NCBI GenBank assembly: GCA_964455745.1
Contig: CAYWBK010000002.1
Span: 1 to 46,875 of the forward strand
Reading direction: 5' to 3'
Origin: an uncultured Armatimonadia bacterium
GTDB taxonomy: Bacteria > Armatimonadota > Zipacnadia > Zipacnadales > CAYWBK01
Length of the DNA: 46,875 nt
In this document: positions 1 to 46,875 of the stretch, in pieces
Layout: each line of letters starts with the position of its first letter
How positions within the stretch are numbered: position 1 is the stretch's first letter
The notes under the pieces: generated by a model
Databases searched by the model: none
What the model was told of the DNA's origin: nothing
What the model saw: the letters and a program-made list of their open reading frames with translations, nothing else
Translations under genes and position numbers: made by a program

Positions 1-62
1 AGACCCTAACAGGCTCAGGGCTTCGCTGAACCAAACTGTCAAAGTTGCGCTAGCAGACCCAA

Positions 63-2358
63 TCAGATATTGTCCATCAGCAGAAGGGTCCGCTTCACGT
101 ACCCGAGTGCCTCGGCATCCTGCGGGACGGCCAGCGAGAGAGGTTCATCGACGTGCATGTACTCGGTCGCGTAGCCGTTCACCGCGTAGAGTTCGGTGAC
201 GTGCTCCTGTAGCGGAAACAGCCTGCTGGAGGCGTCGCACGTCTCGATGGCCTTGACCATCTGTCCGAACTCCCGCCTGCCCCTGAGTTCGAGCGGGTAC
301 TTGATCCGCAGTAGCCCCTCGAGGCTCGGCCTGATGCTGCGAACCGCGTCCAGGACGGGGGACGCTCGACGAGTCCATGGCGAACGAGTGGAGGTCCTCC
401 ACGCTCGCCTGATAGGCGATCTGGCAGACGTCCGACGGATCGCAACCACAGATGACGCTCCCGCGGGCAGACCGGCGAAGCCCGAGCGTCACGAGGCCGC
501 CGCCTTTCGCCCGACCCGCCTGCGTGAGTGCCGCGGCCGTGTCGGCGGCGAAGTGCGGATCATGCGTCATCACGATGAGCTGTCCGCACCGGGTGGCCAG
601 GTCGACGATGGCCTCGATGGTGCACCGTCTTCGATGGGCATCGAGGCTCGTCATCGGATCGTCGAGAACGACGATCTTCTTCGCGAGCTTCGGATCGCCT
701 TGCAGCCTGGCGAGGAAGAACGCAAATGCCAGGGTCCGCTTGTCTCCGCCGCTGAGCACCGTGCCGAAGTGGGGGGCGTCTCCCGGCTTGGTAGACGCGT
801 TGACGGTGTGCCCGAGTAGCCCGATGCGGTAGTCGGATCGGGGCTCGCCCCCGGCGTATGCAGCCTTGATGCCCGGTATGCTGAACGGTGCGTTGCACTT
901 CGTCAGGAACCCGTTCAGGGCCGTCAGGTACTCGGCCTCGAACTTCTTTAGGTGATTGTCCAGGAGCTTCTTGGCCGCGTCCTTGTCCGACTCCTGGGCA
1001 GCCTTGGTCTTCCTCAGTTTCAGAAGCGAGTCACACTGCGATGCCGTGTCCTCTTCCCATCGCCGCTTCTGAAGCCGCAGTCGCTTGACGTCGGCAGCGT
1101 GGGTTCCTGCCCCAGCCGAGGAGAGCTCCCGCTTCCACTCAGCCACGGCGGCGTTGGCGAGCCCCACCTCATCATTGTACGCTGCCGCGGCAGCCGTCGC
1201 AGCGGCGTGAGACGCCGCCACCTGATCCAACGACGCCTCGAAAGCCACGGCTTGGGACGGGTCGGCCAGCTTGCTGGCAAACTGGGGCAACAGGAGCTCC
1301 ATGACCCGCCGCCACAGCTCATCGATCTCGCTCCAGTCCATCGAGAGCGACGGCACAGTGGTGTACTTCGCCCAGTACTCGCTCGTGACCGAGTTCGCCG
1401 ACACGGCCGCCCGCAAGGCACTGAGCGTCGCATCGCAGTAGCTCTCCTCGAGAGCATTCGCCCGTTCTCGCACCTTTGCCACGAGGGCTTCGTAGGCTTC
1501 ACTGAAGTACGCCTTGAAGGCCGCCACCAGATCAGACCCGCCGGTGTCGTTGCCGCAGAAGGGGCAGTTGTCGTCGGTCAGGTACCCCAGCCCAGTCCTC
1601 AGCCACACCTCCCCGGCGTCATCGAGGTGCTCGCGAACGTGGCGTCTTACCCTCTCGATGGCTTGAGCCGACAGATCATCTACGGTCTCCGCCAGCACGC
1701 TCATCCCCTCGTCGTCGGGCACCGATGGCAGCTCGATGCGGCCCAGTCCAGGGTGCTTGAGGACCTCGTCGGCGTCTGCCGCAGCGTCCAGCAGCTTCTG
1801 AGCTGCTGCCAGCTTCGCATCGACGTCAGGGTCGGCTGGGAGGTCGAGGAACTGGTCGACGGTCATCCCGCCGCCGATCAGCAGCCGCATGGCAGATTCG
1901 GCCGCAGCGATCGCGGAGGTCTTCCCCCTGATCTCCTCATTCAGCCTCTCCACATCCTTGGCCAGTCCCACGCCTTCCTCGCCGAGGACGAACTCGCAGA
2001 GGTTCCTCCGGTGCTCCGGCGTGACGCTCGAGCCGGAGTAGACATTCCGATTGACGAACTCAGTGTCGAAGATGGCGATGTGTGCCCGGGGTGGCGTCCA
2101 AGCGTAACCCTTGAGCTTGTGGTGGCTGCCTGAGATGAGCAGCTCGGCACTCGGGGATGCGTGCTCGCCTATCGTCGCCCTCGGCTTCAGGCACTCACAG
2201 TCGTTCGTCGAGAGTGAGCTGAACAGGTGAGACAGCGTCGTCTTGCCCCTCCCGTTCTCTCCATAGATGATGGTGCACTGGGCGAACTCGACCGGCCCGT
2301 CGGGGAGGGCATCCGTCAGCACGCCCATCCCCTTCAGTCGGATCACCTTCTGGATCAT
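63..2358 (-). pseudogene. AAA_13 / RloC-like ABC-type ATPase, reading frame broken at a G5 run (or assembly indel)
   Basis: ATG at 2358 is preceded by GGGAGGGG. N-terminus is MIQKVIRLKGMG with Walker A GENGRGKT. A long coiled-coil middle holds a CPFCG zinc-hook-like motif, followed by Walker B VVLDDPMTSLD. The frame of ORF 145..2640 turns to junk after ...SFAMDSSSVP, while ORF 63..449 continues with a family-like tail (VLDAVRSIRPSLEGLLRIKYP...). The switch is at GGGGG 357-361. Confidence 0.6.
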
Positions 2359-2768
2359 ACCGCACCCCTCCCGATCGCCCCCGGTGGTATTGGCCACCCC
2401 TATCGGCGATCCATGACGCAGGCATGTTTCCCGCCGGTGAGCGGGCACACCTGCCGGACCGCTTCGTGCTCGCCTGACGAGACGGAGGTCACACACGCCG
2501 AGATCGGCCGGGCCGTGCAGGAGCCGTTTCAGACCCACGGTCCCTCTCTCTGTCGGGGATCGTGTGTGCCTCCTCCTTGCAGGTGGACTCCCGGCATGTT
2601 CCGTATGGTCGAGTGGGGACCGACCCCGGCGATGTCCCATGTCGATCCGCCGACCGGGATCCGTATAGCCAAAGCAGTCCCATCATGGCGTAGTGGACCA
2701 TATCATTACGCCATTCACTTTATGCCACTGTCCAGGAAACTGGCCAAGGCCGAATCGAGGTGCGGGCG

Positions 2769-3077
2769 ATGATCGAGGACATGCCGGTGAGGGGTGCCAT
2801 GAGGGAGCTGGGGATCACGCTGGAGGACGCCGCGGGGCTCTCGGGAGTCGACATGTCCTACGTGGGCAAGCAGGTCAGGGGCGACCGCCCCATGTCGGCC
2901 GTGGTCAGGTCGGTGCTCTCCGAGCTGTTCGAGGGCCGAGCCATCGCCTGCCTGCCGCTGACTGAGAGGCTGCTGAGGAAGCACGGCGAGGCCGATGCGG
3001 CCGAGGCGTGCGAGAGAGTCGGAGCCGAACTGCGGGACTCGGGAACGCCCGAATCTCGGAATCCCCGTTCTACATGA
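2769..3077 (+). CDS. Small XRE-like helix-turn-helix protein
   Basis: MRELGITLEDAAGLSGVDMSYVGKQVRGDRPMS resembles an HTH_3-type motif. GAGGTG lies 8 nt upstream of ATG 2769. The gene is divergent from the AAA_13 gene. Confidence 0.45.
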   Translation: MIEDMPVRGAMRELGITLEDAAGLSGVDMSYVGKQVRGDRPMSAVVRSVLSELFEGRAIACLPLTERLLRKHGEADAAEACERVGAELRDSGTPESRNPRST

Positions 3078-3205
3078 TCGATCTCTTCGAGGACCGTTGT
3101 ATGACTCATCCTGGCGGAGTCCTCGCATGACCCCGCACGAGATCACGATCCAACCCCCCGAGTAGCTCTCGGGCGGCCGGTCCGGACGGAGCGGACGGCG
3201 GGGCC

Positions 3206-3260
3206 CATCCCTGCCCCTCGCCACCCCGCTCCGCCCGGCGGATCGAGAGAGGCAGGGATG
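3206..3260 (+). promoter_or_regulatory. Perfect 10-bp inverted repeat (CATCCCTGCC ... GGCAGGGATG) just upstream of the primase start
   Basis: Arms are 3206-3215 and 3251-3260. The right arm ends 4 nt before ATG 3265 and covers the RBS region. Confidence 0.3.
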
Positions 3261-3264
3261 CCGA

Positions 3265-6200
3265 ATGTCGCAGATCCAAGAGATCCACGAGACCGACTCA
3301 CCACCCCCCACCATCGTCCCCGCCGGTGACACCATCGAGATCTCCAAGGACTGGGAGCTGGCCCCGAGGCGGCTGCCGGAGCACTCGGACGCCGACTTCA
3401 AGGCGATCAAGGCCTCCTGGTGCAGGGGGCTCACGCAACGCTGGCGGTGGTGGATGGACTGCCGGGACCTGGGCCGGGGCCGGGATCCCCACGTGATCGG
3501 CCCGGCGGATACCACCTTCTCCGGAACCGTCACCCGATTCTGCTGGAGCCCCGCAGCCTTCCGCCAGGGGCGACGCCACGGGGACTTCTTCATCAAGTCC
3601 CGGCTGCTGGCCTTCGACCTGGACGACGGCACCCCGTACCGTGAGATCCGGGACGCCCTCGCCGCCGTCGGCATCGTCCCCTTCGTATCCTACCACAGCC
3701 CCAGCTCCAGGGCGGAGCACGAGCGATACCGCGTCGTCCTCCTCCTGGACTCCTACGTGACCCGTGCAACCGCATACTCGAACCTCGTCGCCCACTGCAT
3801 GAAGCACCTCCTGCGGGGCCACTGCGATCCGGACTGCAAGGACGCCGCCCGGGTCTTCTTCCCCGGCCCGGAGCTCATCGAGGCGAACGAGCCCGCCGAC
3901 TGCCTCCTCGGGTTCGAGGACCTCGTGGCCGCCATCGAGGTCAGGATCAGGGAGGCCGATCGCCACGGCAACGCCGCCAGGACCGCCCGGGAGGTCAGGG
4001 AGCGATGCGGAGCCGCCGATGACGGGGGGATCGGAGCAGCGACGCCTTCCGGGCCTCGCACACGACGCTCGGCCACGGAAGTCGTCGATCCCATCGCAGG
4101 GGGCGAGGAAACGACTCTCGCCCCCTGCGATGGCCCGATGGCGAACTGCGATGATTCCCCCCCTCGTTCGGATTCCAGCGATCATGGGGACGAGGACTCA
4201 CCGCACGACTCCGAATATGACGGATTCCCGACCCACGACGACTCTCATATATCGTTGCGGGTCGGAGATTCGTCATCACTGGAGTCAGCCGGACGTGGGG
4301 AGGATTCCCGAACTGACGGATTACCGACGCACGACGACTCCTATGTATCGTTGCGGGTCGGGAATCCGTCATTTCCCGAGTCTGCCGGGGCCACGGAGGA
4401 GTTCTTCGATCCCACCCCCCCTGGACTTCCTGCCCGCCGTGATGGCCTGGTGCCGCCGCAGGCGGCACCAGGCGGAACGACATCGGCGGCCGCCCCCCTC
4501 GTCCACGTGCGAGGGTTCCCCGGCCTGCTGCCGAGGGAGTGTGCCCTCGCCGCCGAGCTGGTGACCGGGCTCACCCCGGAGGAACTCGAATCCCTTCCAG
4601 ACCCGGATGCCGAGGTCCACGGGTGGCTGCGGGAGCCCGAGCTCTTCGGCCTGATGGCGAACGTGTGCGGGATCAGGGGGGGACGGGACTGGTTCCTGGG
4701 GACGCTCCAGCAGCATCCGCACCTCTACGGGCACTTCGGCGAGGGCCACTGGGAGGCCCGAATCAGGACCCACCGGAACAACGCCCGGGAGCCCCAGCGG
4801 TGCGATCGCTTCTGCCCCCACGCCGACGCGTGCGATCACGCCGACACGATCCTGCGAACGATCCGCTCTCGTTCCAGCCTCAGGATCACCTCCCGGCGGG
4901 ACCTCGTGTCGCTGGGTGAGGCCAGGCGGATGCTGTGGGGGCTGGTCCCGGATCTCCTGGCCGATCGCACGCCGGGGAGGGTGGACGTGGTGCATGCGGA
5001 GCCGGGCATCGGCAAGTCGGAGTGCTACATCGAGTGGCTCGCCCGGCTCGGGATCGCCGCCATCGTCGCCGTACCGACCCACCGGCTCAAGGACCAGATC
5101 GCCGCCCGCCTCCGGCGGGCGGGCGTGTCCTGCCTCACGACGCCGGAGGTGCCCGAACTCCCGGCGGACCTCGCCGACGAGCTGGAGGCCCTCTACCGGG
5201 TCGGCGATCTCGATGGGGCCCGACGTTGGATCCTCGACCACCAGGCGACCCTCCCCGAGCTGAAGGCCTACGTCGGCGACCTGGAGCGGGCCCTCGCCAG
5301 CGACGGCACCGTCGTGACGACCCATGCCAGGCTCGTCCAGGTCCTGGACAGGATGGGTGACGAGAGGCCGGTCATCATCGACGAGGATCCCCTGAAGTGT
5401 TTGCGGCCCTGCGGCTCGGTGCCGCTGTTCGACCTCCTTCGCCTGCAGGAGCACATGCAGGGGGGCGATGTCGCGGGGGTGGAGGCGTTGGCGGAGTTCG
5501 TCGCCCTGCTGTATGCCCTACCGAACGGCACGACGATCGACACGCCGGAGGGGTTGCTCGGGAGGGTGGACCCGGCGGCCCACCTGGCGGCCGCCGGGAT
5601 CCACTCCAGGGTCATCTGCCTGCTGGGCTCGAAGCACGTGCTGGTCAGCGGGTCGGATTCGGCCAGGGCGGCCCACTACTGCTGTGGTCGAGACCTACCG
5701 GCGAACCGGCGGATCATCCTGCTCTCGGCGACGGCCAGCGAGGCCATCCACCGCCACGTGTTCGGCTCCGAAATGCGTTTCCACGACATCCCGCTCGCAG
5801 CCGCCGTCGGCCGGGTCGTGCAGTCGATGGGGAGGACGTACTCCCGCACCGACATCGAGCGGCGGGGGGTGCCCGAACTGCCGGAGGGCTACCTGTTCAT
5901 CGGGTTCAAGGCCATCGTGGACCGCTTCGGGGAGGATGCCATCGGGCACTTCGGGGCGATCGAGGGCCTGGACGAGTACGGGGGCAGGGACATCGCCGTC
6001 GTGGGCACGCCACACATGCGGGAGGAGACCTACCACCTGCTGGCCCACGCCCTGGGGCGGACGGATCGAGGGATGGAGCGGCTCGCCTACCGGACGGTGG
6101 AGCACGATGGCATGGAGTTCCGGTTCATGACCTATCGGGACGACCTGCTGCGGACCATCCAACTCCACCTCATCGGCTCGGAGCTGGAGCAGGCCGTGGG

Positions 6201-6282
6201 CCGAGCGAGGGTGCTGACGGAGGACTGCGAGGTGAGGGTGTACAGCAACCTGCCGCTGAGGAGGGCGAGGCACGAGGTGTGA
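3265..6282 (+). CDS. Replication protein: AEP-type primase-like N-terminal domain fused to a P-loop helicase
   Basis: N-terminal motifs are FDLDDG, YHSPSS...RYRVVLLL and DAARVFFPG (AEP-like DxD / sH / D..R.PG). C-terminal motifs are Walker A AEPGIGKSE, Walker B VIIDEDP and LLSATASE. The two halves are joined by an acidic low-complexity linker. Confidence 0.55.
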   Translation: MSQIQEIHETDSPPPTIVPAGDTIEISKDWELAPRRLPEHSDADFKAIKASWCRGLTQRWRWWMDCRDLGRGRDPHVIGPADTTFSGTVTRFCWSPAAFRQGRRHGDFFIKSRLLAFDLDDGTPYREIRDALAAVGIVPFVSYHSPSSRAEHERYRVVLLLDSYVTRATAYSNLVAHCMKHLLRGHCDPDCKDAARVFFPGPELIEANEPADCLLGFEDLVAAIEVRIREADRHGNAARTAREVRERCGAADDGGIGAATPSGPRTRRSATEVVDPIAGGEETTLAPCDGPMANCDDSPPRSDSSDHGDEDSPHDSEYDGFPTHDDSHISLRVGDSSSLESAGRGEDSRTDGLPTHDDSYVSLRVGNPSFPESAGATEEFFDPTPPGLPARRDGLVPPQAAPGGTTSAAAPLVHVRGFPGLLPRECALAAELVTGLTPEELESLPDPDAEVHGWLREPELFGLMANVCGIRGGRDWFLGTLQQHPHLYGHFGEGHWEARIRTHRNNAREPQRCDRFCPHADACDHADTILRTIRSRSSLRITSRRDLVSLGEARRMLWGLVPDLLADRTPGRVDVVHAEPGIGKSECYIEWLARLGIAAIVAVPTHRLKDQIAARLRRAGVSCLTTPEVPELPADLADELEALYRVGDLDGARRWILDHQATLPELKAYVGDLERALASDGTVVTTHARLVQVLDRMGDERPVIIDEDPLKCLRPCGSVPLFDLLRLQEHMQGGDVAGVEALAEFVALLYALPNGTTIDTPEGLLGRVDPAAHLAAAGIHSRVICLLGSKHVLVSGSDSARAAHYCCGRDLPANRRIILLSATASEAIHRHVFGSEMRFHDIPLAAAVGRVVQSMGRTYSRTDIERRGVPELPEGYLFIGFKAIVDRFGEDAIGHFGAIEGLDEYGGRDIAVVGTPHMREETYHLLAHALGRTDRGMERLAYRTVEHDGMEFRFMTYRDDLLRTIQLHLIGSELEQAVGRARVLTEDCEVRVYSNLPLRRARHEV
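4219..4410 (+). repeat. In-frame 96-nt tandem repeat (2 copies) in the primase linker
   Basis: Units start at 4219 and 4315. They encode DGFPTHDDSHISLRVGDSSSLESAG and DGLPTHDDSYVSLRVGNPSFPESAG. Confidence 0.8.
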
Positions 6283-6315
6283 GGCACTGACTATCCCGAT
6301 GGCGTGGGCGACTAG

Positions 6316-7347
6316 CTACCGGGTCGTCCCTTTGTAGCTACGAAGCCAGTCACACACTGCACCGTAGTCCTTCAGCGATAGCTCGAGGCCAAGGTCCCGC
6401 TCGTACTTCCGTGCACTGCTAGTGAAGAACGACGTGGTGGCCAGCACCGCCATGTGTGCACCCGCCTTCTGCTTCGCACCGCATAGCTGCCGGACAAGCC
6501 CTACGTCGACCCGGTGGTTCGGCCCGAACCGCTTGCACTCGACGACGTAGATCACGCGTCCGAGTGCGTCGTTCCTCACCGCCCGGATGTCGTACCCGTC
6601 ATCCCAGGTCTCAGGCGTGAGTTCGACGTCATACCCCATGTCGGCCAGGAGATGGCTCACCAACTGCTCGAACTTGCGGGGGCGGAGTTCGTACAGCGAC
6701 TCAGGATGTCTCGCAAGGTACGCTATCAGTTCGTCGCTGATCGCCCTGACGTGCGTGATGACCAACGGGTCGGGGTCGTCTGTCCGGAAGACCTCCCGTG
6801 GTCCTTGATCTGTGACGACCCGCAAGAGCCGGATGAGGTCTGCCGGATCCCTGCCTTTGGCGATTGCGTAGGTGCTTGTATGCGACTTGATCCATTCGGC
6901 GGTCTGGTCATCGACGCACCTGACCGAGTAGAAGACGACCGGTCTCCTGTTGGCATCGTCCGCGAGGTACTTGCTGTAGAAAGTGAGGCCTGCTACCCAC
7001 TCCGGTACGGTCTCCATCCCAGGCCACGACGGGTGATCGGCACTCAGGCACGTTCCCAGCGGCCGGACGACGTCCTGGATGACAAGGCCTATCTCGTCAT
7101 CATGCTCCCGAAGCAGGCGTAGTGCCGTGTCGTTGTCGTTGGCGACGTGGACGGTGTATCCTTCGGCGGCCAGCACGGGCTCCATCGCTCCCGTCAGGAG
7201 GGCGTCGTCGTCGATGACTAGTATGGAACGCTGCGTAGAACTGCTGCGGCTCAACGTGATGTCTCCCTTGGGCGGAAGAGGTCTCGAAGCCCGAGGGCTG
7301 CTGGCCTCTGGCGGAGCTCCGTAACCACGATCACGGGGTACGTTCAT
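6316..7347 (-). CDS. Receiver (CheY-like) domain fused to an Mrr-type restriction endonuclease domain
   Basis: The N-terminus has ILVIDDD, LVIQDVVRP, VVFYSV and AIAKG, which are canonical REC acidic-pair/Asp/Ser/Lys positions. The C-terminus has LLADMGYDV...DDGYDIRAV...VVECKRF...LATTS (Mrr_cat D...ExK core). Confidence 0.65.
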   Translation of the reverse strand: MNVPRDRGYGAPPEASSPRASRPLPPKGDITLSRSSSTQRSILVIDDDALLTGAMEPVLAAEGYTVHVANDNDTALRLLREHDDEIGLVIQDVVRPLGTCLSADHPSWPGMETVPEWVAGLTFYSKYLADDANRRPVVFYSVRCVDDQTAEWIKSHTSTYAIAKGRDPADLIRLLRVVTDQGPREVFRTDDPDPLVITHVRAISDELIAYLARHPESLYELRPRKFEQLVSHLLADMGYDVELTPETWDDGYDIRAVRNDALGRVIYVVECKRFGPNHRVDVGLVRQLCGAKQKAGAHMAVLATTSFFTSSARKYERDLGLELSLKDYGAVCDWLRSYKGTTR

Positions 7348-7454
7348 TCATCACCCCCTGCTCCGGTACCTGCCTCAGCCCCCTCGCGGTGGACTAGGTG
7401 CTAGTCCGGTGCCGAGCGAACCGGCAAGTCGCCTCGCTCTCTGCACCCCATCCT

Positions 7455-7503
7455 GACCTCCCTTGCCTGGGCCCATCCGGGTTGCCACCCTCCCCGACGA
7501 CAT
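7455..7503 (+). promoter_or_regulatory. Island leader motif, copy 1 (upstream of the tyrosine recombinase)
   Basis: Sequence is GACCTCCCTTGCCTGGGCCCATCCGGGTTGCCACCCTCCCCGACGACAT. TTGCCN and TGCCAC are separated by 14 nt, as in most other copies. Confidence 0.5.
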
Positions 7504-7518
7504 CTGCAGGTGACCTGT

Positions 7519-7546
7519 GGGGAACATCACACCCATGATGTTCCCC
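7519..7546. promoter_or_regulatory. Perfect 11-bp-arm palindrome GGGGAACATCA-N6-TGATGTTCCCC
   Basis: Arms are 7519-7529 and 7536-7546. It lies between the leader motif and the recombinase start at 7638. Confidence 0.4.
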
Positions 7547-7637
7547 AGGTTCCGCCGGAGCCGTATGTCATCTCCGGCGGCGGTCGTCGCAAGCCCCCGA
7601 ATCGGGCAAACGACATGTGAGGGAAGGGTGAGACGAG

Positions 7638-8585
7638 ATGGAACTGACCCCATTCGTGACGAAGCTGGTGGCGGCACTCGAGGCCGACGACCTAGCTCCG
7701 GGGACGATCACGAGGACCAGAATCGACGCTGCCCAGTTCGAGGAGTTCCTGCGTGGTTCGACCGGCAGCGACCTCGACCCGAACGACGTACAGGTCGCCA
7801 CCATCGACCTGCAGGAGTTCCGCGGCTGGCTCCAGAGGAGGGACATGACCCCAGGCACGATTCAGAGGAAGTTCGCCAGCATCCGCAAGGCGTTACTCCT
7901 GCTGGCTCCCGAGGTCGCACTCAAGTTGAAGTGGCCCAAGCTGCCGACGCAGCAACTGCAGGCCCCCAGCGAGCTGGGACGCAACCTCCGCAACGCGATC
8001 CTGAGGGCAGCGGAGTCCCTGTCGCCCCGCGACGAGTGCATCATCAAGATGCTGCTCTTCACGGGGGCACGGGCATCGACGCTGGCAGCGGCTCGACTGT
8101 CGAACGTCCGCCTCGGCGAACGGAGCGGGGAGATCACCTACCATGCCTCCTCCAACAAGTCGAATCGTGAGTACACCGTGCCCCTCAACTCGGAGTGCCG
8201 TGCCGCCATCCGTCGCTACATTGCGGTGCGTCCGGAGGTCGAACACGACGCCCTGCTGTGCAGCGAACGCTTTCCCTTCGACCCCGTCACCCGCGGCGTC
8301 GTGTGGACGGTCTGGCACGAGCGGATGCGTGCCCTGCTGCCCAAGCAGATGCAGGATCGCGTCCACGGGCCACATCAAGCTCGCCACGACCTCTGCCGTC
8401 GCCTCACTTCAGGTGAAATCGGGCCGGACGGAATCCGGCGTCCGCCCGTGGCGATCTCGGACGCCGCCGCCATCATGGGGCATAGCGATCCCCGTGTGAC
8501 CGCCTCCGTCTACTCGAGGCCAGCACCGGAGGACCTCAAACGGGCACTGGACGAGCTGGTCGGGGACGAGGGCGAGGAGGTGTGA
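7638..8585 (+). CDS. Tyrosine recombinase (XerC/D-phage integrase family)
   Basis: N-terminal SAM-like core-binding region. Catalytic-type motifs TGARAS, HQARHD, MGHSD and SVYS (R...HxxR...H...Y). Confidence 0.7.
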   Translation: MELTPFVTKLVAALEADDLAPGTITRTRIDAAQFEEFLRGSTGSDLDPNDVQVATIDLQEFRGWLQRRDMTPGTIQRKFASIRKALLLLAPEVALKLKWPKLPTQQLQAPSELGRNLRNAILRAAESLSPRDECIIKMLLFTGARASTLAAARLSNVRLGERSGEITYHASSNKSNREYTVPLNSECRAAIRRYIAVRPEVEHDALLCSERFPFDPVTRGVVWTVWHERMRALLPKQMQDRVHGPHQARHDLCRRLTSGEIGPDGIRRPPVAISDAAAIMGHSDPRVTASVYSRPAPEDLKRALDELVGDEGEEV

Positions 8586-8914
8586 GGTCCGGGTGCAGGA
8601 GCTGTCGGTGAGGCAACATCCGTCTCGTCATGCGGCGGCCTCCTGGTGACATGCCCGTCGGCGTCCATACAGGCGGCCAGACTGAGCAGGTCATCCGCTG
8701 GCATCGGCGAAGGAATATTCTTGGGTCCACTATAGCGGACGCCCTTTGTACGAGACGGAAGGCTCGTCGTGCACGCCCCGATGCCGACCGCCGAGTCCGC
8801 AGGGCTCGCCCCGTCTGCTTGGCGGAGCTAGAGGGTCTGGAGGCCGAGTGTGCGTAAGACCGTCACATAGTCCCGACGGACGACCGGGCAGGGACTCCGA
8901 TGGCGTGAGTCCGC

Positions 8915-9310
8915 GTGACGCTGGAGGGCAGAACTCCCATGACGCTCCACCCGAAGCGACGCTTCGCCGATCGAGCCAGAGCCTATGCCCGCTACCGCCC
9001 CACCTACCCGTCCGCGGTGGTCGGGACCCTCCGCCGAGACCGTGGGTTGACGCCCGAACACGGGGTTGCCGACGTCGGTTCCGGCACCGGTCTGCTCAGC
9101 CGCTTGCTCCTGGACAGCGGCAACACGGTCCAGGGCGTCGAACCGCACAAGGCGATGCGGGCGGAGGCGGTGCACTTGTCGGGGTACTCACCGTCGGTGA
9201 TCGTTGCGGGAGCTCCGAGAGCACAGACCGTGGTCGGGTCCGACCTGATTGGGACACCCCAGTCCCTTCGCCTGTGTCCGCAGCGTCGCACTCCGGCATG
9301 TCCGGCATAG
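8915..9310 (+). pseudogene. 5' fragment of a class I SAM-dependent methyltransferase (truncated)
   Basis: RFADRARAYARYRPTYP then motif I VADVGSGTGLLS then GVEPHKAMRAEA. The ORF then degenerates and stops after roughly half the length of a typical member, directly before the next gene. Confidence 0.4.
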
Positions 9311-9347
9311 GGGTGTCCACCGAACGCGTCCTCGACTGAGGTGCTCC

Positions 9348-10328
9348 GTGGGTTGGCAGATCGAATGGACAGAGCCGCTCGTGATCCGGTTACCCGAAGC
9401 CCTCACGCGGCAGGAAGAGGACCGGTTCTGGGAGAGCGTCCTGCTCGCCACTTCCCGCGAGACACCGCGGGAGGACGTCACCGTGGACATGTCCCAAGTC
9501 CGGTACATGACCATGGAGCAGTGCCTTCTTCTCGTCAAAGTATTCCGCCGGTTGCGGAGCCTCGACGTTCGCCTCAGCGTTACGTGGCCACGGAGCGATC
9601 CCGTGCTGCGTACCATGCACCGGTGGGGCGTCCCGGGCGTAATAGAGCAGGCGGCTGGCCCAGACCTCGCGGCGACGTTCCCGACTGAGTATGCAGCCCG
9701 CCTGTACTCCAGGCGGACGATTCCCGACGTCAGCGGACAGGAGGTCCCGCTGATGGACAGGCACGTCAACACGATAGTCCATCTGGATCTCACACGCGGA
9801 TGGACACAACACGTCTTCAGCCCACTGGCGGTCGCTGCCGACTCGCTATGGTCATCGCCTGTTGGACGGCTATCCATCGGTACCACGGACCGGTTCAGTG
9901 ACCTGTCATTCATCGCTGTATGGGAGACACTTGCGAACATACACGACCACGGAGGAGCCTGGGGCTTGGTGGGGATAGGGTCAAGTGGCGTCGGGCCCCA
10001 CCGTGTTCTCTCCGTGAGCTTCATCGACGCAGGCAGCGGGATCGCGGCAACCCTTCGGGAAGCTGTGCCCGACTACGCCGAACTGGGCGATCGTGAGGCC
10101 CTCGCCCTTGCGATGCGGCCGGGCATCTCGAGGTACCCGGGCGAGGGTCGGGGCATGGGGCTCCATGAGGCCTCACAGCACACGCTCTCTGCAGGGGGGG
10201 GCATGCGGGTGAGGTCGGGACAGGCTGTGCTGAGTGTGGGCCGTCGGCATTCGGATGAGTACGTCCGCAACCAGGCGGATGTCGGTGGCACGCAGATCAC
10301 CTTTGAGTACCCGCTCCCCGAGCAGTGA
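9348..10328 (+). CDS. STAS-like domain fused to a GHKL (HATPase_c, RsbW-like) ATPase
   Basis: GTG 9348 is preceded by GAGGTG. The N-terminus (VIRLPEAL...VTVDMSQVRYMTMEQCLLLVKVFRRL) is STAS-like. The C-terminus has N-box ETLANIHDHG, G1 IDAGSGI and G2 GEGRGMGL. No HisKA/DHp region was seen. Confidence 0.5.
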   Translation: MGWQIEWTEPLVIRLPEALTRQEEDRFWESVLLATSRETPREDVTVDMSQVRYMTMEQCLLLVKVFRRLRSLDVRLSVTWPRSDPVLRTMHRWGVPGVIEQAAGPDLAATFPTEYAARLYSRRTIPDVSGQEVPLMDRHVNTIVHLDLTRGWTQHVFSPLAVAADSLWSSPVGRLSIGTTDRFSDLSFIAVWETLANIHDHGGAWGLVGIGSSGVGPHRVLSVSFIDAGSGIAATLREAVPDYAELGDREALALAMRPGISRYPGEGRGMGLHEASQHTLSAGGGMRVRSGQAVLSVGRRHSDEYVRNQADVGGTQITFEYPLPEQ

Positions 10329-10398
10329 GACGCCAACGCCTTCATACGTCCGGTGCCCGCGGCACAAGGGCGGACGCGTGAGTCCAGGGAGGTCGCCG

Positions 10399-11088
10399 AT
10401 GGCATGGTTGCAGGTGTACTGGAACAAGGAGAAGACCCAGACCCTCTATGGGCAGTTGTGTCCTGACGGCCCGGAGACCAGAACGCACAAGGACACATCA
10501 CGCCATGACCGCAGTCTCGGGGGCGAGGCAGGGGTCTCGGCTCCTGCGGCGTGGCTCAAAGCAATGCTGAGGGCGAACGTAGCAGAGGGGGAGTCAGTTG
10601 AGCAGACCACTGAGTTCAGGACGACAGACACCGACAGACTGGTCTGGGTGCTCGACCGCTGCTGGCAGAGCTTCGAGCCCCGCGTCCGAGAGCGGGCGTC
10701 TCTGGCTCCGGAATGCTGGCAACCCGGCGATTTCGTCCTCTTCGAGGGCAGGTTTGGCATCATACGGTTCGGACCGCAGCGGGGAGAGGGAGACTCGCTG
10801 GAGATGACCGATCCCCTCGGGCAGCCCGACTGGTGCGAATGGGAAGGCGTGATCGAGGAGGTGACCACTTGCTTCAGCACAACTCTCCACTGGGTGAACC
10901 CCACCCAACTGAGACATACGCTCGCCCTCGGCGAAAGGGAGGTCTGGGGACTGGCCCAAGTCGACGGGTGGAGCGTTGGTTGTGCTGTGCTGTTCCTGAA
11001 TCCCGTCGTCATTGGGGCTGGTCGCATCCCGATCCTGGAGCCGCACGGGGCAGAGGGCAGCGGACCGCCGGGACATCCCCTAAGATAG
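10399..11088 (+). CDS. Hypothetical protein, downstream partner of the STAS-GHKL gene
   Basis: ATG 10399 has GGGAGG 8 nt upstream and lies 70 nt after the preceding stop. I recognised no domain. The 3' end overlaps the convergent gene by 80 nt, so one of the two tails may be artefactual. Confidence 0.4.
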   Translation: MAWLQVYWNKEKTQTLYGQLCPDGPETRTHKDTSRHDRSLGGEAGVSAPAAWLKAMLRANVAEGESVEQTTEFRTTDTDRLVWVLDRCWQSFEPRVRERASLAPECWQPGDFVLFEGRFGIIRFGPQRGEGDSLEMTDPLGQPDWCEWEGVIEEVTTCFSTTLHWVNPTQLRHTLALGEREVWGLAQVDGWSVGCAVLFLNPVVIGAGRIPILEPHGAEGSGPPGHPLR

Positions 11089-11701
11089 CTGGCAGGCAAC
11101 CACCATCGAGGGCCACCCCCGTCTCGTACCCGGCCCACACGTCGTCGAACCAGATCCTCGGTACGCCGACTCTCGCCGCCGCCTCGCTCAGATCGTCCTG
11201 GATGCGGTAGAAGACCCGGGCGGAGTCCAGGTGCTTGATGGCGTGGATCCCGTTCGGATACCCCAACTGCGACAGTCGGTTGAGAGCGATCCGGTCCAGC
11301 GGCGTGTACAACCAAGGGGCGATCCGTTCGGCATCCGTGTCGCTGAAGCACCGACTGCTCATCACCAACTCTCTCAGGAAGAGCGTCAGGATCTTCGTGC
11401 CGTGGCCCCACTTGCAGCCCGGATGGACCCGGGGGCTGTCGGCGTTGCGGATGATGATGGCTGCCGACACACGTCGCAGAGCCCGCTCGAACCACCTGCG
11501 GAATCCCTCCTGCCCGACGAGAGTGGGCACCGTATCTACCCTCAGCCTCACCAGAACGGACAACACGTCGTGGTCCGCCCCAGGATCGAGGACCCGGATC
11601 ACCGACCCTCCCAGGACGAGCCTCGCCGCACGCCGGACGAGCGTGCGGCGGTGGCAGGCCTCGAGCCTACGGTACTCGTCGACCAGCGAATGGTAGATCA
11701 C
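11009..11701 (-). CDS. Hypothetical protein, translationally coupled to the upstream gene
   Basis: GTG start at 11701 overlaps the upstream TGA (GTGA). The translation looks protein-like (KWGHGTKILTLFLRELV...PLDRIALNRL...IWFDDVW). Family not recognised. Confidence 0.45.
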   Translation of the reverse strand: MIYHSLVDEYRRLEACHRRTLVRRAARLVLGGSVIRVLDPGADHDVLSVLVRLRVDTVPTLVGQEGFRRWFERALRRVSAAIIIRNADSPRVHPGCKWGHGTKILTLFLRELVMSSRCFSDTDAERIAPWLYTPLDRIALNRLSQLGYPNGIHAIKHLDSARVFYRIQDDLSEAAARVGVPRIWFDDVWAGYETGVALDGGCLPAILGDVPAVRCPLPRAAPGSGCDQPQ

Positions 11702-12323
11702 CGTTCCGCCTCCCTCTCCACGTCGTCGTCCACCCACACCATGTCCGGCTTCCGCCCCTGCACCCGGTAGGGCTTCCCAGCCAGGTATCGAGGGCAGTCC
11801 CTGGGGCCGTAGCAGTGGGTCTCGAAACGCCACAGCTTGTTGGGGGATCCCACTGGTCGATGGTGATCTCCGTCGGCATCGCCAGCCCGAACGGGCAGCA
11901 CCCGCACTTCGCAGCGTGGGTGCCCGCATCCAGTCGCCGATGGCCTCGGGCACGATATTCCGGCAGGGGCGGAGCGATGCCGCCATCCGGGTTGGCCGCT
12001 GCCGCCTGCTCCGCCGGGCCCCTGGCCAGGATCCTGAGGCCGCTGACCTTGTAGTGCGTTCCCCACTCGGTCTCCGCGTCGGCGACCGCCACCGCCATGC
12101 CCGATACGCGATCGCCGATGCGGAACTGGTGCGTCTCGTGGGCTTTGGGACCGACGGCGATCCGCAGTTCCTCGACCGGCTGCCCGTCCAGCTCCCCGTC
12201 GAGGACGAGGACGTAGCCCAGGTAGGCGTGGCTGATCTGGTCGAAGGAACGCAGCAGCCGAATGCGTGCCTTCACGGCGGTGATGGTCCCGGTGAACGTC
12301 TGCTTGGTCTCCGTTCCTGCCAT
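11698..12323 (-). pseudogene. Cys-rich hypothetical protein with a frame break at a G5 run (or assembly indel)
   Basis: ORF 11667..12323 (MAGTETKQTFTGTITAVKARIRLL...) turns to junk after ...EITIDQWDPP. ORF 11698..12351 continues plausibly (NKLWRFETHCYGPRDCPRYLAGKPYRVQGRKPDMVWVDDD). The switch is at GGGGG 11842-11846, and adding one G would fuse the two. Confidence 0.45.
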
Positions 12324-12556
12324 CGCTCCTGATGCTCCACCCGGCGATCACGGTCGAGTGTCCGTGTGCCTCGCTCGCTACCGCACCACGGCCAGGGCCA
12401 CCCCCGCCATCAGCAGGACGATGACCGCGATCACGCAGCCGCAGCCTTCAGTCCACGGGTGGCTGCCGGGACACAGGTCCACCCTCTGGAGTGAACAGCC
12501 AGGGACCGCATTCCTGACGCGGCTTCGCAGCCGGTCTGTGCTTGCCGTCGCCGAGC

Positions 12557-12904
12557 TCACTTGCAGACTTCGTCCACCCACCATTGCACCAGCTCGTCAT
12601 TCTCTAGGCCAGACGGTTCGCGTCGCTTGAGATCAGGTCGGGCCCGCTCGAGAGCGAGCAGACACTCGGTGGGCTGATCCAGCTTCCTGATGCTGGCTTT
12701 CAGCTTGTTGCCGTGCTCCGGGAGGAGCTTGTGGTCTCTTGCCAGTTTGTGGATCTCGACGGGGCTCCACAACCTGCTCAAGTGCAGCAACTCGTCGGTG
12801 ACCTTGTCCGGCTTCTCCTCCCACCCAAGGCCGAACACCTCGTTCGCCCACCGGCGGTCTTCGTTCGCCTCTTCCCCCAACTCGACCGGGAAGTCTCCGG
12901 TCAT
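12557..12904 (-). CDS. Small hypothetical protein (last gene of the Mrr2/PRTase-like cluster)
   Basis: ATG at 12904 (MTGDFPVELGEE...) has GAGG 6 nt upstream. The ORF-track start at 12928 is a TTG. No recognisable domain. Confidence 0.4.
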   Translation of the reverse strand: MTGDFPVELGEEANEDRRWANEVFGLGWEEKPDKVTDELLHLSRLWSPVEIHKLARDHKLLPEHGNKLKASIRKLDQPTECLLALERARPDLKRREPSGLENDELVQWWVDEVCK

Positions 12905-12960
12905 CTGTCGCCTCAGCGTTTGGAACAACTCATCCCCATCCGGAAGTGCGAGCAGGTTGA

Positions 12961-13859
12961 TCAGGCGGTCGCCGATCGCGGCCCTCCTAGATATGAATCC
13001 ATACCGTCGTCCCGCGTCAGGATGATCGCTCCGAGTTGACCAGTCGTCTCGACTCCGAGGTCCTTGTGTGAGGACCTCACGCCCATGAATTCAGCATTGT
13101 CCTCAGTGGGAACGCACGAGTAGGGCCAGTACGAGAGGCGGAGGCGGTGTCCCACCGAGGACATTGGCAAGTCTATCCAATCGAAGGCGGCCACCACTTC
13201 CGGCCCGACATACGCTGAGGGCTTCTGTAACCACACGGGGTCCAGCGAGCTGTCTAGCTCAAGTTTCGTGCTGTCGGCCTCCTGCTCCAGGGCTTCGGCG
13301 TGGTTCACGATCACCGCGACCTTGGATTCCACCTGACCGTGCTCTCCCGTCACGGCCTCGTCCAGTCTGCCGAGCAGGCCGTTTGCCCCACTGCCGCTGT
13401 TGGCCGTGTCGAATGACAGTATCTTCGTCGGCGATTTCCTTGGCAAGTGCCCTCGCACCGCATCCATGAGCGTGCGTAGCTCTGAGACGAAGTACTCACC
13501 TGAGGAAGCTCCGCCGATGTGACCATCCCAGGCCAGTCCTGCGAACATGTGAAACCGTCCATCGATCAGGCCCTCGATCTTTTCCTGTGCCAGCACTCTC
13601 ATCAGAGGGAAGGCATACGGGATGCCCCGGTCGCGAAGAACAGAACCAGGTCAGGCTTCCACGCCGTGGCTAGTGCTGCAAGCCCTTGGATGCACTCCCT
13701 CATCTCAACGAAAGCACGCCAGGAAATCCTCTGCTCGTCCCTGGCCTCTGAGACATATGTGGCAGGGATAATGAGCGATAGCCGGTTGGCCTCTGGATGA
13801 GCCTTGTACATGGATGGATTGCTCTTGCTGAGGGGCTTCGGGGCAGATGGTGGTGGCAT
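12961..13859 (-). pseudogene. Phosphoribosyltransferase (type I PRTase)-like protein, split by a frame break in a C4 run (or assembly indel)
   Basis: The upstream ORF ends ...ISWRAFVEMRECIQGLAALATAWKPDLVLFFATG. The downstream frame reads GIPYAFPLMRVLAQ... One extra C in CCCC 13625-13628 gives ATGGIPYAF, the PRTase GG-loop. A PRPP-loop-like KILSFDTANSGSGANG lies further on. ATG 13859 has GGAAGGA upstream. Confidence 0.45.
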
Positions 13860-13947
13860 CGTTAGCGTCCTTCCTTGCCGCACGGGCGGAAAGCCACGGC
13901 CAGGACCCGGCGGACTGCCCGAACCCCTCGCTGGGGAATCATCGGCG

Positions 13948-13986
13948 GCCTCGGCGGGCAGCAGGTGCGGGCCCGAGCAGGTCGAG
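13948..13986 (-). repeat. Copy A of a ~40-70 nt repeat (CTCGGCGGGCAGCAGGTGCGGGCCCGAGCAGGTCG)
   Basis: Near-identical to 18471-18497 and similar to 15236-15273. It sits directly 3' of the Mrr2 stop. Confidence 0.7.
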
Positions 13987-14008
13987 TGTAGCCATCTCCC
14001 GACCGCGA

Positions 14009-15004
14009 TCACTCACGGTACCCACTGAGAAGGTCTCTGAAGTCGTTGAAGTCCTTCAGGCTGAGCCTTATCCCCACGGAACGCTGCCCCCACTCGCATG
14101 CTTCCTTCGTGAAGGAGGAGGTCGTCGCAAGCATGGCTCTGTCCGCTCCCATCCCGCTCGCCGCACCTTCGAGCCTCTGCACGATCCCAAGCCCGACACG
14201 GTTGCTGCGACGGTATCTCTTGCACTCGACCACGAGCAGCACATCGCTGGCCCAGTCGGTCTTGGTGGCGATGATGTCGATTCCGCCGTCCTTGCTCATC
14301 CTCGTGAGGTCGACATCGTAGCCCATGTCGGCCAACAGCCATGCAACGACTTCCTCGTATAGCCTGGGCCGCAACTCGTACATGTACTCGGGATGCGTGG
14401 CCAGGTACCGAATGAGTTCGTCATTGACCTCGCCCAGCTCAAGGCGGAGTGCAGGAGAGATCACATTCCGTGCGTAGATCGTCTCACGTGTGTGGTCAAG
14501 TGCCAGCCGCACCTTCGAGCGGAACGACCTCGAATCGAAAGGTATCGAGAACCAGTATGTGCCTGGCCGCAGCGACAAGCTAGGAGGGGCAGCGTCTAGC
14601 ATTGACGTGACGAAGATGCACGGCCTGCGGTCTGTATGCTGCTCGAGGTACCGGCGGTAGAGGCGAAGGCCGGGGTACCACCTTTCCTCCTCTGTGCTGT
14701 CCCGCAGGGATCCGTCCGGGTCTACCTCGTCGCCCATCCGCGTGCTATGGAATACCAGCTCCGTGATCACCAGGGCGATCTCTCTATCGTGCTGTCTGAG
14801 GAGATGCACCGCCTCCGCATACGTTTCCGCGACCCTGTGATCGTAGCCGTCCACGTCGAACACCGTGGCCATCACTTCGATGATCTCCGGGATATCGATG
14901 ACCAGGAGGATCAGTGGTCGCTTATCCAGAATGGCCTCCATCGAGTGTGCTCTCCTTGCCCAGGCCGCCATCACGACGCGAGGGCGACCAATGTTCGGGG
15001 GCAC
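14009..15004 (-). CDS. Degenerate receiver-like domain fused to an Mrr-type endonuclease domain (paralog of 6316..7347)
   Basis: Alignable by eye to 6316..7347 along its length (ELRPR, LLADMGYDV, VVECKRY, LATTSSFT). The receiver positions are changed: VIDIPE, VITELVF, FVTSM, and no Lys at the K position. Confidence 0.6.
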   Translation of the reverse strand: MPPNIGRPRVVMAAWARRAHSMEAILDKRPLILLVIDIPEIIEVMATVFDVDGYDHRVAETYAEAVHLLRQHDREIALVITELVFHSTRMGDEVDPDGSLRDSTEEERWYPGLRLYRRYLEQHTDRRPCIFVTSMLDAAPPSLSLRPGTYWFSIPFDSRSFRSKVRLALDHTRETIYARNVISPALRLELGEVNDELIRYLATHPEYMYELRPRLYEEVVAWLLADMGYDVDLTRMSKDGGIDIIATKTDWASDVLLVVECKRYRRSNRVGLGIVQRLEGAASGMGADRAMLATTSSFTKEACEWGQRSVGIRLSLKDFNDFRDLLSGYRE

Positions 15005-15118
15005 CCGCGGTAGCGTGCACTTCCGCCAGAGCCCCGAAACGCCCGGCGGGTCGCTGTCCGCCCGCCACCCCGGAGATCCGTGCCCTTTGTGACCCCGGGG
15101 CTGACCACCGGGCCAACG

Positions 15119-15847
15119 TCACTCGCCTCCTCCGAAGAAGCTACCGACGAAGGAGGTGCCCTCGCTCGCCGACGGTCCGGCGGACACCCCGCCTCCACAT
15201 CCCCCCGGCAACTCCCGCTCAGCAAGTCGATGCCTGGCTCGGCGGCGAGCATCTGCGGGCCCGAGCAGGTCGGGCCCTCCCCACGGGTCGAGGATGTCCG
15301 CCAGCTCCCTCTCGCTCAGGCCGTGCGGATCGAGGATGTAGCGGAGTTGCTTGCGGGTCAGGCCGGACAGCCGGGCGTACCACGCGTTCAGCTCCGCCCG
15401 AAGGGCTGCAGGGGGCAGCTTCCCGGCAGTGCTCCGCCTGGTCGAAGTATCTGTAGACCCCGGGTGGATCCCCCTCGCACTTCAGCGACCGGCATACCCG
15501 GCAGCGGACGGGCGTGCTGAACCGGAGCCGTCCGCCGCACCGACACGGGCCACACCGTTCCTCGAGGGCTGTCTCGTGTTCATCTCCCTCTACCGGACCA
15601 TCGGACCATCGGGGCATCTGGACTCGGTGCAGCGGCAACTCGCCGCTTCGGTCAGGCCCGTCTCGATATGCCATGCCTTCGGATGACGCAGGTGGAAGTC
15701 GTCGACCTCATCGTGGGTCACCCACCTGTCTCGCCCGCAGTTGTCGCAGTGCAGTACCTGAGCGTTGAAGCTATCGCCCCTGCGGCGATCGAGCTCGCTC
15801 CGGCAGTCCCCGCAGGTCGACCTCAATATGACACCCACAGCCATCAC
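15119..15847 (-). pseudogene. Double zinc-ribbon protein disrupted by an 8-bp tandem duplication and a G5-run frameshift
   Basis: Frame a: MMAVGVILRSTCGDCRS...HCDNCGRD...SRCPDGP. Removing one GGACCATC copy (15595-15610) joins it to VEGDEHETALEERCGPCRCGG...RCRVCRS...YRYFDQAEHCRE. Removing one G from GGGGG 15411-15415 joins that to PAALRAELNAWYARLSGLTRKQLRYILDPHGLSERELADILDP..., with a stop at 15119. Confidence 0.45.
15212..15273 (-). repeat. Copy B of the ~40-70 nt repeat (inside the zinc-ribbon pseudogene 3' region)
   Basis: CTCCCGCTCAGCAAGTCGATGCCTGGCTCGGCGGCGAGCATCTGCGGGCCCGAGCAGGTCG aligns with 18448-18505 and 13948-13986. Confidence 0.65.
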
Positions 15848-15982
15848 GTCTCCTCAGAGTGCCGCCTCGTCCTCCCCGACGGGATCCAGCGTCTGATCCG
15901 AGCCTCACCCAACCCCTCATCCTCCTTACCCTTCAGCCCCCGGCAGCTCTCGCCCCGCGGAGTCGAGGGCGGACGCGGCAGC

Positions 15983-18037
15983 CTACCCGGTGTCCGAGAA
16001 GCCCCCCGCAGTGGCCTTCAGGAAGTAACACACCTTGTCATCGAAGTGCAGATGGCTCAGCTCTCGTGGCGGGGGAACGGGGGGAGGTCCCTCGATGATG
16101 ACCGGGCGGATGTAGTCGTCCCCCTTGTGCTCCAGGGCGTAGTGCCACTCCTTCTGCACCCACTCGGACTCCCTGGCCGCGGTAGACCAGAACAGGAACA
16201 TGACGTCGCTCTCGTCGATGTGACGCCACATCTCCTCCTCCCAGCGATCCGCTGGCTCCAGACTCAACACATCCTGCCAGAACTCGATCCCGGCCGGGGA
16301 CAGCATCCGAACGCAGCGGAGCACCTCCTCGCGATCTCTCGACGCGTATGAGATGAACGCAGTCTCGTAGCGTCGGGCCTGACCGACGGGGCCACGCCGG
16401 GCGGGAGGCACGACGCCATCGAGAGGGACCACGGTCAGCCTGAACCTCACCTCGCCGATCGGCACGGATTCCTGAGCGATGAGTACCGTCCCGATATGCG
16501 ACCCCACCCGGGCGTCAGGTGGCACATAGACATCGAAGCTGACCCACTCGACGTGGCCCCGCCACGTGACCTCCCTCACAGGCTGCGGAACGACCAGTTC
16601 GGGCAGGGCAACCTCGAACGCGAGCCTGACCCCTTGGCCGATCCTCGTCCCCAGGGATGTCGCCCCTCGACGCCCTGCCCCCTCATCGAACTCTCTGGCC
16701 TGATCCATCACCAGTTGAGGCAGCTCAGGTAGGTGTGCGTACACCTGGACCATGATGTGGTCCCCGGTTGGTGCCTGCGGCGGAGCGAGGACGGTGCAGT
16801 CGACGTCGTCTGCTGCGTCGTCCGCGGCGTCACCGCAGACTCCCCGTGTCTCGGCTCGTGGAAGGAGGAGCGTCTGATCGGCCCTCGTCTTCTCCCTGGC
16901 TCGGAACGGACCGTCAGAATCGACGATGATGTCTTCATCAGCCCCCTTCGTGACCGGGAACTGACGATCGGAATCGACCATGATGTCTTCATCCGCCCCC
17001 TCCGTGACCGGGAACGGACTGTCAGAATCGAGAGTCGGGCCAGGCCGAGGGCGAGTCATAGATACCGAGTGGAGACAGGTCCCCGTCTCGGCGTCCCACA
17101 CCCTCACTGTACAGTCATGCGAGCCCGAGACGATCCACCGGCCGTCTGGGGAGAACGCCACACTCCTGACGGCGTCCTCGTGCCCAGAGAGGCAGGCGAC
17201 TTGCTCCCTCGCCTCCGCATCCCACACCCGCACCGACCAGTCCTCAGATCCCGAGACGATTCGCCGACCATCCGGCGAGAAGGCCAGTTCCGTAACCGAC
17301 TCCACGTGCCCACGGAGGCAAGCGACCTTCTCCCAAGACGCCGCGTCGCACAACCACAGCGTCCCGTCCCCCTCCCCCGAGACCACCCACCGACCGCCCG
17401 GCGAGAAGGCCACCCACATGACTGGGGAGGGGCGGCCGTAGAGACAGGCAACCTCCCCCCTCGCCTCCACATCCCACACCCGCATCGTCAGATCGAGGGA
17501 GCCCGAGACGATCCACCGACCGTCCGGCGAGAGAGCCACACTCATGATGGCCGACGCGTGCCCGCGGAGGCAGGCGACCTCCTCCCACGACCCCGCGTCC
17601 CACAGCCTCACCGTATGGTCATGCGACCCCGAGACGACCAACCGACCGTCTGGGGAGAACGCCACGCTCGTGACGCCGTCGTCGTGCCCGCAGAGGCAGG
17701 CGACTTGCTTCCTCGTCTCCGGATCCCACACACGCACCGTCGCATCGCGGGAACTGGAAACGATCCACCGACCGTCCGGCGAGAAGGCCACGCCCGTGAC
17801 GGCCCTCGCGTGCCCGAAGAGGCACGCGACCTCTTCGCATGAACCCGCGTCCCACAGCCTCACCAGACCGTCCAGTTGCCCCGAGACCAACCACCGACCG
17901 TTCGGGGAGAATGCCACGGTCCATACCTGATCCACTTCAAGGCGATCCCGGTTCACGTCATCATCCTCCCGAGTGGCCGTGCCATCCCCGATCCGGATGG
18001 GCTGGCTGGCAGCCACTTGGCATAGGTGGCCATCCAC
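15983..18037 (-). CDS. WD40-repeat / beta-sandwich-like / C-terminal TIR-domain protein
   Basis: About eight WD40 blades (…VAFSPDGRWIVSGS.D.TVRVWD… repeated). A 19-aa tandem linker repeat follows (DSDxxFPVTxGADEDIxV). The C-terminus is YETAFISYASRDREEV...FLFWSTAARESEWVQKEW (TIR_2-like). The start is a GTG and is uncertain; another frame upstream (17953..18186) also looks protein-like. Confidence 0.65.
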   Translation of the reverse strand: MDGHLCQVAASQPIRIGDGTATREDDDVNRDRLEVDQVWTVAFSPNGRWLVSGQLDGLVRLWDAGSCEEVACLFGHARAVTGVAFSPDGRWIVSSSRDATVRVWDPETRKQVACLCGHDDGVTSVAFSPDGRLVVSGSHDHTVRLWDAGSWEEVACLRGHASAIMSVALSPDGRWIVSGSLDLTMRVWDVEARGEVACLYGRPSPVMWVAFSPGGRWVVSGEGDGTLWLCDAASWEKVACLRGHVESVTELAFSPDGRRIVSGSEDWSVRVWDAEAREQVACLSGHEDAVRSVAFSPDGRWIVSGSHDCTVRVWDAETGTCLHSVSMTRPRPGPTLDSDSPFPVTEGADEDIMVDSDRQFPVTKGADEDIIVDSDGPFRAREKTRADQTLLLPRAETRGVCGDAADDAADDVDCTVLAPPQAPTGDHIMVQVYAHLPELPQLVMDQAREFDEGAGRRGATSLGTRIGQGVRLAFEVALPELVVPQPVREVTWRGHVEWVSFDVYVPPDARVGSHIGTVLIAQESVPIGEVRFRLTVVPLDGVVPPARRGPVGQARRYETAFISYASRDREEVLRCVRMLSPAGIEFWQDVLSLEPADRWEEEMWRHIDESDVMFLFWSTAARESEWVQKEWHYALEHKGDDYIRPVIIEGPPPVPPPRELSHLHFDDKVCYFLKATAGGFSDTG

Positions 18038-18447
18038 GGCCCATTGTCCTTCACAACCACGAAGTCTACTCTGGGTCTCTCACCCTTACGCTTGTCCTCC
18101 TCAGCCTCCTCAGCAGCGATGTACGGCACCACGATGCACCTCTGCAGTTGGTCCGAGGAGACTGCCCAATGAGGTGGGGCAGGCACTATCTCTGGGAGGA
18201 GGTGCGTCCTCTGGCAACAGGTCTCGTGCTACGGCCACCCGGCGACCGCATGCACGGCCCCTCCGCGTCCGTGTACCGGCGTACGGTGCTGCTCTTGCAG
18301 GCTTCGCCGCCGTCCACGACCTGCTCCTCGCTGACGGCCACTGCGGCTGAACCCCTCCGGGTCCGCCTCTCCCGGGACCCCTGCACCAGCCGCACAGTGC
18401 GGCGATCGCGAAACTGCTTCCTACGCTTCCCTCGAGTGCTCCGGCCG

Positions 18448-18505
18448 CTCTCGCCCGGGAAGTCGAGGGCGGGCTCGGCGGGCAGCAGGTGCGGGCCGTG
18501 GCAGA
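18448..18505 (-). repeat. Copy C of the ~40-70 nt repeat (3' of the PD-(D/E)xK gene, 5' of WD40-TIR)
   Basis: CTCTCGCCCGGGAAGTCGAGGGCGGGCTCGGCGGGCAGCAGGTGCGGGCC aligns with copies A and B in the same orientation. Confidence 0.65.
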
Positions 18506-18545
18506 CCCCTACGCGTCGATGCGTTAGAGCTGTCGGCTGATGCGT

Positions 18546-19112
18546 CTAGGACACCGGCAGTAGGATGTACCGCAGGTTGGTTCCCAGCAGTTCATACCAC
18601 TGGAGCGTGTACTTTTCCCCGGTGAACTCGAGGAGCGGAAGCCCTCCCCACATCACGCCGCCAGTGATAGGAACGCCTTTACGGAAATGCCCGTAGATCG
18701 GGGCGGTCGCATACCCACCGCCCCAGAAGAGGGGGTCATCGGCGATCATCAGGAAGTGGGAAGTCCCGAATCCCCCTTCCATCACTAGTCGCTTGAGGAA
18801 GCGGATGTCCTCGCAGGCGTTGTACATCTGCCGGGGGTGCTGGCCGTTTCGCGGGAACTTGATCTCGATGCAGTGCTTCGTGCCGTCTGGGTCGCAGACG
18901 ATGATGTCTGCCTCTTTCTTTTCAAATGCTGTGGTGTCGCCGTCCACCAAGGCGTCGACGTGACGTTCGAGGTGGACCGTGTGGCCCGGCTCGAGTTCAG
19001 CACGCAGCAGGATTGCCAGCTCGAACTGCACGCTGGCCTCGTTGTAGATCTCGATCGCACCGCCACCCACATTGGTCAGGAACGACTCGATATGCGGGGC
19101 TATGTCGGTCAT
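18546..19112 (-). CDS. PD-(D/E)xK-like nuclease-fold protein, last gene of the Type I R-M operon
   Basis: ATG 19112 has GGGGAGG 7 nt upstream. The motif is EADIIVCDPDG...HCIEIKF (D...ExK). Confidence 0.45.
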   Translation of the reverse strand: MTDIAPHIESFLTNVGGGAIEIYNEASVQFELAILLRAELEPGHTVHLERHVDALVDGDTTAFEKKEADIIVCDPDGTKHCIEIKFPRNGQHPRQMYNACEDIRFLKRLVMEGGFGTSHFLMIADDPLFWGGGYATAPIYGHFRKGVPITGGVMWGGLPLLEFTGEKYTLQWYELLGTNLRYILLPVS

Positions 19113-19240
19113 CTCGTAGCCTCCCCTTATTCGGACTCGCATGTCCGTCCGCCGCCCTGCCTTCCTCACGCCTTCAACAGAAGCCTCCGAGTGCGGAACC
19201 GGCCCGGGGTCGCGGAGCTCCCGACCTCCGAGCCCTGATC

Positions 19241-20728
19241 CTACGCCTCCCCCAACCCATTCGCGATCTGTCTGAACTCGTCGAGTGCCGTCTCCAGGTC
19301 GTCGACGATCTCCTGAACCAGCACGTCGGGCTCGGGCAGGTTGTCGGATTCCTCCAGGCTCTCGTCCCGCAGCCAGAAGATGTCCAGGTTCAGCTTGTCA
19401 CGCTTGGCGAGCTCGTCATAGGTGAAGCACCGCCACCTACCCTCCGGCGTCTCTTCCGACCAGGTCGAGGTCCGCTCATGCCGGTTGTCGGTGTTGTAGC
19501 ACTCGACGAACCCGTCCAGATCAGCTCGCACCATCGGGCTCGTCTTCAGAGTGAAGTGCATGTTGGTCCGCAGGTCATAGACCCACAGCTTGCTGGTCGC
19601 TGGTTCCTCTCGAGCCGGGCGGGCGTCGAAGAACAGCACATTGGCCTTGACGCCTTGGGCATAGAAGATGCCGGTGGGCAGCCGCAGGAGTGTGTGGACG
19701 TCGCAGGCGTGCAGCAGGTTGCGGCGGACGGTCTCGCCAGCACCGCCCTCGAACAGCACGTTGTCGGGCACCACGATCGCACATCGCCCACTGGCCTTGA
19801 GGAGTGACCTGACGTGCTGCAGGAAATTGAGCTGCTTGTTCTTGGTCGTGGTCCAGAAATCGGTGCGTTCGTAGGACGTGTCCTCCCGGTCCAGGCCGCC
19901 CTCTTCGTTCACCACCGAGATGCTGCTCTTCTTGCCGAATGGCGGATTGGTCAGCACCATGCTGACACGCTCGCTCGGCTCCAGGGCGAGGCTGTCTCGG
20001 TACTCGATGGGGCACGGGTCAGCATTGATGCCATGCAGGTACAGGTTCATGATGCACAGGCGGGCCGTGTTCGGCACGATGTCGGTGCCCCTCACGAAGG
20101 CCTCCCGCAGGTGCCGCTTCTGGTCAGTGTCCAGGTCCCGGCCGTACTTGTCAGACACGTACCGGTGTGCCTCCAGTAGGAAGCCACCCGTCCCACAGGC
20201 TGGGTCAAAGACCGTGTCGTCAGGCTTGGGCCGCATGACTTCCACGATGGCCGAGATCAACTCGCGGGGGGTGAAGTACTGACCCGCCCCGCCCGCCACC
20301 TCGGTCATGGTTCGCTTGAGGAGGCCCTCGTAGATGTCGCCCTTCACGTCCGCCTGCATGGCGGACCAGCGTTCGACATCTATGAGCTCGGCGATGAGAC
20401 GCCGCAGGATGGAGGGGTTCTGTATCTCACACCTGGCTCGCCGGAACACCTCGCCGAGCATCCCCGTCTGCGTGCCGAGGTGCTCCAGGATGTGCCGGTA
20501 CTGGATCAGAAGATCCTCGCCATCCACAGCCAACAGGCTCTGCCAGTCGTACCCCGAGGGCACCATCGACGGGCGGCTGTAAGGAGGCTTCGTTTGCTCG
20601 TCCGCCATCTTCAGGAAGAGCAGAAAGGTGATCTGTTCCGTGTAGCCGAGATAGGAGAGCCCATCGTCTCTCAGGACGTGGGCGAAGCTCCAGGCCTTGT
20701 TGACGATCTGTTGGGTGTCGGTTGCCAT
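19241..20728 (-). CDS. hsdM: Type I restriction-modification methyltransferase subunit (HsdM, copy 1)
   Basis: HsdM_N-like N-terminus (KAWSFAHVLRDDG...ITFLLFLKMADE), motif I DPACGTGGFL and motif IV TNPPFG. Confidence 0.85.
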   Translation of the reverse strand: MATDTQQIVNKAWSFAHVLRDDGLSYLGYTEQITFLLFLKMADEQTKPPYSRPSMVPSGYDWQSLLAVDGEDLLIQYRHILEHLGTQTGMLGEVFRRARCEIQNPSILRRLIAELIDVERWSAMQADVKGDIYEGLLKRTMTEVAGGAGQYFTPRELISAIVEVMRPKPDDTVFDPACGTGGFLLEAHRYVSDKYGRDLDTDQKRHLREAFVRGTDIVPNTARLCIMNLYLHGINADPCPIEYRDSLALEPSERVSMVLTNPPFGKKSSISVVNEEGGLDREDTSYERTDFWTTTKNKQLNFLQHVRSLLKASGRCAIVVPDNVLFEGGAGETVRRNLLHACDVHTLLRLPTGIFYAQGVKANVLFFDARPAREEPATSKLWVYDLRTNMHFTLKTSPMVRADLDGFVECYNTDNRHERTSTWSEETPEGRWRCFTYDELAKRDKLNLDIFWLRDESLEESDNLPEPDVLVQEIVDDLETALDEFRQIANGLGEA

Positions 20729-20734
20729 ATTGGT

Positions 20735-21730
20735 TCAGCCCCAGACCCTTGCAGTGCTGCTGTCGTAGTAGTGTACCTGTACCGCGGGCCCACCGAACGC
20801 TTGTCGTTCGGCCGCGATCCGCTCGGCGGCCCCCCGGGTGGTTGCGTTACTTGGCGAGTCGGGATCCCCGTAGAGGCCAACGAACAGCCTATCGAGCCCT
20901 CTGGCCTCGGCGATGGCTGCACGGATATGGGCATCGGCGTCCGAGAGGGAGTGGCCGTAGATGACAAGCGTGCCGTCAGTGTTACGCAGAACCTGCATGC
21001 ACGTGCTCAGATACTCGCTGGCCGCGACCCTTGCGGCCTTCGCACCTGCACTGCCCTCGGAGACGAACAGGGGGACCTCGCCAGCAGCCAGCTCGGCTCG
21101 GATGCTTGTCAGCAGCGGATCCGTGCCGCATCGACGACGCTTCACGGTCCAATCGGCGCTCTCGTATAGGTGCAGAGCACCATGTAGATAGAACATCGTG
21201 GCAGTCGAGAGACCGGCTCGCGAAAAAGTCAACAGACCGGGGGCATCTCCCCAGTTCCCGAAGCTGTCCTCCCTCTGTGGGCCCACCTCGTTTAGCACCC
21301 AGTAGAGCAACAGGTCGTAGTTGGTCGTGAAGACTCTGCCGTAGGGCTCGACGAACGCAGCACAGATCTCCATCCGGTCATGGTCTATCGGGGCCCAAGT
21401 GTCCGGGTGTACCACCGTGAGTGCGGCGAGGAACGCCTCTCGTAGCTGGTCCACGCACTGCGAAACAAAGGGAAGCTGGACGCCGAAATGCTGGGCGAGC
21501 CACGCTGCTTCGTTGAACTCCTGCATCACGCCCTCAATGTTGGCCGTGCAGAGGTGGTCAAACACATCAACAAGCTGTTGGTCGATGGCACCGACCTGGG
21601 AGGCCACGTCTACCAGGCTGGTGTAACCGAACCGGGTATCGCAGGCGACGCTGAAACCGTTGCCCAGCAGGAGATGTGGGCAGGTGTTGCCTGCCTGCTG
21701 CATTACGCAGTCGTAGCTGATGACATCCAT
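20735..21730 (-). CDS. SIR2-superfamily-like protein (DUF4917-type) inserted between hsdS and hsdM
   Basis: ATG 21730 has GGGAGG upstream. Motifs are LLLGNGFS, FTTNYDLLLYW and YLHGALHL (the GxGxS / TTNYD / LHG pattern of SIR2-like proteins). Its stop lies 6 nt before the hsdM start. Confidence 0.5.
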   Translation of the reverse strand: MDVISYDCVMQQAGNTCPHLLLGNGFSVACDTRFGYTSLVDVASQVGAIDQQLVDVFDHLCTANIEGVMQEFNEAAWLAQHFGVQLPFVSQCVDQLREAFLAALTVVHPDTWAPIDHDRMEICAAFVEPYGRVFTTNYDLLLYWVLNEVGPQREDSFGNWGDAPGLLTFSRAGLSTATMFYLHGALHLYESADWTVKRRRCGTDPLLTSIRAELAAGEVPLFVSEGSAGAKAARVAASEYLSTCMQVLRNTDGTLVIYGHSLSDADAHIRAAIAEARGLDRLFVGLYGDPDSPSNATTRGAAERIAAERQAFGGPAVQVHYYDSSTARVWG

Positions 21731-21798
21731 TGCCTGGCCTCCCGACGGGATGCACTCTGGCACGTCAACCGGCTCTATCCCTACGGCTGCAACGTGGC

Positions 21799-23322
21799 TT
21801 AGGGACGCCTCTCCTCCCTGATCATCTCCAGCAGCACGCTGGCAGGCTCGTCGTTGGGGTCCTGAGGCACGAGGTTGCCCTCGAAAGCACGCTTCAGCAC
21901 CGCCTGCCGCAGGCGGGTGCAACGCGTCAGTCCGGCGTCAACCTGCCTCTCCATCGCGTCCAGCATGGAGAGCCGTCGCTCCACCTCGGCAACGATCTCG
22001 GTCTGCTCGGCGAGAGGGGGGAGTGGAACGGGCATTGGCCGGATGTCATCGAGGTTGAAGTTTGCTCTGGCGACATCCGCTTTGGTGTCTGTGATGTGCG
22101 ACTGGACTAACGGTGACAATATGAATGCCACCAAGAGGCGGTTGAGCATCCCTCCGCTCACCAACCTGATGATCGCGACGGCTTGGTTCAGGTTTGCTCC
22201 TGCGATTTCATCAGTGGCAACAGCAGACCGCCCAACGGACGCTCCCACGAGGTTCAGCAGAACATCCCCGGCCTCGATGATCGAGTTCCGGTGTGTCTCG
22301 TTGAACATGGGGGAGAGGAACGCCAACTCAGACAAGTCGAGGCTGCCCCACCGCACGTTCTGGCTACGCACGAAGGCAACGCCGTCGTCTGTGTACTCGT
22401 AGCCCTGCCAGTTGGGAGAGGTGCCCTTTGTCACCAGCGTCGTGAACTGCTCCACGCTCGCCCACGCCCAACCATCCGGCAACTCCGGCAGATCGCTCGT
22501 GTCCGGTGCGGCAGGAGACTTGTACTTCGCCTGCCAGCCCGCCGGGGGCTTCTGCCCCTTCTCGGCGAATCTGGCCAGTTGCTCCTCTTCCCACTTCCGG
22601 CGGCGTTCCTGCAGGGTGCGGTCCAGCAGCACCGACGCCGGTTCGGTGCCGGGGTGCTTGGCCCGCCACTCCTCGGTCAGCCTGCCCCCGGCCGCCGCCT
22701 TCAGCACCGAGGCCCGGTAACGCTTCAGGTTCGCCCGTACCCGCACCAACGCGGCAGTCGCGGCATCGAGCTTCGAGAACAGCTCGTCGAGCGTCGCCAC
22801 GATGCGGGCCTGCTCGTTGGGCGGCGGCACGGGGAATTCGACCTCGGAGAGTCTGCCCGCACCCAGATGGGCGATGTTGGTCGTGATCGTGCCGATCGCC
22901 CGGAAGCGGCCGCTGTGCATGTAGTACCGGAAGACGGCAAGGGCGTAGCTGGCCGATACACAGGGTCCAGCCCTGAAGCGGACGAGCGTGTTGGTGAAGC
23001 ACGCCCCTGGCACCTCATCGCGGTACATGGCCGGACGTCCGAGCAGTTCGGGGCTCTGCCCCTCATTGAGCAGGATGTCGCCTACCGCGAGCCGGTAGGT
23101 CTCGAACTCGGCGTCCGTGAAGTTCATCTGCATGACGTCCGAGGTATCGATCCGATCCTCGAACACGTTGGCAACCCGTAGGTACGGACGCATGTCCGGT
23201 CCCTCATGGTGCTTGGGGCTACGCTGCCGCCCGAGCTGGACCCGACCCACTTCGCCGATCGTGGACCAGCACCAACCCGGCGGCAACGCTCGAAGGCCAG
23301 TCGGGGAGCTACTATCGCTCAT
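21799..23322 (-). CDS. hsdS: Type I R-M specificity subunit (HsdS, copy 1)
   Basis: Two target-recognition-type halves are separated by a long helical spacer (…RIVATLDELFSKLDAATAAL… and …EQTEIVAEVERRLSMLDAME…). Its ATG overlaps the hsdR stop (ATGA). Confidence 0.8.
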   Translation of the reverse strand: MSDSSSPTGLRALPPGWCWSTIGEVGRVQLGRQRSPKHHEGPDMRPYLRVANVFEDRIDTSDVMQMNFTDAEFETYRLAVGDILLNEGQSPELLGRPAMYRDEVPGACFTNTLVRFRAGPCVSASYALAVFRYYMHSGRFRAIGTITTNIAHLGAGRLSEVEFPVPPPNEQARIVATLDELFSKLDAATAALVRVRANLKRYRASVLKAAAGGRLTEEWRAKHPGTEPASVLLDRTLQERRRKWEEEQLARFAEKGQKPPAGWQAKYKSPAAPDTSDLPELPDGWAWASVEQFTTLVTKGTSPNWQGYEYTDDGVAFVRSQNVRWGSLDLSELAFLSPMFNETHRNSIIEAGDVLLNLVGASVGRSAVATDEIAGANLNQAVAIIRLVSGGMLNRLLVAFILSPLVQSHITDTKADVARANFNLDDIRPMPVPLPPLAEQTEIVAEVERRLSMLDAMERQVDAGLTRCTRLRQAVLKRAFEGNLVPQDPNDEPASVLLEMIREERRP

Positions 23323-26099
23323 GCCGCCAGCCTCTCATTCAGCTCTGCGAGGATGGGCTGCAGTCGCTCGCCGAACAGCTCATACACCCGGCCCAGTCCG
23401 CCCATCTGTGCGAAGGGAACGTCGTCGAAATCCTGCCGCTCGACGCGAAGGCTCGCCGCGATGTGGTCGCGAATCGCGTCCAGCCACTGCTGCTGCTCCG
23501 GGGTGAACCGGGCACCACCCGCCTCCTGCTCCATAAGCCACTCCTGGTAGCGGTGCTCGACTACCGCCGCCAGGGGCAACAGCGGCTCATCGGGGGTGAT
23601 GGCGTGACGTACCAAGGCGACTAGGTCGGCGATCTGCTTGCCTCCAGGCCCCTTCACCTTCCGGGGCTCTACAGCCGCATAGGCTGCCCAGAGCTGCTCC
23701 GGCTCAGACTGCAGGGGCGGCCGCCTGATGGCTGCGGCCAGGTCCTTGATGTGTCGGAAACGCAAGCCCTCCTGGTATGGACGGCTGTACAGCAGGCGGA
23801 TGCCCTCCAGCTCATCCTTGTTGTCCTCGATGAACTGGCGGAAGCTGGTGATGAGTCCTTTGGCCCTTTCGAGGGTCTTCGGGTCTCCTCCCGCGTAGAG
23901 GAGCTTGTCCTGCGTCACCTCGTCGATGGTCTGTTCCAGCAGTTGCCGGATCTCCAGAATGCGATCCCGTAGCTTCGGGTCTAGGAAGGGCCGTAGGGCC
24001 TGCACGACCATCGCCCTGTTGAGATGGCGGACCTCTTCGCCGGTGGGTTCCCGCCCGATATCCGCGAAGGCCTCAGCAGCCCGCCGCCACTGCTCGTCCG
24101 GGTCCACGCTACGGACGAGGTCAGCAGCCAGAGCCTTGGCATCCTTGCCTTCGGCAACCAGGGACACCTGTGCACGCTGCTCGTCATCCATTTGGCGATC
24201 CAGGCGAATCAGCCGTGAGGCCAGCGTCGATGCGAGACTCGACGTTGCCACCCCTCGTGCCGCCAACTGCAGCAGCTTCTCCAGCGGCACGGTGGGCTGC
24301 CGATCGAGAGGCTTGGTCTCGGTCTTGTCACGGTCACAGACGCCAACCGCGTCGACGATGACGAAGTGGGTCTTCGCCCTGGGGTGGTCCATGACGTGGG
24401 CCATCTCGTCCGCGTCGCAGATCCGTACACCTCGGCCCTTCATCTGCTCGAAGTAGCCCGCCGAGTTGACGTTCCGCATGAACAGTAGGCACTCCAGCGG
24501 CTTCACGTCGGTGCCGGTGGCGATCATGTCCACGGTAACGGCGATTCGTGGAAAGTAGGCGTTGCGGAACTCATTCAGGAGGACGTCCGGCTTCTTCCCA
24601 GTGGTCTTGTAGGTGATCTTCTGACAGAAGTCATTGCCTTTGCCGAACTCCTCTCGGAAGATGCGGGTGATGCCCTCGGCGTGCGAGTCGTCCTTGGCGA
24701 AGACAAGCGTCTTGGGCACCTCGCTCCTGCCCGGGAAGATGGCGGAGCCCGAGGGGCCAGCAGTGAAGAGACGATCTCGGAAGGTGCGGACGACGAGACG
24801 TATCTGGTCCCTGGCGACGACGTCGCGGTCGAGTTGGGCGGCCGTGTAGGTGAGATCGTCGTCCAGTTCTTCATATCGGACGGCACGAGTCCGGCGATCA
24901 CGCCTCGGCACCCGGAACCCCGGGGCCTTCCTCAGCGTCGCCCCCGTCTGGGTGACCTCAGTGTCGATGCGGTAGACGTCGAAGGTCACGTTGACGCCGT
25001 CGGCCACGGCGTCCGCGTGTCCGTATTCCATGACCAGGTTGTTGTCGAAGAACCCGATCGTCTGCTTGGTGGGGGTAGCGGTCAAGCCGATGACGAACGC
25101 GTCGAAGTAGTCCAGCACCTGTCGCCACTGGTTGTAGATGCTACGATGACACTCATCCACGACGATGACATCGAAGGTCTCGACCGGGATGTTCGGATTG
25201 TAGGTGACGGGCTCCGGCTCCCTGTGAATGGCGGCATCGGCCTCGAACCACGACGTCTCATCGTTCTCCTCCGCGTACTCCTCGTGCCCCTGCAGCATCG
25301 AGAACAGCCTCTGAACGGTGGAGATGCACACCCGGGCAGTCGGGTTCAGCACGTTCGACCGCAGGTGCTGGATGACGAACTCCTCGCCAAACGGCCTGCT
25401 GGCCTCCGGGCTGCGGTAGTCCGCGAACCGCTCACGAGCCTGCTTCCCGAGGTTGTTCCGATCTACAAGGAACAACACGCGGCGTGCACCAGCGTGCTTG
25501 ACGAGCCTGTAGACTGTGGCACATGCGACTCGAGTCTTCCCCGAGCCGGTCGCCATCTGGATCAGTGACTTCGGGCGGTTCTCGGCGAGGGACGCCTCCA
25601 GCTTGTGGACGGCCTCGACCTGTACCCGCCACAAGCCGTGAGCGTTGAGCTCGGGGAGCTCCCTCAGCCCCTGGCGGAATTGGCGGTCCAACTGGGCGAG
25701 ACGCCGCAGCTCTTCCGGACGATGGAATGCGAAGACCCGTCGGCTTCGGGGGTCGGGATCCAGGCGGTTGGTGAACTGCGTCTCCACACCCGTGCTCTCG
25801 TAGTGGAACGGCAGCGGGCGGGCATAGACGGGGATGTCCTCGGCGAGGCCATCGAGATACTTCAGCGACTGGACTTCGACTCCGGCGAGGGTGTGACCCT
25901 TCGACTTGGCCTCAACGGCCCCCAGGGCCTTGCCGTCGACGTAGAGCAGGTAGTCGGCGTGACCGGTGGCCAGCGGGAACTCGCGGACGGCGATGCCGGT
26001 CGCGGCCGAGATGTGCATCTGCTGGAGGTCCTGGACGACCCAGCCCGCCGCCGCGAGTTGCTCGTCAATCTCCAGCCTGGCTTCGTCTTCCGGCTTCAT
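23319..26099 (-). CDS. hsdR: Type I restriction enzyme R subunit (HsdR) with an EcoEI-type C-terminal domain
   Basis: N-terminus is EARLEIDEQLAAAGW. Helicase motifs are MATGSGKT and VVDECHRS. The C-terminal region resembles the EcoEI R C-terminal domain. Start at 26099 (AGGGGG upstream) is preferred; 26150 or 26255 are possible. Confidence 0.85.
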   Translation of the reverse strand: MKPEDEARLEIDEQLAAAGWVVQDLQQMHISAATGIAVREFPLATGHADYLLYVDGKALGAVEAKSKGHTLAGVEVQSLKYLDGLAEDIPVYARPLPFHYESTGVETQFTNRLDPDPRSRRVFAFHRPEELRRLAQLDRQFRQGLRELPELNAHGLWRVQVEAVHKLEASLAENRPKSLIQMATGSGKTRVACATVYRLVKHAGARRVLFLVDRNNLGKQARERFADYRSPEASRPFGEEFVIQHLRSNVLNPTARVCISTVQRLFSMLQGHEEYAEENDETSWFEADAAIHREPEPVTYNPNIPVETFDVIVVDECHRSIYNQWRQVLDYFDAFVIGLTATPTKQTIGFFDNNLVMEYGHADAVADGVNVTFDVYRIDTEVTQTGATLRKAPGFRVPRRDRRTRAVRYEELDDDLTYTAAQLDRDVVARDQIRLVVRTFRDRLFTAGPSGSAIFPGRSEVPKTLVFAKDDSHAEGITRIFREEFGKGNDFCQKITYKTTGKKPDVLLNEFRNAYFPRIAVTVDMIATGTDVKPLECLLFMRNVNSAGYFEQMKGRGVRICDADEMAHVMDHPRAKTHFVIVDAVGVCDRDKTETKPLDRQPTVPLEKLLQLAARGVATSSLASTLASRLIRLDRQMDDEQRAQVSLVAEGKDAKALAADLVRSVDPDEQWRRAAEAFADIGREPTGEEVRHLNRAMVVQALRPFLDPKLRDRILEIRQLLEQTIDEVTQDKLLYAGGDPKTLERAKGLITSFRQFIEDNKDELEGIRLLYSRPYQEGLRFRHIKDLAAAIRRPPLQSEPEQLWAAYAAVEPRKVKGPGGKQIADLVALVRHAITPDEPLLPLAAVVEHRYQEWLMEQEAGGARFTPEQQQWLDAIRDHIAASLRVERQDFDDVPFAQMGGLGRVYELFGERLQPILAELNERLAA

Positions 26100-26206
26100 G
26101 CGGCACCCCCTGGGGCACTCTCCAGTCTGTCGGTGCTGGGCTGACGACATGTTCGCTCTCTGCCCCGCCGTGTCCTCCGCTGGTTCACAGATCGGCAACA
26201 ATCGCA

Positions 26207-27469
26207 TCACGGCATCCTTCGGCGGGGAATCGGCGACACATCCGAGGCCGAGCATGGCCTTCTGGCCGAAGCCAACACCCTACATCGTCCCGAGAGCAGA
26301 TCCTCGATCGCCTCCCGTCTCAGCACCTCCAACGCAGCGATGCTCTTCCGACTGGTGCGTTCCACCTCGTCCACGGCCTCGAGGTCTCGAGCGATGCTGA
26401 TCTGCTCTTCGATCGTGGCCGGGATGGGGATCGGGAGATCGCCCAAGGCACCGTGGTCGATGGTGGTCATCCTGGACGCCTTCGCCGTCGACCGCAGGTG
26501 CCGCTCGGCCGCCTCCGTCTGGCAGTAGTGCCACAGGTAGTGTGGCGAGACCCTCTGGACGTCGGGGCAGAACCTGGCGAGGTGGCAGTCGAAGAGGATC
26601 GGCTGTTCGGTGGCCCTCACCAGGATCGAGCGACCGATGCCGTCGGGGATGATCGACGACCGCAGGAACAGGCAATCGCCGGATCCGACGCCGAACCTCT
26701 CGACCTCCGCATCGGTGGCCTCGACCCTCGCCAGGGCTCCGACGTCGAGACCATCCCACGAGAACACGTCCGGTGGCCGGATGATGGGAACCCCGCCCCG
26801 GTCGGCGTCCACCGCACTCGGCCTGAAGACCCCGTTGCGAAGGGGGATCGCAGCGAGGTCCTTCAGCCTGGCGGTGTGCCACACTTCGCCGACAGGGCGG
26901 AACGCTGCCCAGGCCATCGCTCGTGCGACCTCTCGTGATGCTACGATGGTTCGCTCCGTCTCCTCGATCGCCTCATCGATGCTCACCAGCAGGCCGCAGA
27001 TCCAGACCCGTTCGTCCTCGGGTGGTACGAAAATGGGACAGCGTCGCAGTTCGTGCCATGAGGTGCGGGGCATGTCGATGCCCCCGCTCTTCGCGATGGC
27101 GAACCCGATCACGTTCCGACTCTGGCACACGTAGAGCAGGAACTCCGGTTCCAGGTCGTCGTTCGGCACCAGCACCAGGATGTCGGCCGAGCAGCTCCCA
27201 TCGCGGTCGGCGAGGTTCACCTTCCCGAACCGTGGCCGCAGGCCGCTGAACAGGACGTCCCCCCTGTGGCACCTCGCCTTGGCCCCCGAGAGGGCTGGCG
27301 ACTCAGAGACCCGGGCGTACCTCCTGTCGGGCACCATGTCCTCGATCCCGACGTGAGCCCCCATCGCCGGAGCCCTGGTGGCGGGACGCGGGCGACACAG
27401 GTCTCCGAGGGTTCCCACCTTCCACCCCGGGGGCGTCTCACGGGCATGCTCAGGGAGTTGGATCGACAC
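26207..27469 (-). CDS. hsdS: Type I R-M specificity subunit (HsdS, copy 2)
   Basis: PPGWKVGTLGDL start, two TRD-like halves and the conserved ...EEQISIARDLEAVDE...LLSGRCRV end. It overlaps the hsdM2 stop by 20 nt. Confidence 0.75.
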   Translation of the reverse strand: MSIQLPEHARETPPGWKVGTLGDLCRPRPATRAPAMGAHVGIEDMVPDRRYARVSESPALSGAKARCHRGDVLFSGLRPRFGKVNLADRDGSCSADILVLVPNDDLEPEFLLYVCQSRNVIGFAIAKSGGIDMPRTSWHELRRCPIFVPPEDERVWICGLLVSIDEAIEETERTIVASREVARAMAWAAFRPVGEVWHTARLKDLAAIPLRNGVFRPSAVDADRGGVPIIRPPDVFSWDGLDVGALARVEATDAEVERFGVGSGDCLFLRSSIIPDGIGRSILVRATEQPILFDCHLARFCPDVQRVSPHYLWHYCQTEAAERHLRSTAKASRMTTIDHGALGDLPIPIPATIEEQISIARDLEAVDEVERTSRKSIAALEVLRREAIEDLLSGRCRVLASARRPCSASDVSPIPRRRMP

Positions 27470-28958
27470 GCGTCAGCTCCCCCATGCGAGATCGAAGCGT
27501 CGCCATCGCCCGCTCCCGGGCGGTCTCGGCTTCGTCGAGGGCCGCCATCGCGGCGGCCAGGTCCGCCGATTTCTTCGGATCGAAGGTGTCGACGTACCTC
27601 GGAACGCTCAGGATGAACCCCTCGGCGGCGATCTCGTCCATCGCCACCAGGCGACAGTAGCGATCCTCGTCCCGCCCCGACTCGAAGGCCTCCACGATCC
27701 GATCCACGTCCTCCGGCCGCAGGCGATTCCGTCTCCGCACCCGTTCGTAGCCACCGGAGGCGTCGATGAACAGCACTCTGCCCTGCCGTCGCTCCGGCTT
27801 GCGGCGGTTGAAGATGAGCAGGCACGCTGGGATGGAGTTGCCGTGGAAGATGTCCGCTGGCAGCCCGATCACCGCCTCGATGATGTCGTCCTCCAGGATG
27901 GCTCGTCTGATCCGGCCTTCCGATCTCCCCCGGTAGAGCACGCCCTGACTGCACACGACTCCCGCCCGTCCGGACTCGTTCATGCTGGCGATGATGTGCT
28001 GGAGGTAGGCGAAGTCGCCGTTCCCTTTCGGCGGCACGCCGTACGTGAACCGCCCGAAGGGATCATCGCTCAGCTCATCGCATCCCCAGAACTTGTCGGA
28101 GAAGGGGAAGTTGGCGATGACGACGTCGAAGGTCTGCAGTGTCCCGTCCCCTGTCAGGAACTGGGGATCGGTGAGCGTGGAGGCCCCGCCTCGGATCTCG
28201 GCCTCCAGGCCGTGCATCAGCATGTTCATCCTCGCGATTGCCCACGTGCTCCAGTTACGCTCCTGGCCGAACAGCCTCATGGCACGGGCTCCGTCGGACC
28301 CGCTTTGCCGCCGCAAGTGCTCGGCACCGTAGATGAGCATCCCGCCCGAGCCACAGGTGGGGTCGTAGATCGTTGCGTTGGGTGCGGGCTCGAGGATGCG
28401 GATCAGCACCTGGACGATCTCACGGGGGGTGTAGAACTCGCAGCCCCTGGCTCCCGAGTCGTCGGCGAACCTGCCGATGAGGTGCTCGTATCCCCTCCGC
28501 AGGACGTCCGCGTCGACGTTGGCGTCGGAGAGGTCGTGCTTGTCGAACTCGAGTACGAGAGCCCGTAGCACCTCGCCCCCGATGCGGGGCTTCTGGACGC
28601 CGTCGTCGTTCACGGTGGCGTTCCAACTCACGGAGCGGAGGACGGCGTCGAGTTGGGGGTTGGCGGAGCCGACGACGGACATCACATCGTCGAGTCGCCG
28701 CCCGAGCCGATCGGGAGGCGTGTCGGAGAGGTCCTGCCAGGAGCATCCCGGCGGGATCTCGATGCGGCGTGGGCCGTTCTGGCTGCGGGTGGCCCTCCGC
28801 CGTCCGGCCGTCTGGGCTTCGAACTGCGATTGGTCGGCGAGCCGCTTGTAGAACACCAGAGTCAAGATGTGGCTCCTGAACTCCTCCGAATCGATGGAGC
28901 CCCGAAGCACGTCGGCACAACTCCACAGGTGGGTCTCCAGTTGTTGCTGGGTCAGCAT
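27450..28958 (-). CDS. hsdM: Type I R-M methyltransferase subunit (HsdM, copy 2; different subfamily from copy 1)
   Basis: ATG 28958 has GAGGGGA upstream. N-terminus is LWSCADVLRGSIDSEEFRSHILTLVFYKRLAD. Motif I is DPTCGSGGML. Motif IV reads ANFPFS rather than NPPF. Confidence 0.8.
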   Translation of the reverse strand: MLTQQQLETHLWSCADVLRGSIDSEEFRSHILTLVFYKRLADQSQFEAQTAGRRRATRSQNGPRRIEIPPGCSWQDLSDTPPDRLGRRLDDVMSVVGSANPQLDAVLRSVSWNATVNDDGVQKPRIGGEVLRALVLEFDKHDLSDANVDADVLRRGYEHLIGRFADDSGARGCEFYTPREIVQVLIRILEPAPNATIYDPTCGSGGMLIYGAEHLRRQSGSDGARAMRLFGQERNWSTWAIARMNMLMHGLEAEIRGGASTLTDPQFLTGDGTLQTFDVVIANFPFSDKFWGCDELSDDPFGRFTYGVPPKGNGDFAYLQHIIASMNESGRAGVVCSQGVLYRGRSEGRIRRAILEDDIIEAVIGLPADIFHGNSIPACLLIFNRRKPERRQGRVLFIDASGGYERVRRRNRLRPEDVDRIVEAFESGRDEDRYCRLVAMDEIAAEGFILSVPRYVDTFDPKKSADLAAAMAALDEAETARERAMATLRSRMGELTRVDPTP

Positions 28959-29156
28959 CGGATGTTCCCCTCGATGATGCCCGTCGTGCGGTCGAGACGC
29001 CGCACGGCCAAGCGTGTTGTCATGTTCCCGTCCCGCCGTGGCGTCTCCTCCGACTTCGCAAGTCCCGCCGCAGGTCGCTCGGCAGCCCCTATCGGCGAGG
29101 AACTCCCCGCCTCGGCGGGGAAACGTCGTGCACCGACGCCAGCACCCGGAGTGCCC

Positions 29157-30872
29157 ATGCCCAGCCTCGTCCTCGACACCCTCAGAGTCCTCCTCCTCGA
29201 CCCTCGCTCCGACCCGTTGGATGTGGGGCTGGCCCTGCACGCCCTGACGCCGGAGGATCTGGCGGGGATAGGGTGCGGATCGCTCAAGGAGCTGTTGGGC
29301 CAAGTATTGCAGAAGAACGGGAAGCCCGAGTACTCCACCGTCATGCGATGGGTTCGAGCCGCCAGCGTGCTCTCCGGCTCCGACGATCCAAGGCGGGAGT
29401 GGGGCATCAGCAGGCTGGCGGAGGTAGCACGATGTTCTGACTCCGGGTCCCGCCGGAAGCTGCTACAGGCCAGGGGAAAGACCATCGGCAGGACGACGGT
29501 GCGGGAACTGCGTGAGGCGGTGGCCGTCCACGGAGCCGAGAGGCGTGACAGCCCCGACGCCGACGAGCCGCACTCCATCCTCGAGCGTGCCATCGAGATC
29601 GCCCTGCGGCACGAGCGGCCGGACGCAGCGGTCGAGATCGAGGTGCAGAGGAGCAAGGGCAAGCGGCCGACCTTCACGGTAGCCGCCAGGGGCGGTGCCA
29701 CCGACGCCGACATGGCCGAGGCACTGGGGACGGCCTCACGGGTCATGTCGGCCATCGCCACGTCCAAGGCCGCATGGCGGAAGGGAGGCCCGAAGCCCAT
29801 CCGGGTCCCCAAGCCCATGCCGGTCGACGACATCCTCGCCCTGCCGCCCAGCCAGCTCGAGGCCAGGTGGCTGGATCCCGACGCGGTGCAGATCACAAAG
29901 GAGGGCACGCCGATCCTGCACCTGCCGGTGGAGCGGTGTGAGCAGACCAACCACCGACTGGTGTGGCCGGAGGGCAACGTCAAGGTCCGGGACGTGTTCG
30001 GCATCATCGATTCCATCAGCCAGGGCTGCCTGCGGATCGCCACCGGTTGGCCTGGCACCCACGAGCCCTGTTTCACGCTCGATGGCAGCCGAACGACCGG
30101 GTGCTACGCCAACCATACCAAATGGGCGGGGATCAGCAGGAGCGAGCACGGTAGCTTCGACGTCATCAGCAACGGCCTCGTGAACCAGCTCATGAAGCTC
30201 CGGCTGCCACTCGATGGTAGCCCCGCCCTCGACCGCCAGACCCGGAGGATGTGGCGGGTGGACGCGGAATCCACCGACGGTGCCCTCTCGGTGTCGCTCG
30301 GAGTCTTCCAGGCTTGGGCGGAGGCGAACCCCGACCACCGCCTCATGACGATCTGCAGCCACCAGTTCAGTCCCTCGGACGAGATGCTCGCGTGGCTTTC
30401 CGCCCTGAGGAATGCCTGGACGGGGCACACGGTGGCGGCAGCCGGACTGTCCCCGGAGGAGGTGGACATGCGGTTCGCCTCCATCCGCCGCTTCCTGGAC
30501 TGGGGCGTCGCCTGTGCCGTGTGGATCGTCACCCACCCCACCTGGGACAACCAGAGCGTGCTCGATCGGGTCCTCGAACTGGTGCCGCCCGAGGCCATCA
30601 TCGAGGCCCCCTACCGTTTCCGAACCCTCGACCAGGCCCTGCCGGTGCTGCACGTCAACCGCCTCGGTGCCTGCAGCGATTATCGCCTCACCCGCTACGG
30701 CGTGGCCTGCCACGTCCGCAGGGACGTCGACCCCCAGACCGGCGAGATCGTCCCCACGCTCGTGGATGCCTCCGACAGCGAGGTGACGCACGCCGCACAC
30801 TCCAAGTGTGGCGGTGGCTGCGAGCTGCTGTGCGGGCTGAACGCCCTCGACCGTCGCAACGCCGCCCGCTGA
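29157..30872 (+). CDS. Protein with a HTH/ParB-like N-terminal region and a C-terminal Cys-rich domain of unknown function (paralogous to the middle of the giant MTase)
   Basis: ATG 29157 has GGAG upstream and the gene is divergent from hsdM2. The C-terminal ~330 aa align by eye with residues encoded at ~33.18-34.2 kb (LKLRLP.DG.P, DG.LS.SLG..QAW.E.NP, FSPSDEML.W, VW..T.P.WDN.S...R.LELVPP..IIEAP, L.L..LGAC.D). Confidence 0.55.
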   Translation: MPSLVLDTLRVLLLDPRSDPLDVGLALHALTPEDLAGIGCGSLKELLGQVLQKNGKPEYSTVMRWVRAASVLSGSDDPRREWGISRLAEVARCSDSGSRRKLLQARGKTIGRTTVRELREAVAVHGAERRDSPDADEPHSILERAIEIALRHERPDAAVEIEVQRSKGKRPTFTVAARGGATDADMAEALGTASRVMSAIATSKAAWRKGGPKPIRVPKPMPVDDILALPPSQLEARWLDPDAVQITKEGTPILHLPVERCEQTNHRLVWPEGNVKVRDVFGIIDSISQGCLRIATGWPGTHEPCFTLDGSRTTGCYANHTKWAGISRSEHGSFDVISNGLVNQLMKLRLPLDGSPALDRQTRRMWRVDAESTDGALSVSLGVFQAWAEANPDHRLMTICSHQFSPSDEMLAWLSALRNAWTGHTVAAAGLSPEEVDMRFASIRRFLDWGVACAVWIVTHPTWDNQSVLDRVLELVPPEAIIEAPYRFRTLDQALPVLHVNRLGACSDYRLTRYGVACHVRRDVDPQTGEIVPTLVDASDSEVTHAAHSKCGGGCELLCGLNALDRRNAAR

Positions 30873-30955
30873 ACGTTTCTCTCCCCGATCGCCGCCACAC
30901 GCCGCTCTTCATGCACGTCACTCGCTGGCTCTGGTGACCGCCTTCGCACGCCTGT

Positions 30956-30983
30956 CGAGGTGGGGATCACGATCCCCACCTCG
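30956..30983 (+). terminator. Strong hairpin (CGAGGTGGGGATC-AC-GATCCCCACCTCG) 3' of gene 29157..30872
   Basis: 13-nt perfect inverted arms about 85 nt after the stop. No clear T-tract. Confidence 0.4.
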
Positions 30984-31301
30984 TGCGGCCTCCTGAGCAT
31001 CCCGTTGACGTCGTCCCATCCATCCCGCCGACCGCCCCGATGGTGACGGTGCCACCGCTCCTCCCTGGCTCCGATGAGGCCCCATCACGCCTTCCCGCCG
31101 CCCTTCCGCCGACCTCGTGAACTCGTCCATCGTCAGTTCCCGTGCCGCGGTTCCCGACGCCTCCATGCCTCCTGGCTCCCGGTTCGCCGACGGGACTCCG
31201 TCCGTCCTGTCACCACTTCGGAGATGCCCAGCTACGGCCTTCCACGACCGTTCTCCTGTGGTTCGGACATGGCATTTTGTCCGCAGATGCCGTCCGGTTC
31301 C

Positions 31302-31597
31302 AACCTGCCTTGCCGGGCCGCCGACCCAGTGCCACCGGGGCTGGAGGTGGTTCCGATTAGCCCGAAGCCGAGGCCCGAATCCAGCCCCATCGCAGCACCG
31401 ATCATGCCATCGTATGGGCACATGTCGTTCGCCCATTCCGACCTGCCTTGCCGGGCCACCCTCCGAGTGCCACCAGCGTCGGAGGTGGTTCACATGAACC
31501 CAGAACCGACGACGCAGGCCACGCCAGTTCATGCGGCATGTGCAGAACGACACTTGCATCCCGACTTGCCTTGCCCCGCTCCCGCCCCGATGCCACA
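31302..31597 (+). promoter_or_regulatory. Island leader motif, copies 2-4 (three tandem units in front of the giant MTase gene)
   Basis: Copies are at 31302-31336, 31440-31474 and 31563-31597. Each is followed by GGAGGTG(G). Copies 3 and 4 are then followed by ATG (31494, 31617). Confidence 0.5.
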
Positions 31598-31616
31598 GGC
31601 GTCGGAGGTGATCCAA

Positions 31617-34600
31617 ATGGATCCCAAAGACAGCGAAGAGATGGGTCAGACGGACGTGCAGAGTCGTGACGAAGAGCAGGTCGTGCGGGCTTACGACCAG
31701 CCGGGAATCAGGCCGAGCACCTGGCGGGTCGTGCCCAACCTGATCGCTCGCCAGTACCGTGCCCTGTTGGAGTCGATCATAGTGTACGGGGTGCAGGTGC
31801 CCATCGTGATCGATGAGCACGGCACGATCATCGACGGCTATCATCGCTGGCGTGCCGCCGTGTGGGCAAAGCGAAGGGACATCCCGTTCACGATCGTCCC
31901 CGGCCTCTCCGAGGCGGGAAAGCGAGAGCTGGCACGCCGTCTCAACCTCGCCCGCAGGCACCCCGGCCCCAGCCAGAGGCGGCAGATCGTAGAGGAGCAG
32001 CTCCGGGAGCGTCCGGATCTGAGCAGCCGAGCAGTGGGACGCCTGTTGGGCGTCGATCACAAGACGGCGTCCAAGGCCCGCAAGCGGCTCGAGGCCGCAG
32101 GCGAGATCCCGGTCGTCACTACCGTCACCGACGAGCACGGGAAGCAGAAGCAGCCAGTCCAGAAGAGCCGGGCCATCCACTGCCGCAGCATCGCCGAAGC
32201 CCAGAGGGCGATCCGGGATGCGACGGAGTTCGGGGATGACCCCATCCCCACTTCCGCCAACGACGCCCGATCGATGGCCAAGGCGGCGGCGAAGCACAAG
32301 AAGGATCGTCTGGATGACGAGGATCTGGCTCGGTACCTCGCCGAGCGGTACTCGGGCGAACTCGAGATCGACAGCGTCCGACGAGAGGACATCCGGAAGC
32401 TCGACCTGCCGGAGGGCAGCGTCGACCTCATCTATACCGACCCTCAGTACCACGAGGATCATCTCGAAACGTACGAAGCCCTCGCCGAGCTGGCGAGCCG
32501 GGTGCTGAAGCCGGGCTGCCTGCTCTTCGTCTACTGCGGCAAGCAGTTTCTGCCGGATGTCATCCAGCGACTCGGCAGCCATCTCGACTACGTGTGGACG
32601 ATGGCCGACGTGTTCGAGACCGGCGACCACGTGGTCGACAGCGTCCGCGTCAAGGAGAAATACCGGACGATCCTCGTCTACAAGCGGCCCGGCGAGACCC
32701 CCAAGCGGGTTCTCGTCCCCGACGCCGTCCACAGCCCCAAGCAGAAGGACGACCACGACTGGCAGAACTCCTGCGAGGCGGCTCGCACGTACATCGAGGC
32801 ATACACCCGTCCCGGCGACGTGGTACTGGATCCCTTCGTGGGCGGCGGCACGGTCCCGGCCGTATGCGTCGAACTCAACCGACACTTCCTGGCCTTCGAC
32901 GCCGATCCGAACGCCGTGAAGCGGACGCTGCGACGACTCGAGAGGATGAGCGGCGACGCGGGCGACGATGTGGGCGACCCAGAGGGCGACGAGGATGACC
33001 CCGACGACGGCGGCCCCGCGGGGACCCCTCCGCCCGACTACGGCCTCCCCGAGTTCGACAGCCCGATCTCGCCGTTCGCCTGGGGTGGCGAGACACCGGC
33101 CGAGGTCGTCGCCGCACGGAACGCCCTGGTCTGCCCCAGCGACGGGGGAACCGGCGACTACGAGCACTTAACGATGGACGAGATCGACGCCCTGCCCGCC
33201 GGACCGCTCACGGTCTCGTGGCGGTCGCCCCAGCTCGTCGACTTCCACAAGGCCGACCGATGGGTGGCGAGCATCCCCGTGAAGCGGGCGAACCTGAAGA
33301 CCTTCTTCCACGCTGAGGGCAGCATCAAGTCCGAGGGGGCGGTGCCCGTCCTCAACGGCCTCTCGAACGGCTGCGGGCGGCGGCTCACGGGCCACGCCAA
33401 CTGCGACCAGCGGTGCTTTCAGGGGCCCGGCAAGTGCTCAGGGTGTTACGCCGATGTCAATCAGTACAGCATCCGCGAGGAAAACCGAGCCAAGGGCTGG
33501 GGCATCGTCCACAACGGCTTCATCACCACCCCGGACGACACGGTCAACGACTGCCTCAAGCTGCGGCTCCCCGGCGATGGGAAGCCCGGCCACTTGACCG
33601 ACCTGATGGCGAACTCCGGCCCCTTCGACCCGCCGATGGTCAGGACCGACTGCGTCTCCAGCGACGGCTCGCTGAGCTTGTCGCTGGGACTGATCCAGGC
33701 GTGGTCGGAGCAGAACCCCAGCGTGCCGTTCTACACGATCAGTTCGGACTACTTCTCGCCCAGCGACGAGATGCTGCGGTGGGCGGCATCGATCCCGACG
33801 CTCTGGGTGGGACATACCCTCAGCCCGTGGTTCTCTGAGATCGAAAACGAGACCCGCCTGGCGGCCATCCGCCGACACCTGGACTTCGGCGTGCCGACCG
33901 TGGTGTGGATCACGACCTCCCCCGACTGGGACAACTGGTCGATCGCCGAGCGGGCACTGGAACTCGTCCCTCCGACCCACATCATCGAGGCCCCACTGCA
34001 GACTTCCAAGCTCAGCAAGCACCTGCCCCTGCTGCACCTGAATCCGCTCGGAGCCTGCGGCGACATGCGGTACGACGGCGATGGACGCCTGGCGACCTTC
34101 GTCGAATGCAAGGGCAAGCAGGTCGCTCACGTGGTGGGCGAGGATGGGCTGGAGCGAGCCAAGGGTCACGTCAGCCCCCGCTGCCGGGGCTGCCGGGTCA
34201 AGTGCGGCTACTACGCCGTCCGTGGGATGGTGGAGGCTGCTGCAGCCGAAGCACCCGTGTGGGTCCCACAGGCGGCCGACGCTGGCCTGATGGGGGGTGC
34301 CGCCCCCCTCGTACAGCCCCTCCCAGGGGCCCATACGCTCGAGATCCGGGACCAGGTCGTCGTGACCGGTGACTGCCTGCGGGTGCTCTCCGAGTATCCC
34401 GACGGCTCGATCTCCGTTGTCGTGACGTCGCCTCCTTACAACCTGAACAAGGACTACGGTTCGGTTGGGGACGATCGTCCGATGGCCGAGTACCTGGACT
34501 GGATGGAAGAGGTATCGGCCGAACTCGCACGAGTCCTTTCGCCGGACGGCTCTCTCTTTCTCAACCTGGGGATCGTCCCCTCCCGGCCGTGGCTCGCGGA

Positions 34601-36263
34601 CGACGTGGTGGCCCGCTTCCGGGACCACTTCGTCCGCCAGAACACCTTCGCCTGGGTGCACTCGCTGCACGACGGTGAGCGGACGAGGGGGCAGTTCAGC
34701 CCGATCAGCTCCCCCCGGTTCGTCAACCGCACCTGGGACCCGGTCTACCACCTGACGAAGACCGGCCGGGTCGAACTCGATCGCCTCGCCGTCGGCGTGC
34801 CCCAGGAGGATCCCCGCAACGCCGAGAGGTTCGAGGGGTCGCAGGACATCCACTGCGGCGGCGACACCTGGTTCATCCCCTACGAGAGGAAAACCAGCCG
34901 TGCCAAGGACAAGGGCAGGCACCCGTGCCTCTTCCCCGTGGAACTCGTCCGCCGGTGCCTCCTGCTGCACGGGGTCGACCGAATCCGCCTGGCTCTCGAC
35001 CCCTTCCTGGGTTCGGGCACGACACTCGTGGCCGCCAGGCGGCTCGGCATCCCCGCCGTCGGGATCGAGCTCGATCCCGACTTCGCAGAGAAGGCGAGAG
35101 AGCGAGTGGCGGAGACCGAGGTCGAACGCACTCCGGCCGAGCCCACGATCCCGGCCAAGCGTGCGGTCGAGCGGGGCGACGGGACTCGACGATCCGTTCG
35201 CAGGAGCGGCACTCAGGGCGACTCCGCCGCCAACGAGACCGATGCCCTCGGGCAGCGGACCCACGTGTGGGTCGACACCACCCAGGTCACTCCCCTCCCA
35301 TCTCGCACGCTGGTCGATCTCTTCTGCGGGGCAGGTGGCATCGGCGAAGGGTTCGGGCAGGCCGGGTTCCGTTCGATCTTCGCGGTGGAGATGGACGAGG
35401 ACGCTGCCGCGACCTACCAGACCAACTTCCCCCATTGTGACCTCGTGCTGGCCGACATCAGGGACCTCACCGACGACGAGATACTGTGCCGCATCGGCGG
35501 CGTGAAGGTGGACGTCGTCTCGGCTGGCTGGCCGTGCCAGGGGATGTCCTCTGCGGGCAAGCGAAATCCGGCCGACCCACGCAACCTGCTATACCGCGAG
35601 GCCGTCCGGGTAGTTCGGCTCCTCCGCCCCCACGTGGTCGTGATGGAGAACGTGCCCGAGCTGCTGGACGGGCGGAACCGAGGCCTATTGGAGGGCCTTC
35701 TGTCGTCGTTGGGCGATGCGGGCTACCCCGACGCCAGCGTGATGCTCCTCGATGCCGCCGACTACGGCGTCCCCCAGCGACGCCTGCGTGCCATCACCAT
35801 CGCCAACCGCGACGGCCTACCGAACCCATATCCGCTGCCCCTCCTGACGCCCGATCACCACGTGACGGCTCGGGAGGCCATCGACGATCTGCTGCTGCGG
35901 CCGAACGACCCGTGGACGAACCACACGCCCGCTCGACACAACGCCGAGACGAAGGCGGATCTCGCGAGCATCCGTGCGGGGGGAAGCGGCTACGAGCGTT
36001 CTCGCCAGGCACGCCGCCCGCTCGACCCGGATGCTCCGGCACCCACGGCGACGTACTGCCACGGGAACGGGTTCGTCCACTACGCCGAGAACCGCATCAT
36101 CACGCCTTTGGAGTACGCACGCCTCCAGGGCTTCCCAGATGAGCACGTGTTCGAGGGCGGCAAGGGCTCCGTCGGCGGTCAGATCTGCAACGCCGTGCCG
36201 CCGCCCTTGGCGAGGTGCATCGCACTGGCGGTGCAGAGCCTGCTGGACGAAGTGGGCGAGTGA
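31617..36263 (+). CDS. Giant fusion protein: ParB-like domain + N6/N4-MTase-like module + Cys-rich DUF + N6/N4 MTase + C5-cytosine MTase
   Basis: ParB: VPIVIDEHGTIIDGYHRWRAA. Module 1: IYTDPQYHED ... VLDPFVGGGT. DUF: NGCGRRLTGHANCDQRCFQGPGKCSGCYAD... Module 2: VVTSPPYNL ... LDPFLGSGTT. C5: DLFCGAGGIG, GWPCQGMS, ENVPELL, QRRLR, CNAVPPPLA. ATG 31617 has GGAGGTG 6 nt upstream; an in-frame ATG 31494 also has an SD. Confidence 0.75.
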   Translation: MDPKDSEEMGQTDVQSRDEEQVVRAYDQPGIRPSTWRVVPNLIARQYRALLESIIVYGVQVPIVIDEHGTIIDGYHRWRAAVWAKRRDIPFTIVPGLSEAGKRELARRLNLARRHPGPSQRRQIVEEQLRERPDLSSRAVGRLLGVDHKTASKARKRLEAAGEIPVVTTVTDEHGKQKQPVQKSRAIHCRSIAEAQRAIRDATEFGDDPIPTSANDARSMAKAAAKHKKDRLDDEDLARYLAERYSGELEIDSVRREDIRKLDLPEGSVDLIYTDPQYHEDHLETYEALAELASRVLKPGCLLFVYCGKQFLPDVIQRLGSHLDYVWTMADVFETGDHVVDSVRVKEKYRTILVYKRPGETPKRVLVPDAVHSPKQKDDHDWQNSCEAARTYIEAYTRPGDVVLDPFVGGGTVPAVCVELNRHFLAFDADPNAVKRTLRRLERMSGDAGDDVGDPEGDEDDPDDGGPAGTPPPDYGLPEFDSPISPFAWGGETPAEVVAARNALVCPSDGGTGDYEHLTMDEIDALPAGPLTVSWRSPQLVDFHKADRWVASIPVKRANLKTFFHAEGSIKSEGAVPVLNGLSNGCGRRLTGHANCDQRCFQGPGKCSGCYADVNQYSIREENRAKGWGIVHNGFITTPDDTVNDCLKLRLPGDGKPGHLTDLMANSGPFDPPMVRTDCVSSDGSLSLSLGLIQAWSEQNPSVPFYTISSDYFSPSDEMLRWAASIPTLWVGHTLSPWFSEIENETRLAAIRRHLDFGVPTVVWITTSPDWDNWSIAERALELVPPTHIIEAPLQTSKLSKHLPLLHLNPLGACGDMRYDGDGRLATFVECKGKQVAHVVGEDGLERAKGHVSPRCRGCRVKCGYYAVRGMVEAAAAEAPVWVPQAADAGLMGGAAPLVQPLPGAHTLEIRDQVVVTGDCLRVLSEYPDGSISVVVTSPPYNLNKDYGSVGDDRPMAEYLDWMEEVSAELARVLSPDGSLFLNLGIVPSRPWLADDVVARFRDHFVRQNTFAWVHSLHDGERTRGQFSPISSPRFVNRTWDPVYHLTKTGRVELDRLAVGVPQEDPRNAERFEGSQDIHCGGDTWFIPYERKTSRAKDKGRHPCLFPVELVRRCLLLHGVDRIRLALDPFLGSGTTLVAARRLGIPAVGIELDPDFAEKARERVAETEVERTPAEPTIPAKRAVERGDGTRRSVRRSGTQGDSAANETDALGQRTHVWVDTTQVTPLPSRTLVDLFCGAGGIGEGFGQAGFRSIFAVEMDEDAAATYQTNFPHCDLVLADIRDLTDDEILCRIGGVKVDVVSAGWPCQGMSSAGKRNPADPRNLLYREAVRVVRLLRPHVVVMENVPELLDGRNRGLLEGLLSSLGDAGYPDASVMLLDAADYGVPQRRLRAITIANRDGLPNPYPLPLLTPDHHVTAREAIDDLLLRPNDPWTNHTPARHNAETKADLASIRAGGSGYERSRQARRPLDPDAPAPTATYCHGNGFVHYAENRIITPLEYARLQGFPDEHVFEGGKGSVGGQICNAVPPPLARCIALAVQSLLDEVGE

Positions 36264-36278
36264 GATGATGGCTCCACG

Positions 36279-36414
36279 ACCTGCCCTGCCCGGCGGAATC
36301 GGGAGTGCCACCACCGGCAGAACGGGGCGGATGGGCACGCCGGGATGGGGTTCGTACCCTCCGCGGCGACCGTCCATCGGAGCTCCCTTGGCCGCGACCT
36401 GGCGGAGTGCCACC
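36279..36414 (+). promoter_or_regulatory. Island leader motif, copies 5-6 (upstream of the P4/D5-type primase gene)
   Basis: 36279-36313 is GACCTGCCCTGCCCGGCGGAATCGGGAGTGCCACC. 36381-36414 is GAGCTCCCTTGGCCGCGACCTGGCGGAGTGCCACC. Both have the 14-nt spacing. Confidence 0.5.
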
Positions 36415-36449
36415 ACGGAGCGTAGCCAACCCAACGTGAGGTGATCGAG

Positions 36450-37967
36450 ATGACATTCGAGCCCAGCACCGACGCGACGAACGCTGCGTTGCCAACCGCC
36501 GAACCGGACGACACCGACGGTGCAGCGGTGCCCGACGAGGTCGAAGACGAGGGCGGCGTCGCCAACCTCGGCGGAGATGACATGAGCCTGGCGGCCGCAT
36601 TCATGCGGTCGCTGGACGACGCCGGTCGCCTGGTCCGCTACTCCACCAAGGATCTGCTGTGGGAGTACGACCACGACAGGGGAGTTTGGCGACGCTTCAC
36701 CGAGAGCGACATGAGGGCGTTCAACGCCGCCCTGTACGAGTTCGTGCGGGATCGCCTGCCAGCGAACCACCGCAACGACCGCAGCACGTCACGCTACCGA
36801 TCCGTCCGTCGAGTCCTGTTCGACACGCTCGGGGACTACCACGTCGCCCCGGATGAGTTCGACGTCGACTCCAACCTGATCGCCTTCCGCAATGGCGTCT
36901 ACGACCTCGAGCGGGACGTCCTGCTGCCCCACGATCCGTCCCACATGCTGACCAGCACCCGCGACTACGACCACGACCCGAAGGCCACCTGCCCGAGGTT
37001 TGTGCGGTTCCTGGAGGAGGTGCTGGTTCGTCGTCTGGACCCCACCGACGAGACCAGCCCGCTGGTGCCCGATCGTCAGCTCTGGCTACTCGTGCAGGAG
37101 ATGATGGGCTACTCGTTCGCCACCCACTGTCGGGCAGAGAAGGTCTTCTTCATGTATGGCGATGGACGCAACGGCAAGTCCGCCCTGATTCGGGTCCTCT
37201 GCCAAGTCGTGGGAGAGCACAACGTCTGCGACTTCGACGTGCGTGAGATCGGCAACTCCCAGATGAACGACCGGCTCATCGGCAAGCTGGTCGCCGTCCA
37301 GACCGAGCTGGATGCCGGGACGACGATCCCCGACGCACGCCTGAAGGCGATGGCGTCCGGCGAGGGCATGACGGCGAAGGTGGTCTACGAGAAAGTGGTC
37401 TCCTTCCACCCCTTCGCGACCCTCATCATGGCGGGCAACAACCTGCCCACGACCCGCGATCGATCCAAGGGCTTCTGGGCTCGCACGGTCGTGATCCCCT
37501 TCCTGGCCACGTTCGAGGGCGACGCCGCCGATGCCAACCTGCAGGATCGATTCCTTCCCGAACTCGCCGGTGTCTCCAACTTCGCCGCCGAGGGCTACCG
37601 CCGCCTGCGGGACAACGGCTGGCGGTTCACCGAGGCCGCCACCAGCGTTCAGGCGACGCTGCGGTACCGAGAGGAGACCGACAGCGTCCTCTCGTGGTTC
37701 GACGACTCCCTGCGGGCGGCGACGGCCACCATCAAGGTCCAGACGGCGGACCTGTTCGACAGCTACTCGGAGTACTGCCGACGCTTCCGGTTCGCCGCCG
37801 ACAACCTCACCCGCTTCTCCAAGAGAATCAGGCAGATCGTGGACGCCCGTGAGGGGCAGGCGTGGTCGACTGCCGCCGATGGCGGCACCCCCTTCTCGAT
37901 GGCCTTCCACCGAGCCGCCAGCTCCAGGGGCTACGTCGGCACGTTCCAGCTCGTCTCGGAGCCGTAG
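36450..37967 (+). CDS. Phage/plasmid primase, P4 family C-terminal / D5-like SF3 helicase protein
   Basis: GAGGTG lies 6 nt upstream of ATG 36450. D5_N-like NLIAFRNGVYDL, Walker A GDGRNGKS, then ...LIMAGNNLP and the WR..V.PF pattern. Confidence 0.7.
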   Translation: MTFEPSTDATNAALPTAEPDDTDGAAVPDEVEDEGGVANLGGDDMSLAAAFMRSLDDAGRLVRYSTKDLLWEYDHDRGVWRRFTESDMRAFNAALYEFVRDRLPANHRNDRSTSRYRSVRRVLFDTLGDYHVAPDEFDVDSNLIAFRNGVYDLERDVLLPHDPSHMLTSTRDYDHDPKATCPRFVRFLEEVLVRRLDPTDETSPLVPDRQLWLLVQEMMGYSFATHCRAEKVFFMYGDGRNGKSALIRVLCQVVGEHNVCDFDVREIGNSQMNDRLIGKLVAVQTELDAGTTIPDARLKAMASGEGMTAKVVYEKVVSFHPFATLIMAGNNLPTTRDRSKGFWARTVVIPFLATFEGDAADANLQDRFLPELAGVSNFAAEGYRRLRDNGWRFTEAATSVQATLRYREETDSVLSWFDDSLRAATATIKVQTADLFDSYSEYCRRFRFAADNLTRFSKRIRQIVDAREGQAWSTAADGGTPFSMAFHRAASSRGYVGTFQLVSEP

Positions 37968-37996
37968 CTGGCTCAGAGTTGGCTGGATGCCGTTCC

Positions 37997-38027
37997 CCTG
38001 CGAGGGCCCGTTCCGGGCCCTCGCAGG
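37997..38027 (+). terminator. Hairpin CCTGCGAGGGCCCG-TTC-CGGGCCCTCGCAGG 3' of the primase gene
   Basis: 14-nt perfect arms starting 30 nt after the stop at 37967. Confidence 0.5.
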
Positions 38028-38044
38028 CACTTCCGTAGGCCCCT

Positions 38045-38146
38045 ATGACGGGTATGACGGGATGACGCTTCGCCCAGGGGAGTTTTCACAGGGCCTTCGA
38101 TCTCGTGAGGTTCCCTCGAACGACCCGTCATTCCGTCATCCGTCAC
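38045..38146. repeat. Iteron-like arrays: three ATGACGG(G) direct repeats facing three CCGTCA(T/C) repeats
   Basis: Left array: ATGACGGG 38045-52, ATGACGGG 38054-61, ATGACGC 38062-68. Right array: CCCGTCAT 38124-31, TCCGTCAT 38132-39, CCGTCAC 38140-46. The spacing within arrays is 8-9 nt and about 55 nt separates the two arrays. Confidence 0.6.
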
Positions 38147-38261
38147 TGATTTCGCCCGCCGACGAGATGGGCAGCAGACACCGAGGTGCAACCTTGTATC
38201 GCCTGCCTATATGCCCCAGATGGCAATGTCACCACTCGACGTGCGGGACCTCCTCGGTCGC

Positions 38262-38706
38262 CATCGAGGTCCCCGATGGCCGTCATCTCGACCATCGTGG
38301 CCTTCCGACACGAAGAGCGGTTCTGACCTGCCCTGCCGCGAGAGCTCGGAGTGCCACCATGCCCCGAGACGACATGAGCAGGAACCACACCATGTCGCAG
38401 ACGCACATCGTCGGCCGCAGTGGCGGCCGGGAGGAGGAATGTGCAACGACGACCGACACGGCCGTGCGAACGATCAAGCTCGAGGGAGTCGATGGCCGCC
38501 ATCTCGACCGTCCTGCCCTCCCGACACGAATGGCCATCCCGACCTGCCTTGCCCCGAGAAGTCGGAGTGCCACCATGCCCCGAGACGACATGAGGCCGAA
38601 CGGGACCATGTCGCAGACGCACATCATCGGCCGCATCTGCGGCCATCAGGAGGAATGCTCAATGGCAACCGACACGGCCGTGCAGACGATCAACATCGAC
38701 GGAATC
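38262..38706 (+). repeat. 216-nt tandem direct repeat (~2 copies) containing leader-motif copies 7 and 8
   Basis: Units start at 38275 and 38491 (GATGGCCGYCATCTCGACC...). Motif copies are at 38325-38375 and 38541-38591. Each unit ends with AGGAGGAATG and the first ~14 codons of the downstream gene. Confidence 0.85.
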
Positions 38707-39015
38707 GAGTACGAGCTCAGGCCACCCACAGACGACAGCTACGCCGACCTCGATGCTTGGCTGGAGCACGACCTCGTGGTGGAGTACGCCGACGAAGATC
38801 AGCCGGACGACGCCGAGAGCATCCGCACGTATGGGATCGAGTGCGTCCCCGGCATCGTCGACGCCGAGGGCCGGACGGTCGGGTTCGTGTGCCCTGATTG
38901 TCAAGTGCCCGTGCTGCTCCACCACGCCGACGTCTACCAGGACCGTTACCGGGGATGCCCCCAGTTCGGCTGCGACGTGGTCGTCTACTGCGGCGATGTG
39001 CTGCCGAAGGGGTGA
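38662..39015 (+). CDS. Small acidic protein with a C-terminal Cys cluster (zinc-ribbon-like)
   Basis: AGGAGG lies 9 nt upstream of ATG 38662. Sequence runs MATDTAVQTINIDGIEYEL...FVCPDCQ...GCPQFGCDVVVYCG. The frame stays open upstream, so ATGs at 38359 and 38575 are alternative starts. Confidence 0.5.
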   Translation: MATDTAVQTINIDGIEYELRPPTDDSYADLDAWLEHDLVVEYADEDQPDDAESIRTYGIECVPGIVDAEGRTVGFVCPDCQVPVLLHHADVYQDRYRGCPQFGCDVVVYCGDVLPKG

Positions 39016-39026
39016 TGGGGCGGTGG

Positions 39027-39060
39027 GGCGTGCCCCGGGCAGTGAGGCTCGGGGCACGCC
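39027..39060 (+). terminator. Hairpin GGCGTGCCCCG-N12-CGGGGCACGCC 3' of the small gene
   Basis: 11-nt perfect arms 12 nt after the stop at 39015. Confidence 0.45.
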
Positions 39061-39277
39061 GATGTGGGGTCTCACGATTCGCCACGGTGACGCCGCAGAG
39101 AAGGAAGTTGGGTTCGCCATGTCGGATTCGCTTTCCCCTCACCGTCGATCATCGTACTATCGAATCGAGATCGGCCGCTCCCAGAAACATGTGGACCGAG
39201 GCGGAGCGAGAGCACAGCACAGGTCACGCCCGGCACCGCCTGAGCGGGCCGGAAGATGACAGAGGAGATGATCGAAG

Positions 39278-40051
39278 ATGCCAAAGAGCCAGAATCGGGG
39301 CGAGATGATGTCCCGGCCTGGAAGTGACCGCCGCAACGCAGGCTACATCCACTTCCGCAGCATCGCCGATGACTGCGTCCAGCAACTGCTGTCCGAGGGC
39401 GAGCACGAATCGGTGGTGGGTCGGCTGGCCACCGTCCACTGGTTGGATGATGAACGGGCACCGGTGGTCTGCCCGAGCCTGGGTATTCTCCGCAGGATGT
39501 ACTGCGAGGTGTGCACCACCCAGCCGGACGGTGGTGCTCGCACATACACGGGGGATGTGCCCGGCGTCAGGTACGACGGTGACATACCCCAGCGATTCCC
39601 AGACTGGCGTGTCCAGGCGTTGATCGACCTCGGCTACGACGCCGAGTGCATCGCCAGCGGAACGGCTGATCGCTACGTGATCGTGGCCGTCGAGCCACAC
39701 GGGTCTGACGTGATCGAGCAGCTCGGAGAGAGCATTGCGGTGGTCAGGATACATGCCGGAGGTGGGATCAGCGTCGTAACACCGGGGGATGCCGTAGAGC
39801 TGTATGGACACAGGGAAGACGAGGAGCCTTGGGGCGATCAGGAGTTCTGGGAGGCCGTGACCGGTCCCCGGTCGGCCACGGCTCCCGATGGCATCGAAGG
39901 GCTCATCGTCCGACTCGAGGACCGAGGCTGGACCGACGTGGAGGTGCTGGACTGGCACAACGCGGTGACCGGGCAGGACCACCTCTGGGTGTTCGCTCTG
40001 CCTCCCCTCAAGGACGACGACACCGATGAGCCCGAGCTGGATCAGGACTAG
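39278..40051 (+). CDS. Acidic hypothetical protein
   Basis: GAGGAG lies 9 nt upstream of ATG 39278. The translation is protein-like throughout. No recognisable domain. Confidence 0.45.
   Translation: MPKSQNRGEMMSRPGSDRRNAGYIHFRSIADDCVQQLLSEGEHESVVGRLATVHWLDDERAPVVCPSLGILRRMYCEVCTTQPDGGARTYTGDVPGVRYDGDIPQRFPDWRVQALIDLGYDAECIASGTADRYVIVAVEPHGSDVIEQLGESIAVVRIHAGGGISVVTPGDAVELYGHREDEEPWGDQEFWEAVTGPRSATAPDGIEGLIVRLEDRGWTDVEVLDWHNAVTGQDHLWVFALPPLKDDDTDEPELDQD

Positions 40052-46875: not shown

Follow-up and report, generated by a model that had tools for sequence, protein, structure and literature searches.

A receiver–Mrr nuclease fusion without a neighbouring kinase gene in defence-rich mobile DNA

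Results

The window, by which we mean the whole 46.9-kb stretch of DNA analysed here, encodes a protein with an N-terminal receiver and a C-terminal nuclease (Table 1). The 343-aa open reading frame noted earlier at this position is present; within it, the shorter start at TTG 7254 is favoured, because homologous proteins begin about 10 residues ahead of β1. This TTG is also the start in the public gene call (312 aa), and a Shine–Dalgarno-like motif lies at both candidate starts. Residue numbers throughout are those of the 312-aa form. The stop codon is separated by 33 bp from that of a convergent 1005-aa gene (3265..6282), and the gene for a tyrosine recombinase diverges on the other side. 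This layout agrees with an earlier sequence-only reading of the window in all but the name given to the convergent gene: its identification as a primase has no profile support, the only match being a weak one to DEAD.

Table 1 Features of the receiver–Mrr locus and its paralog, in window coordinates
Feature	Position	Strand	Description
Receiver–Mrr gene, longest open reading frame	6316..7347	(-)	343 aa, ATG 7347
Receiver–Mrr gene, probable coding sequence	6316..7254	(-)	312 aa, TTG start; P0001
Receiver (REC, CheY-like) domain	6808..7227	(-)	residues 10–149; AF2, Foldseek and profile matches
Acidic pair D15–D16, metal-binding 'DD'	7207..7212	(-)	directly after β1, motif VIDDD; D15 at 7210–7212, D16 at 7207–7209
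D61, predicted phospho-acceptor	7072..7074	(-)	end of β3, motif LVIQDVVRP
β3–α3 insertion	7006..7071	(-)	22 residues (62–83), family-specific
Ser110 ('T' position)	6925..6927	(-)	end of β4, motif VVFYSV
Lys133	6856..6858	(-)	directly after β5, motif AIAKG
Interdomain linker	6736..6807	(-)	residues 150–173, predicted disordered
Mrr module	6340..6735	(-)	residues 174–305; helical lead-in (DELIAYLARHPESLYEL), then Mrr_cat PD-(D/E)xK core
Catalytic D222, E239 and K241	6589–6591, 6538–6540 and 6532–6534	(-)	D...ECK
Xer-like tyrosine recombinase	7638..8585	(+)	divergent from the receiver–Mrr gene
Paralog	14009..15004	(-)	probable start M at 14941, 310 aa; P0021

The gene product is confirmed as a CheY-like receiver joined to an Mrr_cat PD-(D/E)xK nuclease by a linker that is predicted to be disordered. 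The fusion had been proposed from motifs (VIDDD, LVIQDVVRP, VVFYSV, AIAKG and D...ECK) that were all found and assigned coordinates, and it is backed by profiles, structure prediction and family conservation. The AF2 model (pLDDT 85.3) gives the N-terminal domain the (βα)5 topology of receivers, with β1 (residues 10–14), α1, β2, α2, β3 (55–60), α3 (84–100), β4 (106–110), α4, β5 (128–132) and α5 (137–149), and Foldseek aligns it to RR468, PhoP and CheY with target-normalised TM scores of 0.76–0.86. The outcome that the sequence-only reading had named as refuting its claim, an N-terminal domain without a receiver fold, was not observed. Linker residues 152–169 are modelled with pLDDT <50, and no packing of the receiver against the nuclease is predicted (pTM 0.54).

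The receiver active site is complete, as had been claimed. Its DD, D, S and K residues are located in the sequence and, in the AF2 model, at the C-terminal ends of β1, β3, β4 and β5, which is the canonical arrangement of DD, D, S/T and K in receivers (PMC12632262). Position T+1 is occupied by Val, bulkier than the usual Ala or Gly, and K+1 is Gly where Pro is usual; in receivers, access to the site is restricted when the T+1 residue is bulky (PMC12632262). The acceptor is followed by an insertion that canonical receivers lack, modelled at low confidence (pLDDT about 64–71) and containing an invariant Arg64 (D+3) and an 'RPxGxCL' motif.

Of the two profile searches that the earlier reading had proposed, the one for Mrr_cat was clearly positive (below), whereas Response_reg (PF00072) reached 27.0 bits, under its gathering cut-off of 30.2, and matched along profile positions 1–50 only. 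The insertion after β3 accounts for this shortfall. Three clade members pass the same cut-off (P0051, 38.2 bits; P0170, 41.5; P0172, 32.8). Furthermore, a two-sequence receiver profile retrieved 6,238 proteins at E<=1e-3 from a library of 1.84 billion. The top scorers are long proteins in which the matching stretch is receiver-sized, and the two of them that were checked by Pfam both contain strong Response_reg domains; among solved receivers, the profile matched CpxR (3.5e-6), MtrA and ArcA. The receiver assignment is therefore far beyond chance despite the sub-threshold Pfam score.

The Mrr catalytic core recognised in the sequence-only reading stands, with an Mrr_cat (PF04471) score of 76.8 bits (cut-off 21) and a complete D222/E239/K241 triad. 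Both the restriction-endonuclease-like fold and the D...(E/Q)xK residues are present, and the helical lead-in is conserved. Across 30 homologs, D222 and K241 each show conservation of 90% or more; together with E239 they are invariant in five aligned family members. The closest solved structures to this half are the catalytic domains of MspJI and AspBHI (Foldseek E about 1e-7; 4f0p and 4oc8). Elsewhere, the same module follows a variety of N termini, which precomputed Pfam annotation assigns to a STAND-like ATPase (PF13191), pentapeptide-repeat, asparaginase and XRE-HTH domains, and which by eye also include sigma-like, FHA-like and cold-shock-like forms. In this, the Mrr module behaves as a swappable effector.

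The receiver–Mrr family is extremely rare, known from metagenomes only and previously undescribed. Seven intact members were found, every one of them in metagenomes. Identity among their receivers averages about 29%, and just 13 of 134 ungapped columns are invariant; D15, D16 and D61 account for three of these 13 (7/7 intact members). Ser or Thr occupies the position of residue 110 in all seven, and Lys that of residue 133 in six of seven. The open reading frames of all family members are intact, and both catalytic sites are kept at 25–45% overall identity across the family. No description of a receiver–Mrr_cat response regulator was found in the literature searched. A homolog search with the whole protein returned relatives of the Mrr half only, and a receiver profile built from the two paralogs retrieved, in an indexed search, two weak generic receivers and nothing else. 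When a four-sequence receiver subset was compared with JGI metagenomes, all 63 loci were generic receivers and none had an Mrr module. In GTDB representative genomes, matches to the family alignment were limited to relatives of the Mrr half with other N termini, and a 37-nt 16S stretch had no exact match there. Plasmid and phage collections held no record covering at least 80% of the protein, and the 22 Mrr-module homologs in IMG/VR viral contigs were all without a receiver.

The paralog that had been reported further along the window is real, with 35% identity along its full length. Its Mrr module is intact (DGGIDI, 14273–14290; VECKR, 14216–14230), and its AF2 model (pLDDT 85.0) keeps a receiver-like fold. 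The phospho-acceptor residues are not retained. In the paralog, I-D stands in place of DD, E in place of D and I in place of K, with T at the T position, so that three of the five active-site residues are lost; the acceptor Asp is replaced by Glu at 'ITELV' (14753–14767), Lys by Ile and Arg64 by Phe. [quoted passage not shown] Given these substitutions and the retained fold, the N terminus of the paralog is a pseudo-receiver, or aspartate-less receiver. The likeness to these published classes (PMC4395418, PMC12632262) is that of the paralog only; the protein at 6316..7347, with all five residues present, falls outside the definition (PMC12632262). The joint loss of the site residues in the paralog (D→I, D→E, R→F and K→I) is what would be expected if they form one working unit. 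Recombinase-driven inversion or shuffling of the two genes, as in phase variation, was considered and rejected, as both point in the same direction and have only one 62-nt stretch, of 73% identity, in common.

The 46.9-kb window contains no histidine kinase, Hpt or stand-alone receiver, and no HisKA/HATPase_c kinase was found in any window ORF; the part of the island covered is cut short on its left, where the contig stops 42 bp outside the window. A phmmer scan of 116 hybrid kinases and one kinase fragment against 518 six-frame ORFs, which would pick up receivers as well, matched the two receiver–Mrr genes alone. The earlier statement that the window has no histidine kinase accordingly holds by both profile and phmmer scans. 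Nor was a kinase, Hpt or stand-alone receiver found beside the gene at the other readable clade loci (L012/L013, L014, L015 and L080).

The one GHKL ATPase named in the sequence-only reading does lack a DHp region, as stated there; its identity is different, since the gene (9249..10328) encodes a STAS-domain protein whose HATPase_c match is below threshold (15.3 bits, E 0.029, profile positions 9–110 of 111). Proteins of the STAS/GHKL-like class phosphorylate Ser on STAS partners. As a phosphodonor for the receiver this candidate was rejected, having neither DHp nor His-box, only the sub-threshold HATPase_c match, and a place in a class whose target is Ser.

A kinase-linked counterpart does exist in P0174 (locus L079, contig Ga0134127_10159085), which combines a Response_reg domain (33.7 bits, above the Pfam cut-off) with the same Mrr module (49% identity over an aligned stretch that is 44% of the query). 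On the same strand, 190 bp upstream of its gene, is an ORF whose HATPase_c score is 74.9 bits. P0174 differs from the protein described here in this adjoining kinase ORF and in its receiver, which is of a different lineage and lacks the β3–α3 insertion; it is uncharacterised and was seen on a 2 kb contig. As a query against GTDB representative genomes it gave no match.

The receiver–Mrr gene lies in defence-rich mobile DNA. Defence genes in the window include two type I R-M gene sets, WD40-TIR, DUF4917/SIR2 (PDC-S21) and AAA_13 (PDC-S06), and the island has recombinases of both the serine and the tyrosine type along with a D5-type primase-helicase. In a second long family locus (L012), a GajB-like UvrD-PDDEXK gene, together with type III Mod and Res genes, immediately precedes the family gene P0023. 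The tyrosine recombinase is the sole neighbour common to the two long loci (51.5% identity to the L012 recombinase, full length); as a query against GTDB representative genomes it gave no match. Its spacing and orientation differ, being adjacent and divergent in the window and five genes apart in L012, and conserved DNA upstream of the recombinase goes with the recombinase, not with the receiver–Mrr gene. The short family contigs show no recombinase and are too short to judge. Part of the window ORF 28653–30872 shares 42% identity, over 69 aa, with an L012 gene that continues past the end of that locus, which gives the two contigs a third backbone gene in common.

Discussion

The closest precedent for such a protein is Detocs, a defence system validated by experiment, whose kinase phosphorylates a receiver–effector protein (bioRxiv 10.1101/2023.01.24.525353). 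Detocs is a three-gene operon of the DtcA kinase, the DtcB buffer receiver and DtcC, and defence needs both the kinase His and the receiver Asp (D58) of the effector (bioRxiv 10.1101/2023.01.24.525353). In about 20% of Detocs operons the PNP is replaced, for example by an REase (PF18742) or TOPRIM domain; the effector types tested experimentally are PNP and TM-hydrolase (bioRxiv 10.1101/2023.01.24.525353). The receiver–Mrr protein resembles DtcC in its architecture, an N-terminal receiver and a C-terminal effector among defence genes, and the likeness is one of architecture. It differs in that DtcA-type kinase and DtcB-type stand-alone receiver are absent from the 46.9-kb window, in its Mrr_cat (PF04471) effector, which lies outside the catalogued PNP, REase PF18742, TOPRIM and TM types, and in its clade-specific receiver insertion. 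The sequence-only reading had called a phosphorylation-switched effector on mobile DNA an unusual logic, which overstates the case given Detocs and its REase and TOPRIM variants (bioRxiv 10.1101/2023.01.24.525353). An Mrr_cat-type receiver–nuclease without a partner kinase is new, whereas the idea of a phosphorylation-switched immune effector is already known from Detocs. What is genuinely unusual here is the orphan status, the conserved insertion by the active site and the pairing with a pseudo-receiver paralog.

The interpretation that we favour, with a confidence that is about evenly balanced, is that of an orphan response-regulator-type nuclease, in which a receiver competent for phosphorylation at D61 controls an Mrr-family endonuclease. 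Gating of the nuclease by phosphorylation is well motivated but unproven. In the unphosphorylated state the nuclease would be held inactive. Phosphorylation of D61, by a kinase encoded elsewhere or by a small molecule such as acetyl phosphate, would switch the receiver to its active conformation, which could then form a dimer or oligomer, as in many response regulators, and license DNA cleavage. For the island, the outcome may be defence of an abortive-infection-like kind or an addiction effect. More speculatively, the paralog could be a phosphorylation-independent partner or a variant of the same effector.

Several observations would also fit a receiver fold that serves as a phosphorylation-independent scaffold for dimerisation or sensing, with the insertion perhaps binding a phage- or element-derived trigger. 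We regard this as rather unlikely, while noting how much it accommodates: no kinase lies beside any clade member, the conserved insertion with its invariant Arg64 adjoins the site, the Pfam score of the receiver is sub-threshold, and elsewhere many non-phospho sensors drive the same Mrr module. Because fold and nuclease persist in the paralog even though its phospho-site is destroyed, phosphorylation is evidently not indispensable for the scaffold. Against this stands the site itself, where DD and D never vary and S/T and K scarcely do at about 29% receiver identity; without phospho-chemistry, or metal or ligand binding there, such conservation is difficult to account for. Moreover, pseudo-receivers by definition lack at least one site residue (PMC12632262), and the kinase-linked P0174 shows that a receiver–Mrr protein can sit beside a kinase. 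A self-contained immune or addiction switch that works without a kinase seems unlikely to us; here, autophosphorylation from a small molecule such as acetyl phosphate would read the metabolic state of the cell, or the insertion, with its invariant Arg at D+3 close by the site, would gate that reaction in response to a phage factor, and the paralog would buffer or template nuclease assembly. Under such a scheme, the paralog, as a built-in partner, would provide a one-protein analogue of the division of labour between DtcB and DtcC. Host-kinase dependence, for its part, would be an awkward design for a mobile island.

The remaining alternatives concern what the nuclease is for. An ordinary type IV (modification-dependent) or non-specific Mrr endonuclease, constitutively active on foreign DNA and only tuned by its receiver, is quite improbable. 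The Mrr half matches PADLOC models of type IV methyl-directed REases as well as PDC-S02, its best structural matches, MspJI and AspBHI, are modification-dependent, and R-M genes lie all around; yet the PADLOC and Foldseek matches are limited to the catalytic domain, and a receiver stands where a DNA- or modification-reading domain would be. We are similarly doubtful of a role in element housekeeping or addiction together with the Xer-like recombinase (maintenance or post-segregational killing) in place of anti-phage defence. The recombinase shared by the two long loci, the third backbone gene and the recombinases and D5-type primase-helicase of the island would suit such a role, but the differing distance and orientation of the recombinase, and the conserved upstream DNA that follows it and not the receiver–Mrr gene, argue against it, and the short contigs without a recombinase are uninformative. 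It is highly improbable that the gene is decaying or non-functional, the fusion being an evolutionary relic. Its rarity, its restriction to metagenomes and the degenerate receiver of the paralog would be in keeping with decay, and are outweighed by intact reading frames in all members, catalytic sites conserved at low identity and confident structure models for both paralogs.

If phosphorylation of D61 does switch an Mrr-type nuclease, phospho-relay immunity would extend to restriction-fold nucleases, beyond the tested Detocs effectors. The locus also raises the question of which phosphodonor serves a receiver on kinase-less mobile DNA; hijacking of a host kinase, sensing of acetyl phosphate, or no phosphorylation at all are the possible answers. 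The presence of an intact receiver–nuclease and an Asp→Glu paralog in one island amounts to a natural experiment that bears on the origin and function of pseudo-receivers. As a tool, a compact nuclease (~310 aa) that can be switched on chemically would be useful. These prospects are tempered by the tiny, metagenome-only family and by the precedent that Detocs sets for the underlying concept.

Finally, the protein can be placed among nucleases of related design. The N terminus of E. coli Mrr is a DNA-binding domain, and that of MspJI and AspBHI binds modified bases. All three share its Mrr_cat PD-(D/E)xK domain and D...(E/Q)xK signature; it differs from these Mrr-family and type IV enzymes in having a receiver at its N terminus and no DNA-reading domain. 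PDC-S02 is a candidate single-gene system, and the match of the receiver–Mrr protein to four of its models (PADLOC, E 4e-12 to 1e-8) involves the nuclease part only. The wider sub-family of this Mrr module, with its variable N termini, includes homologs on plasmids and viral contigs, and no plasmid, phage or viral-contig homolog has a receiver. Shedu (SduA) is a nuclease with diverse N-terminal sensor domains (bioRxiv 10.1101/2023.08.10.552793). The two share the design of a PD-(D/E)xK core under interchangeable N-terminal domains and differ in nuclease family, the receiver–Mrr protein having no SduA/DUF4263 match at E<=0.01. In the PADLOC SduA model PDLC00405, the first ~100 positions are matched by canonical receivers, which suggests that a receiver–Shedu form exists.

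Receiver and nuclease domains

The open reading frame at 6316–7347 (−) encodes 343 aa. A public gene call (JGI 3300041809, Ga0455670_0006192) starts at TTG 7254 and yields the 312-aa protein P0001, whose numbering is used here. Both candidate starts have a Shine–Dalgarno-like motif, and the shorter form is favoured because family members start ~10 residues ahead of β1. The sequence-only reading had described this frame as a CheY-like receiver fused to an Mrr-type endonuclease, and both the frame and every motif it quoted were located to the codon (see table). We confirm the fusion. The C-terminal half is unambiguously an Mrr_cat domain (Pfam, 76.8 bits) with the D222/E239/K241 triad of the D...ECK core, and its nearest solved structures are the catalytic domains of MspJI and AspBHI (Foldseek).

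For the N-terminal domain, Pfam by itself is equivocal: Response_reg reaches 27.0 bits where the cut-off is 30.2, and only profile positions 1–50 are covered. A 22-residue insertion (residues 62–83) between β3 and α3 accounts for the low score. A profile of both paralogs' N-terminal domains was run, with no word index, over 1.84 billion representative proteins and matched 6,238 of them at E ≤ 1e-3. Its top-scoring matches are long proteins aligned over a receiver-sized stretch, and both of the two put through Pfam carry a strong Response_reg domain; solved receivers are also matched, including CpxR (3.5e-6), MtrA and ArcA. The AlphaFold2 model (30-sequence alignment, mean pLDDT 85.3) has the exact (βα)5 order, with strands at 10–14, 34–38, 55–60, 106–110 and 128–132, and its receiver half superposes on RR468 (TM 0.86, rmsd 2.2 Å), PhoP (0.84) and CheY (0.76). 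Profile search, model and superposition thus agree on the receiver that had been claimed. In the model, the five candidate active-site residues are predicted to lie directly after β1, β3, β4 and β5, where canonical receivers carry their site (PMC12632262). The linker between the halves is predicted to be disordered (residues 152–169), and their relative placement is not predicted because the pTM is 0.54.

Coordinates of the target's key residues and of features in the surrounding island
Feature	Position	Strand	Remarks
D15, D16 (acidic pair)	7210–7212, 7207–7209	−	codon-level check
D61 (predicted acceptor Asp)	7072–7074	−	codon-level check
S110 (Ser/Thr position)	6925–6927	−	codon-level check
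K133 (conserved Lys)	6856–6858	−	codon-level check
D222, E239, K241 (nuclease triad)	6589–6591, 6538–6540, 6532–6534	−	codon-level check
AAA_13/ABC-ATPase protein, 831 aa	145–2640	−	PADLOC candidate PDC-S06, full length, 221 bits; contig left edge
Convergent 1,005-aa gene	3265–6282	+	stop 33 bp from target stop
Xer-like tyrosine recombinase	7638–8585	+	divergent from target
STAS-domain protein	9249–10328	+	C-terminal GHKL-like region; HATPase_c 15.3 bits, whole profile, below threshold
Paralog P0021	14009–15004	−	
WD40-TIR protein, 684 aa	15983–18037	−	seven N-terminal WD40 repeats, C-terminal TIR_2; ThsB-like by PADLOC
Type I R-M cluster	19241–29303	−	two hsdM, two hsdS, one hsdR
DUF4917/SIR2-like gene	in 19241–29303	−	between hsdM and hsdS; PADLOC PDC-S21, 273 bits
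Multi-methyltransferase, 1,729 aa	31074–36263	+	SAM-methyltransferase region, N6_N4 DNA methylase, C-5 cytosine methylase
Large serine recombinase	40561–42246	+	~40 nt overlap with tRNA-Asn gene
tRNA-Asn (island end)	42205–42279	−	adjoins complete 5S-23S-tRNA-Ala-tRNA-Ile-16S operon (42341–46875)

Conservation within a small clade

Exhaustive and indexed searches together recovered a very small clade sharing this architecture and insertion: P0001, the paralog P0021, the metagenomic relatives P0023, P0024, P0051, P0170, P0171 and P0172, and the fragment P0034. Metagenome or Logan assemblies are the source of every member, with 1–2 contigs each, and three (P0051, P0170, P0172) pass the Response_reg cut-off. 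The phospho-site residues are intact in the target, as first read, and the receivers of the seven intact members share a mean pairwise identity of 29%, with 13 of 134 ungapped columns invariant. D15, D16 and D61 are among the 13; we estimate the chance of all three being invariant, were ~10% of columns so at random, at ~1/1000. All seven keep the Ser/Thr position and six of them the Lys (Arg in P0170); the Arg at D+3, specific to the clade, is likewise invariant. With a mean identity of 47%, the Mrr module is better conserved than the receiver, and its triad is invariant in the family.

The paralog is real (35% identity over its full length), but it has lost the phospho-acceptor site as a block: the acidic pair reads I-D, the acceptor Asp is Glu, Arg64 is Phe and the Lys is Ile. 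Its predicted fold stays receiver-like (AlphaFold2, pLDDT 85.0) and its Mrr triad is fully intact. By published definitions (PMC12632262, PMC4395418) its sequence classes it as a pseudo-receiver of the aspartate-less kind, in which Asp→Glu is the commonest replacement (26%; PMC4395418). On the same strand of one island, 6.7 kb separates the intact copy from the degenerate one.

Close relatives of this lead-in helix and Mrr core are fused to many different N-termini: STAND-like ATPase (PF13191), pentapeptide repeats, L-asparaginase and XRE-HTH in precomputed Pfam annotation, and sigma-like, FHA-like and cold-shock-like domains as judged by eye. None of the homologs from plasmids and viral contigs bears a receiver. 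Such a distribution is what a toxic effector under the control of alternative sensors typically shows.

Search for a cognate kinase

The target was said to have no histidine kinase in the window, and this holds. Among all sizeable ORFs, Pfam detects no HisKA, no Hpt and no HATPase_c at or above cut-off; phmmer, queried with 116 hybrid histidine kinases plus one kinase fragment and run over all 518 six-frame ORFs of ≥50 aa, matched solely the two receiver–Mrr ORFs, via their receivers alone. The source contig stops 42 bp left of the window. The gene previously called a GHKL ATPase, which lies between the two paralogs, encodes a STAS-domain protein; the label is plausible but weak, the HATPase_c match being full-length yet sub-threshold. 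N-box, G1 and G2 motifs are visible by eye, with no His-box, and the protein is reminiscent of an anti-sigma-type Ser kinase joined to its own STAS antagonist.

No kinase was found at the other clade loci, most of which are contigs of 1–2.6 kb; neighbours there are DUF4145, PRiA4_ORF3, DUF7662 and DUF6731 genes. The exception is P0174, which joins the same Mrr module to a receiver of a separate lineage that lacks the insertion (Response_reg 33.7 bits). Its locus, L079, has P0174 at 900–1811 and, 190 bp upstream in the same orientation, a partial ORF (2–709) with HATPase_c (74.9 bits) and a His-box-like 'WGHTIAGKSLNI'. A classical kinase-to-receiver–Mrr pair thus exists in nature, apparently so far undescribed.

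Proposed gating of the nuclease

Both folds, both catalytic sites, the conservation of these sites and the defence-island setting are established for the target. In the mechanism we propose, the receiver would keep the nuclease off until phosphorylation of D61 switches it and promotes assembly of the active nuclease, which, having no DNA-reading domain, would cut non-specifically, with abortive-infection-like defence or addiction as the outcome. As phosphodonor, a kinase whose gene lies elsewhere or a small molecule (acetyl phosphate, for example) could serve; Val at T+1 and Gly at K+1 count against easy small-molecule access (T+1 statistic: PMC12632262). We regard the receiver–Mrr architecture as nearly certain and the phospho-gated nuclease defence as a whole as evenly poised. 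Gating is its weak link: the earlier interpretation stands for the architecture and intact sites, and its phosphorylation switch is what we infer.

The main rival is a receiver serving as a phosphorylation-independent scaffold, with the conserved insertion as sensor. Both the orphan status of the target and its paralog favour such a scaffold, but the preserved active-site quintet speaks against it, and we consider it rather improbable.

Relation to known defence systems

The closest functional analogue is Detocs, which consists of a DtcA kinase, a DtcB buffer receiver and a DtcC receiver-effector; defence depends on both the His of the kinase and the Asp of DtcC, and the effector in a minority of operons is of the REase (PF18742), TOPRIM or transmembrane type (bioRxiv 10.1101/2023.01.24.525353). 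On paper the target resembles DtcC, but two defining features, an adjacent DtcA and an adjacent DtcB, are missing. Shedu nucleases follow the same design principle as the Mrr module under varied sensors (bioRxiv 10.1101/2023.08.10.552793); comparison with PADLOC models rules out Shedu membership for the target. An E. coli Mrr-type type IV enzyme is likewise ruled out, the target having no DNA-binding N-domain. Full-text literature searches turned up no account of a receiver–Mrr_cat response regulator. Receiver-gated enzymatic effectors are already known in defence, and the target is a very rare new form of them; what makes it notable is that it is an orphan, that a conserved insertion lies beside its active site and that a pseudo-receiver paralog resides in the same island.

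Among PADLOC models, canonical receivers match the SduA model PDLC00405 over its first ~100 positions, PD-T4-6 over its C-terminal part, and PDC-M60B. Defence proteins that bear a receiver are thus already represented in PADLOC (2.0.0), but Detocs models are absent from it.

Genomic island

The window is a defence-laden island abutting an rRNA operon and tRNA-Asn, and the large serine recombinase sits where they meet; for a 37-nt 16S stretch, none of 185,579 representative genomes gave an exact match. Besides the type I R-M cluster, the cargo includes a D5-type primase-helicase, a WD40-TIR protein that appears to be a TIR effector whose sensor is a β-propeller, the AAA_13 gene (probably a further defence gene) and a multi-methyltransferase resembling the multi-methylase anti-restriction proteins of mobile elements. 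The reported layout of the target, convergent with one gene and divergent from the tyrosine recombinase, is correct, but the "primase" label for the convergent gene has no profile support: apart from a weak DEAD-box Walker-A region, its 1,005-aa product, low-complexity and repeat-like in its central part, matches nothing in Pfam, PADLOC or the PDB.

On the only other long contig of the family, L012 (25.7 kb), type III Mod and Res genes and a GajB-like UvrD-PDDEXK gene precede P0023 at a distance of 36 bp; after it come five unrelated genes and a tyrosine recombinase (15232–16167, −) that is 51.5% identical to that of the window over its full length. A second backbone gene is common to both (28653–30872, + in the window; 1–218, − in L012; 42% over 69 aa at the L012 edge), and the genes between receiver–Mrr and recombinase share no homology. 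This unrelated cargo between common genes suggests related mobile backbones with swapped cargo. Relatives of the recombinase are almost absent from plasmids and representative genomes. The ~150 bp upstream of it are conserved at the DNA level (window ~7490–7640, L012 ~16170–16330) and include a perfect 8-bp palindrome, GAACATCA-N6-TGATGTTC (window ~7523–7548); this stretch may be an operator, promoter or recombination site of the recombinase unit.

Follow-up and report, generated by a model that had tools for sequence, protein, structure and literature searches.

Do seven densely packed genes on one strand, with two pairs of genes for Type I methyltransferase (hsdM) and specificity (hsdS) subunits, a single hsdR gene and two further genes, encode one composite defence machine, or do several units of different descent stand side by side? 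This question is raised by an array within a stretch of DNA of 46,875 nt, which we analysed as a whole and refer to as the window. The initial annotation had described the array as one unit in which both hsdM-hsdS pairs share one HsdR and into which a SIR2-like gene and a gene for a PD-(D/E)xK-like protein are built. The picture that emerged from our analysis is most likely that of an ordinary kind of mosaic and not of a new composite machine.

Layout of the array

All seven open reading frames were recovered on the minus strand, and searches with Pfam, PADLOC and NCBIfam agreed, for all genes but the last, with the families that had been proposed:

27450..28958, minus strand: hsdM2; Pfam N6_Mtase (8e-95) and HsdM_N, also recognized by PADLOC and NCBIfam
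26207..27469, minus strand: hsdS2; two Methylase_S stretches, PDLC03100 (1.4e-43)
23319..26099, minus strand: hsdR; ResIII and EcoEI_R_C, NF008521 (1.8e-113)
21799..23322, minus strand: hsdS1; PDLC03109 (5e-115)
20735..21730, minus strand: DUF4917 SIR2-like gene between hsdS1 and hsdM1; PF16263 (1e-48), weak SIR2_2, PDC-S21 (7e-82)
19241..20728, minus strand: hsdM1; PDLC03026 (1.4e-183)
18546..19112, minus strand: gene 7, PD-(D/E)xK-like by motif and fold matches; family libraries blank

Direct reading of the sequence confirmed that hsdR and hsdS1 overlap in an ATGA and that 6 nt separate the stop of the DUF4917 gene from the ATG of hsdM1. The 20-nt overlap described for hsdM2 and hsdS2 is present if a GTG is taken as the start of hsdS2; one gene caller picked a different start that leads to a shorter HsdS2 of 385 aa. 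We favour the longer version because the relatives of HsdS2 comprise 416–437 aa and overlap hsdM. Only 107 nt lie between hsdS2 and hsdR, and as the array is densely packed on the same strand and hsdM2-hsdS2-hsdR resembles a canonical M-S-R operon, all seven genes may be co-expressed. A scan of the array for promoter-like and terminator-like sites yielded counts no higher than those for shuffled sequence, and a search for direct or inverted repeats that mark the borders of inserted cassettes returned only short repeats at chance level and the expected internal repeat of HsdS. GC3 amounts to 0.84–0.88 for hsdM2, hsdS2 and the genes of the element backbone (see below), to 0.82–0.85 for the hsd genes flanking the DUF4917 gene and to 0.74 for the DUF4917 gene itself.

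HsdM1 and HsdM2 are 23% identical and match between HsdS1 and HsdS2 is weak, in line with earlier statements that the former belong to different subfamilies and the latter are unrelated in their recognition halves. A second hsdR gene, or a remnant of one, is absent from the window, such that the array indeed contains one gene for a translocase/nuclease subunit. A WD40-TIR gene is situated about 2.7 kb off, and gene 7 and hsdM1 stand between it and the SIR2-like gene.

A probable complete Type I system formed by hsdR, hsdS1 and hsdM1

The subunits of Type I enzymes are recognized by a nuclease motif and a DEAD-type motor in R, by motifs I and IV in M and by two target-recognition domains in S, and all of these features are present in the products of hsdR, hsdS1 and hsdM1. 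The translation of hsdR shows the motifs GSGKT, DECH and D...EAK, that of hsdM1 shows DPACGTGG (AdoMet motif I) and NPPF (motif IV). Among PDB entries, HsdM1 matches 2okc (3e-120) and, over its full length, EcoKI M (3e-93). Besides NF008521, HsdR also matches an EcoAI-family model; a comparison with EcoR124I HsdR gave no match. A genomic scan for HsdR relatives retrieved no more than three loci, of which one contains a fragment; the two full-length proteins are 49% and 57% identical to HsdR. In the loci L003 and L004, identified via their HsdR relatives, hsdR is followed on the same strand by genes for an HsdS1-like and an HsdM1-like protein, the latter 52–54% identical to HsdM1. As judged from these comparisons, HsdR most likely has HsdS1 and HsdM1 as its cognate partners within an EcoKI/EcoAI-like lineage. 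Membership in the classical Type IA or IB families (EcoKI/EcoAI) is assigned on the basis of high identity of HsdM and HsdR (about 90% in silico) or complementation of subunits. With 381 and 183 bits, the NCBIfam scores are far below the equivalog cut-offs of 729 and 550 bits, which indicates a distant relative outside the classical families, and the identities of the HsdR relatives do not exceed 49–57%.

The embedded DUF4917 protein

The protein encoded between hsdS1 and hsdM1 passes PF16263 with 166.9 bits (gathering cut-off 28) and corresponds over its full length to the PADLOC candidate PDC-S21 (7.4e-82). A fold comparison was required, as the profile produced only marginal matches with PDB sequences (E about 0.5). 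With the predicted structure (pLDDT 91), Foldseek retrieved the SIR2 protein of SIR2-HerA (E 5e-9) and ThsA (7e-5). Across 28 DUF4917 homologues, the motifs GNGFS, TTNYD and HG do not vary, N137 and H183 being among the invariant residues, and TTNYD...HG aligns with the SIR2-HerA SIR2. The model exhibits the Rossmann-type fold and the Asn- and His-bearing motifs by which the SIR2 superfamily is defined; as modelled, the protein has a defence-type SIR2 fold that is closest to the SIR2-HerA SIR2, and it retains the motifs that carry the catalytic Asn and His in characterized SIR2 enzymes.

The claim that this gene was inserted into a Type I operon was substantiated, as it is absent from both operons of the HsdR relatives, and in Deinococcus pimensis hsdS, whose product is 36% identical to HsdS1 (both 507 aa), directly abuts hsdM, the lengths of S and M being equal to those in the window. 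Of 80 related loci, 23 (all of them among the 60 with sufficient flanking sequence) have a DUF4917 gene within a Type I operon, encoded on the hsd strand and in most cases immediately behind hsdS. Embedded copies follow hsdS directly, often overlapping it, in at least two unrelated Type I lineages and in three gene orders, and one locus (L007) has the same R-S-SIR-M order as the window. The embedding is recurrent in the gene neighbourhoods compared and already catalogued by PADLOC, as a candidate. No experimental paper on DUF4917 or PDC-S21 in defence was found in the literature searched; the only DUF4917 protein with an experimental paper, SliP from Campylobacter jejuni, was reported as a secreted deacetylase and not as a defence NADase (PMC10421069). 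When sorted by similarity, embedded and solitary copies are interleaved, their separation not being significant (nearest-neighbour test, p = 0.11), which argues that the DUF4917 protein can function in the absence of an R-M partner. Because the insertion is genuine and recurrent, it is plausible that restriction is combined with an NAD-directed arm, as envisaged in the initial annotation; this part of the proposed composite module persists, whereas the unit of two pairs with a shared HsdR does not (see below).

The alternative that survives best assigns the DUF4917 protein the role of a PrrC-like guardian. M1S1/HsdR would keep this guardian silent, and once an anti-restriction protein of a phage inhibits the enzyme, it would be set free and deplete NAD+. 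This alternative draws on the recurrent position right after hsdS in unrelated lineages, on the defence-type SIR2 fold and on the precedent of PrrC, a Type I-embedded effector that senses the inhibition of restriction (PMC12707154). However, PrrC itself is almost exclusively embedded (bioRxiv 10.1101/2024.01.29.577857), a pattern not followed by DUF4917 with just 23 of 60 assessable loci; the interleaving of embedded and solitary copies argues for a function without R-M partner, and TgvAB and similar embedded genes work independently of HsdR (PMC11411939). All in all, we consider such a guardian unlikely. The same holds, with yet more reserve, for the idea that the DUF4917 protein is a true Type I partner, i.e., an NAD+-depleting guardian docked on the HsdS/HsdM core and firing when restriction is blocked or overwhelmed, although such docking would explain why the gene directly follows hsdS in Type I lineages that are unrelated. 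In a bolder version, a speculative extension, the R-less M2S2 might also feed the sensor or borrow HsdR across families.

The second pair and the element backbone

HsdM2 has different relatives. Sequence searches against the PDB returned 7vru (1e-99), EcoR124II M (1e-50) and, with only 2e-20, EcoKI M. By sequence comparison, HsdM2 is a member of the EcoR124-like, HSDR_N-partnered lineage with an intact reading frame. Its odd motif IV, NFPF, raised the suspicion of decay, which was rejected since NFPF is normal for the subfamily: it occurs in 54 of 121 aligned sequences (the window's own counted), the eight nearest relatives among them. Motif I is intact, and with a subfamily-typical motif IV, HsdM2 looks functional. 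HsdS2 contains two target-recognition domains and falls into the same length class as the HsdS proteins of close relatives.

In all resolved loci with HsdM2 relatives (65–66% identical), the gene order is hsdM-hsdS-(optional insert)-HTH/M78-DUF3368-hsdR-YgjP, and the hsdR downstream of the close relatives is of the HSDR_N type (976–978 aa). A search of the window for the HsdM2-cognate hsdR, HTH/M78, DUF3368 and YgjP did not reveal any remnant. The array resides within an island integrated at tRNA-Asn, beside an rRNA operon, and the element backbone comprises a large multi-methylase, a D5-type primase and a serine recombinase. The related loci L091, L102 and L104 share divergent ParB/N6N4/C5 methylase genes with the window, and L091, like L086, additionally has a D5 primase, 61% identical to that of the window. 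This setting suggests that M2S2 is probably a methylase-only module that is carried on the element backbone and has lost its own nuclease.

Alternatively, hsdM2-hsdS2 could be a dead remnant, left over after the second system replaced its hsdR, with neither methylation nor any other function. The cognate downstream block, kept in all close relatives, is wholly missing here, and a promoter-like site was not detected when compared with shuffled sequence. Against this, both frames have full length with motifs I and IV and two recognition domains intact, the GC3 of hsdM2 and hsdS2 fits the element backbone, the pair recurs in the related element of L091, again next to this methylase-rich backbone, and Type I methylation can proceed without HsdR (PMC11411939). 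Loss of function is therefore very unlikely in our view, and we retain the methylase-only module.

Gene 7

Gene 7 has no match in any family library, Pfam included, and 1185 relatives were collected by profile search. D69...E83-x-K85 is invariant in 12 homologues, in which E25 and E31 are also conserved. With the model of the protein (pLDDT 94), nearly all fold matches were PD-(D/E)xK nucleases, weak and with low TM scores (best E 0.019 in the PDB and 6.8e-5 in a viral library). The earlier PD-(D/E)xK call accordingly has the invariant D...ExK motif and the bias of the fold matches on its side, while the weakness of these matches and the missing Pfam match count against it. A Pfam scan of the N-terminal extensions present in gene 7 relatives gave no functional lead. 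A 187-aa open reading frame that follows hsdM in Deinococcus was considered as a counterpart of gene 7 and rejected, as it is not homologous. The surroundings of the gene were read in two relatives, and in neither does the gene 7 homologue lie inside a Type I operon; the idea of a trailing part of a composite module found no confirmation there. Gene 7 is probably a small PD-(D/E)xK-like gene of an uncharacterised family, a separate cargo outside the R-M system.

One HsdR for two pairs?

In Staphylococcus aureus Sau1, a single hsdR serves two hsdMS pairs (PMC5399793), while Type I families are defined by complementation of subunits solely within the family (PMC5399793). We compared the types of M and R in 12 distinct loci, including several that had been gathered via DUF4917 and not randomly: HsdM1-like M occurs with EcoEI_R_C-type R in seven, HsdM2-like M with HSDR_N-type R in five, and cross pairs do not occur. 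As M type and R type are matched in 12 of 12 loci, sharing of HsdR is unlikely, and the claim of a seven-gene unit with a common HsdR is not borne out. Moreover, the HsdR of the window is barely alignable with the HsdR usually found beside HsdM2-like genes (E 9e-4). An integrated system of all seven genes, in which HsdR serves M1S1 and M2S2 as in Sau1 and the SIR2-like and nuclease-fold genes are built-in abortive arms, would fit the dense one-strand packing with its small gaps and overlaps, the common M-S-R order of hsdM2-hsdS2-hsdR, the intactness of every gene and the Sau1 precedent (PMC5399793), but it is highly improbable given that the Sau1 pairs belong to one family whereas HsdM1 and HsdM2 differ so widely and have different HsdR partners, that subunits complement within a family alone (PMC5399793), that the two kinds of HsdR hardly align, that gene 7 homologues lack R-M linkage in the two contexts read and that about 60% of the DUF4917 genes are solitary.

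A probable mosaic in a mobile defence island

The reading that we prefer, and hold to be reasonably probable, is a mosaic of a complete hsdR-hsdS1-hsdM1 system, an inserted DUF4917 gene and an R-less M2S2, side by side in a mobile defence island at tRNA-Asn. By analogy with known Type I enzymes, M1(2)S1 would methylate one bipartite site, and HsdR would join the M1S1 complex, translocate and cut unmethylated DNA. The DUF4917 protein may be an NAD+-consuming effector that is co-expressed with the R-M genes and provides a second layer of defence, either autonomously or switched on upon failure of restriction. The upstream hsdM2-hsdS2 pair, of different lineage, would have been inherited with the element backbone and might write a second m6A motif as a methylase only, without using the neighbouring HsdR; gene 7 would be a separate small nuclease-fold gene.

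Read in this way, the locus offers a clear natural case of defence-island assembly: on a mobile element, a complete Type I system with an embedded candidate effector appears to have displaced the block that held the nuclease gene of an adjacent Type I system. By comparison of loci, it also strengthens the case for DUF4917 (PDC-S21) as a defence candidate linked to Type I systems, and it cautions that dense co-directional gene arrays need not be single machines.

Comparison with known systems

The hsdR-hsdS1-hsdM1 system resembles EcoKI/EcoAI-like systems in that HsdM1 aligns with EcoKI M over the full length and HsdR has ResIII and EcoEI_R_C; it differs in gene order, which is R-M-S in those systems and R-S-M here. 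The best structural matches of the DUF4917 protein, with which it shares TTNYD...HG, are the SIR2 of SIR2-HerA/Nezha and ThsA of Thoeris. Unlike these, the protein consists of a single domain (331 aa in total), with neither a HerA partner nor a SLOG domain; Thoeris is defined by ThsA with SIR2 and SLOG and an adjacent TIR protein, ThsB, and the PADLOC SIR2 matches of the DUF4917 protein are marginal. Foreign same-strand genes nested among hsd genes are also represented by PrrC in EcoprrI, by TgvAB in Vibrio cholerae VPI-2 and by the 'guilt-by-embedding' candidates of PADLOC, PDC-S21 among them. The effector here, however, has a SIR2 fold, which sets it apart from anticodon nucleases and GmrSD-type enzymes, and in contrast to the almost exclusive embedding of the PrrC type, no more than about 40% of the DUF4917 loci (23 of 60 with enough flank) have the gene embedded. 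With Sau1, finally, the locus has in common one hsdR and two hsdM-hsdS pairs per genome. In Sau1, the two pairs come from one family, that of the single hsdR, and lie at scattered genomic positions, whereas the pairs described here are adjacent and of different lineages, with 23% identity between their M subunits and no cross pairs in the 12 loci compared.

The seven-gene array

All seven reading frames proposed by the initial annotation were recovered from the ORF list at their positions, and profile searches named the families:

27450–28958, minus strand: HsdM2, N6_Mtase (8e-95)
26207–27469, minus strand: HsdS2, two Methylase_S stretches
23319–26099, minus strand: HsdR, ResIII, EcoEI_R_C and NF008521 (1.8e-113)
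21799–23322, minus strand: HsdS1, PDLC03109 (5e-115)
20735–21730, minus strand: SIR2-like DUF4917 protein, PF16263 (1e-48), weak SIR2_2, PADLOC candidate PDC-S21 (7e-82)
19241–20728, minus strand: HsdM1, PDLC03026 (1.4e-183)
18546–19112, minus strand: gene 7, 188 aa, without family match in the profile searches

The junctions are as described, with an ATGA overlap between hsdR and hsdS1, 6 nt between the DUF4917 stop and the hsdM1 start and, given a GTG start for hsdS2, a 20-nt overlap of hsdM2 and hsdS2. An identical DUF4917 protein occurs in the same gene order on a 50.5-kb JGI metagenome contig, and a second sample has it on a short contig.

HsdR and its partners

A genome scan returned two full-length HsdR relatives, from Deinococcus pimensis (49% identity) and an Absconditabacterales MAG (57%). 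In both loci an HsdS1-like gene and, after it, an HsdM1-like gene come downstream of hsdR in the same orientation, the methylases being 52–54% identical to HsdM1 and only 23–26% identical to HsdM2. The HsdS1-like and HsdM1-like proteins of D. pimensis have exactly the lengths found in the window (507 and 495 aa), and their genes adjoin directly, without a DUF4917 gene between them. By these gene neighborhoods, HsdR belongs with HsdS1 and HsdM1. The Absconditabacterales locus (L004, 9998–19879, genetic code 25) encodes the closest HsdR relative in two separate reading frames. Inserted between its hsdR and hsdS are an unannotated 175-aa gene, judged NYN-like from its sequence, and a 416-aa gene whose product has a hydrophobic stretch and probably spans the membrane; after hsdM comes a 735-aa gene, judged GmrSD-like from its sequence. 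These inserts are unlike those of the window and therefore one and the same R-S-M scaffold hosts different inserts.

The two HsdM proteins, initially assigned to different subfamilies, belong to different families: HsdM1 matches EcoKI M across its whole length (3e-93), whereas HsdM2 matches 7vru, 3lkd and EcoR124II M, and EcoKI M in the catalytic core only. The comparison of HsdR with EcoR124I HsdR gave no match. The closest relatives of HsdM2 (65–66% identical) all reside in operons of the order hsdM-hsdS-(optional insert)-HTH/Peptidase_M78-DUF3368-hsdR-YgjP, the HsdR of which (976–978 aa; HSDR_N, ResIII and T1R_D3-like domains) is barely alignable with that of the window (E 9e-4). No remnant of this downstream block (HTH/M78, DUF3368, hsdR, YgjP) was found across the window. 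Among all loci fetched, M1-like methylases occur exclusively with EcoEI_R_C-type HsdR (7 distinct loci) and M2-like methylases exclusively with HSDR_N-type HsdR (5 distinct loci), without a single cross pair. Type I families were originally defined via subunit complementation inside a family (PMC5399793), and it is therefore unlikely that one HsdR is shared across both lineages. Sau1, a known example of one hsdR for two hsdMS pairs (PMC5399793), differs in that its pairs belong to a single family, whereas those of the window belong to two lineages. Taken with the R-S-M loci of the HsdR relatives and the separate HsdR beside the HsdM2 relatives, this co-variation speaks against the proposed unit of seven genes served by one HsdR.

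HsdM2 itself seems to be functional, with an intact motif I and an NFPF motif IV that recurs in 54 of 121 aligned sequences, including its eight nearest relatives, several of which are placed in complete systems. Since methylation does not require HsdR (PMC11411939), a methylase-only role appears most likely for the HsdM2-HsdS2 pair.

Close relatives of the hsdM2 system carry yet other inserts in the slot directly 3′ of hsdS (L101, 11809–12897; L102, 9259–10251): one locus encodes a SAVED-domain protein there, the other an unannotated protein of 330 aa. Accessory genes seem to have a general landing site at this position.

A mobile defence island

As a mobile defence island, the window contains, besides a tyrosine integrase:

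145–2640, minus strand: AAA_13 ATPase, PADLOC candidate PDC-S06 (6e-66)
6316–7347 and 14009–15004, minus strand: two Mrr_cat proteins, PADLOC candidate PDC-S02, one with a receiver-like N-terminus
15983–18037, minus strand: WD40-TIR protein, seven WD40 repeats and a C-terminal TIR_2 (1.6e-21)
29157–30872, plus strand: unannotated 571-aa neighbor of the methylase fusion
31074–36263, plus strand: 1729-aa methylase fusion, two N6/N4 regions and one C5 methylase
36441–37967: D5_N/DUF5906 primase
40561–42246: large serine recombinase
42205–46875, minus strand: 3′ part of a bacterial rRNA operon, 16S (cut by the window end), tRNA-Ile, tRNA-Ala, 23S, 5S, tRNA-Asn

The recombinase gene ends inside tRNA-Asn, the gene closing the rRNA operon, so that the whole island appears to have integrated there; GC drops from ~0.65 to 0.55 at this boundary. 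The AAA_13 and Mrr_cat proteins are additional defence candidates. The WD40-TIR gene has the same orientation as gene 7 and comes immediately after it, and its product has weak PADLOC similarity to ThsB and SAVED-TIR proteins. The gene call of the source contig adds a faint ParB_N match for the methylase fusion, an internal stretch of which (33171–34229) the 571-aa protein resembles. In L091 both are retained next to hsdM2-like genes, as part of the same backbone: its ParB/N6N4/C5 methylase is accompanied by a D5 primase (61% identical to that of the window) and a 558-aa protein (44% identical to the 571-aa one). L102 and L104 carry the ParB and C5 methylases beside HsdM2 relatives. Backbone genes and hsdM2/hsdS2 share a GC3 of 0.84–0.88. 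In the simplest history, the element brought in hsdM2-hsdS2, whose own hsdR block was replaced by, or lost beside, the hsdR-hsdS1-DUF4917-hsdM1 cassette.

Gene 7 has 12 relatives by word search and 1185 by profile search, in an uncharacterized family with invariant E25, E31, D69 and E83-x-K85. Its confidently predicted model (pLDDT 94) gave weak fold matches, nearly all to PD-(D/E)xK nucleases. Many members have N-terminal extensions of 100–180 aa (e.g., P0257, P0265, P0290, P0384), among them DUF7669, DUF7662 and PP-binding domains, and one 696-aa relative also has a PDDEXK_1 domain. Of the two homologs for which the neighborhood was read, neither is embedded in a Type I operon. One is located among uncharacterized small genes, and the other belongs to a defence island in which an EcoEI_R_C HsdR is encoded ~6 kb away on the other strand. 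Separate cargo is the best reading of gene 7.

The embedded DUF4917 gene

A family search with the DUF4917 protein gave 2751 matches (best non-self, 40% identity), and GNGFS, TTNYD and HG are invariant across 28 homologs. The nearest fold to its confidently predicted model (pLDDT 91) is the SIR2 subunit of SIR2-HerA (E 5e-9), with which the TTNYD...HG stretch can also be aligned, followed by ThsA and human SIRT2. Among 80 metagenomic loci collected via the family profile (60 with 1.5 kb or more of flanking sequence to one side), 23 have DUF4917 nested within a co-directional Type I operon, mostly directly after hsdS, in the orders M-S-SIR-R, R-M-S-SIR and, in L007, R-S-SIR-(Fic)-M, which matches the window. 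Both methylase lineages are represented in these operons. By similarity, embedded copies intermingle with solitary ones (p = 0.11), and thus the gene moves into and out of R-M operons; its GC3 in the window (0.74) is below that of the flanking hsd genes. The composite defence module originally suggested is thus partly supported: its embedded SIR2-like arm is real and recurrent, but the seven-gene unit around one HsdR is not supported.

The locus combines a Type I system, in which a candidate defence gene is embedded, with an adjoining Type I methylase module that lacks HsdR, both within a mobile island. The PADLOC PDC candidates were derived from genes located within BREX, DISARM and Type I systems (bioRxiv 10.1101/2024.01.29.577857), and the association of DUF4917 with Type I operons is therefore already catalogued. 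The point of most interest is DUF4917, which could act together with Type I enzymes by depleting NAD+. A single functional study of the family was found; it reports Campylobacter jejuni SliP as a secreted deacetylase (PMC10421069), and the literature searched gave no experimental test of a defence role. We infer that the protein is an NAD+-consuming defence effector co-expressed with the R-M genes, more likely autonomous, like the embedded TgvAB (PMC11411939), than a strict guardian of the PrrC type (PMC12707154).

What the first reader, a model, noticed from the sequence alone, without database searches (positions are those of the whole stretch)
29157..34290. A Cys-rich ~330-aa domain of unknown function occurs twice: free-standing at 29.8-30.9 kb and embedded in the giant MTase at 33.2-34.2 kb
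The C-terminal part of gene 29157..30872 and the central part of the giant ORF align by eye over their whole length. Matching blocks:
- DDILALPPSQLEARW / DEIDALPAGPLTVSW;
- GC...CYAN / GC..x..CDQRCFQGPGKCSGCYAD;
- MKLRLPLDGSPA / LKLRLPGDGKPG;
- DGALSVSLGVFQAWAEANP / DGSLSLSLGLIQAWSEQNP;
- FSPSDEMLAWL / FSPSDEMLRWA;
- VWIVTHPTWDNQSVLDRVLELVPPEAIIEAP / VWITTSPDWDNWSIAERALELVPPTHIIEAP;
- LHVNRLGACSD / LHLNPLGACGD.

The embedded copy has a C-x3-C-x6-C-x2-C-YA cluster, whereas the free copy keeps only the flanking GC...GCYA cysteines.

The GC...CxxCYA signature is reminiscent of Gp37/Gp68 (DUF5131)-type phage proteins and of Fe-S or Zn cluster motifs. I cannot confirm either relationship from sequence reading alone.

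Co-occurrence with DNA methyltransferases and ParB-like regions suggests a DNA-modification or DNA-recognition role.
Basis: partly seen in the sequence, partly recalled or inferred. Interest (0 to 1): 0.65.

Follow-up and report, generated by a model that had tools for sequence, protein, structure and literature searches.

The report
Paired Cys-rich domain beside DNA methylases
A rare, unnamed ~340-residue cysteine-rich domain really does occur twice here, once free-standing and once inside a giant multi-methyltransferase; this pairing recurs on related mobile elements, and the domain most resembles an iron-sulfur "radical SAM"-type enzyme barrel, hinting at an unknown DNA-modifying activity.

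Summary
Residues 221-564 of gene 29157-30872 align with residues 699-1049 of the giant ORF (36% identity, E=5e-47).

The domain ("X") matches nothing in Pfam, NCBIfam, PHROGs, PADLOC or PDB sequences. It has only 76 cluster representatives among 1.84 billion proteins.

Seven cysteines are conserved in at least 93% of 57 full-length copies: a triad C-x13-C-x9-C-(Y/F)-A and a tetrad C...C-x2-C-x3-C-G. Both window copies keep all seven.

AlphaFold models of both copies (pLDDT 84-86) show a beta-alpha barrel core. In it the triad follows the first strand, and a C-terminal beta-hairpin subdomain carries the tetrad. The best Foldseek hits in PDB and BFVD are almost all radical SAM enzymes, but they are weak (E 0.002-0.08, TM about 0.3).

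A profile comparison with DUF5131 is not significant.

X is repeatedly fused or adjacent to ParB_N, HTH and N6/N4 DNA methyltransferase domains. In five of five loci with enough DNA (four distinct ones; two are near-identical), a gene1-type protein is followed by a ParB protein with an embedded second X, then a C5 methylase. The two copies are ancient paralogs.

Best reading (about 0.4): a new, divergent radical-SAM-like Fe-S enzyme pair that acts on DNA alongside the element's methyltransferases. The chemistry is unknown.

The parts
29157..30872 (+). gene1, 571 aa. It has an N-terminal helical region (aa 1-125), an alpha-beta-beta-alpha linker module (aa 138-205) and the free-standing X domain (aa ~221-571).
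   Evidence: - ORF list.
- Full-length homologs of 567-594 aa at 42-74% identity.
- AF2 model with pLDDT 83.7 and its secondary structure.
29568..29771 (+). Alpha-beta-beta-alpha module just upstream of X in gene1. The same module is present in ParB-X type proteins.
   Evidence: - hhalign of gene1-type N-termini against ParB-X N-termini gives probability 97%, E 1e-10.
- pLDDT is about 90.
29817..30869 (+). X domain, free copy. It carries the family-consensus residues.
   Evidence: - BLASTP E=5e-47 against the embedded copy.
- HMM envelope aa 231-571.
- Key-residue table.
30027..30104 (+). Cys triad of the free copy: C291, C305, C316-Y-A.
   Evidence: Coordinates are. Conservation is 98% across 57 domains.
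30672..30833 (+). C-terminal Cys tetrad of the free copy: C506, C551, C555, C559.
31298..31632 (+). Three ~74-nt direct repeats inside the 5' end of the long ORF. They are probably leader or regulatory DNA. Copies 2 and 3 end in GGAGGTG, 8 nt, then ATG.
   Evidence: - Repeat family D2.
- Sequence context.
31617..36263 (+). Giant multi-domain methyltransferase. The open frame runs from 31074; the probable start is 31617. Domain order: ParB_N-like, HTH, N6/N4 MTase 1, X, N6/N4 MTase 2, C5 MTase.
   Evidence: Pfam and NCBIfam hits and start-site context.
31758..31964 (+). ParB N-terminal-like region of the giant protein (ORF aa ~229-297).
   Evidence: - Pfam ParB_N E 0.058, below threshold.
- NCBIfam parB_part E 7e-4.
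- Orthologous proteins in L007 and L010 carry ParB_N (weak).
- P0029 has ParB_N at E 4e-5.
32361..32933 (+). First N6/N4-type DNA methyltransferase domain (ORF aa ~430-620). It contains DPQY and VLDPFVGGG motifs.
   Evidence: - Methyltransf_25 and Methyltransf_11 hits.
- PRK13699 hit.
- PADLOC mad2 hit, E 1.9e-33.
33168..34253 (+). X domain, embedded copy (ORF aa 699-1060). It has E163V and N211T at two otherwise almost invariant positions.
   Evidence: - BLASTP alignment.
- AF2 model with pLDDT 85.7 and pTM 0.88.
- Residue table.
33372..33446 (+). Cys cluster of the embedded copy. C69, C83 and C93 form the conserved triad. C79 and C90 are extra.
34056..34205 (+). C-terminal Cys tetrad of the embedded copy: C297, C339, C342, C346.
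34341..35123 (+). Second N6/N4 DNA methyltransferase domain (SPPY motif).
   Evidence: The whole protein scores 1.3e-52 against Pfam N6_N4_Mtase. The best stretch is aa 1113-1342 and covers the full model.
35301..36260 (+). C5 cytosine DNA methyltransferase domain.
   Evidence: - Pfam DNA_methylase 2.6e-57, aa 1413-1720.
- TIGR00675 hit.
36441..37967 (+). D5_N/DUF5906 primase-helicase-like gene of the same element.
   Evidence: Pfam hits. The same gene follows the module in L007.
40561..42246 (+). Large serine recombinase at the island end. Its 3' end overlaps tRNA-Asn (42205-42279, minus strand).
   Evidence: - Pfam Resolvase, Recombinase and Zn_ribbon_recom hits.
- tRNA prediction.

Best explanation
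X is a previously undescribed enzyme domain. I propose the following.
- It has an iron-sulfur, radical-SAM-like partial (beta/alpha) barrel.
- A three-cysteine loop, C-x13-C-x9-C-(Y/F)-A, sits directly after the first barrel strand and holds a site-differentiated [4Fe-4S] cluster.
- A C-terminal beta-hairpin subdomain with four cysteines (C...C-x2-C-x3-C-G) holds a second cluster or a zinc ion, in the manner of twitch/SPASM extensions.
- X works on DNA. It is brought there by ParB_N/HTH modules and sits in the same polypeptide or operon as N6/N4 and C5 DNA methyltransferases of integrative elements and phages.
- The free copy (gene1) and the embedded copy are ancient paralogs kept together. 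They probably act as a hetero-oligomer.
- The likely product is a DNA modification, or an editing of a methylated base, that marks or protects the element's DNA.

**Shown:** the duplication, the conservation pattern, the domain architectures, the synteny and the predicted fold class.

**Inferred:** metal binding, SAM use, DNA as substrate, the complex between the two copies and the biological role.
For: **The domain is real and is a new family**
- The two copies align at E=5e-47.
- There are no hits in Pfam, NCBIfam, PHROGs, PADLOC or PDB sequences.
- Only 76 representatives turn up in an exhaustive HMM search of 1.84e9 proteins.

**Conservation**
- Seven Cys are conserved in 93-98% of 57 domains.
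- Other conserved residues are K54, R71, N116, R159, D161, E163, S164, Q177, S193, G215, S219, R230, R236 and T250.
- Many of them (D161/E163/S164, S193, G215/S219, T250) lie at or just after the C-terminal ends of the predicted barrel strands. That is where barrel enzymes place their active sites.
- A distant branch changes the spacing but still keeps three Cys in the same loop.

**Fold**
- Two independent AF2 models (pLDDT 85.7 and 83.7) give this order: first strand, Cys loop, helix, then repeated beta-alpha units, then beta-hairpins, then CxxCxxxC and a helix.
- Foldseek best hits for the embedded copy in PDB are SkfB (prob 0.97), NifB, lysine 2,3-aminomutase and viperin.
- In BFVD, most of the 15 best hits are annotated radical SAM or Fe-S oxidoreductase. 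The best named hit has prob 1.00 at rmsd 3.4 over 130 columns.
- For the free copy the best PDB hits are SuiB, SkfB, LAM, NifB, LipA and Cfr.

**Link to DNA**
- Observed fusions are ParB_N+X, ParB_N+MTase+X, X+MTase and MTase+X.
- The module gene1-type, then ParB-X(-MTase), then C5 MTase is conserved in the window, L001/L002, L007, L009 and L010.
- In one phage lineage a probable N6A methylase (DPFAGNW and NPPY motifs) lies directly upstream of stand-alone X.

**Paralog pair**
- Free copies form one clade at 46-83% identity.
- Embedded copies are only 34-44% identical to them.

**Precedent**
- Radical SAM enzymes do act on DNA. Examples are spore photoproduct lyase and phage M6 gp53 (PMC8989533).
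Against: - No fold match reaches E<1e-3, and TM-scores are only 0.18-0.33.
- The canonical CX3CX2C motif is absent.
- No GGE or GxIxGxxE SAM-binding motif is recognisable by eye.
- No radical SAM Pfam or NCBIfam model is hit by any of 55 members, even at E<=1.
- I could not obtain model coordinates, so I could not check that the three or four cysteines cluster in space.
- The window's embedded copy has lost E163 and N211, so at least one copy may not be catalytic.
- Some stand-alone copies have no methylase nearby: L003, and L004 with an HD-domain neighbour.
- DNA as substrate rests only on guilt by association.
Confidence: 0.4

Rival explanations
1. X is a non-radical metalloenzyme. On this reading the barrel is a hydrolase, nuclease, glycosylase or transglycosylase acting on DNA. 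The cysteines bind structural zinc or a redox-inert Fe-S cluster. It would nick, excise or exchange bases next to the methyltransferases.
For: - The barrel-like fold has conserved acidic and polar residues at strand ends: D161, E163, S164, H216, T217 and N292.
- Several non-radical TIM barrels appear among the weak Foldseek hits, including amidohydrolase, KGPDC and xylanases.
- No SAM-binding motifs are recognisable.
- ParB_N domains fused to methylases have been reported as nickases or NTPases (PMC5512222).
Against: - Radical SAM enzymes, not hydrolases, dominate the top of three independent fold searches.
- A 3+4 cysteine pattern, with the triad right after the first strand, is typical of radical SAM plus an auxiliary cluster.
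- H216 is variable: T, S, G, V or N in many members.
Confidence: 0.2
2. X is a non-catalytic module. It would be a cysteine-stabilised DNA-recognition or assembly domain that sets target specificity or oligomerisation of the methyltransferase complex. Gene1 would act as a regulatory or specificity subunit.
For: - X is inserted between methylase domains.
- The embedded copy in this window has lost two nearly invariant residues, E163V and N211T.
- Gene1 has an HTH-like helical N-terminus.
- The pair of paralogs suggests a dimerisation interface.
Against: - About 20 polar or charged positions are conserved in at least 85% of members, across copies that are only 30-40% identical. This includes stand-alone 300-340-aa phage proteins that have no methylase domain of their own.
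- Several of these residues sit at strand C-termini, which looks like an active site.
- Other methylase-fused copies (P0048, P0052, L001) keep E163 and N211.
Confidence: 0.15
3. X acts on a small molecule or on protein or RNA rather than on DNA. For example, it could make or consume a SAM-related metabolite or a modified nucleotide precursor. Its linkage to methylases would then reflect metabolic coupling.
For: - QueE, NrdG-type activases and RiPP maturases are among the fold hits.
- Some stand-alone copies lack DNA-binding partners.
- An HD-domain protein lies upstream of X in L004.
Against: - Covalent fusion to ParB_N/HTH and to DNA methylases recurs in several independent architectures.
- This is hard to explain for a small-molecule enzyme.
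Confidence: 0.12
4. X is simply a divergent member of the Gp37/Gp68 (DUF5131, PF07505) family.
For: - Both families have a G-C ... C-Y-A cysteine loop near the N-terminus.
- Both occur in phages and mobile elements.
- DUF5131 is classed as a radical SAM subgroup (PMC9477430).
- Under greedy settings hhalign lines up C83...C93-YA with GC...CxxC-YA collinearly over 227 columns.
Against: - None of 55 members hits PF07505 at E<=1.
- hhalign probability is 0.24% under default settings and 2.2% under greedy settings.
- No protein named Gp37/Gp68 or DUF5131 appears among the 50 best BFVD fold hits.
- The C-x2-C spacing is not conserved in X.
- DUF5131 lacks the C-terminal Cys tetrad. A bona fide member is shown.
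Confidence: 0.05

Closest known systems
Radical SAM enzymes with C-terminal twitch/SPASM auxiliary-cluster domains (SkfB 6EFN, SuiB 5V1Q; also NifB, LAM, viperin, LipA)
   Same: - These are the best structural matches for both copies.
- The order of elements is the same: first strand, Cys loop, helix, then beta-alpha repeats.
- A C-terminal beta-hairpin plus helix region carries further cysteines.
- The cysteine arithmetic is the same: three Cys for one cluster and four for another.
   Different: - X has no CX3CX2C motif; its triad spacing is C-x13-C-x9-C.
- There is no sequence-profile match.
- Fold E-values are only 0.02-0.08 and TM is about 0.3.
- SAM-binding motifs are not recognisable.
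- X is fused to ParB and DNA methylases, which is not known for those enzymes.
DUF5131 / phage Gp37-Gp68 family (PF07505), a radical SAM subgroup per PMC9477430
   Same: - Both have an N-terminal G-C ... C-Y-A cysteine loop.
- Both occur in phages and mobile elements.
- Both have unknown function.
   Different: - The DUF5131 motif is GC-x6-C-x2-C-YA, against C-x13-C-x9-C-YA in X.
- The profile-profile comparison is not significant.
- DUF5131 is common, with 8000+ hits. X is very rare, with 76 representatives.
- X has an extra C-terminal Cys tetrad and an N-terminal beta-hairpin subdomain.
DNA-acting radical SAM enzymes: spore photoproduct lyase and phage M6 gp53 isomerase (PMC8989533)
   Same: These are the precedent for Fe-S/SAM radical chemistry on DNA, including post-replicative phage DNA hypermodification.
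   Different: - Those enzymes have the canonical CxxxCxxC motif and are detectable as radical SAM by sequence.
- They are not fused to ParB or methylases.
- SPL was not among the top 50 fold hits for X.
ParB-methyltransferase fusions and polyvalent proteins of phages and conjugative elements (PMC5512222)
   Same: The giant ORF has the same logic. Several DNA-modifying domains (ParB_N, two N6/N4 MTases and a C5 MTase) sit in one polypeptide on a mobile element.
   Different: That survey's text has no occurrence of the terms radical SAM, Fe-S, cysteine-rich or TIM barrel. It also does not describe a conserved paired free-plus-embedded paralog arrangement.

Membership tests
Radical SAM superfamily | CX3CX2C (or a recognised variant) three-cysteine motif in the loop after barrel strand 1, binding a [4Fe-4S] cluster. 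| tested here: not met
   - Three conserved Cys do follow the predicted first strand, but with spacing C-x13-C-x9-C.
- The embedded copy alone has additional C-x3-C and C-x2-C pairs, which are not conserved.
- The position fits the superfamily; the motif does not.
Radical SAM superfamily | Partial (beta/alpha)6 or full (beta/alpha)8 TIM-barrel core. | tested here: inconclusive
   - The AF2 models show repeated beta-alpha units.
- Foldseek top hits are mostly radical SAM enzymes, with prob up to 0.97-1.0.
- However, E is 0.002-0.08 and TM 0.18-0.33.
Radical SAM superfamily | Match to a radical SAM sequence model (PF04055 and related Pfam/NCBIfam models). | tested here: not met
   - Neither window protein has a hit.
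- No radical SAM family appears among the families matched by 55 members at E<=1.
Radical SAM superfamily | SAM-binding motifs: GGE after strand 2, the ribose motif, and GxIxGxxE. | tested here: inconclusive
   - By eye on the alignment and model, strand 2 ends in (R)LPxDG with P135 at 98%.
- Strand 4 is ISSDYF and strand 5 is vGHTlS.
- None matches the textbook motifs, but these motifs are loosely conserved across the superfamily.
Radical SAM superfamily | Reductive cleavage of SAM by a [4Fe-4S]+ cluster. | not testable with these tools
   This needs anaerobic purification, UV-vis/EPR and a 5'-deoxyadenosine assay.
DUF5131 / Gp37-Gp68 (PF07505) | Match to the PF07505 model, or a significant profile-profile alignment to its members. 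| tested here: not met
   - No PF07505 hit.
- hhalign probability 0.24% and 2.2%.
- A true member scores 3e-71 against the model.
DUF5131 / Gp37-Gp68 (PF07505) | N-terminal NPW-x-GC-x6-C-x2-C-YA three-Cys motif. | tested here: not met
   - In the DUF5131 alignment C29, C36, C39, Y40 and A41 are invariant.
- In X only the last Cys-Y/F-A is shared.
- The C-x2-C pair exists in just 2 of 57 X domains.
SPASM/twitch auxiliary-cluster domain | C-terminal beta-hairpin plus helix with a cysteine-rich motif (CX2CX5CX3C type) binding one or two extra Fe-S clusters. | tested here: inconclusive
   - X has C297, then beta-hairpins at 308-330, then C339-x2-C342-x3-C346-G and a helix.
- The best fold hits are SPASM/twitch enzymes.
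- No SPASM Pfam hit was found.
ParB-methyltransferase / polyvalent proteins of mobile elements (the giant ORF as a whole) | Several enzymatic DNA-directed domains in one polypeptide, encoded on a phage, plasmid or integrative element. | tested here: met
   - ParB_N-like region (weak), two N6_N4_Mtase domains and one C5 DNA_methylase domain.
- The element also carries a D5-type primase and a large serine recombinase next to tRNA-Asn.

The most novel reading that the evidence does not exclude
X founds an unrecognised branch of radical-SAM-like Fe-S enzymes with a C-x13-C-x9-C-(Y/F)-A cluster loop. It works as a heteromer of two ancient paralogs tethered to ParB/HTH and methyltransferase modules. 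It installs a DNA modification not yet described, for example radical-mediated alteration of a methylated base or C-H functionalisation of a nucleobase. Integrative elements and phages would use this to evade restriction or to mark self.
Probability: 0.2. Interest if true: 0.85.

Novelty: new variant of a known kind. Interest (0 to 1): 0.62.

Why it matters
Only two kinds of radical SAM enzyme are known to act on DNA: spore photoproduct lyase and the phage M6 gp53 isomerase (PMC8989533).

A third, sequence-unrecognisable Fe-S barrel hard-wired to ParB and three DNA methyltransferases would have three consequences.
- It would point to a new DNA modification chemistry used in the arms race between mobile elements and restriction systems.
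- It would extend the known range of cluster-binding motifs in the superfamily.
- It would give a name and a testable function to a family that current annotation calls "hypothetical".

If X turns out to be non-radical, it is still a new conserved partner of mobile-element methyltransferases. The unusual paired-paralog design suggests an obligate two-subunit machine.

Tried and rejected
**Sequence searches for a known family: nothing found for X**
- Pfam, NCBIfam, PHROGs and PADLOC scans of both copies and of 55 family members.
- PDB sequence searches with a single sequence and with two profiles gave only chance-level hits such as SdiA and Argonaute.

**DUF5131 hypothesis: rejected**
- I fetched a bona fide member, Erythrobacter phage R6L gp50.
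- I collected homologs and aligned them.
- hhalign gave probability 0.24% and 2.2%, so membership is rejected.

**Other collections: X not found**
- GTDB genome contigs and IMG/VR by back-translated patterns: no confirmed loci. These scans are pattern-limited, so absence is weak evidence.
- tblastn of the free, embedded and phage-type X against 50,697 phage and 72,556 plasmid records: no match.

**Recent tandem duplication: rejected**
- Free copies from different loci are much closer to each other (46-83%) than to their embedded neighbours (34-44%).

**"The embedded copy is generally a dead paralog": rejected as a rule**
- E163V and N211T are confined to the window copy and P0029.
- Other embedded or fused copies keep both residues.

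**Relation of gene1's N-terminus to ParB_N: not detected**
- Only the ~80-aa module next to X is shared.

**MADS defence system**
- The PADLOC mad2 hit covers only the first methylase domain.
- mad2 is simply the N6 methylase of MADS.

**Other negative checks**
- An Rfam scan of 28.8-40.6 kb found nothing for the repeated leader motif.
- Literature searches found no description of this domain.

Full report

Yes. BLASTP of gene1 (window 29157-30869, 571 aa) against the long ORF 31074-36260 (1729 aa) gives a single strong alignment. Gene1 residues 221-564 align with ORF residues 699-1049, at 36% identity and 49% positives over 364 columns, E=5e-47. In window coordinates the two copies of the domain, here called X, are about 29817-30869 and 33168-34253.

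**2. The cysteines, corrected**

I extracted 57 full-length X domains from all homologs found and aligned them.
- Seven cysteines are conserved in 93-98% of them. In embedded-copy numbering they are C69, C83 and C93, then C297, C339, C342 and C346.
- The N-terminal three form the motif G-C-x-R ... C ... C-(Y/F)-A, with spacing x13 and x9.
- The C-terminal four form NP-x-G-x-C ... C-x2-C-x3-C-G.
- Both window copies keep all seven. In the free copy they are C291, C305, C316, C506, C551, C555 and C559.
The free copy lacks C79 (present in 60% of the family) and C90 (present only in the embedded copy and its close relative P0029).
- So the C-x3-C-x6-C-x2-C string is a local elaboration, not the family signature.

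**3. Is it a known family?**

Not by sequence.
- No X-specific hit was found in Pfam-A, NCBIfam 20.0, PHROGs or PADLOC.
- Scanning 55 members individually at E<=1 gave none either.
- PDB sequence searches with a single sequence and with two profiles gave only chance-level hits.

The family is very rare.
- Two word-indexed searches of 5.8 billion proteins gave 14 and 13 hits.
- An exhaustive HMM search of 1.84 billion cluster representatives gave 76 hits, 58 of them at E<=1e-10.
- tblastn found nothing in 50,697 phage or 72,556 plasmid records.
- Pattern scans of GTDB genomes and IMG/VR confirmed no locus, but these scans are pattern-limited.

**4. Predicted structure**

The embedded copy was modelled with a 29-sequence alignment (mean pLDDT 85.7, pTM 0.88). 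Full-length gene1 was modelled with 27 sequences (pLDDT 83.7). Both give the same X architecture:
- a small N-terminal beta-hairpin sheet;
- a short strand (around VLNGLS) followed by the cysteine loop, where pLDDT is about 70, as expected for a cofactor loop modelled without its cofactor;
- a helix that starts right after C93-Y-A;
- then repeated beta-alpha units, with strands at 131-135, 158-160, 188-192, 212-218, 244-250 and 272-276;
- then beta-hairpins, the C-x2-C-x3-C motif and a terminal helix.

Many of the conserved non-cysteine residues sit at or just after the C-terminal ends of those strands: P135, D161/E163/S164, S193, G215/S219, T250 and E274/P276. This is the usual location of a barrel enzyme's active site. 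That placement is my inference from the model.

**5. Fold comparison**

- *PDB, embedded copy.* The best matches include the radical SAM enzymes SkfB (E 0.024, prob 0.97), NifB, lysine 2,3-aminomutase and viperin.
- *BFVD, embedded copy.* Most of the 15 best matches are annotated radical SAM or Fe-S oxidoreductase. Examples are Campylobacter virus IBB35 (prob 1.00, rmsd 3.4 over 130 columns), QueE, an AslB-type enzyme and NrdG.
- *PDB, free-copy model.* The best hits are SuiB, SkfB, lysine 2,3-aminomutase, NifB, LipA and Cfr.

The three searches agree on the fold class, but the support is weak. No hit has E<1e-3 and TM-scores are 0.18-0.33.

The position of the triad, directly after the first strand and ending at the start of the first helix, is where radical SAM enzymes carry their CX3CX2C loop. 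That comparison rests on established knowledge of the superfamily. The C-terminal hairpins plus four cysteines resemble twitch/SPASM auxiliary-cluster domains, which fits SkfB and SuiB being the top hits.

Against membership:
- the canonical motif is absent;
- the usual SAM-binding motifs are not recognisable;
- no radical SAM sequence model is hit.

I could not obtain coordinates, so I could not check that the cysteines cluster in space.

**6. The DUF5131 (Gp37/Gp68) lead**

DUF5131 is listed as a radical SAM subgroup in the RadicalSAM.org paper (PMC9477430).
- I fetched a bona fide member, Erythrobacter phage R6L gp50 (Pfam PF07505 E=3e-71, motif GC-x6-C-x2-C-YAE).
- I collected homologs and aligned 25 of them.
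- hhalign against the X alignment gave probability 0.24%.
- With the 57-sequence X alignment and greedy settings it gave 2.2%, E 0.021. That alignment does place C83...C93-YA on GC...C-x2-C-YA.
- No protein named Gp37/Gp68 or DUF5131 appears among the 50 best BFVD fold hits.

Membership is therefore not supported. A remote superfamily-level link stays open.

**7. Domain architectures and neighbourhoods**

Among the representatives, X occurs in these arrangements:
- alone, at 295-340 aa;
- with a ~220-aa N-terminal extension, the gene1 type, at 567-594 aa;
- as ParB_N + X (P0039, P0041, P0045, P0050);
- as ParB_N + N6_N4 MTase + X (P0029);
- as X + N6_N4 MTase (P0048, P0075);
- as MTase + X (P0052).

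A distant branch includes proteins of about 2,100 aa with no Pfam domain at all. It retains G-C-x-R, C-Y-G-G-D-C and I-C-C.

The gene1-type protein was followed on its contigs in the Armatimonadota MAG locus L001/L002, and in L007, L009 and L010/L011.
- In every locus with downstream DNA, the next gene encodes a ParB_N protein of 800-1000 aa, followed by a C5 cytosine methylase.
- My six-frame HMM scan shows that this ParB_N protein contains a second, embedded X.
- L007 then has a D5_N primase, as the window does.
- Upstream neighbours are restriction or defence genes: type I hsdMSR, HARE-HTH/EVE, Mrr_cat, or a type III-like set.

So the two-copy layout seen in the window is a conserved module. 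The window's giant ORF is a fused version: ParB_N-like, HTH, MTase, X, MTase, C5 MTase.

A neighbour-joining tree and identity matrix show that free copies form one clade at 46-83% identity. Embedded copies are 34-44% identical to them. This is an ancient duplication kept as a pair, which suggests non-redundant roles and possibly a heteromer; that last step is inference.

An ~80-aa alpha-beta-beta-alpha module just upstream of X is shared by gene1-type and ParB-X-type proteins (hhalign probability 97%, E 1e-10).

Stand-alone X genes lie in phage-like contigs rich in small ORFs and homing endonucleases.
- In one lineage (L013-L015) the gene directly upstream encodes a 264-aa protein with DPFAGNW and NPPY motifs. 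This is a probable N6-adenine methylase, although Pfam hits are sub-threshold.
- In another (L004) the upstream gene has an HD domain.
- One solo copy (L003) sits among glycoside hydrolases with no obvious partner.

**8. A difference between the two window copies**

The embedded copy and its 77%-identical relative P0029 are the only 2 of 57 domains with V at position 163, where 91% have E. They are also the only two with T at position 211, where 95% have N. E163 lies just after strand 3, on the putative active-site face. Other fused or embedded copies (P0048, P0052, L001) keep both residues. In this lineage the embedded copy may be catalytically altered, while gene1 carries the consensus site. 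This is inference.

**9. Context in the window**

- The module sits in a large island that ends at tRNA-Asn (42205-42279, minus strand). The tRNA is the last gene of an rRNA operon: 16S, tRNA-Ile, tRNA-Ala, 23S, 5S, tRNA-Asn.
- A large serine recombinase gene (40561-42246) overlaps the tRNA end.
- No second att copy was found in the window.
- To the left of gene1 are two type I restriction-modification gene sets, a DUF4917/SIR2-like gene, a WD40-TIR protein and an AAA_13 ATPase.

**10. Most likely mechanism**

Taken together, X looks like an enzyme: a barrel with conserved polar residues at strand ends.
- It would bind one metal cluster with three cysteines next to the active site, and a second with four cysteines in a C-terminal subdomain.
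- It is delivered to DNA by ParB_N/HTH modules, alongside SAM-dependent DNA methyltransferases.
- The best-supported model is a divergent radical-SAM-like Fe-S enzyme acting on DNA, with the two paralogs working together (confidence about 0.4).
- Precedent for radical SAM chemistry on DNA exists: spore photoproduct lyase and phage M6 gp53 (PMC8989533).

Rivals are a non-radical metallo-hydrolase, nuclease or glycosylase (0.2); a non-catalytic recognition or assembly module (0.15); an enzyme acting on a non-DNA substrate (0.12); and plain DUF5131 membership (0.05).

**11. Novelty and score**

- No curated family, defence-system model, solved structure or paper in the searchable library describes this domain.
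- I rate it a new variant of a known kind: a radical-SAM-like Fe-S barrel with a new cluster motif and a new architecture. The fold assignment itself is only moderately supported.
- Interest is 0.62. The family is real, rare, conserved and tightly tied to DNA-modification machinery, and the hypothesis is directly testable. The chemistry is unknown, and the structural evidence is below conventional significance.

Noticed in passing
window 31298-31632; also 36303-36312, 36405-36414, 38264-38695: An element-specific repeated motif.
- Three ~74-nt direct repeats sit upstream of the giant methylase.
- Copies 2 and 3 carry a CCACC/GGTGG hairpin, then GGAGGTG, 8 nt and ATG.
- Two tandem 216-nt copies (81% identical) lie at 38.3-38.7 kb.
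- The core GAGTGCCACC occurs 5 times, all on the + strand between 31.4 and 38.6 kb (0.2 expected).
- Copies lie just before the primase gene and before a small gene starting MATDTAVQT.
- There is no Rfam match.
- This is possibly a shared leader or operator of the element.
   Followed up: partly
window 31074-31616: The first ~180 codons of the 1729-aa ORF overlap the repeats and have no homolog support. The likely true start is the ATG at 31617 (MDPKDSEE), 8 nt after GGAGGTG. The protein is then about 1548 aa.
   Followed up: partly
window 33654-33656 and 33798-33800: The embedded X copy has V163 and T211. Across the family, 91% have E at 163 and 95% have N at 211. Only its close relative P0029 shares both changes. 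Gene1's copy keeps E and N. The embedded copy is possibly catalytically altered.
   Followed up: partly
window 40561-46875: The island abuts tRNA-Asn (42205-42279, minus strand) at the end of an rRNA operon. On the minus strand are 5S at 42341-42457, 23S at 42572-45671, tRNA-Ala, tRNA-Ile and the 16S 3' part from 46412. The large serine recombinase ORF runs into the tRNA. No second copy of the tRNA 3' end was found in the window.
   Followed up: partly
window 145-29303: A dense defence-type neighbourhood.
- An AAA_13 ATPase (145-2640).
- A WD40-TIR protein (15983-18037).
- Type I genes: hsdM 19241-20728, hsdS 21799-23322 and hsdR 23319-26255.
- A DUF4917/SIR2-like gene (20735-21922) inserted between hsdM and hsdS.
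- A second hsdS/hsdM pair (26207-27469 and 27450-28958).
   Followed up: no
P0083 (2138 aa), P0086 (2114 aa), P0091 (1785 aa), P0085 (1003 aa): These giant metagenomic proteins have no Pfam domain at all. They carry a distant X-like domain (E 1e-5 to 1e-8) with an altered cysteine pattern: G-C-x-R, C-Y-G-G-D-C and I-C-C. They form an unexplored sister branch of the family.
   Followed up: partly
L013 3270-4064 (also L014, L015): A 264-aa phage protein directly upstream of stand-alone X has QFYTT, DPFAGNW and NPPY motifs, typical of N6-adenine DNA methylases. It carries no precomputed Pfam call, and its own scan gives only sub-threshold hits (Eco57I E 0.016, N6_Mtase E 0.044).
   Followed up: partly
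L001, L002, L010, L011 upstream of the gene1 homolog: A HARE-HTH protein lies between the type I hsdM gene and the module. In L010 and L011 it is fused to EVE and NmeDI_C, and a DUF8426-Mrr_cat gene is also present. Readers or restrictors of modified DNA therefore travel next to a multi-methylase module.
   Followed up: no
window 32361-32933 (ORF aa 435-556): The first methylase domain of the giant protein matches the PADLOC model for mad2, the N6 methylase of the MADS defence system (E 1.9e-33). None of the other window proteins scanned against PADLOC matched a MADS model.
   Followed up: partly
P0092 (873 aa): This protein reached the family search only through 12 tandem ~65-aa repeats, each weakly matching a 26-residue stretch of the X profile (positions 138-164). 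It is probably a spurious repeat match, not a family member.
   Followed up: no

What the first reader, a model, noticed from the sequence alone, without database searches (positions are those of the whole stretch)
31617..36263. 1548-aa single polypeptide with a ParB domain, three DNA-methyltransferase modules and an unknown Cys-rich domain
Domain order, read from the translation:
- ParB/Srx-like (IIDGYHRWRAA) plus an HTH;
- a beta-class N6/N4 module whose motif IV is DPQY (32439-32450) instead of D/S-P-P-Y, with motif I VLDPFVGGGT;
- a ~330-aa Cys-rich domain;
- a second beta-class module with canonical SPPY and FLGSGTT;
- a complete C5-cytosine MTase (FCGAGG, PCQ, ENV, QRR, NAVPP).

I did not recognise a cognate endonuclease next to this gene. 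ParB-MTase fusions on mobile elements are generally interpreted as self-protection against host restriction.

Three chemistries stacked in one chain around an uncharacterised domain is unusual. The DPQY module may be catalytically altered or may serve only as a DNA-binding module.
Basis: partly seen in the sequence, partly recalled or inferred. Interest (0 to 1): 0.7.

Follow-up and report, generated by a model that had tools for sequence, protein, structure and literature searches.

The report
Giant ParB–triple-methylase fusion with new domain
A mobile DNA element carries one real 1548-residue protein that joins a DNA-loading module, three DNA methylases and a previously undescribed cysteine-rich domain, and that domain (also encoded by the gene next door) may be a new kind of DNA-modifying enzyme.

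Summary
ORF 31617-36263 is uninterrupted, keeps coding-type GC3 through all linkers, and is identical in several assemblies. Profile searches confirm a ParB-like N-terminus with HTH, two beta-class N6/N4 methylase modules and a complete C5 methylase.

New findings:
- DPQY in module 1 is a single CCG>CAG change. Both orthologues have DPPY.
- The Cys-rich domain, "X" (aa ~515-880), belongs to a rare orphan family with 59 clusters among 1.84 billion proteins. It has no Pfam, NCBIfam, PHROG, PADLOC or PDB sequence match. Seven cysteines are conserved. The AlphaFold model is confident, and its only consistent, non-significant structural neighbours are radical-SAM SPASM/twitch enzymes.
- The upstream gene (29157-30872) encodes a second X protein.
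- Other elements carry the same parts unfused: [N-ext–X] | [ParB–X–beta-methylase] | [C5 methylase] | [D5 primase-helicase]. The giant is therefore a fusion of a conserved mobile-element cassette.
- The locus lies in an integrated element, with a serine recombinase next to tRNA-Asn and a defence island.

Best reading: a self-protective multi-methylase of a mobile element. X is probably a metal or Fe-S enzyme acting on DNA, but its function is unproven. This is a new variant of a known kind, with a potentially novel domain.

The parts
29157..30872 (+). Upstream gene (571 aa). It has a basic helical N-terminal extension (~225 aa, pI 9.4) followed by a second copy of the X domain.
   Evidence: It is 53% identical over its full length to P0079 of locus L005 and about 36% identical to the giant's X domain. 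All seven family cysteines and the family Glu are retained. AlphaFold pLDDT is 91.7. No Pfam, PADLOC or PHROG hit.
31298..31632 (+). Three direct copies of a ~74-nt leader unit: bipartite motif CCGACCTGCCTTGCC-N15-TGCCAC, then GGAGGTG, then a start codon. The third copy carries the giant's ribosome-binding site and ATG 31617.
   Evidence: Copies at 31298-31371, 31436-31509 and 31559-31632. The same motif lies upstream of other + strand genes.
31617..36263 (+). The 1548-aa multidomain ORF, including its stop codon.
31617..32336 (+). ParB/Srx-like N-terminal domain (DGYHRWRAA at aa 73) plus an HTH at aa ~120-168. The module is basic (pI 9.6).
   Evidence: PHROG ParB-like families reach 3.5e-11. 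Pfam ParB_N is 0.004, below gathering. HTH hits are 0.01-0.02. pI.
32337..32951 (+). Beta-class amino-methylase module 1: motif IV DPQY (32439-32450) and motif I DPFVGGG (32829-32849).
   Evidence: Pfam N6_N4_Mtase 2e-17. Nearest PDB sequences are DpnA, CcrM and N4C methylases. Orthologues P0002 and P0036 have DPPY, and the change is CCG>CAG.
32952..33158 (+). Acidic, low-complexity linker (pI 4.1).
   Evidence: GC3 is 0.88-0.93 in frame. pLDDT is below 50 at its start.
33159..34256 (+). Orphan Cys-rich domain "X". Conserved cysteines are C586, C600 and C610 (C596 in 66% of members), plus C814, C856, C859 and C863.
   Evidence: No library hit. The family has 59 representatives. Conservation. 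AlphaFold pLDDT 86.6, pTM 0.87. Weak radical-SAM-type structural neighbours.
34332..35126 (+). Beta-class amino-methylase module 2: motif IV SPPY (34428-34439) and motif I DPFLGSG (34998-35018).
   Evidence: Pfam N6_N4_Mtase 1.2e-36. PDB relatives at 4e-19. Only 24% local identity to module 1, so it is not a recent duplicate.
35301..36260 (+). C5-cytosine methylase with motifs FCGAGG, PCQ, ENV, QRR and NAVPP.
   Evidence: Pfam DNA_methylase 2.6e-57, TIGR00675 8.8e-44. PDB relatives M.HaeIII and M.HhaI.
36441..37967 (+). D5_N/DUF5906 primase-helicase, the conserved downstream partner of the cassette.
   Evidence: Pfam hits. It is 59% identical to the equivalent gene of L005, and a homologue starts at the same place in L010.
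40561..42246 (+). Large serine recombinase at the element's edge. Its 3' end overlaps the tRNA-Asn gene.
   Evidence: Pfam Resolvase, Recombinase and Zn_ribbon_recom.
42205..42279 (-). tRNA-Asn, the last gene of an rRNA operon and the probable integration site.

Best explanation
The ORF is a genuine single gene of an integrated mobile element. It is a gene fusion of a conserved mobile-element cassette. In related elements that cassette is written as [basic N-extension–X] | [ParB-HTH–X–beta-class methylase] | [C5 methylase] | [D5 primase-helicase]. In this element the C5 methylase has been fused on, and a further beta-class methylase (module 1) sits between ParB-HTH and X.

Proposed mechanism (inferred):
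- The basic ParB-HTH module brings the enzyme onto the element's DNA.
- The C5 module (all catalytic motifs intact) and module 2 (SPPY) methylate many sites. This shields the element's DNA from restriction when it replicates or enters a new host.
- Module 1 was a normal DPPY enzyme until a recent Pro>Gln change. In this copy it is probably weakened.

X is a new ~365-residue family. It is predicted to form a partial beta/alpha barrel. A conserved three-Cys set lies on the loop after the first strand, and a four-Cys set flanks a C-terminal hairpin and helix. I take it to bind one or two metal or Fe-S clusters and to be an enzyme that acts on DNA together with the methylases. It may be radical-SAM-like. 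Its chemistry is unknown.
For: Shown:
- The ORF is continuous and coding throughout, and identical in several assemblies.
- All three methylase modules pass curated thresholds.
- The unfused cassette occurs in L005 (X protein | ParB–X–methylase 976 aa | C5 347 aa | D5 primase) and in L010 (ParB–X–methylase 972 aa | C5 | D5 primase start).
- In L003, the 73%-identical orthologue stops after X, and the C5 gene follows in another frame, without module 2.
- Purifying selection acts on ParB, module 1, X and C5 alike, with dN/dS 0.23-0.30.
- DPPY is found in both orthologues.
- Mobile-element context is confirmed.

For X:
- Seven cysteines are conserved at >=92% across 40 members that are 23-75% identical to the giant's domain.
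- Two independent high-confidence models exist. Their top Foldseek matches by probability are the same radical-SAM enzymes: SkfB 1.00 and 0.99, SuiB 0.96 and 0.97, NifB 0.92 and 0.72. Phage radical-SAM proteins lead the BFVD list.
- X is acidic to neutral (pI 6.1), yet in mobile elements it is always tethered to a basic module, either ParB-HTH or the N-extension.

Background from papers:
- ParB-fold–N6_N4 methylase fusions are enriched in prophages (PMC12704722).
- Plasmid methylases of this kind act in establishment (PMC7736820).
- ParB homologues activate DNA-modifying enzymes (PMC13229309).
Against: - No methylation, restriction-protection or metal-binding data exist.
- No Foldseek match reaches E<=0.001, and TM-scores are 0.17-0.29.
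- The canonical CxxxCxxC motif is absent; the spacing is C-x13-C-x9-C.
- Pfam Radical_SAM and DUF5131 do not match.
- hhalign against E. coli MoaA finds nothing.
- In the giant's lineage a family-conserved Glu (85% of members) is Val, and two conserved Asn are Thr and Ser. This copy of X may therefore be altered.
- The element also carries two Mrr-type (methyl-dependent) nucleases and a type I R-M system. The locus could thus be read as defence rather than counter-defence.
- Stand-alone phage copies of X have no methylase within 13 kb in L004.
Confidence: 0.6

Rival explanations
1. X is not an enzyme. It is a Zn- or Fe-S-stabilised scaffold that dimerises (X of the giant with X of the upstream protein) or recognises DNA. 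It would organise the methylase modules much as eroded partners do in beta-class methylase dimers.
For: - Two X paralogues are encoded side by side in the window and in L005.
- Beta-class methylases work as dimers, and some have non-catalytic partners (PMC7544214).
- The giant's X has lost a conserved Glu and two conserved Asn.
- No catalytic-family match was found.
Against: - Many polar residues at predicted strand ends are near-invariant across the family (K571, R588, N633, R676, Q694, N700, S710, S736, R747, R753, T767). This looks like an active site.
- X occurs alone in phage-like contigs without any methylase nearby.
- L010 has only one X in the 10 kb held upstream and the 2 kb held downstream.
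Confidence: 0.22
2. The pair is a new restriction-modification-like defence system. The upstream N-ext–X protein would be the effector that attacks unmodified DNA, and the giant would mark self DNA.
For: - The locus lies in a defence island with type I R-M, DUF4917/PDC-S21, two Mrr genes, TIR-WD40 and an AAA_13/PDC-S06 gene.
- One X protein has methylases and one does not, which resembles shared-module R and M subunits.
- The methylase-linked X in this lineage has lost a conserved Glu, while the stand-alone copy keeps it.
Against: - L010 has ParB–X–methylase and C5 but no N-ext–X gene upstream.
- L009 and L003 likewise show none in the sequence held, though both contigs begin less than 150 nt upstream of the gene.
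- The cassette travels with a primase-helicase and recombinases, not with host genes.
- X has no nuclease-family similarity.
- In L005 both X copies keep the Glu.
Confidence: 0.13
3. The long ORF is an assembly or sequencing artefact, or a decaying pseudo-fusion with no function as one chain.
For: - The module 2–C5 junction is seen only in this organism.
- DPQY and the Glu>Val change could be signs of decay.
- All assemblies may derive from the same or related samples.
Against: - Identical sequence comes from different assemblers and contigs.
- GC3 is 0.75-0.95 in frame across every linker.
- The other two junctions exist in independent single proteins: P0002 and P0036 for ParB–module 1–X, and the L005 and L010 proteins for X–methylase.
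- dN/dS is 0.23-0.30 in all compared modules.
Confidence: 0.05

Closest known systems
ParB-fold–N6/N4 methylase fusions of phages, prophages and plasmids (PHROG 498 and 67 type; see PMC12704722 and, for the plasmid enzymes M.EcoGIX and M.BceJIII, PMC7736820)
   Same: An N-terminal ParB/Srx-like domain is followed by a beta-class amino-methylase. The gene is carried on a mobile element with no partner endonuclease. Both of the giant's beta modules match phrog_67 and phrog_498.
   Different: The giant has two unrelated beta modules plus a C5 module, with the orphan X domain in the middle. Similarity to any GenBank phage protein is at most 39% over partial stretches. Single-strand preference and a plasmid leading-region position are not known here.
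Natural fusions of amino- and C5-methylases (for example phage P1 Dmt, and the type IIS methylases M.Alw26I and M.Esp3I; from my own knowledge, not checked here)
   Same: More than one methylation chemistry sits in one polypeptide.
   Different: Those have two modules and no ParB or extra domain. This one has three methylase modules, ParB-HTH and X.
ParB-like partners of DNA-modifying enzymes (the 5mYOX activator ParB, PMC13229309; DndB and DpdB, from my own knowledge)
   Same: A ParB-fold module is coupled, by fusion or adjacency, to an enzyme that modifies DNA after replication.
   Different: Here the partners are methylases and an unknown domain, not a dioxygenase, a sulphur-insertion system or a transglycosylase. 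No activation has been shown.
Radical-SAM enzymes with SPASM/twitch auxiliary-cluster domains (SkfB, SuiB, NifB), and the phage Gp37/Gp68 (DUF5131) subgroup, which PMC9477430 lists within the radical-SAM superfamily
   Same: These are the best, and mutually consistent, structural neighbours of both X models. X has a three-Cys set after the first strand and a C-terminal CxxCxxxC next to a hairpin and helix.
   Different: No significant E-value, no CxxxCxxC motif, no Pfam or HMM match, and no recognisable SAM-binding motifs. X cannot be filed as a member.

Membership tests
Beta-class N6/N4 amino-methylase (PF01555) | Profile match above the curated threshold | tested here: met
   Module 1 scores 64.3 bits and module 2 scores 127.2 bits, against a cut-off of 26.7.
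Beta-class N6/N4 amino-methylase (PF01555) | Motif order IV – recognition region – I, with an FxGxG-type motif I | tested here: met
   DPQY at aa 275 precedes DPFVGGG at aa 405. SPPY at aa 938 precedes DPFLGSG at aa 1128.
Beta-class N6/N4 amino-methylase (PF01555) | Catalytic motif IV (D/N/S)-P-P-(Y/F/W) (PMC7544214) | tested here: not met
   Module 2 meets it (SPPY). Module 1 does not (DPQY). Its orthologues P0002 and P0036 have DPPY, and the difference is one nucleotide. The activity of module 1 is therefore uncertain.
C5-cytosine DNA methylase (PF00145) | Profile match plus motifs I (FxGxG), IV (PC), VI (ENV), VIII (QxRxR) and X (GNxVP) | tested here: met
   195 bits against a cut-off of 22. 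FCGAGG, PCQ, ENV, QRR and NAVPP are all present.
ParB/Srx N-terminal (ParB-CTPase) fold (PF02195) | Profile match and the GxxR-type box (DGxHR) | tested here: inconclusive
   Pfam gives 17.5 bits, below the 26.3 cut-off. PHROG ParB-like families reach 3.5e-11. DGYHRWRAA is present. The orthologue has a stored PF02195 hit.
ParB/Srx N-terminal (ParB-CTPase) fold (PF02195) | Nucleotide (CTP/ATP) binding and clamp behaviour | not testable with these tools
   This needs biochemistry.
Radical-SAM superfamily | CxxxCxxC (or an accepted variant) three-Cys [4Fe-4S] motif after strand 1 | tested here: not met
   Three cysteines are conserved, but with spacing C586-x13-C600-x9-C610. The canonical motif is absent.
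Radical-SAM superfamily | Partial (beta/alpha)6 barrel similar to known members | tested here: inconclusive
   The models show about six beta-alpha units. Top Foldseek probabilities go to SkfB, SuiB and NifB, but E is 0.015 or higher and TM is 0.29 or lower.
Radical-SAM superfamily | Profile match (PF04055 or related; DUF5131 is PF07505) | tested here: not met
   No hit at E<=1 for the giant's X. One of 18 members hits Radical_SAM at 0.11. hhalign against MoaA gives probability 0.2%.
Radical-SAM superfamily | Fe-S cluster binding and reductive SAM cleavage | not testable with these tools
   This needs anaerobic purification, spectroscopy and a 5'-deoxyadenosine assay.
Mobile-element orphan (anti-restriction) methylase | Located on a mobile element without a cognate endonuclease | tested here: met
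   A D5 primase-helicase and a serine recombinase at tRNA-Asn are present. The neighbours are an X protein and the primase. The nearby type I R-M system has its own HsdM.
Mobile-element orphan (anti-restriction) methylase | Protects the element's DNA from restriction | not testable with these tools
   This needs methylome and restriction-challenge experiments.

The most novel reading that the evidence does not exclude
X is a previously unrecognised Fe-S, radical-type enzyme that acts on DNA. It would be delivered by ParB-HTH or by the basic N-extension and would work with the linked C5 or amino-methylases. The product would be a DNA modification beyond simple methylation, for example further processing of 5-methylcytosine. 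That would give this group of mobile elements and phages a new hypermodified base.
Probability: 0.2. Interest if true: 0.85.

Novelty: new variant of a known kind. Interest (0 to 1): 0.6.

Why it matters
ParB–methylase fusions are a known, little-studied way for mobile elements to pre-empt restriction. This protein is the most elaborate example found in a search of 5.8 billion protein clusters.

It acts as a "Rosetta stone". It physically links a new, rare, cysteine-rich domain family to ParB, to two amino-methylases and to a C5 methylase. The same link is seen as gene adjacency in other elements.

That gives a concrete, testable lead to a possible new DNA-directed enzyme. It also offers a compact reagent that might write m6A or m4C and m5C marks from one chain.

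If X proves to be only a scaffold, the finding is an interesting but ordinary architectural variant.

Tried and rejected
1. Sequence classification of X. No match in Pfam or PHROGs at E<=1, NCBIfam at E<=0.1, or PADLOC. No match for a PDB profile search at E<=10. Scanning 18 members against Pfam at E<=10 gave only single noise hits. A profile search of 5.8 billion proteins returned only the family itself. hhalign against E. coli MoaA gave nothing.

2. Search for X in reference collections. All of these were empty: GTDB representative genomes; IMG/VR; GenBank phages with three different queries; PLSDB plasmids. The metagenome scan gave one truncated extra locus.

3. Host identification. A 24-nt 16S V9 string has no exact match in GTDB representatives. 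The host remains an unnamed bacterium of about 65% GC.

4. Element boundaries. No repeat of the tRNA-Asn end occurs elsewhere in the window, so the far end of the element is undefined.

5. Longer N-terminus from ATG 31074. Rejected, because it has no family hit, weak codon bias, and consists of repeated leader units.

6. Modules 1 and 2 as a recent tandem duplication. Rejected, because they share only 24% local identity.

7. Gene neighbourhoods of phage-type stand-alone X (L004, L007). Uninformative, with almost no annotatable genes.

8. An amidohydrolase or TIM-barrel hydrolase reading of X, prompted by the top Foldseek E-value hit 6uvz. Not favoured, because His and Asp metal ligands are not conserved while seven cysteines are.
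Full report
**1. The observation**

The + strand frame is open from 31074 to 36263. From ATG 31617 it gives 1548 residues.

Profile searches confirm most of the architecture:
- A C5 methylase: PF00145 at 2.6e-57, TIGR00675 at 8.8e-44.
- Two PF01555 modules: 2e-17 and 1.2e-36, both above the curated cut-off.
- A ParB-like N-terminus. It is sub-threshold in Pfam (0.004) but clear in phage families (phrog_620 at 3.5e-11).
- A weak HTH at aa 120-168.

The nearest solved relatives are as follows:
- Both beta modules: DpnA, CcrM, N4C methylases, M.RsrI and M.MboIIA.
- The C5 module: M.HaeIII and M.HhaI.

The start at 31617 is preferred for three reasons. It has a GGAGGTG ribosome-binding site. The 181 upstream in-frame codons have no family hit. 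They also consist of repeated leader units with poor codon bias.

**2. Is it one gene?**

- GC3 in the ORF's frame stays at 0.75-0.95 in every 120-nt window across the three linkers.
- The same protein is recorded on a 50.5-kb and a 62-kb JGI contig, and on a 9-kb Logan contig whose DNA is 100% identical to the window.
- Two of the three domain junctions exist in independent proteins. ParB–module 1–X occurs in P0002 and P0036. X–beta-methylase occurs in the 976-aa and 972-aa proteins of L005 and L010.
- Only the module 2–C5 junction is unique to this organism.
- Compared with the 73%-identical orthologue in L003, dN/dS is 0.27 for ParB-HTH, 0.23 for module 1, 0.28 for X and 0.30 for C5.

I conclude the chain is real. 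Read-level confirmation is still missing.

**3. DPQY**

The codons are ACC GAC CCT CAG TAC. The orthologue in L003 has ACC GAT CCC CCG TAC, which gives DPPY, and the more distant P0036 also has DPPY. DPQY is therefore a single, recent CCG>CAG change in a module that has otherwise been conserved.

The consensus for amino-methylases is (D/N/S)-P-P-(Y/F/W) (PMC7544214). Reduced activity is therefore likely, but it is unproven.

Modules 1 and 2 share only about 24% local identity and are not recent duplicates. SPPY is more typical of N4-cytosine enzymes (my own knowledge). "Three chemistries" is therefore plausible but not shown.

**4. The unknown domain X (aa ~515-880)**

*Library and database searches.*
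- X has no hit in four HMM libraries or in PDB sequences.
- An exhaustive HMMER scan of 1.84 billion representatives finds only 59 proteins.
- A profile search finds nothing beyond the family.
- The family is absent from GTDB representative genomes, IMG/VR, GenBank phages and PLSDB plasmids at the sensitivity used.

*Conservation.* Seven cysteines are conserved at >=92%: C586, C600 and C610, then C814, C856, C859 and C863. A set of polar residues at predicted strand ends is also conserved.

*Predicted structure.* AlphaFold gives confident models of the giant's X (pLDDT 86.6, pTM 0.87) and of the upstream paralogue (pLDDT 91.7). The order of elements is:
- an N-terminal beta-meander;
- a strand followed by the Cys-rich loop;
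- about six beta-alpha units;
- a hairpin region;
- a helix carrying CxxCxxxC.

*Structural neighbours.* No Foldseek match is significant. However, for both models the highest-probability PDB hits are the same radical-SAM SPASM/twitch enzymes: SkfB, SuiB and NifB. Phage radical-SAM and Gp37/Gp68-like proteins lead the BFVD list. DUF5131 (Gp37/Gp68) is itself counted as a radical-SAM subgroup (PMC9477430).

*Against membership.* There is no CxxxCxxC motif, no HMM match and no hhalign signal to MoaA.

*My reading.* X is a metal or Fe-S binding, barrel-type enzyme domain of a new family, possibly a very divergent radical-SAM relative. In the giant, P0002 and P0015, the family Glu (85% of members) is Val and two conserved Asn are Thr and Ser. 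The function of this copy may therefore differ.

**5. Context and the conserved cassette**

The gene directly upstream (29157-30872, 571 aa) is a second X protein, with a basic helical N-extension.

Related loci:

| Locus | Arrangement |
|---|---|
| L005 | N-ext–X (P0079) \| ParB–X–beta-methylase (SPPY) \| C5 methylase \| 82-aa ORF \| D5 primase-helicase \| homologue of the window's 135-aa gene |
| L010 | ParB–X–methylase \| C5 \| start of D5 primase |
| L003 | ParB–module 1–X ends with a stop; the C5 gene follows; a different beta-methylase comes after it |
| L009 | ParB–module 1–X without C5, next to integrases |

Across the family, X is fused to ParB or to the N-extension in most long members. 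It is free-standing in phage-like contigs.

In the window, the cassette is followed by a D5_N/DUF5906 primase-helicase. A large serine recombinase then overlaps tRNA-Asn at the end of an rRNA operon.

To the left lie:
- a type I R-M system with two HsdM/HsdS pairs and a DUF4917 (PDC-S21) gene;
- two Mrr-family genes;
- a TIR-WD40 gene;
- an AAA_13 (PDC-S06) gene;
- a tyrosine integrase.

**6. Mechanism**

*Shown.* The architecture, the conservation, the linkage and the mobile-element context.

*Inferred.* ParB-HTH tethers or loads the enzyme on DNA. ParB-fold–methylase fusions are enriched in prophages (PMC12704722), and ParB homologues activate DNA-modifying enzymes on duplex DNA (PMC13229309). 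The C5 module and module 2, and perhaps a weakened module 1, methylate the element's DNA broadly during replication or establishment. This resembles plasmid establishment methylases (PMC7736820). X contributes a further DNA-directed activity that depends on its metal centres.

*Rivals.*
- X is a structural or dimerising scaffold.
- The X protein plus the giant form a new R-M-like defence pair.
- The ORF is an artefact or is decaying.

**7. Novelty and score**

Multi-methylase and ParB–methylase fusions are known. This particular five-module chain is unique in the search. X is an undescribed family with suggestive but unproven enzymology.

I rate it a new variant of a known kind, with interest 0.6. 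There is a 0.2 chance of a new DNA-modification enzyme, which would deserve about 0.85.

Noticed in passing
window 7464, 31311, 31449, ~31572, 36287, 38334, 38550, 40376 (all + strand): A bipartite motif, TGCCYTGCC-N15-TGCCAC(C), recurs eight times. It always lies in intergenic DNA upstream of + strand genes: the tyrosine integrase, the giant (three copies), the D5 primase, the 135-aa gene (two copies) and the serine recombinase. The 18-nt core gave 5 hits against 0.11 expected by chance, and a relaxed pattern gave 9 against 0.63. It is probably an element-specific promoter or operator. It was not found in the related loci L003, L005, L009 or L010.
   Followed up: partly
window 31298-31632 and 38274-38708: Leader units are duplicated in tandem. 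There are three ~74-nt copies before the giant gene. A 219-bp unit occurs twice (82% identity) and repeats the motif plus the first codons (MSQTHI...) of the 135-aa gene at 38608-39015.
   Followed up: partly
window 19241-29303 (- strand): A type I R-M locus with two HsdM genes (19241-20728, 27450-29303), two HsdS genes (21799-23322, 26207-27469) and one HsdR gene (23319-26255). A DUF4917/SIR2-like gene (20735-21922; PADLOC PDC-S21, 1.3e-81) is inserted between them.
   Followed up: no
window 6316-7347 and 14009-15004 (- strand): Two Mrr_cat (methylation-dependent restriction type) genes. The first also has a weak response-regulator receiver hit. Their presence beside a triple methylase raises a question of compatibility between cargo genes.
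   Followed up: no
window 15983-18037 (-), 145-2640 (-): A WD40 beta-propeller protein with a C-terminal TIR_2 domain, and an AAA_13 ATPase matching the PADLOC candidate system PDC-S06 (6e-66). These are further defence-island cargo.
   Followed up: no
window 42208-46875 (- strand): An rRNA operon: partial 16S, tRNA-Ile, tRNA-Ala, 23S, 5S, then tRNA-Asn. GC falls from about 0.65 to 0.55-0.57 here. A 24-nt 16S V9 string has no exact match in GTDB representative genomes, so the host is unidentified.
   Followed up: partly
L003 2638-4606: In the orthologous contig, the stored gene calls show a 419-aa minus-strand ORF where tblastn finds the C5 methylase on the plus strand. The C5 frame runs on into the start of a beta-class methylase (SPPY region), and the rest of that methylase continues in another frame. 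This is either a C5–beta-methylase fusion with a frameshift or a sequencing error.
   Followed up: partly
window 3265-6282 (+), 2715-3674 (-), 39278-40051 (+): Large ORFs with no or only marginal family hits. The 1005-aa ORF has a weak DEAD hit. The 257-aa gene lies between the primase and the recombinase. These are unexplored element genes.
   Followed up: no
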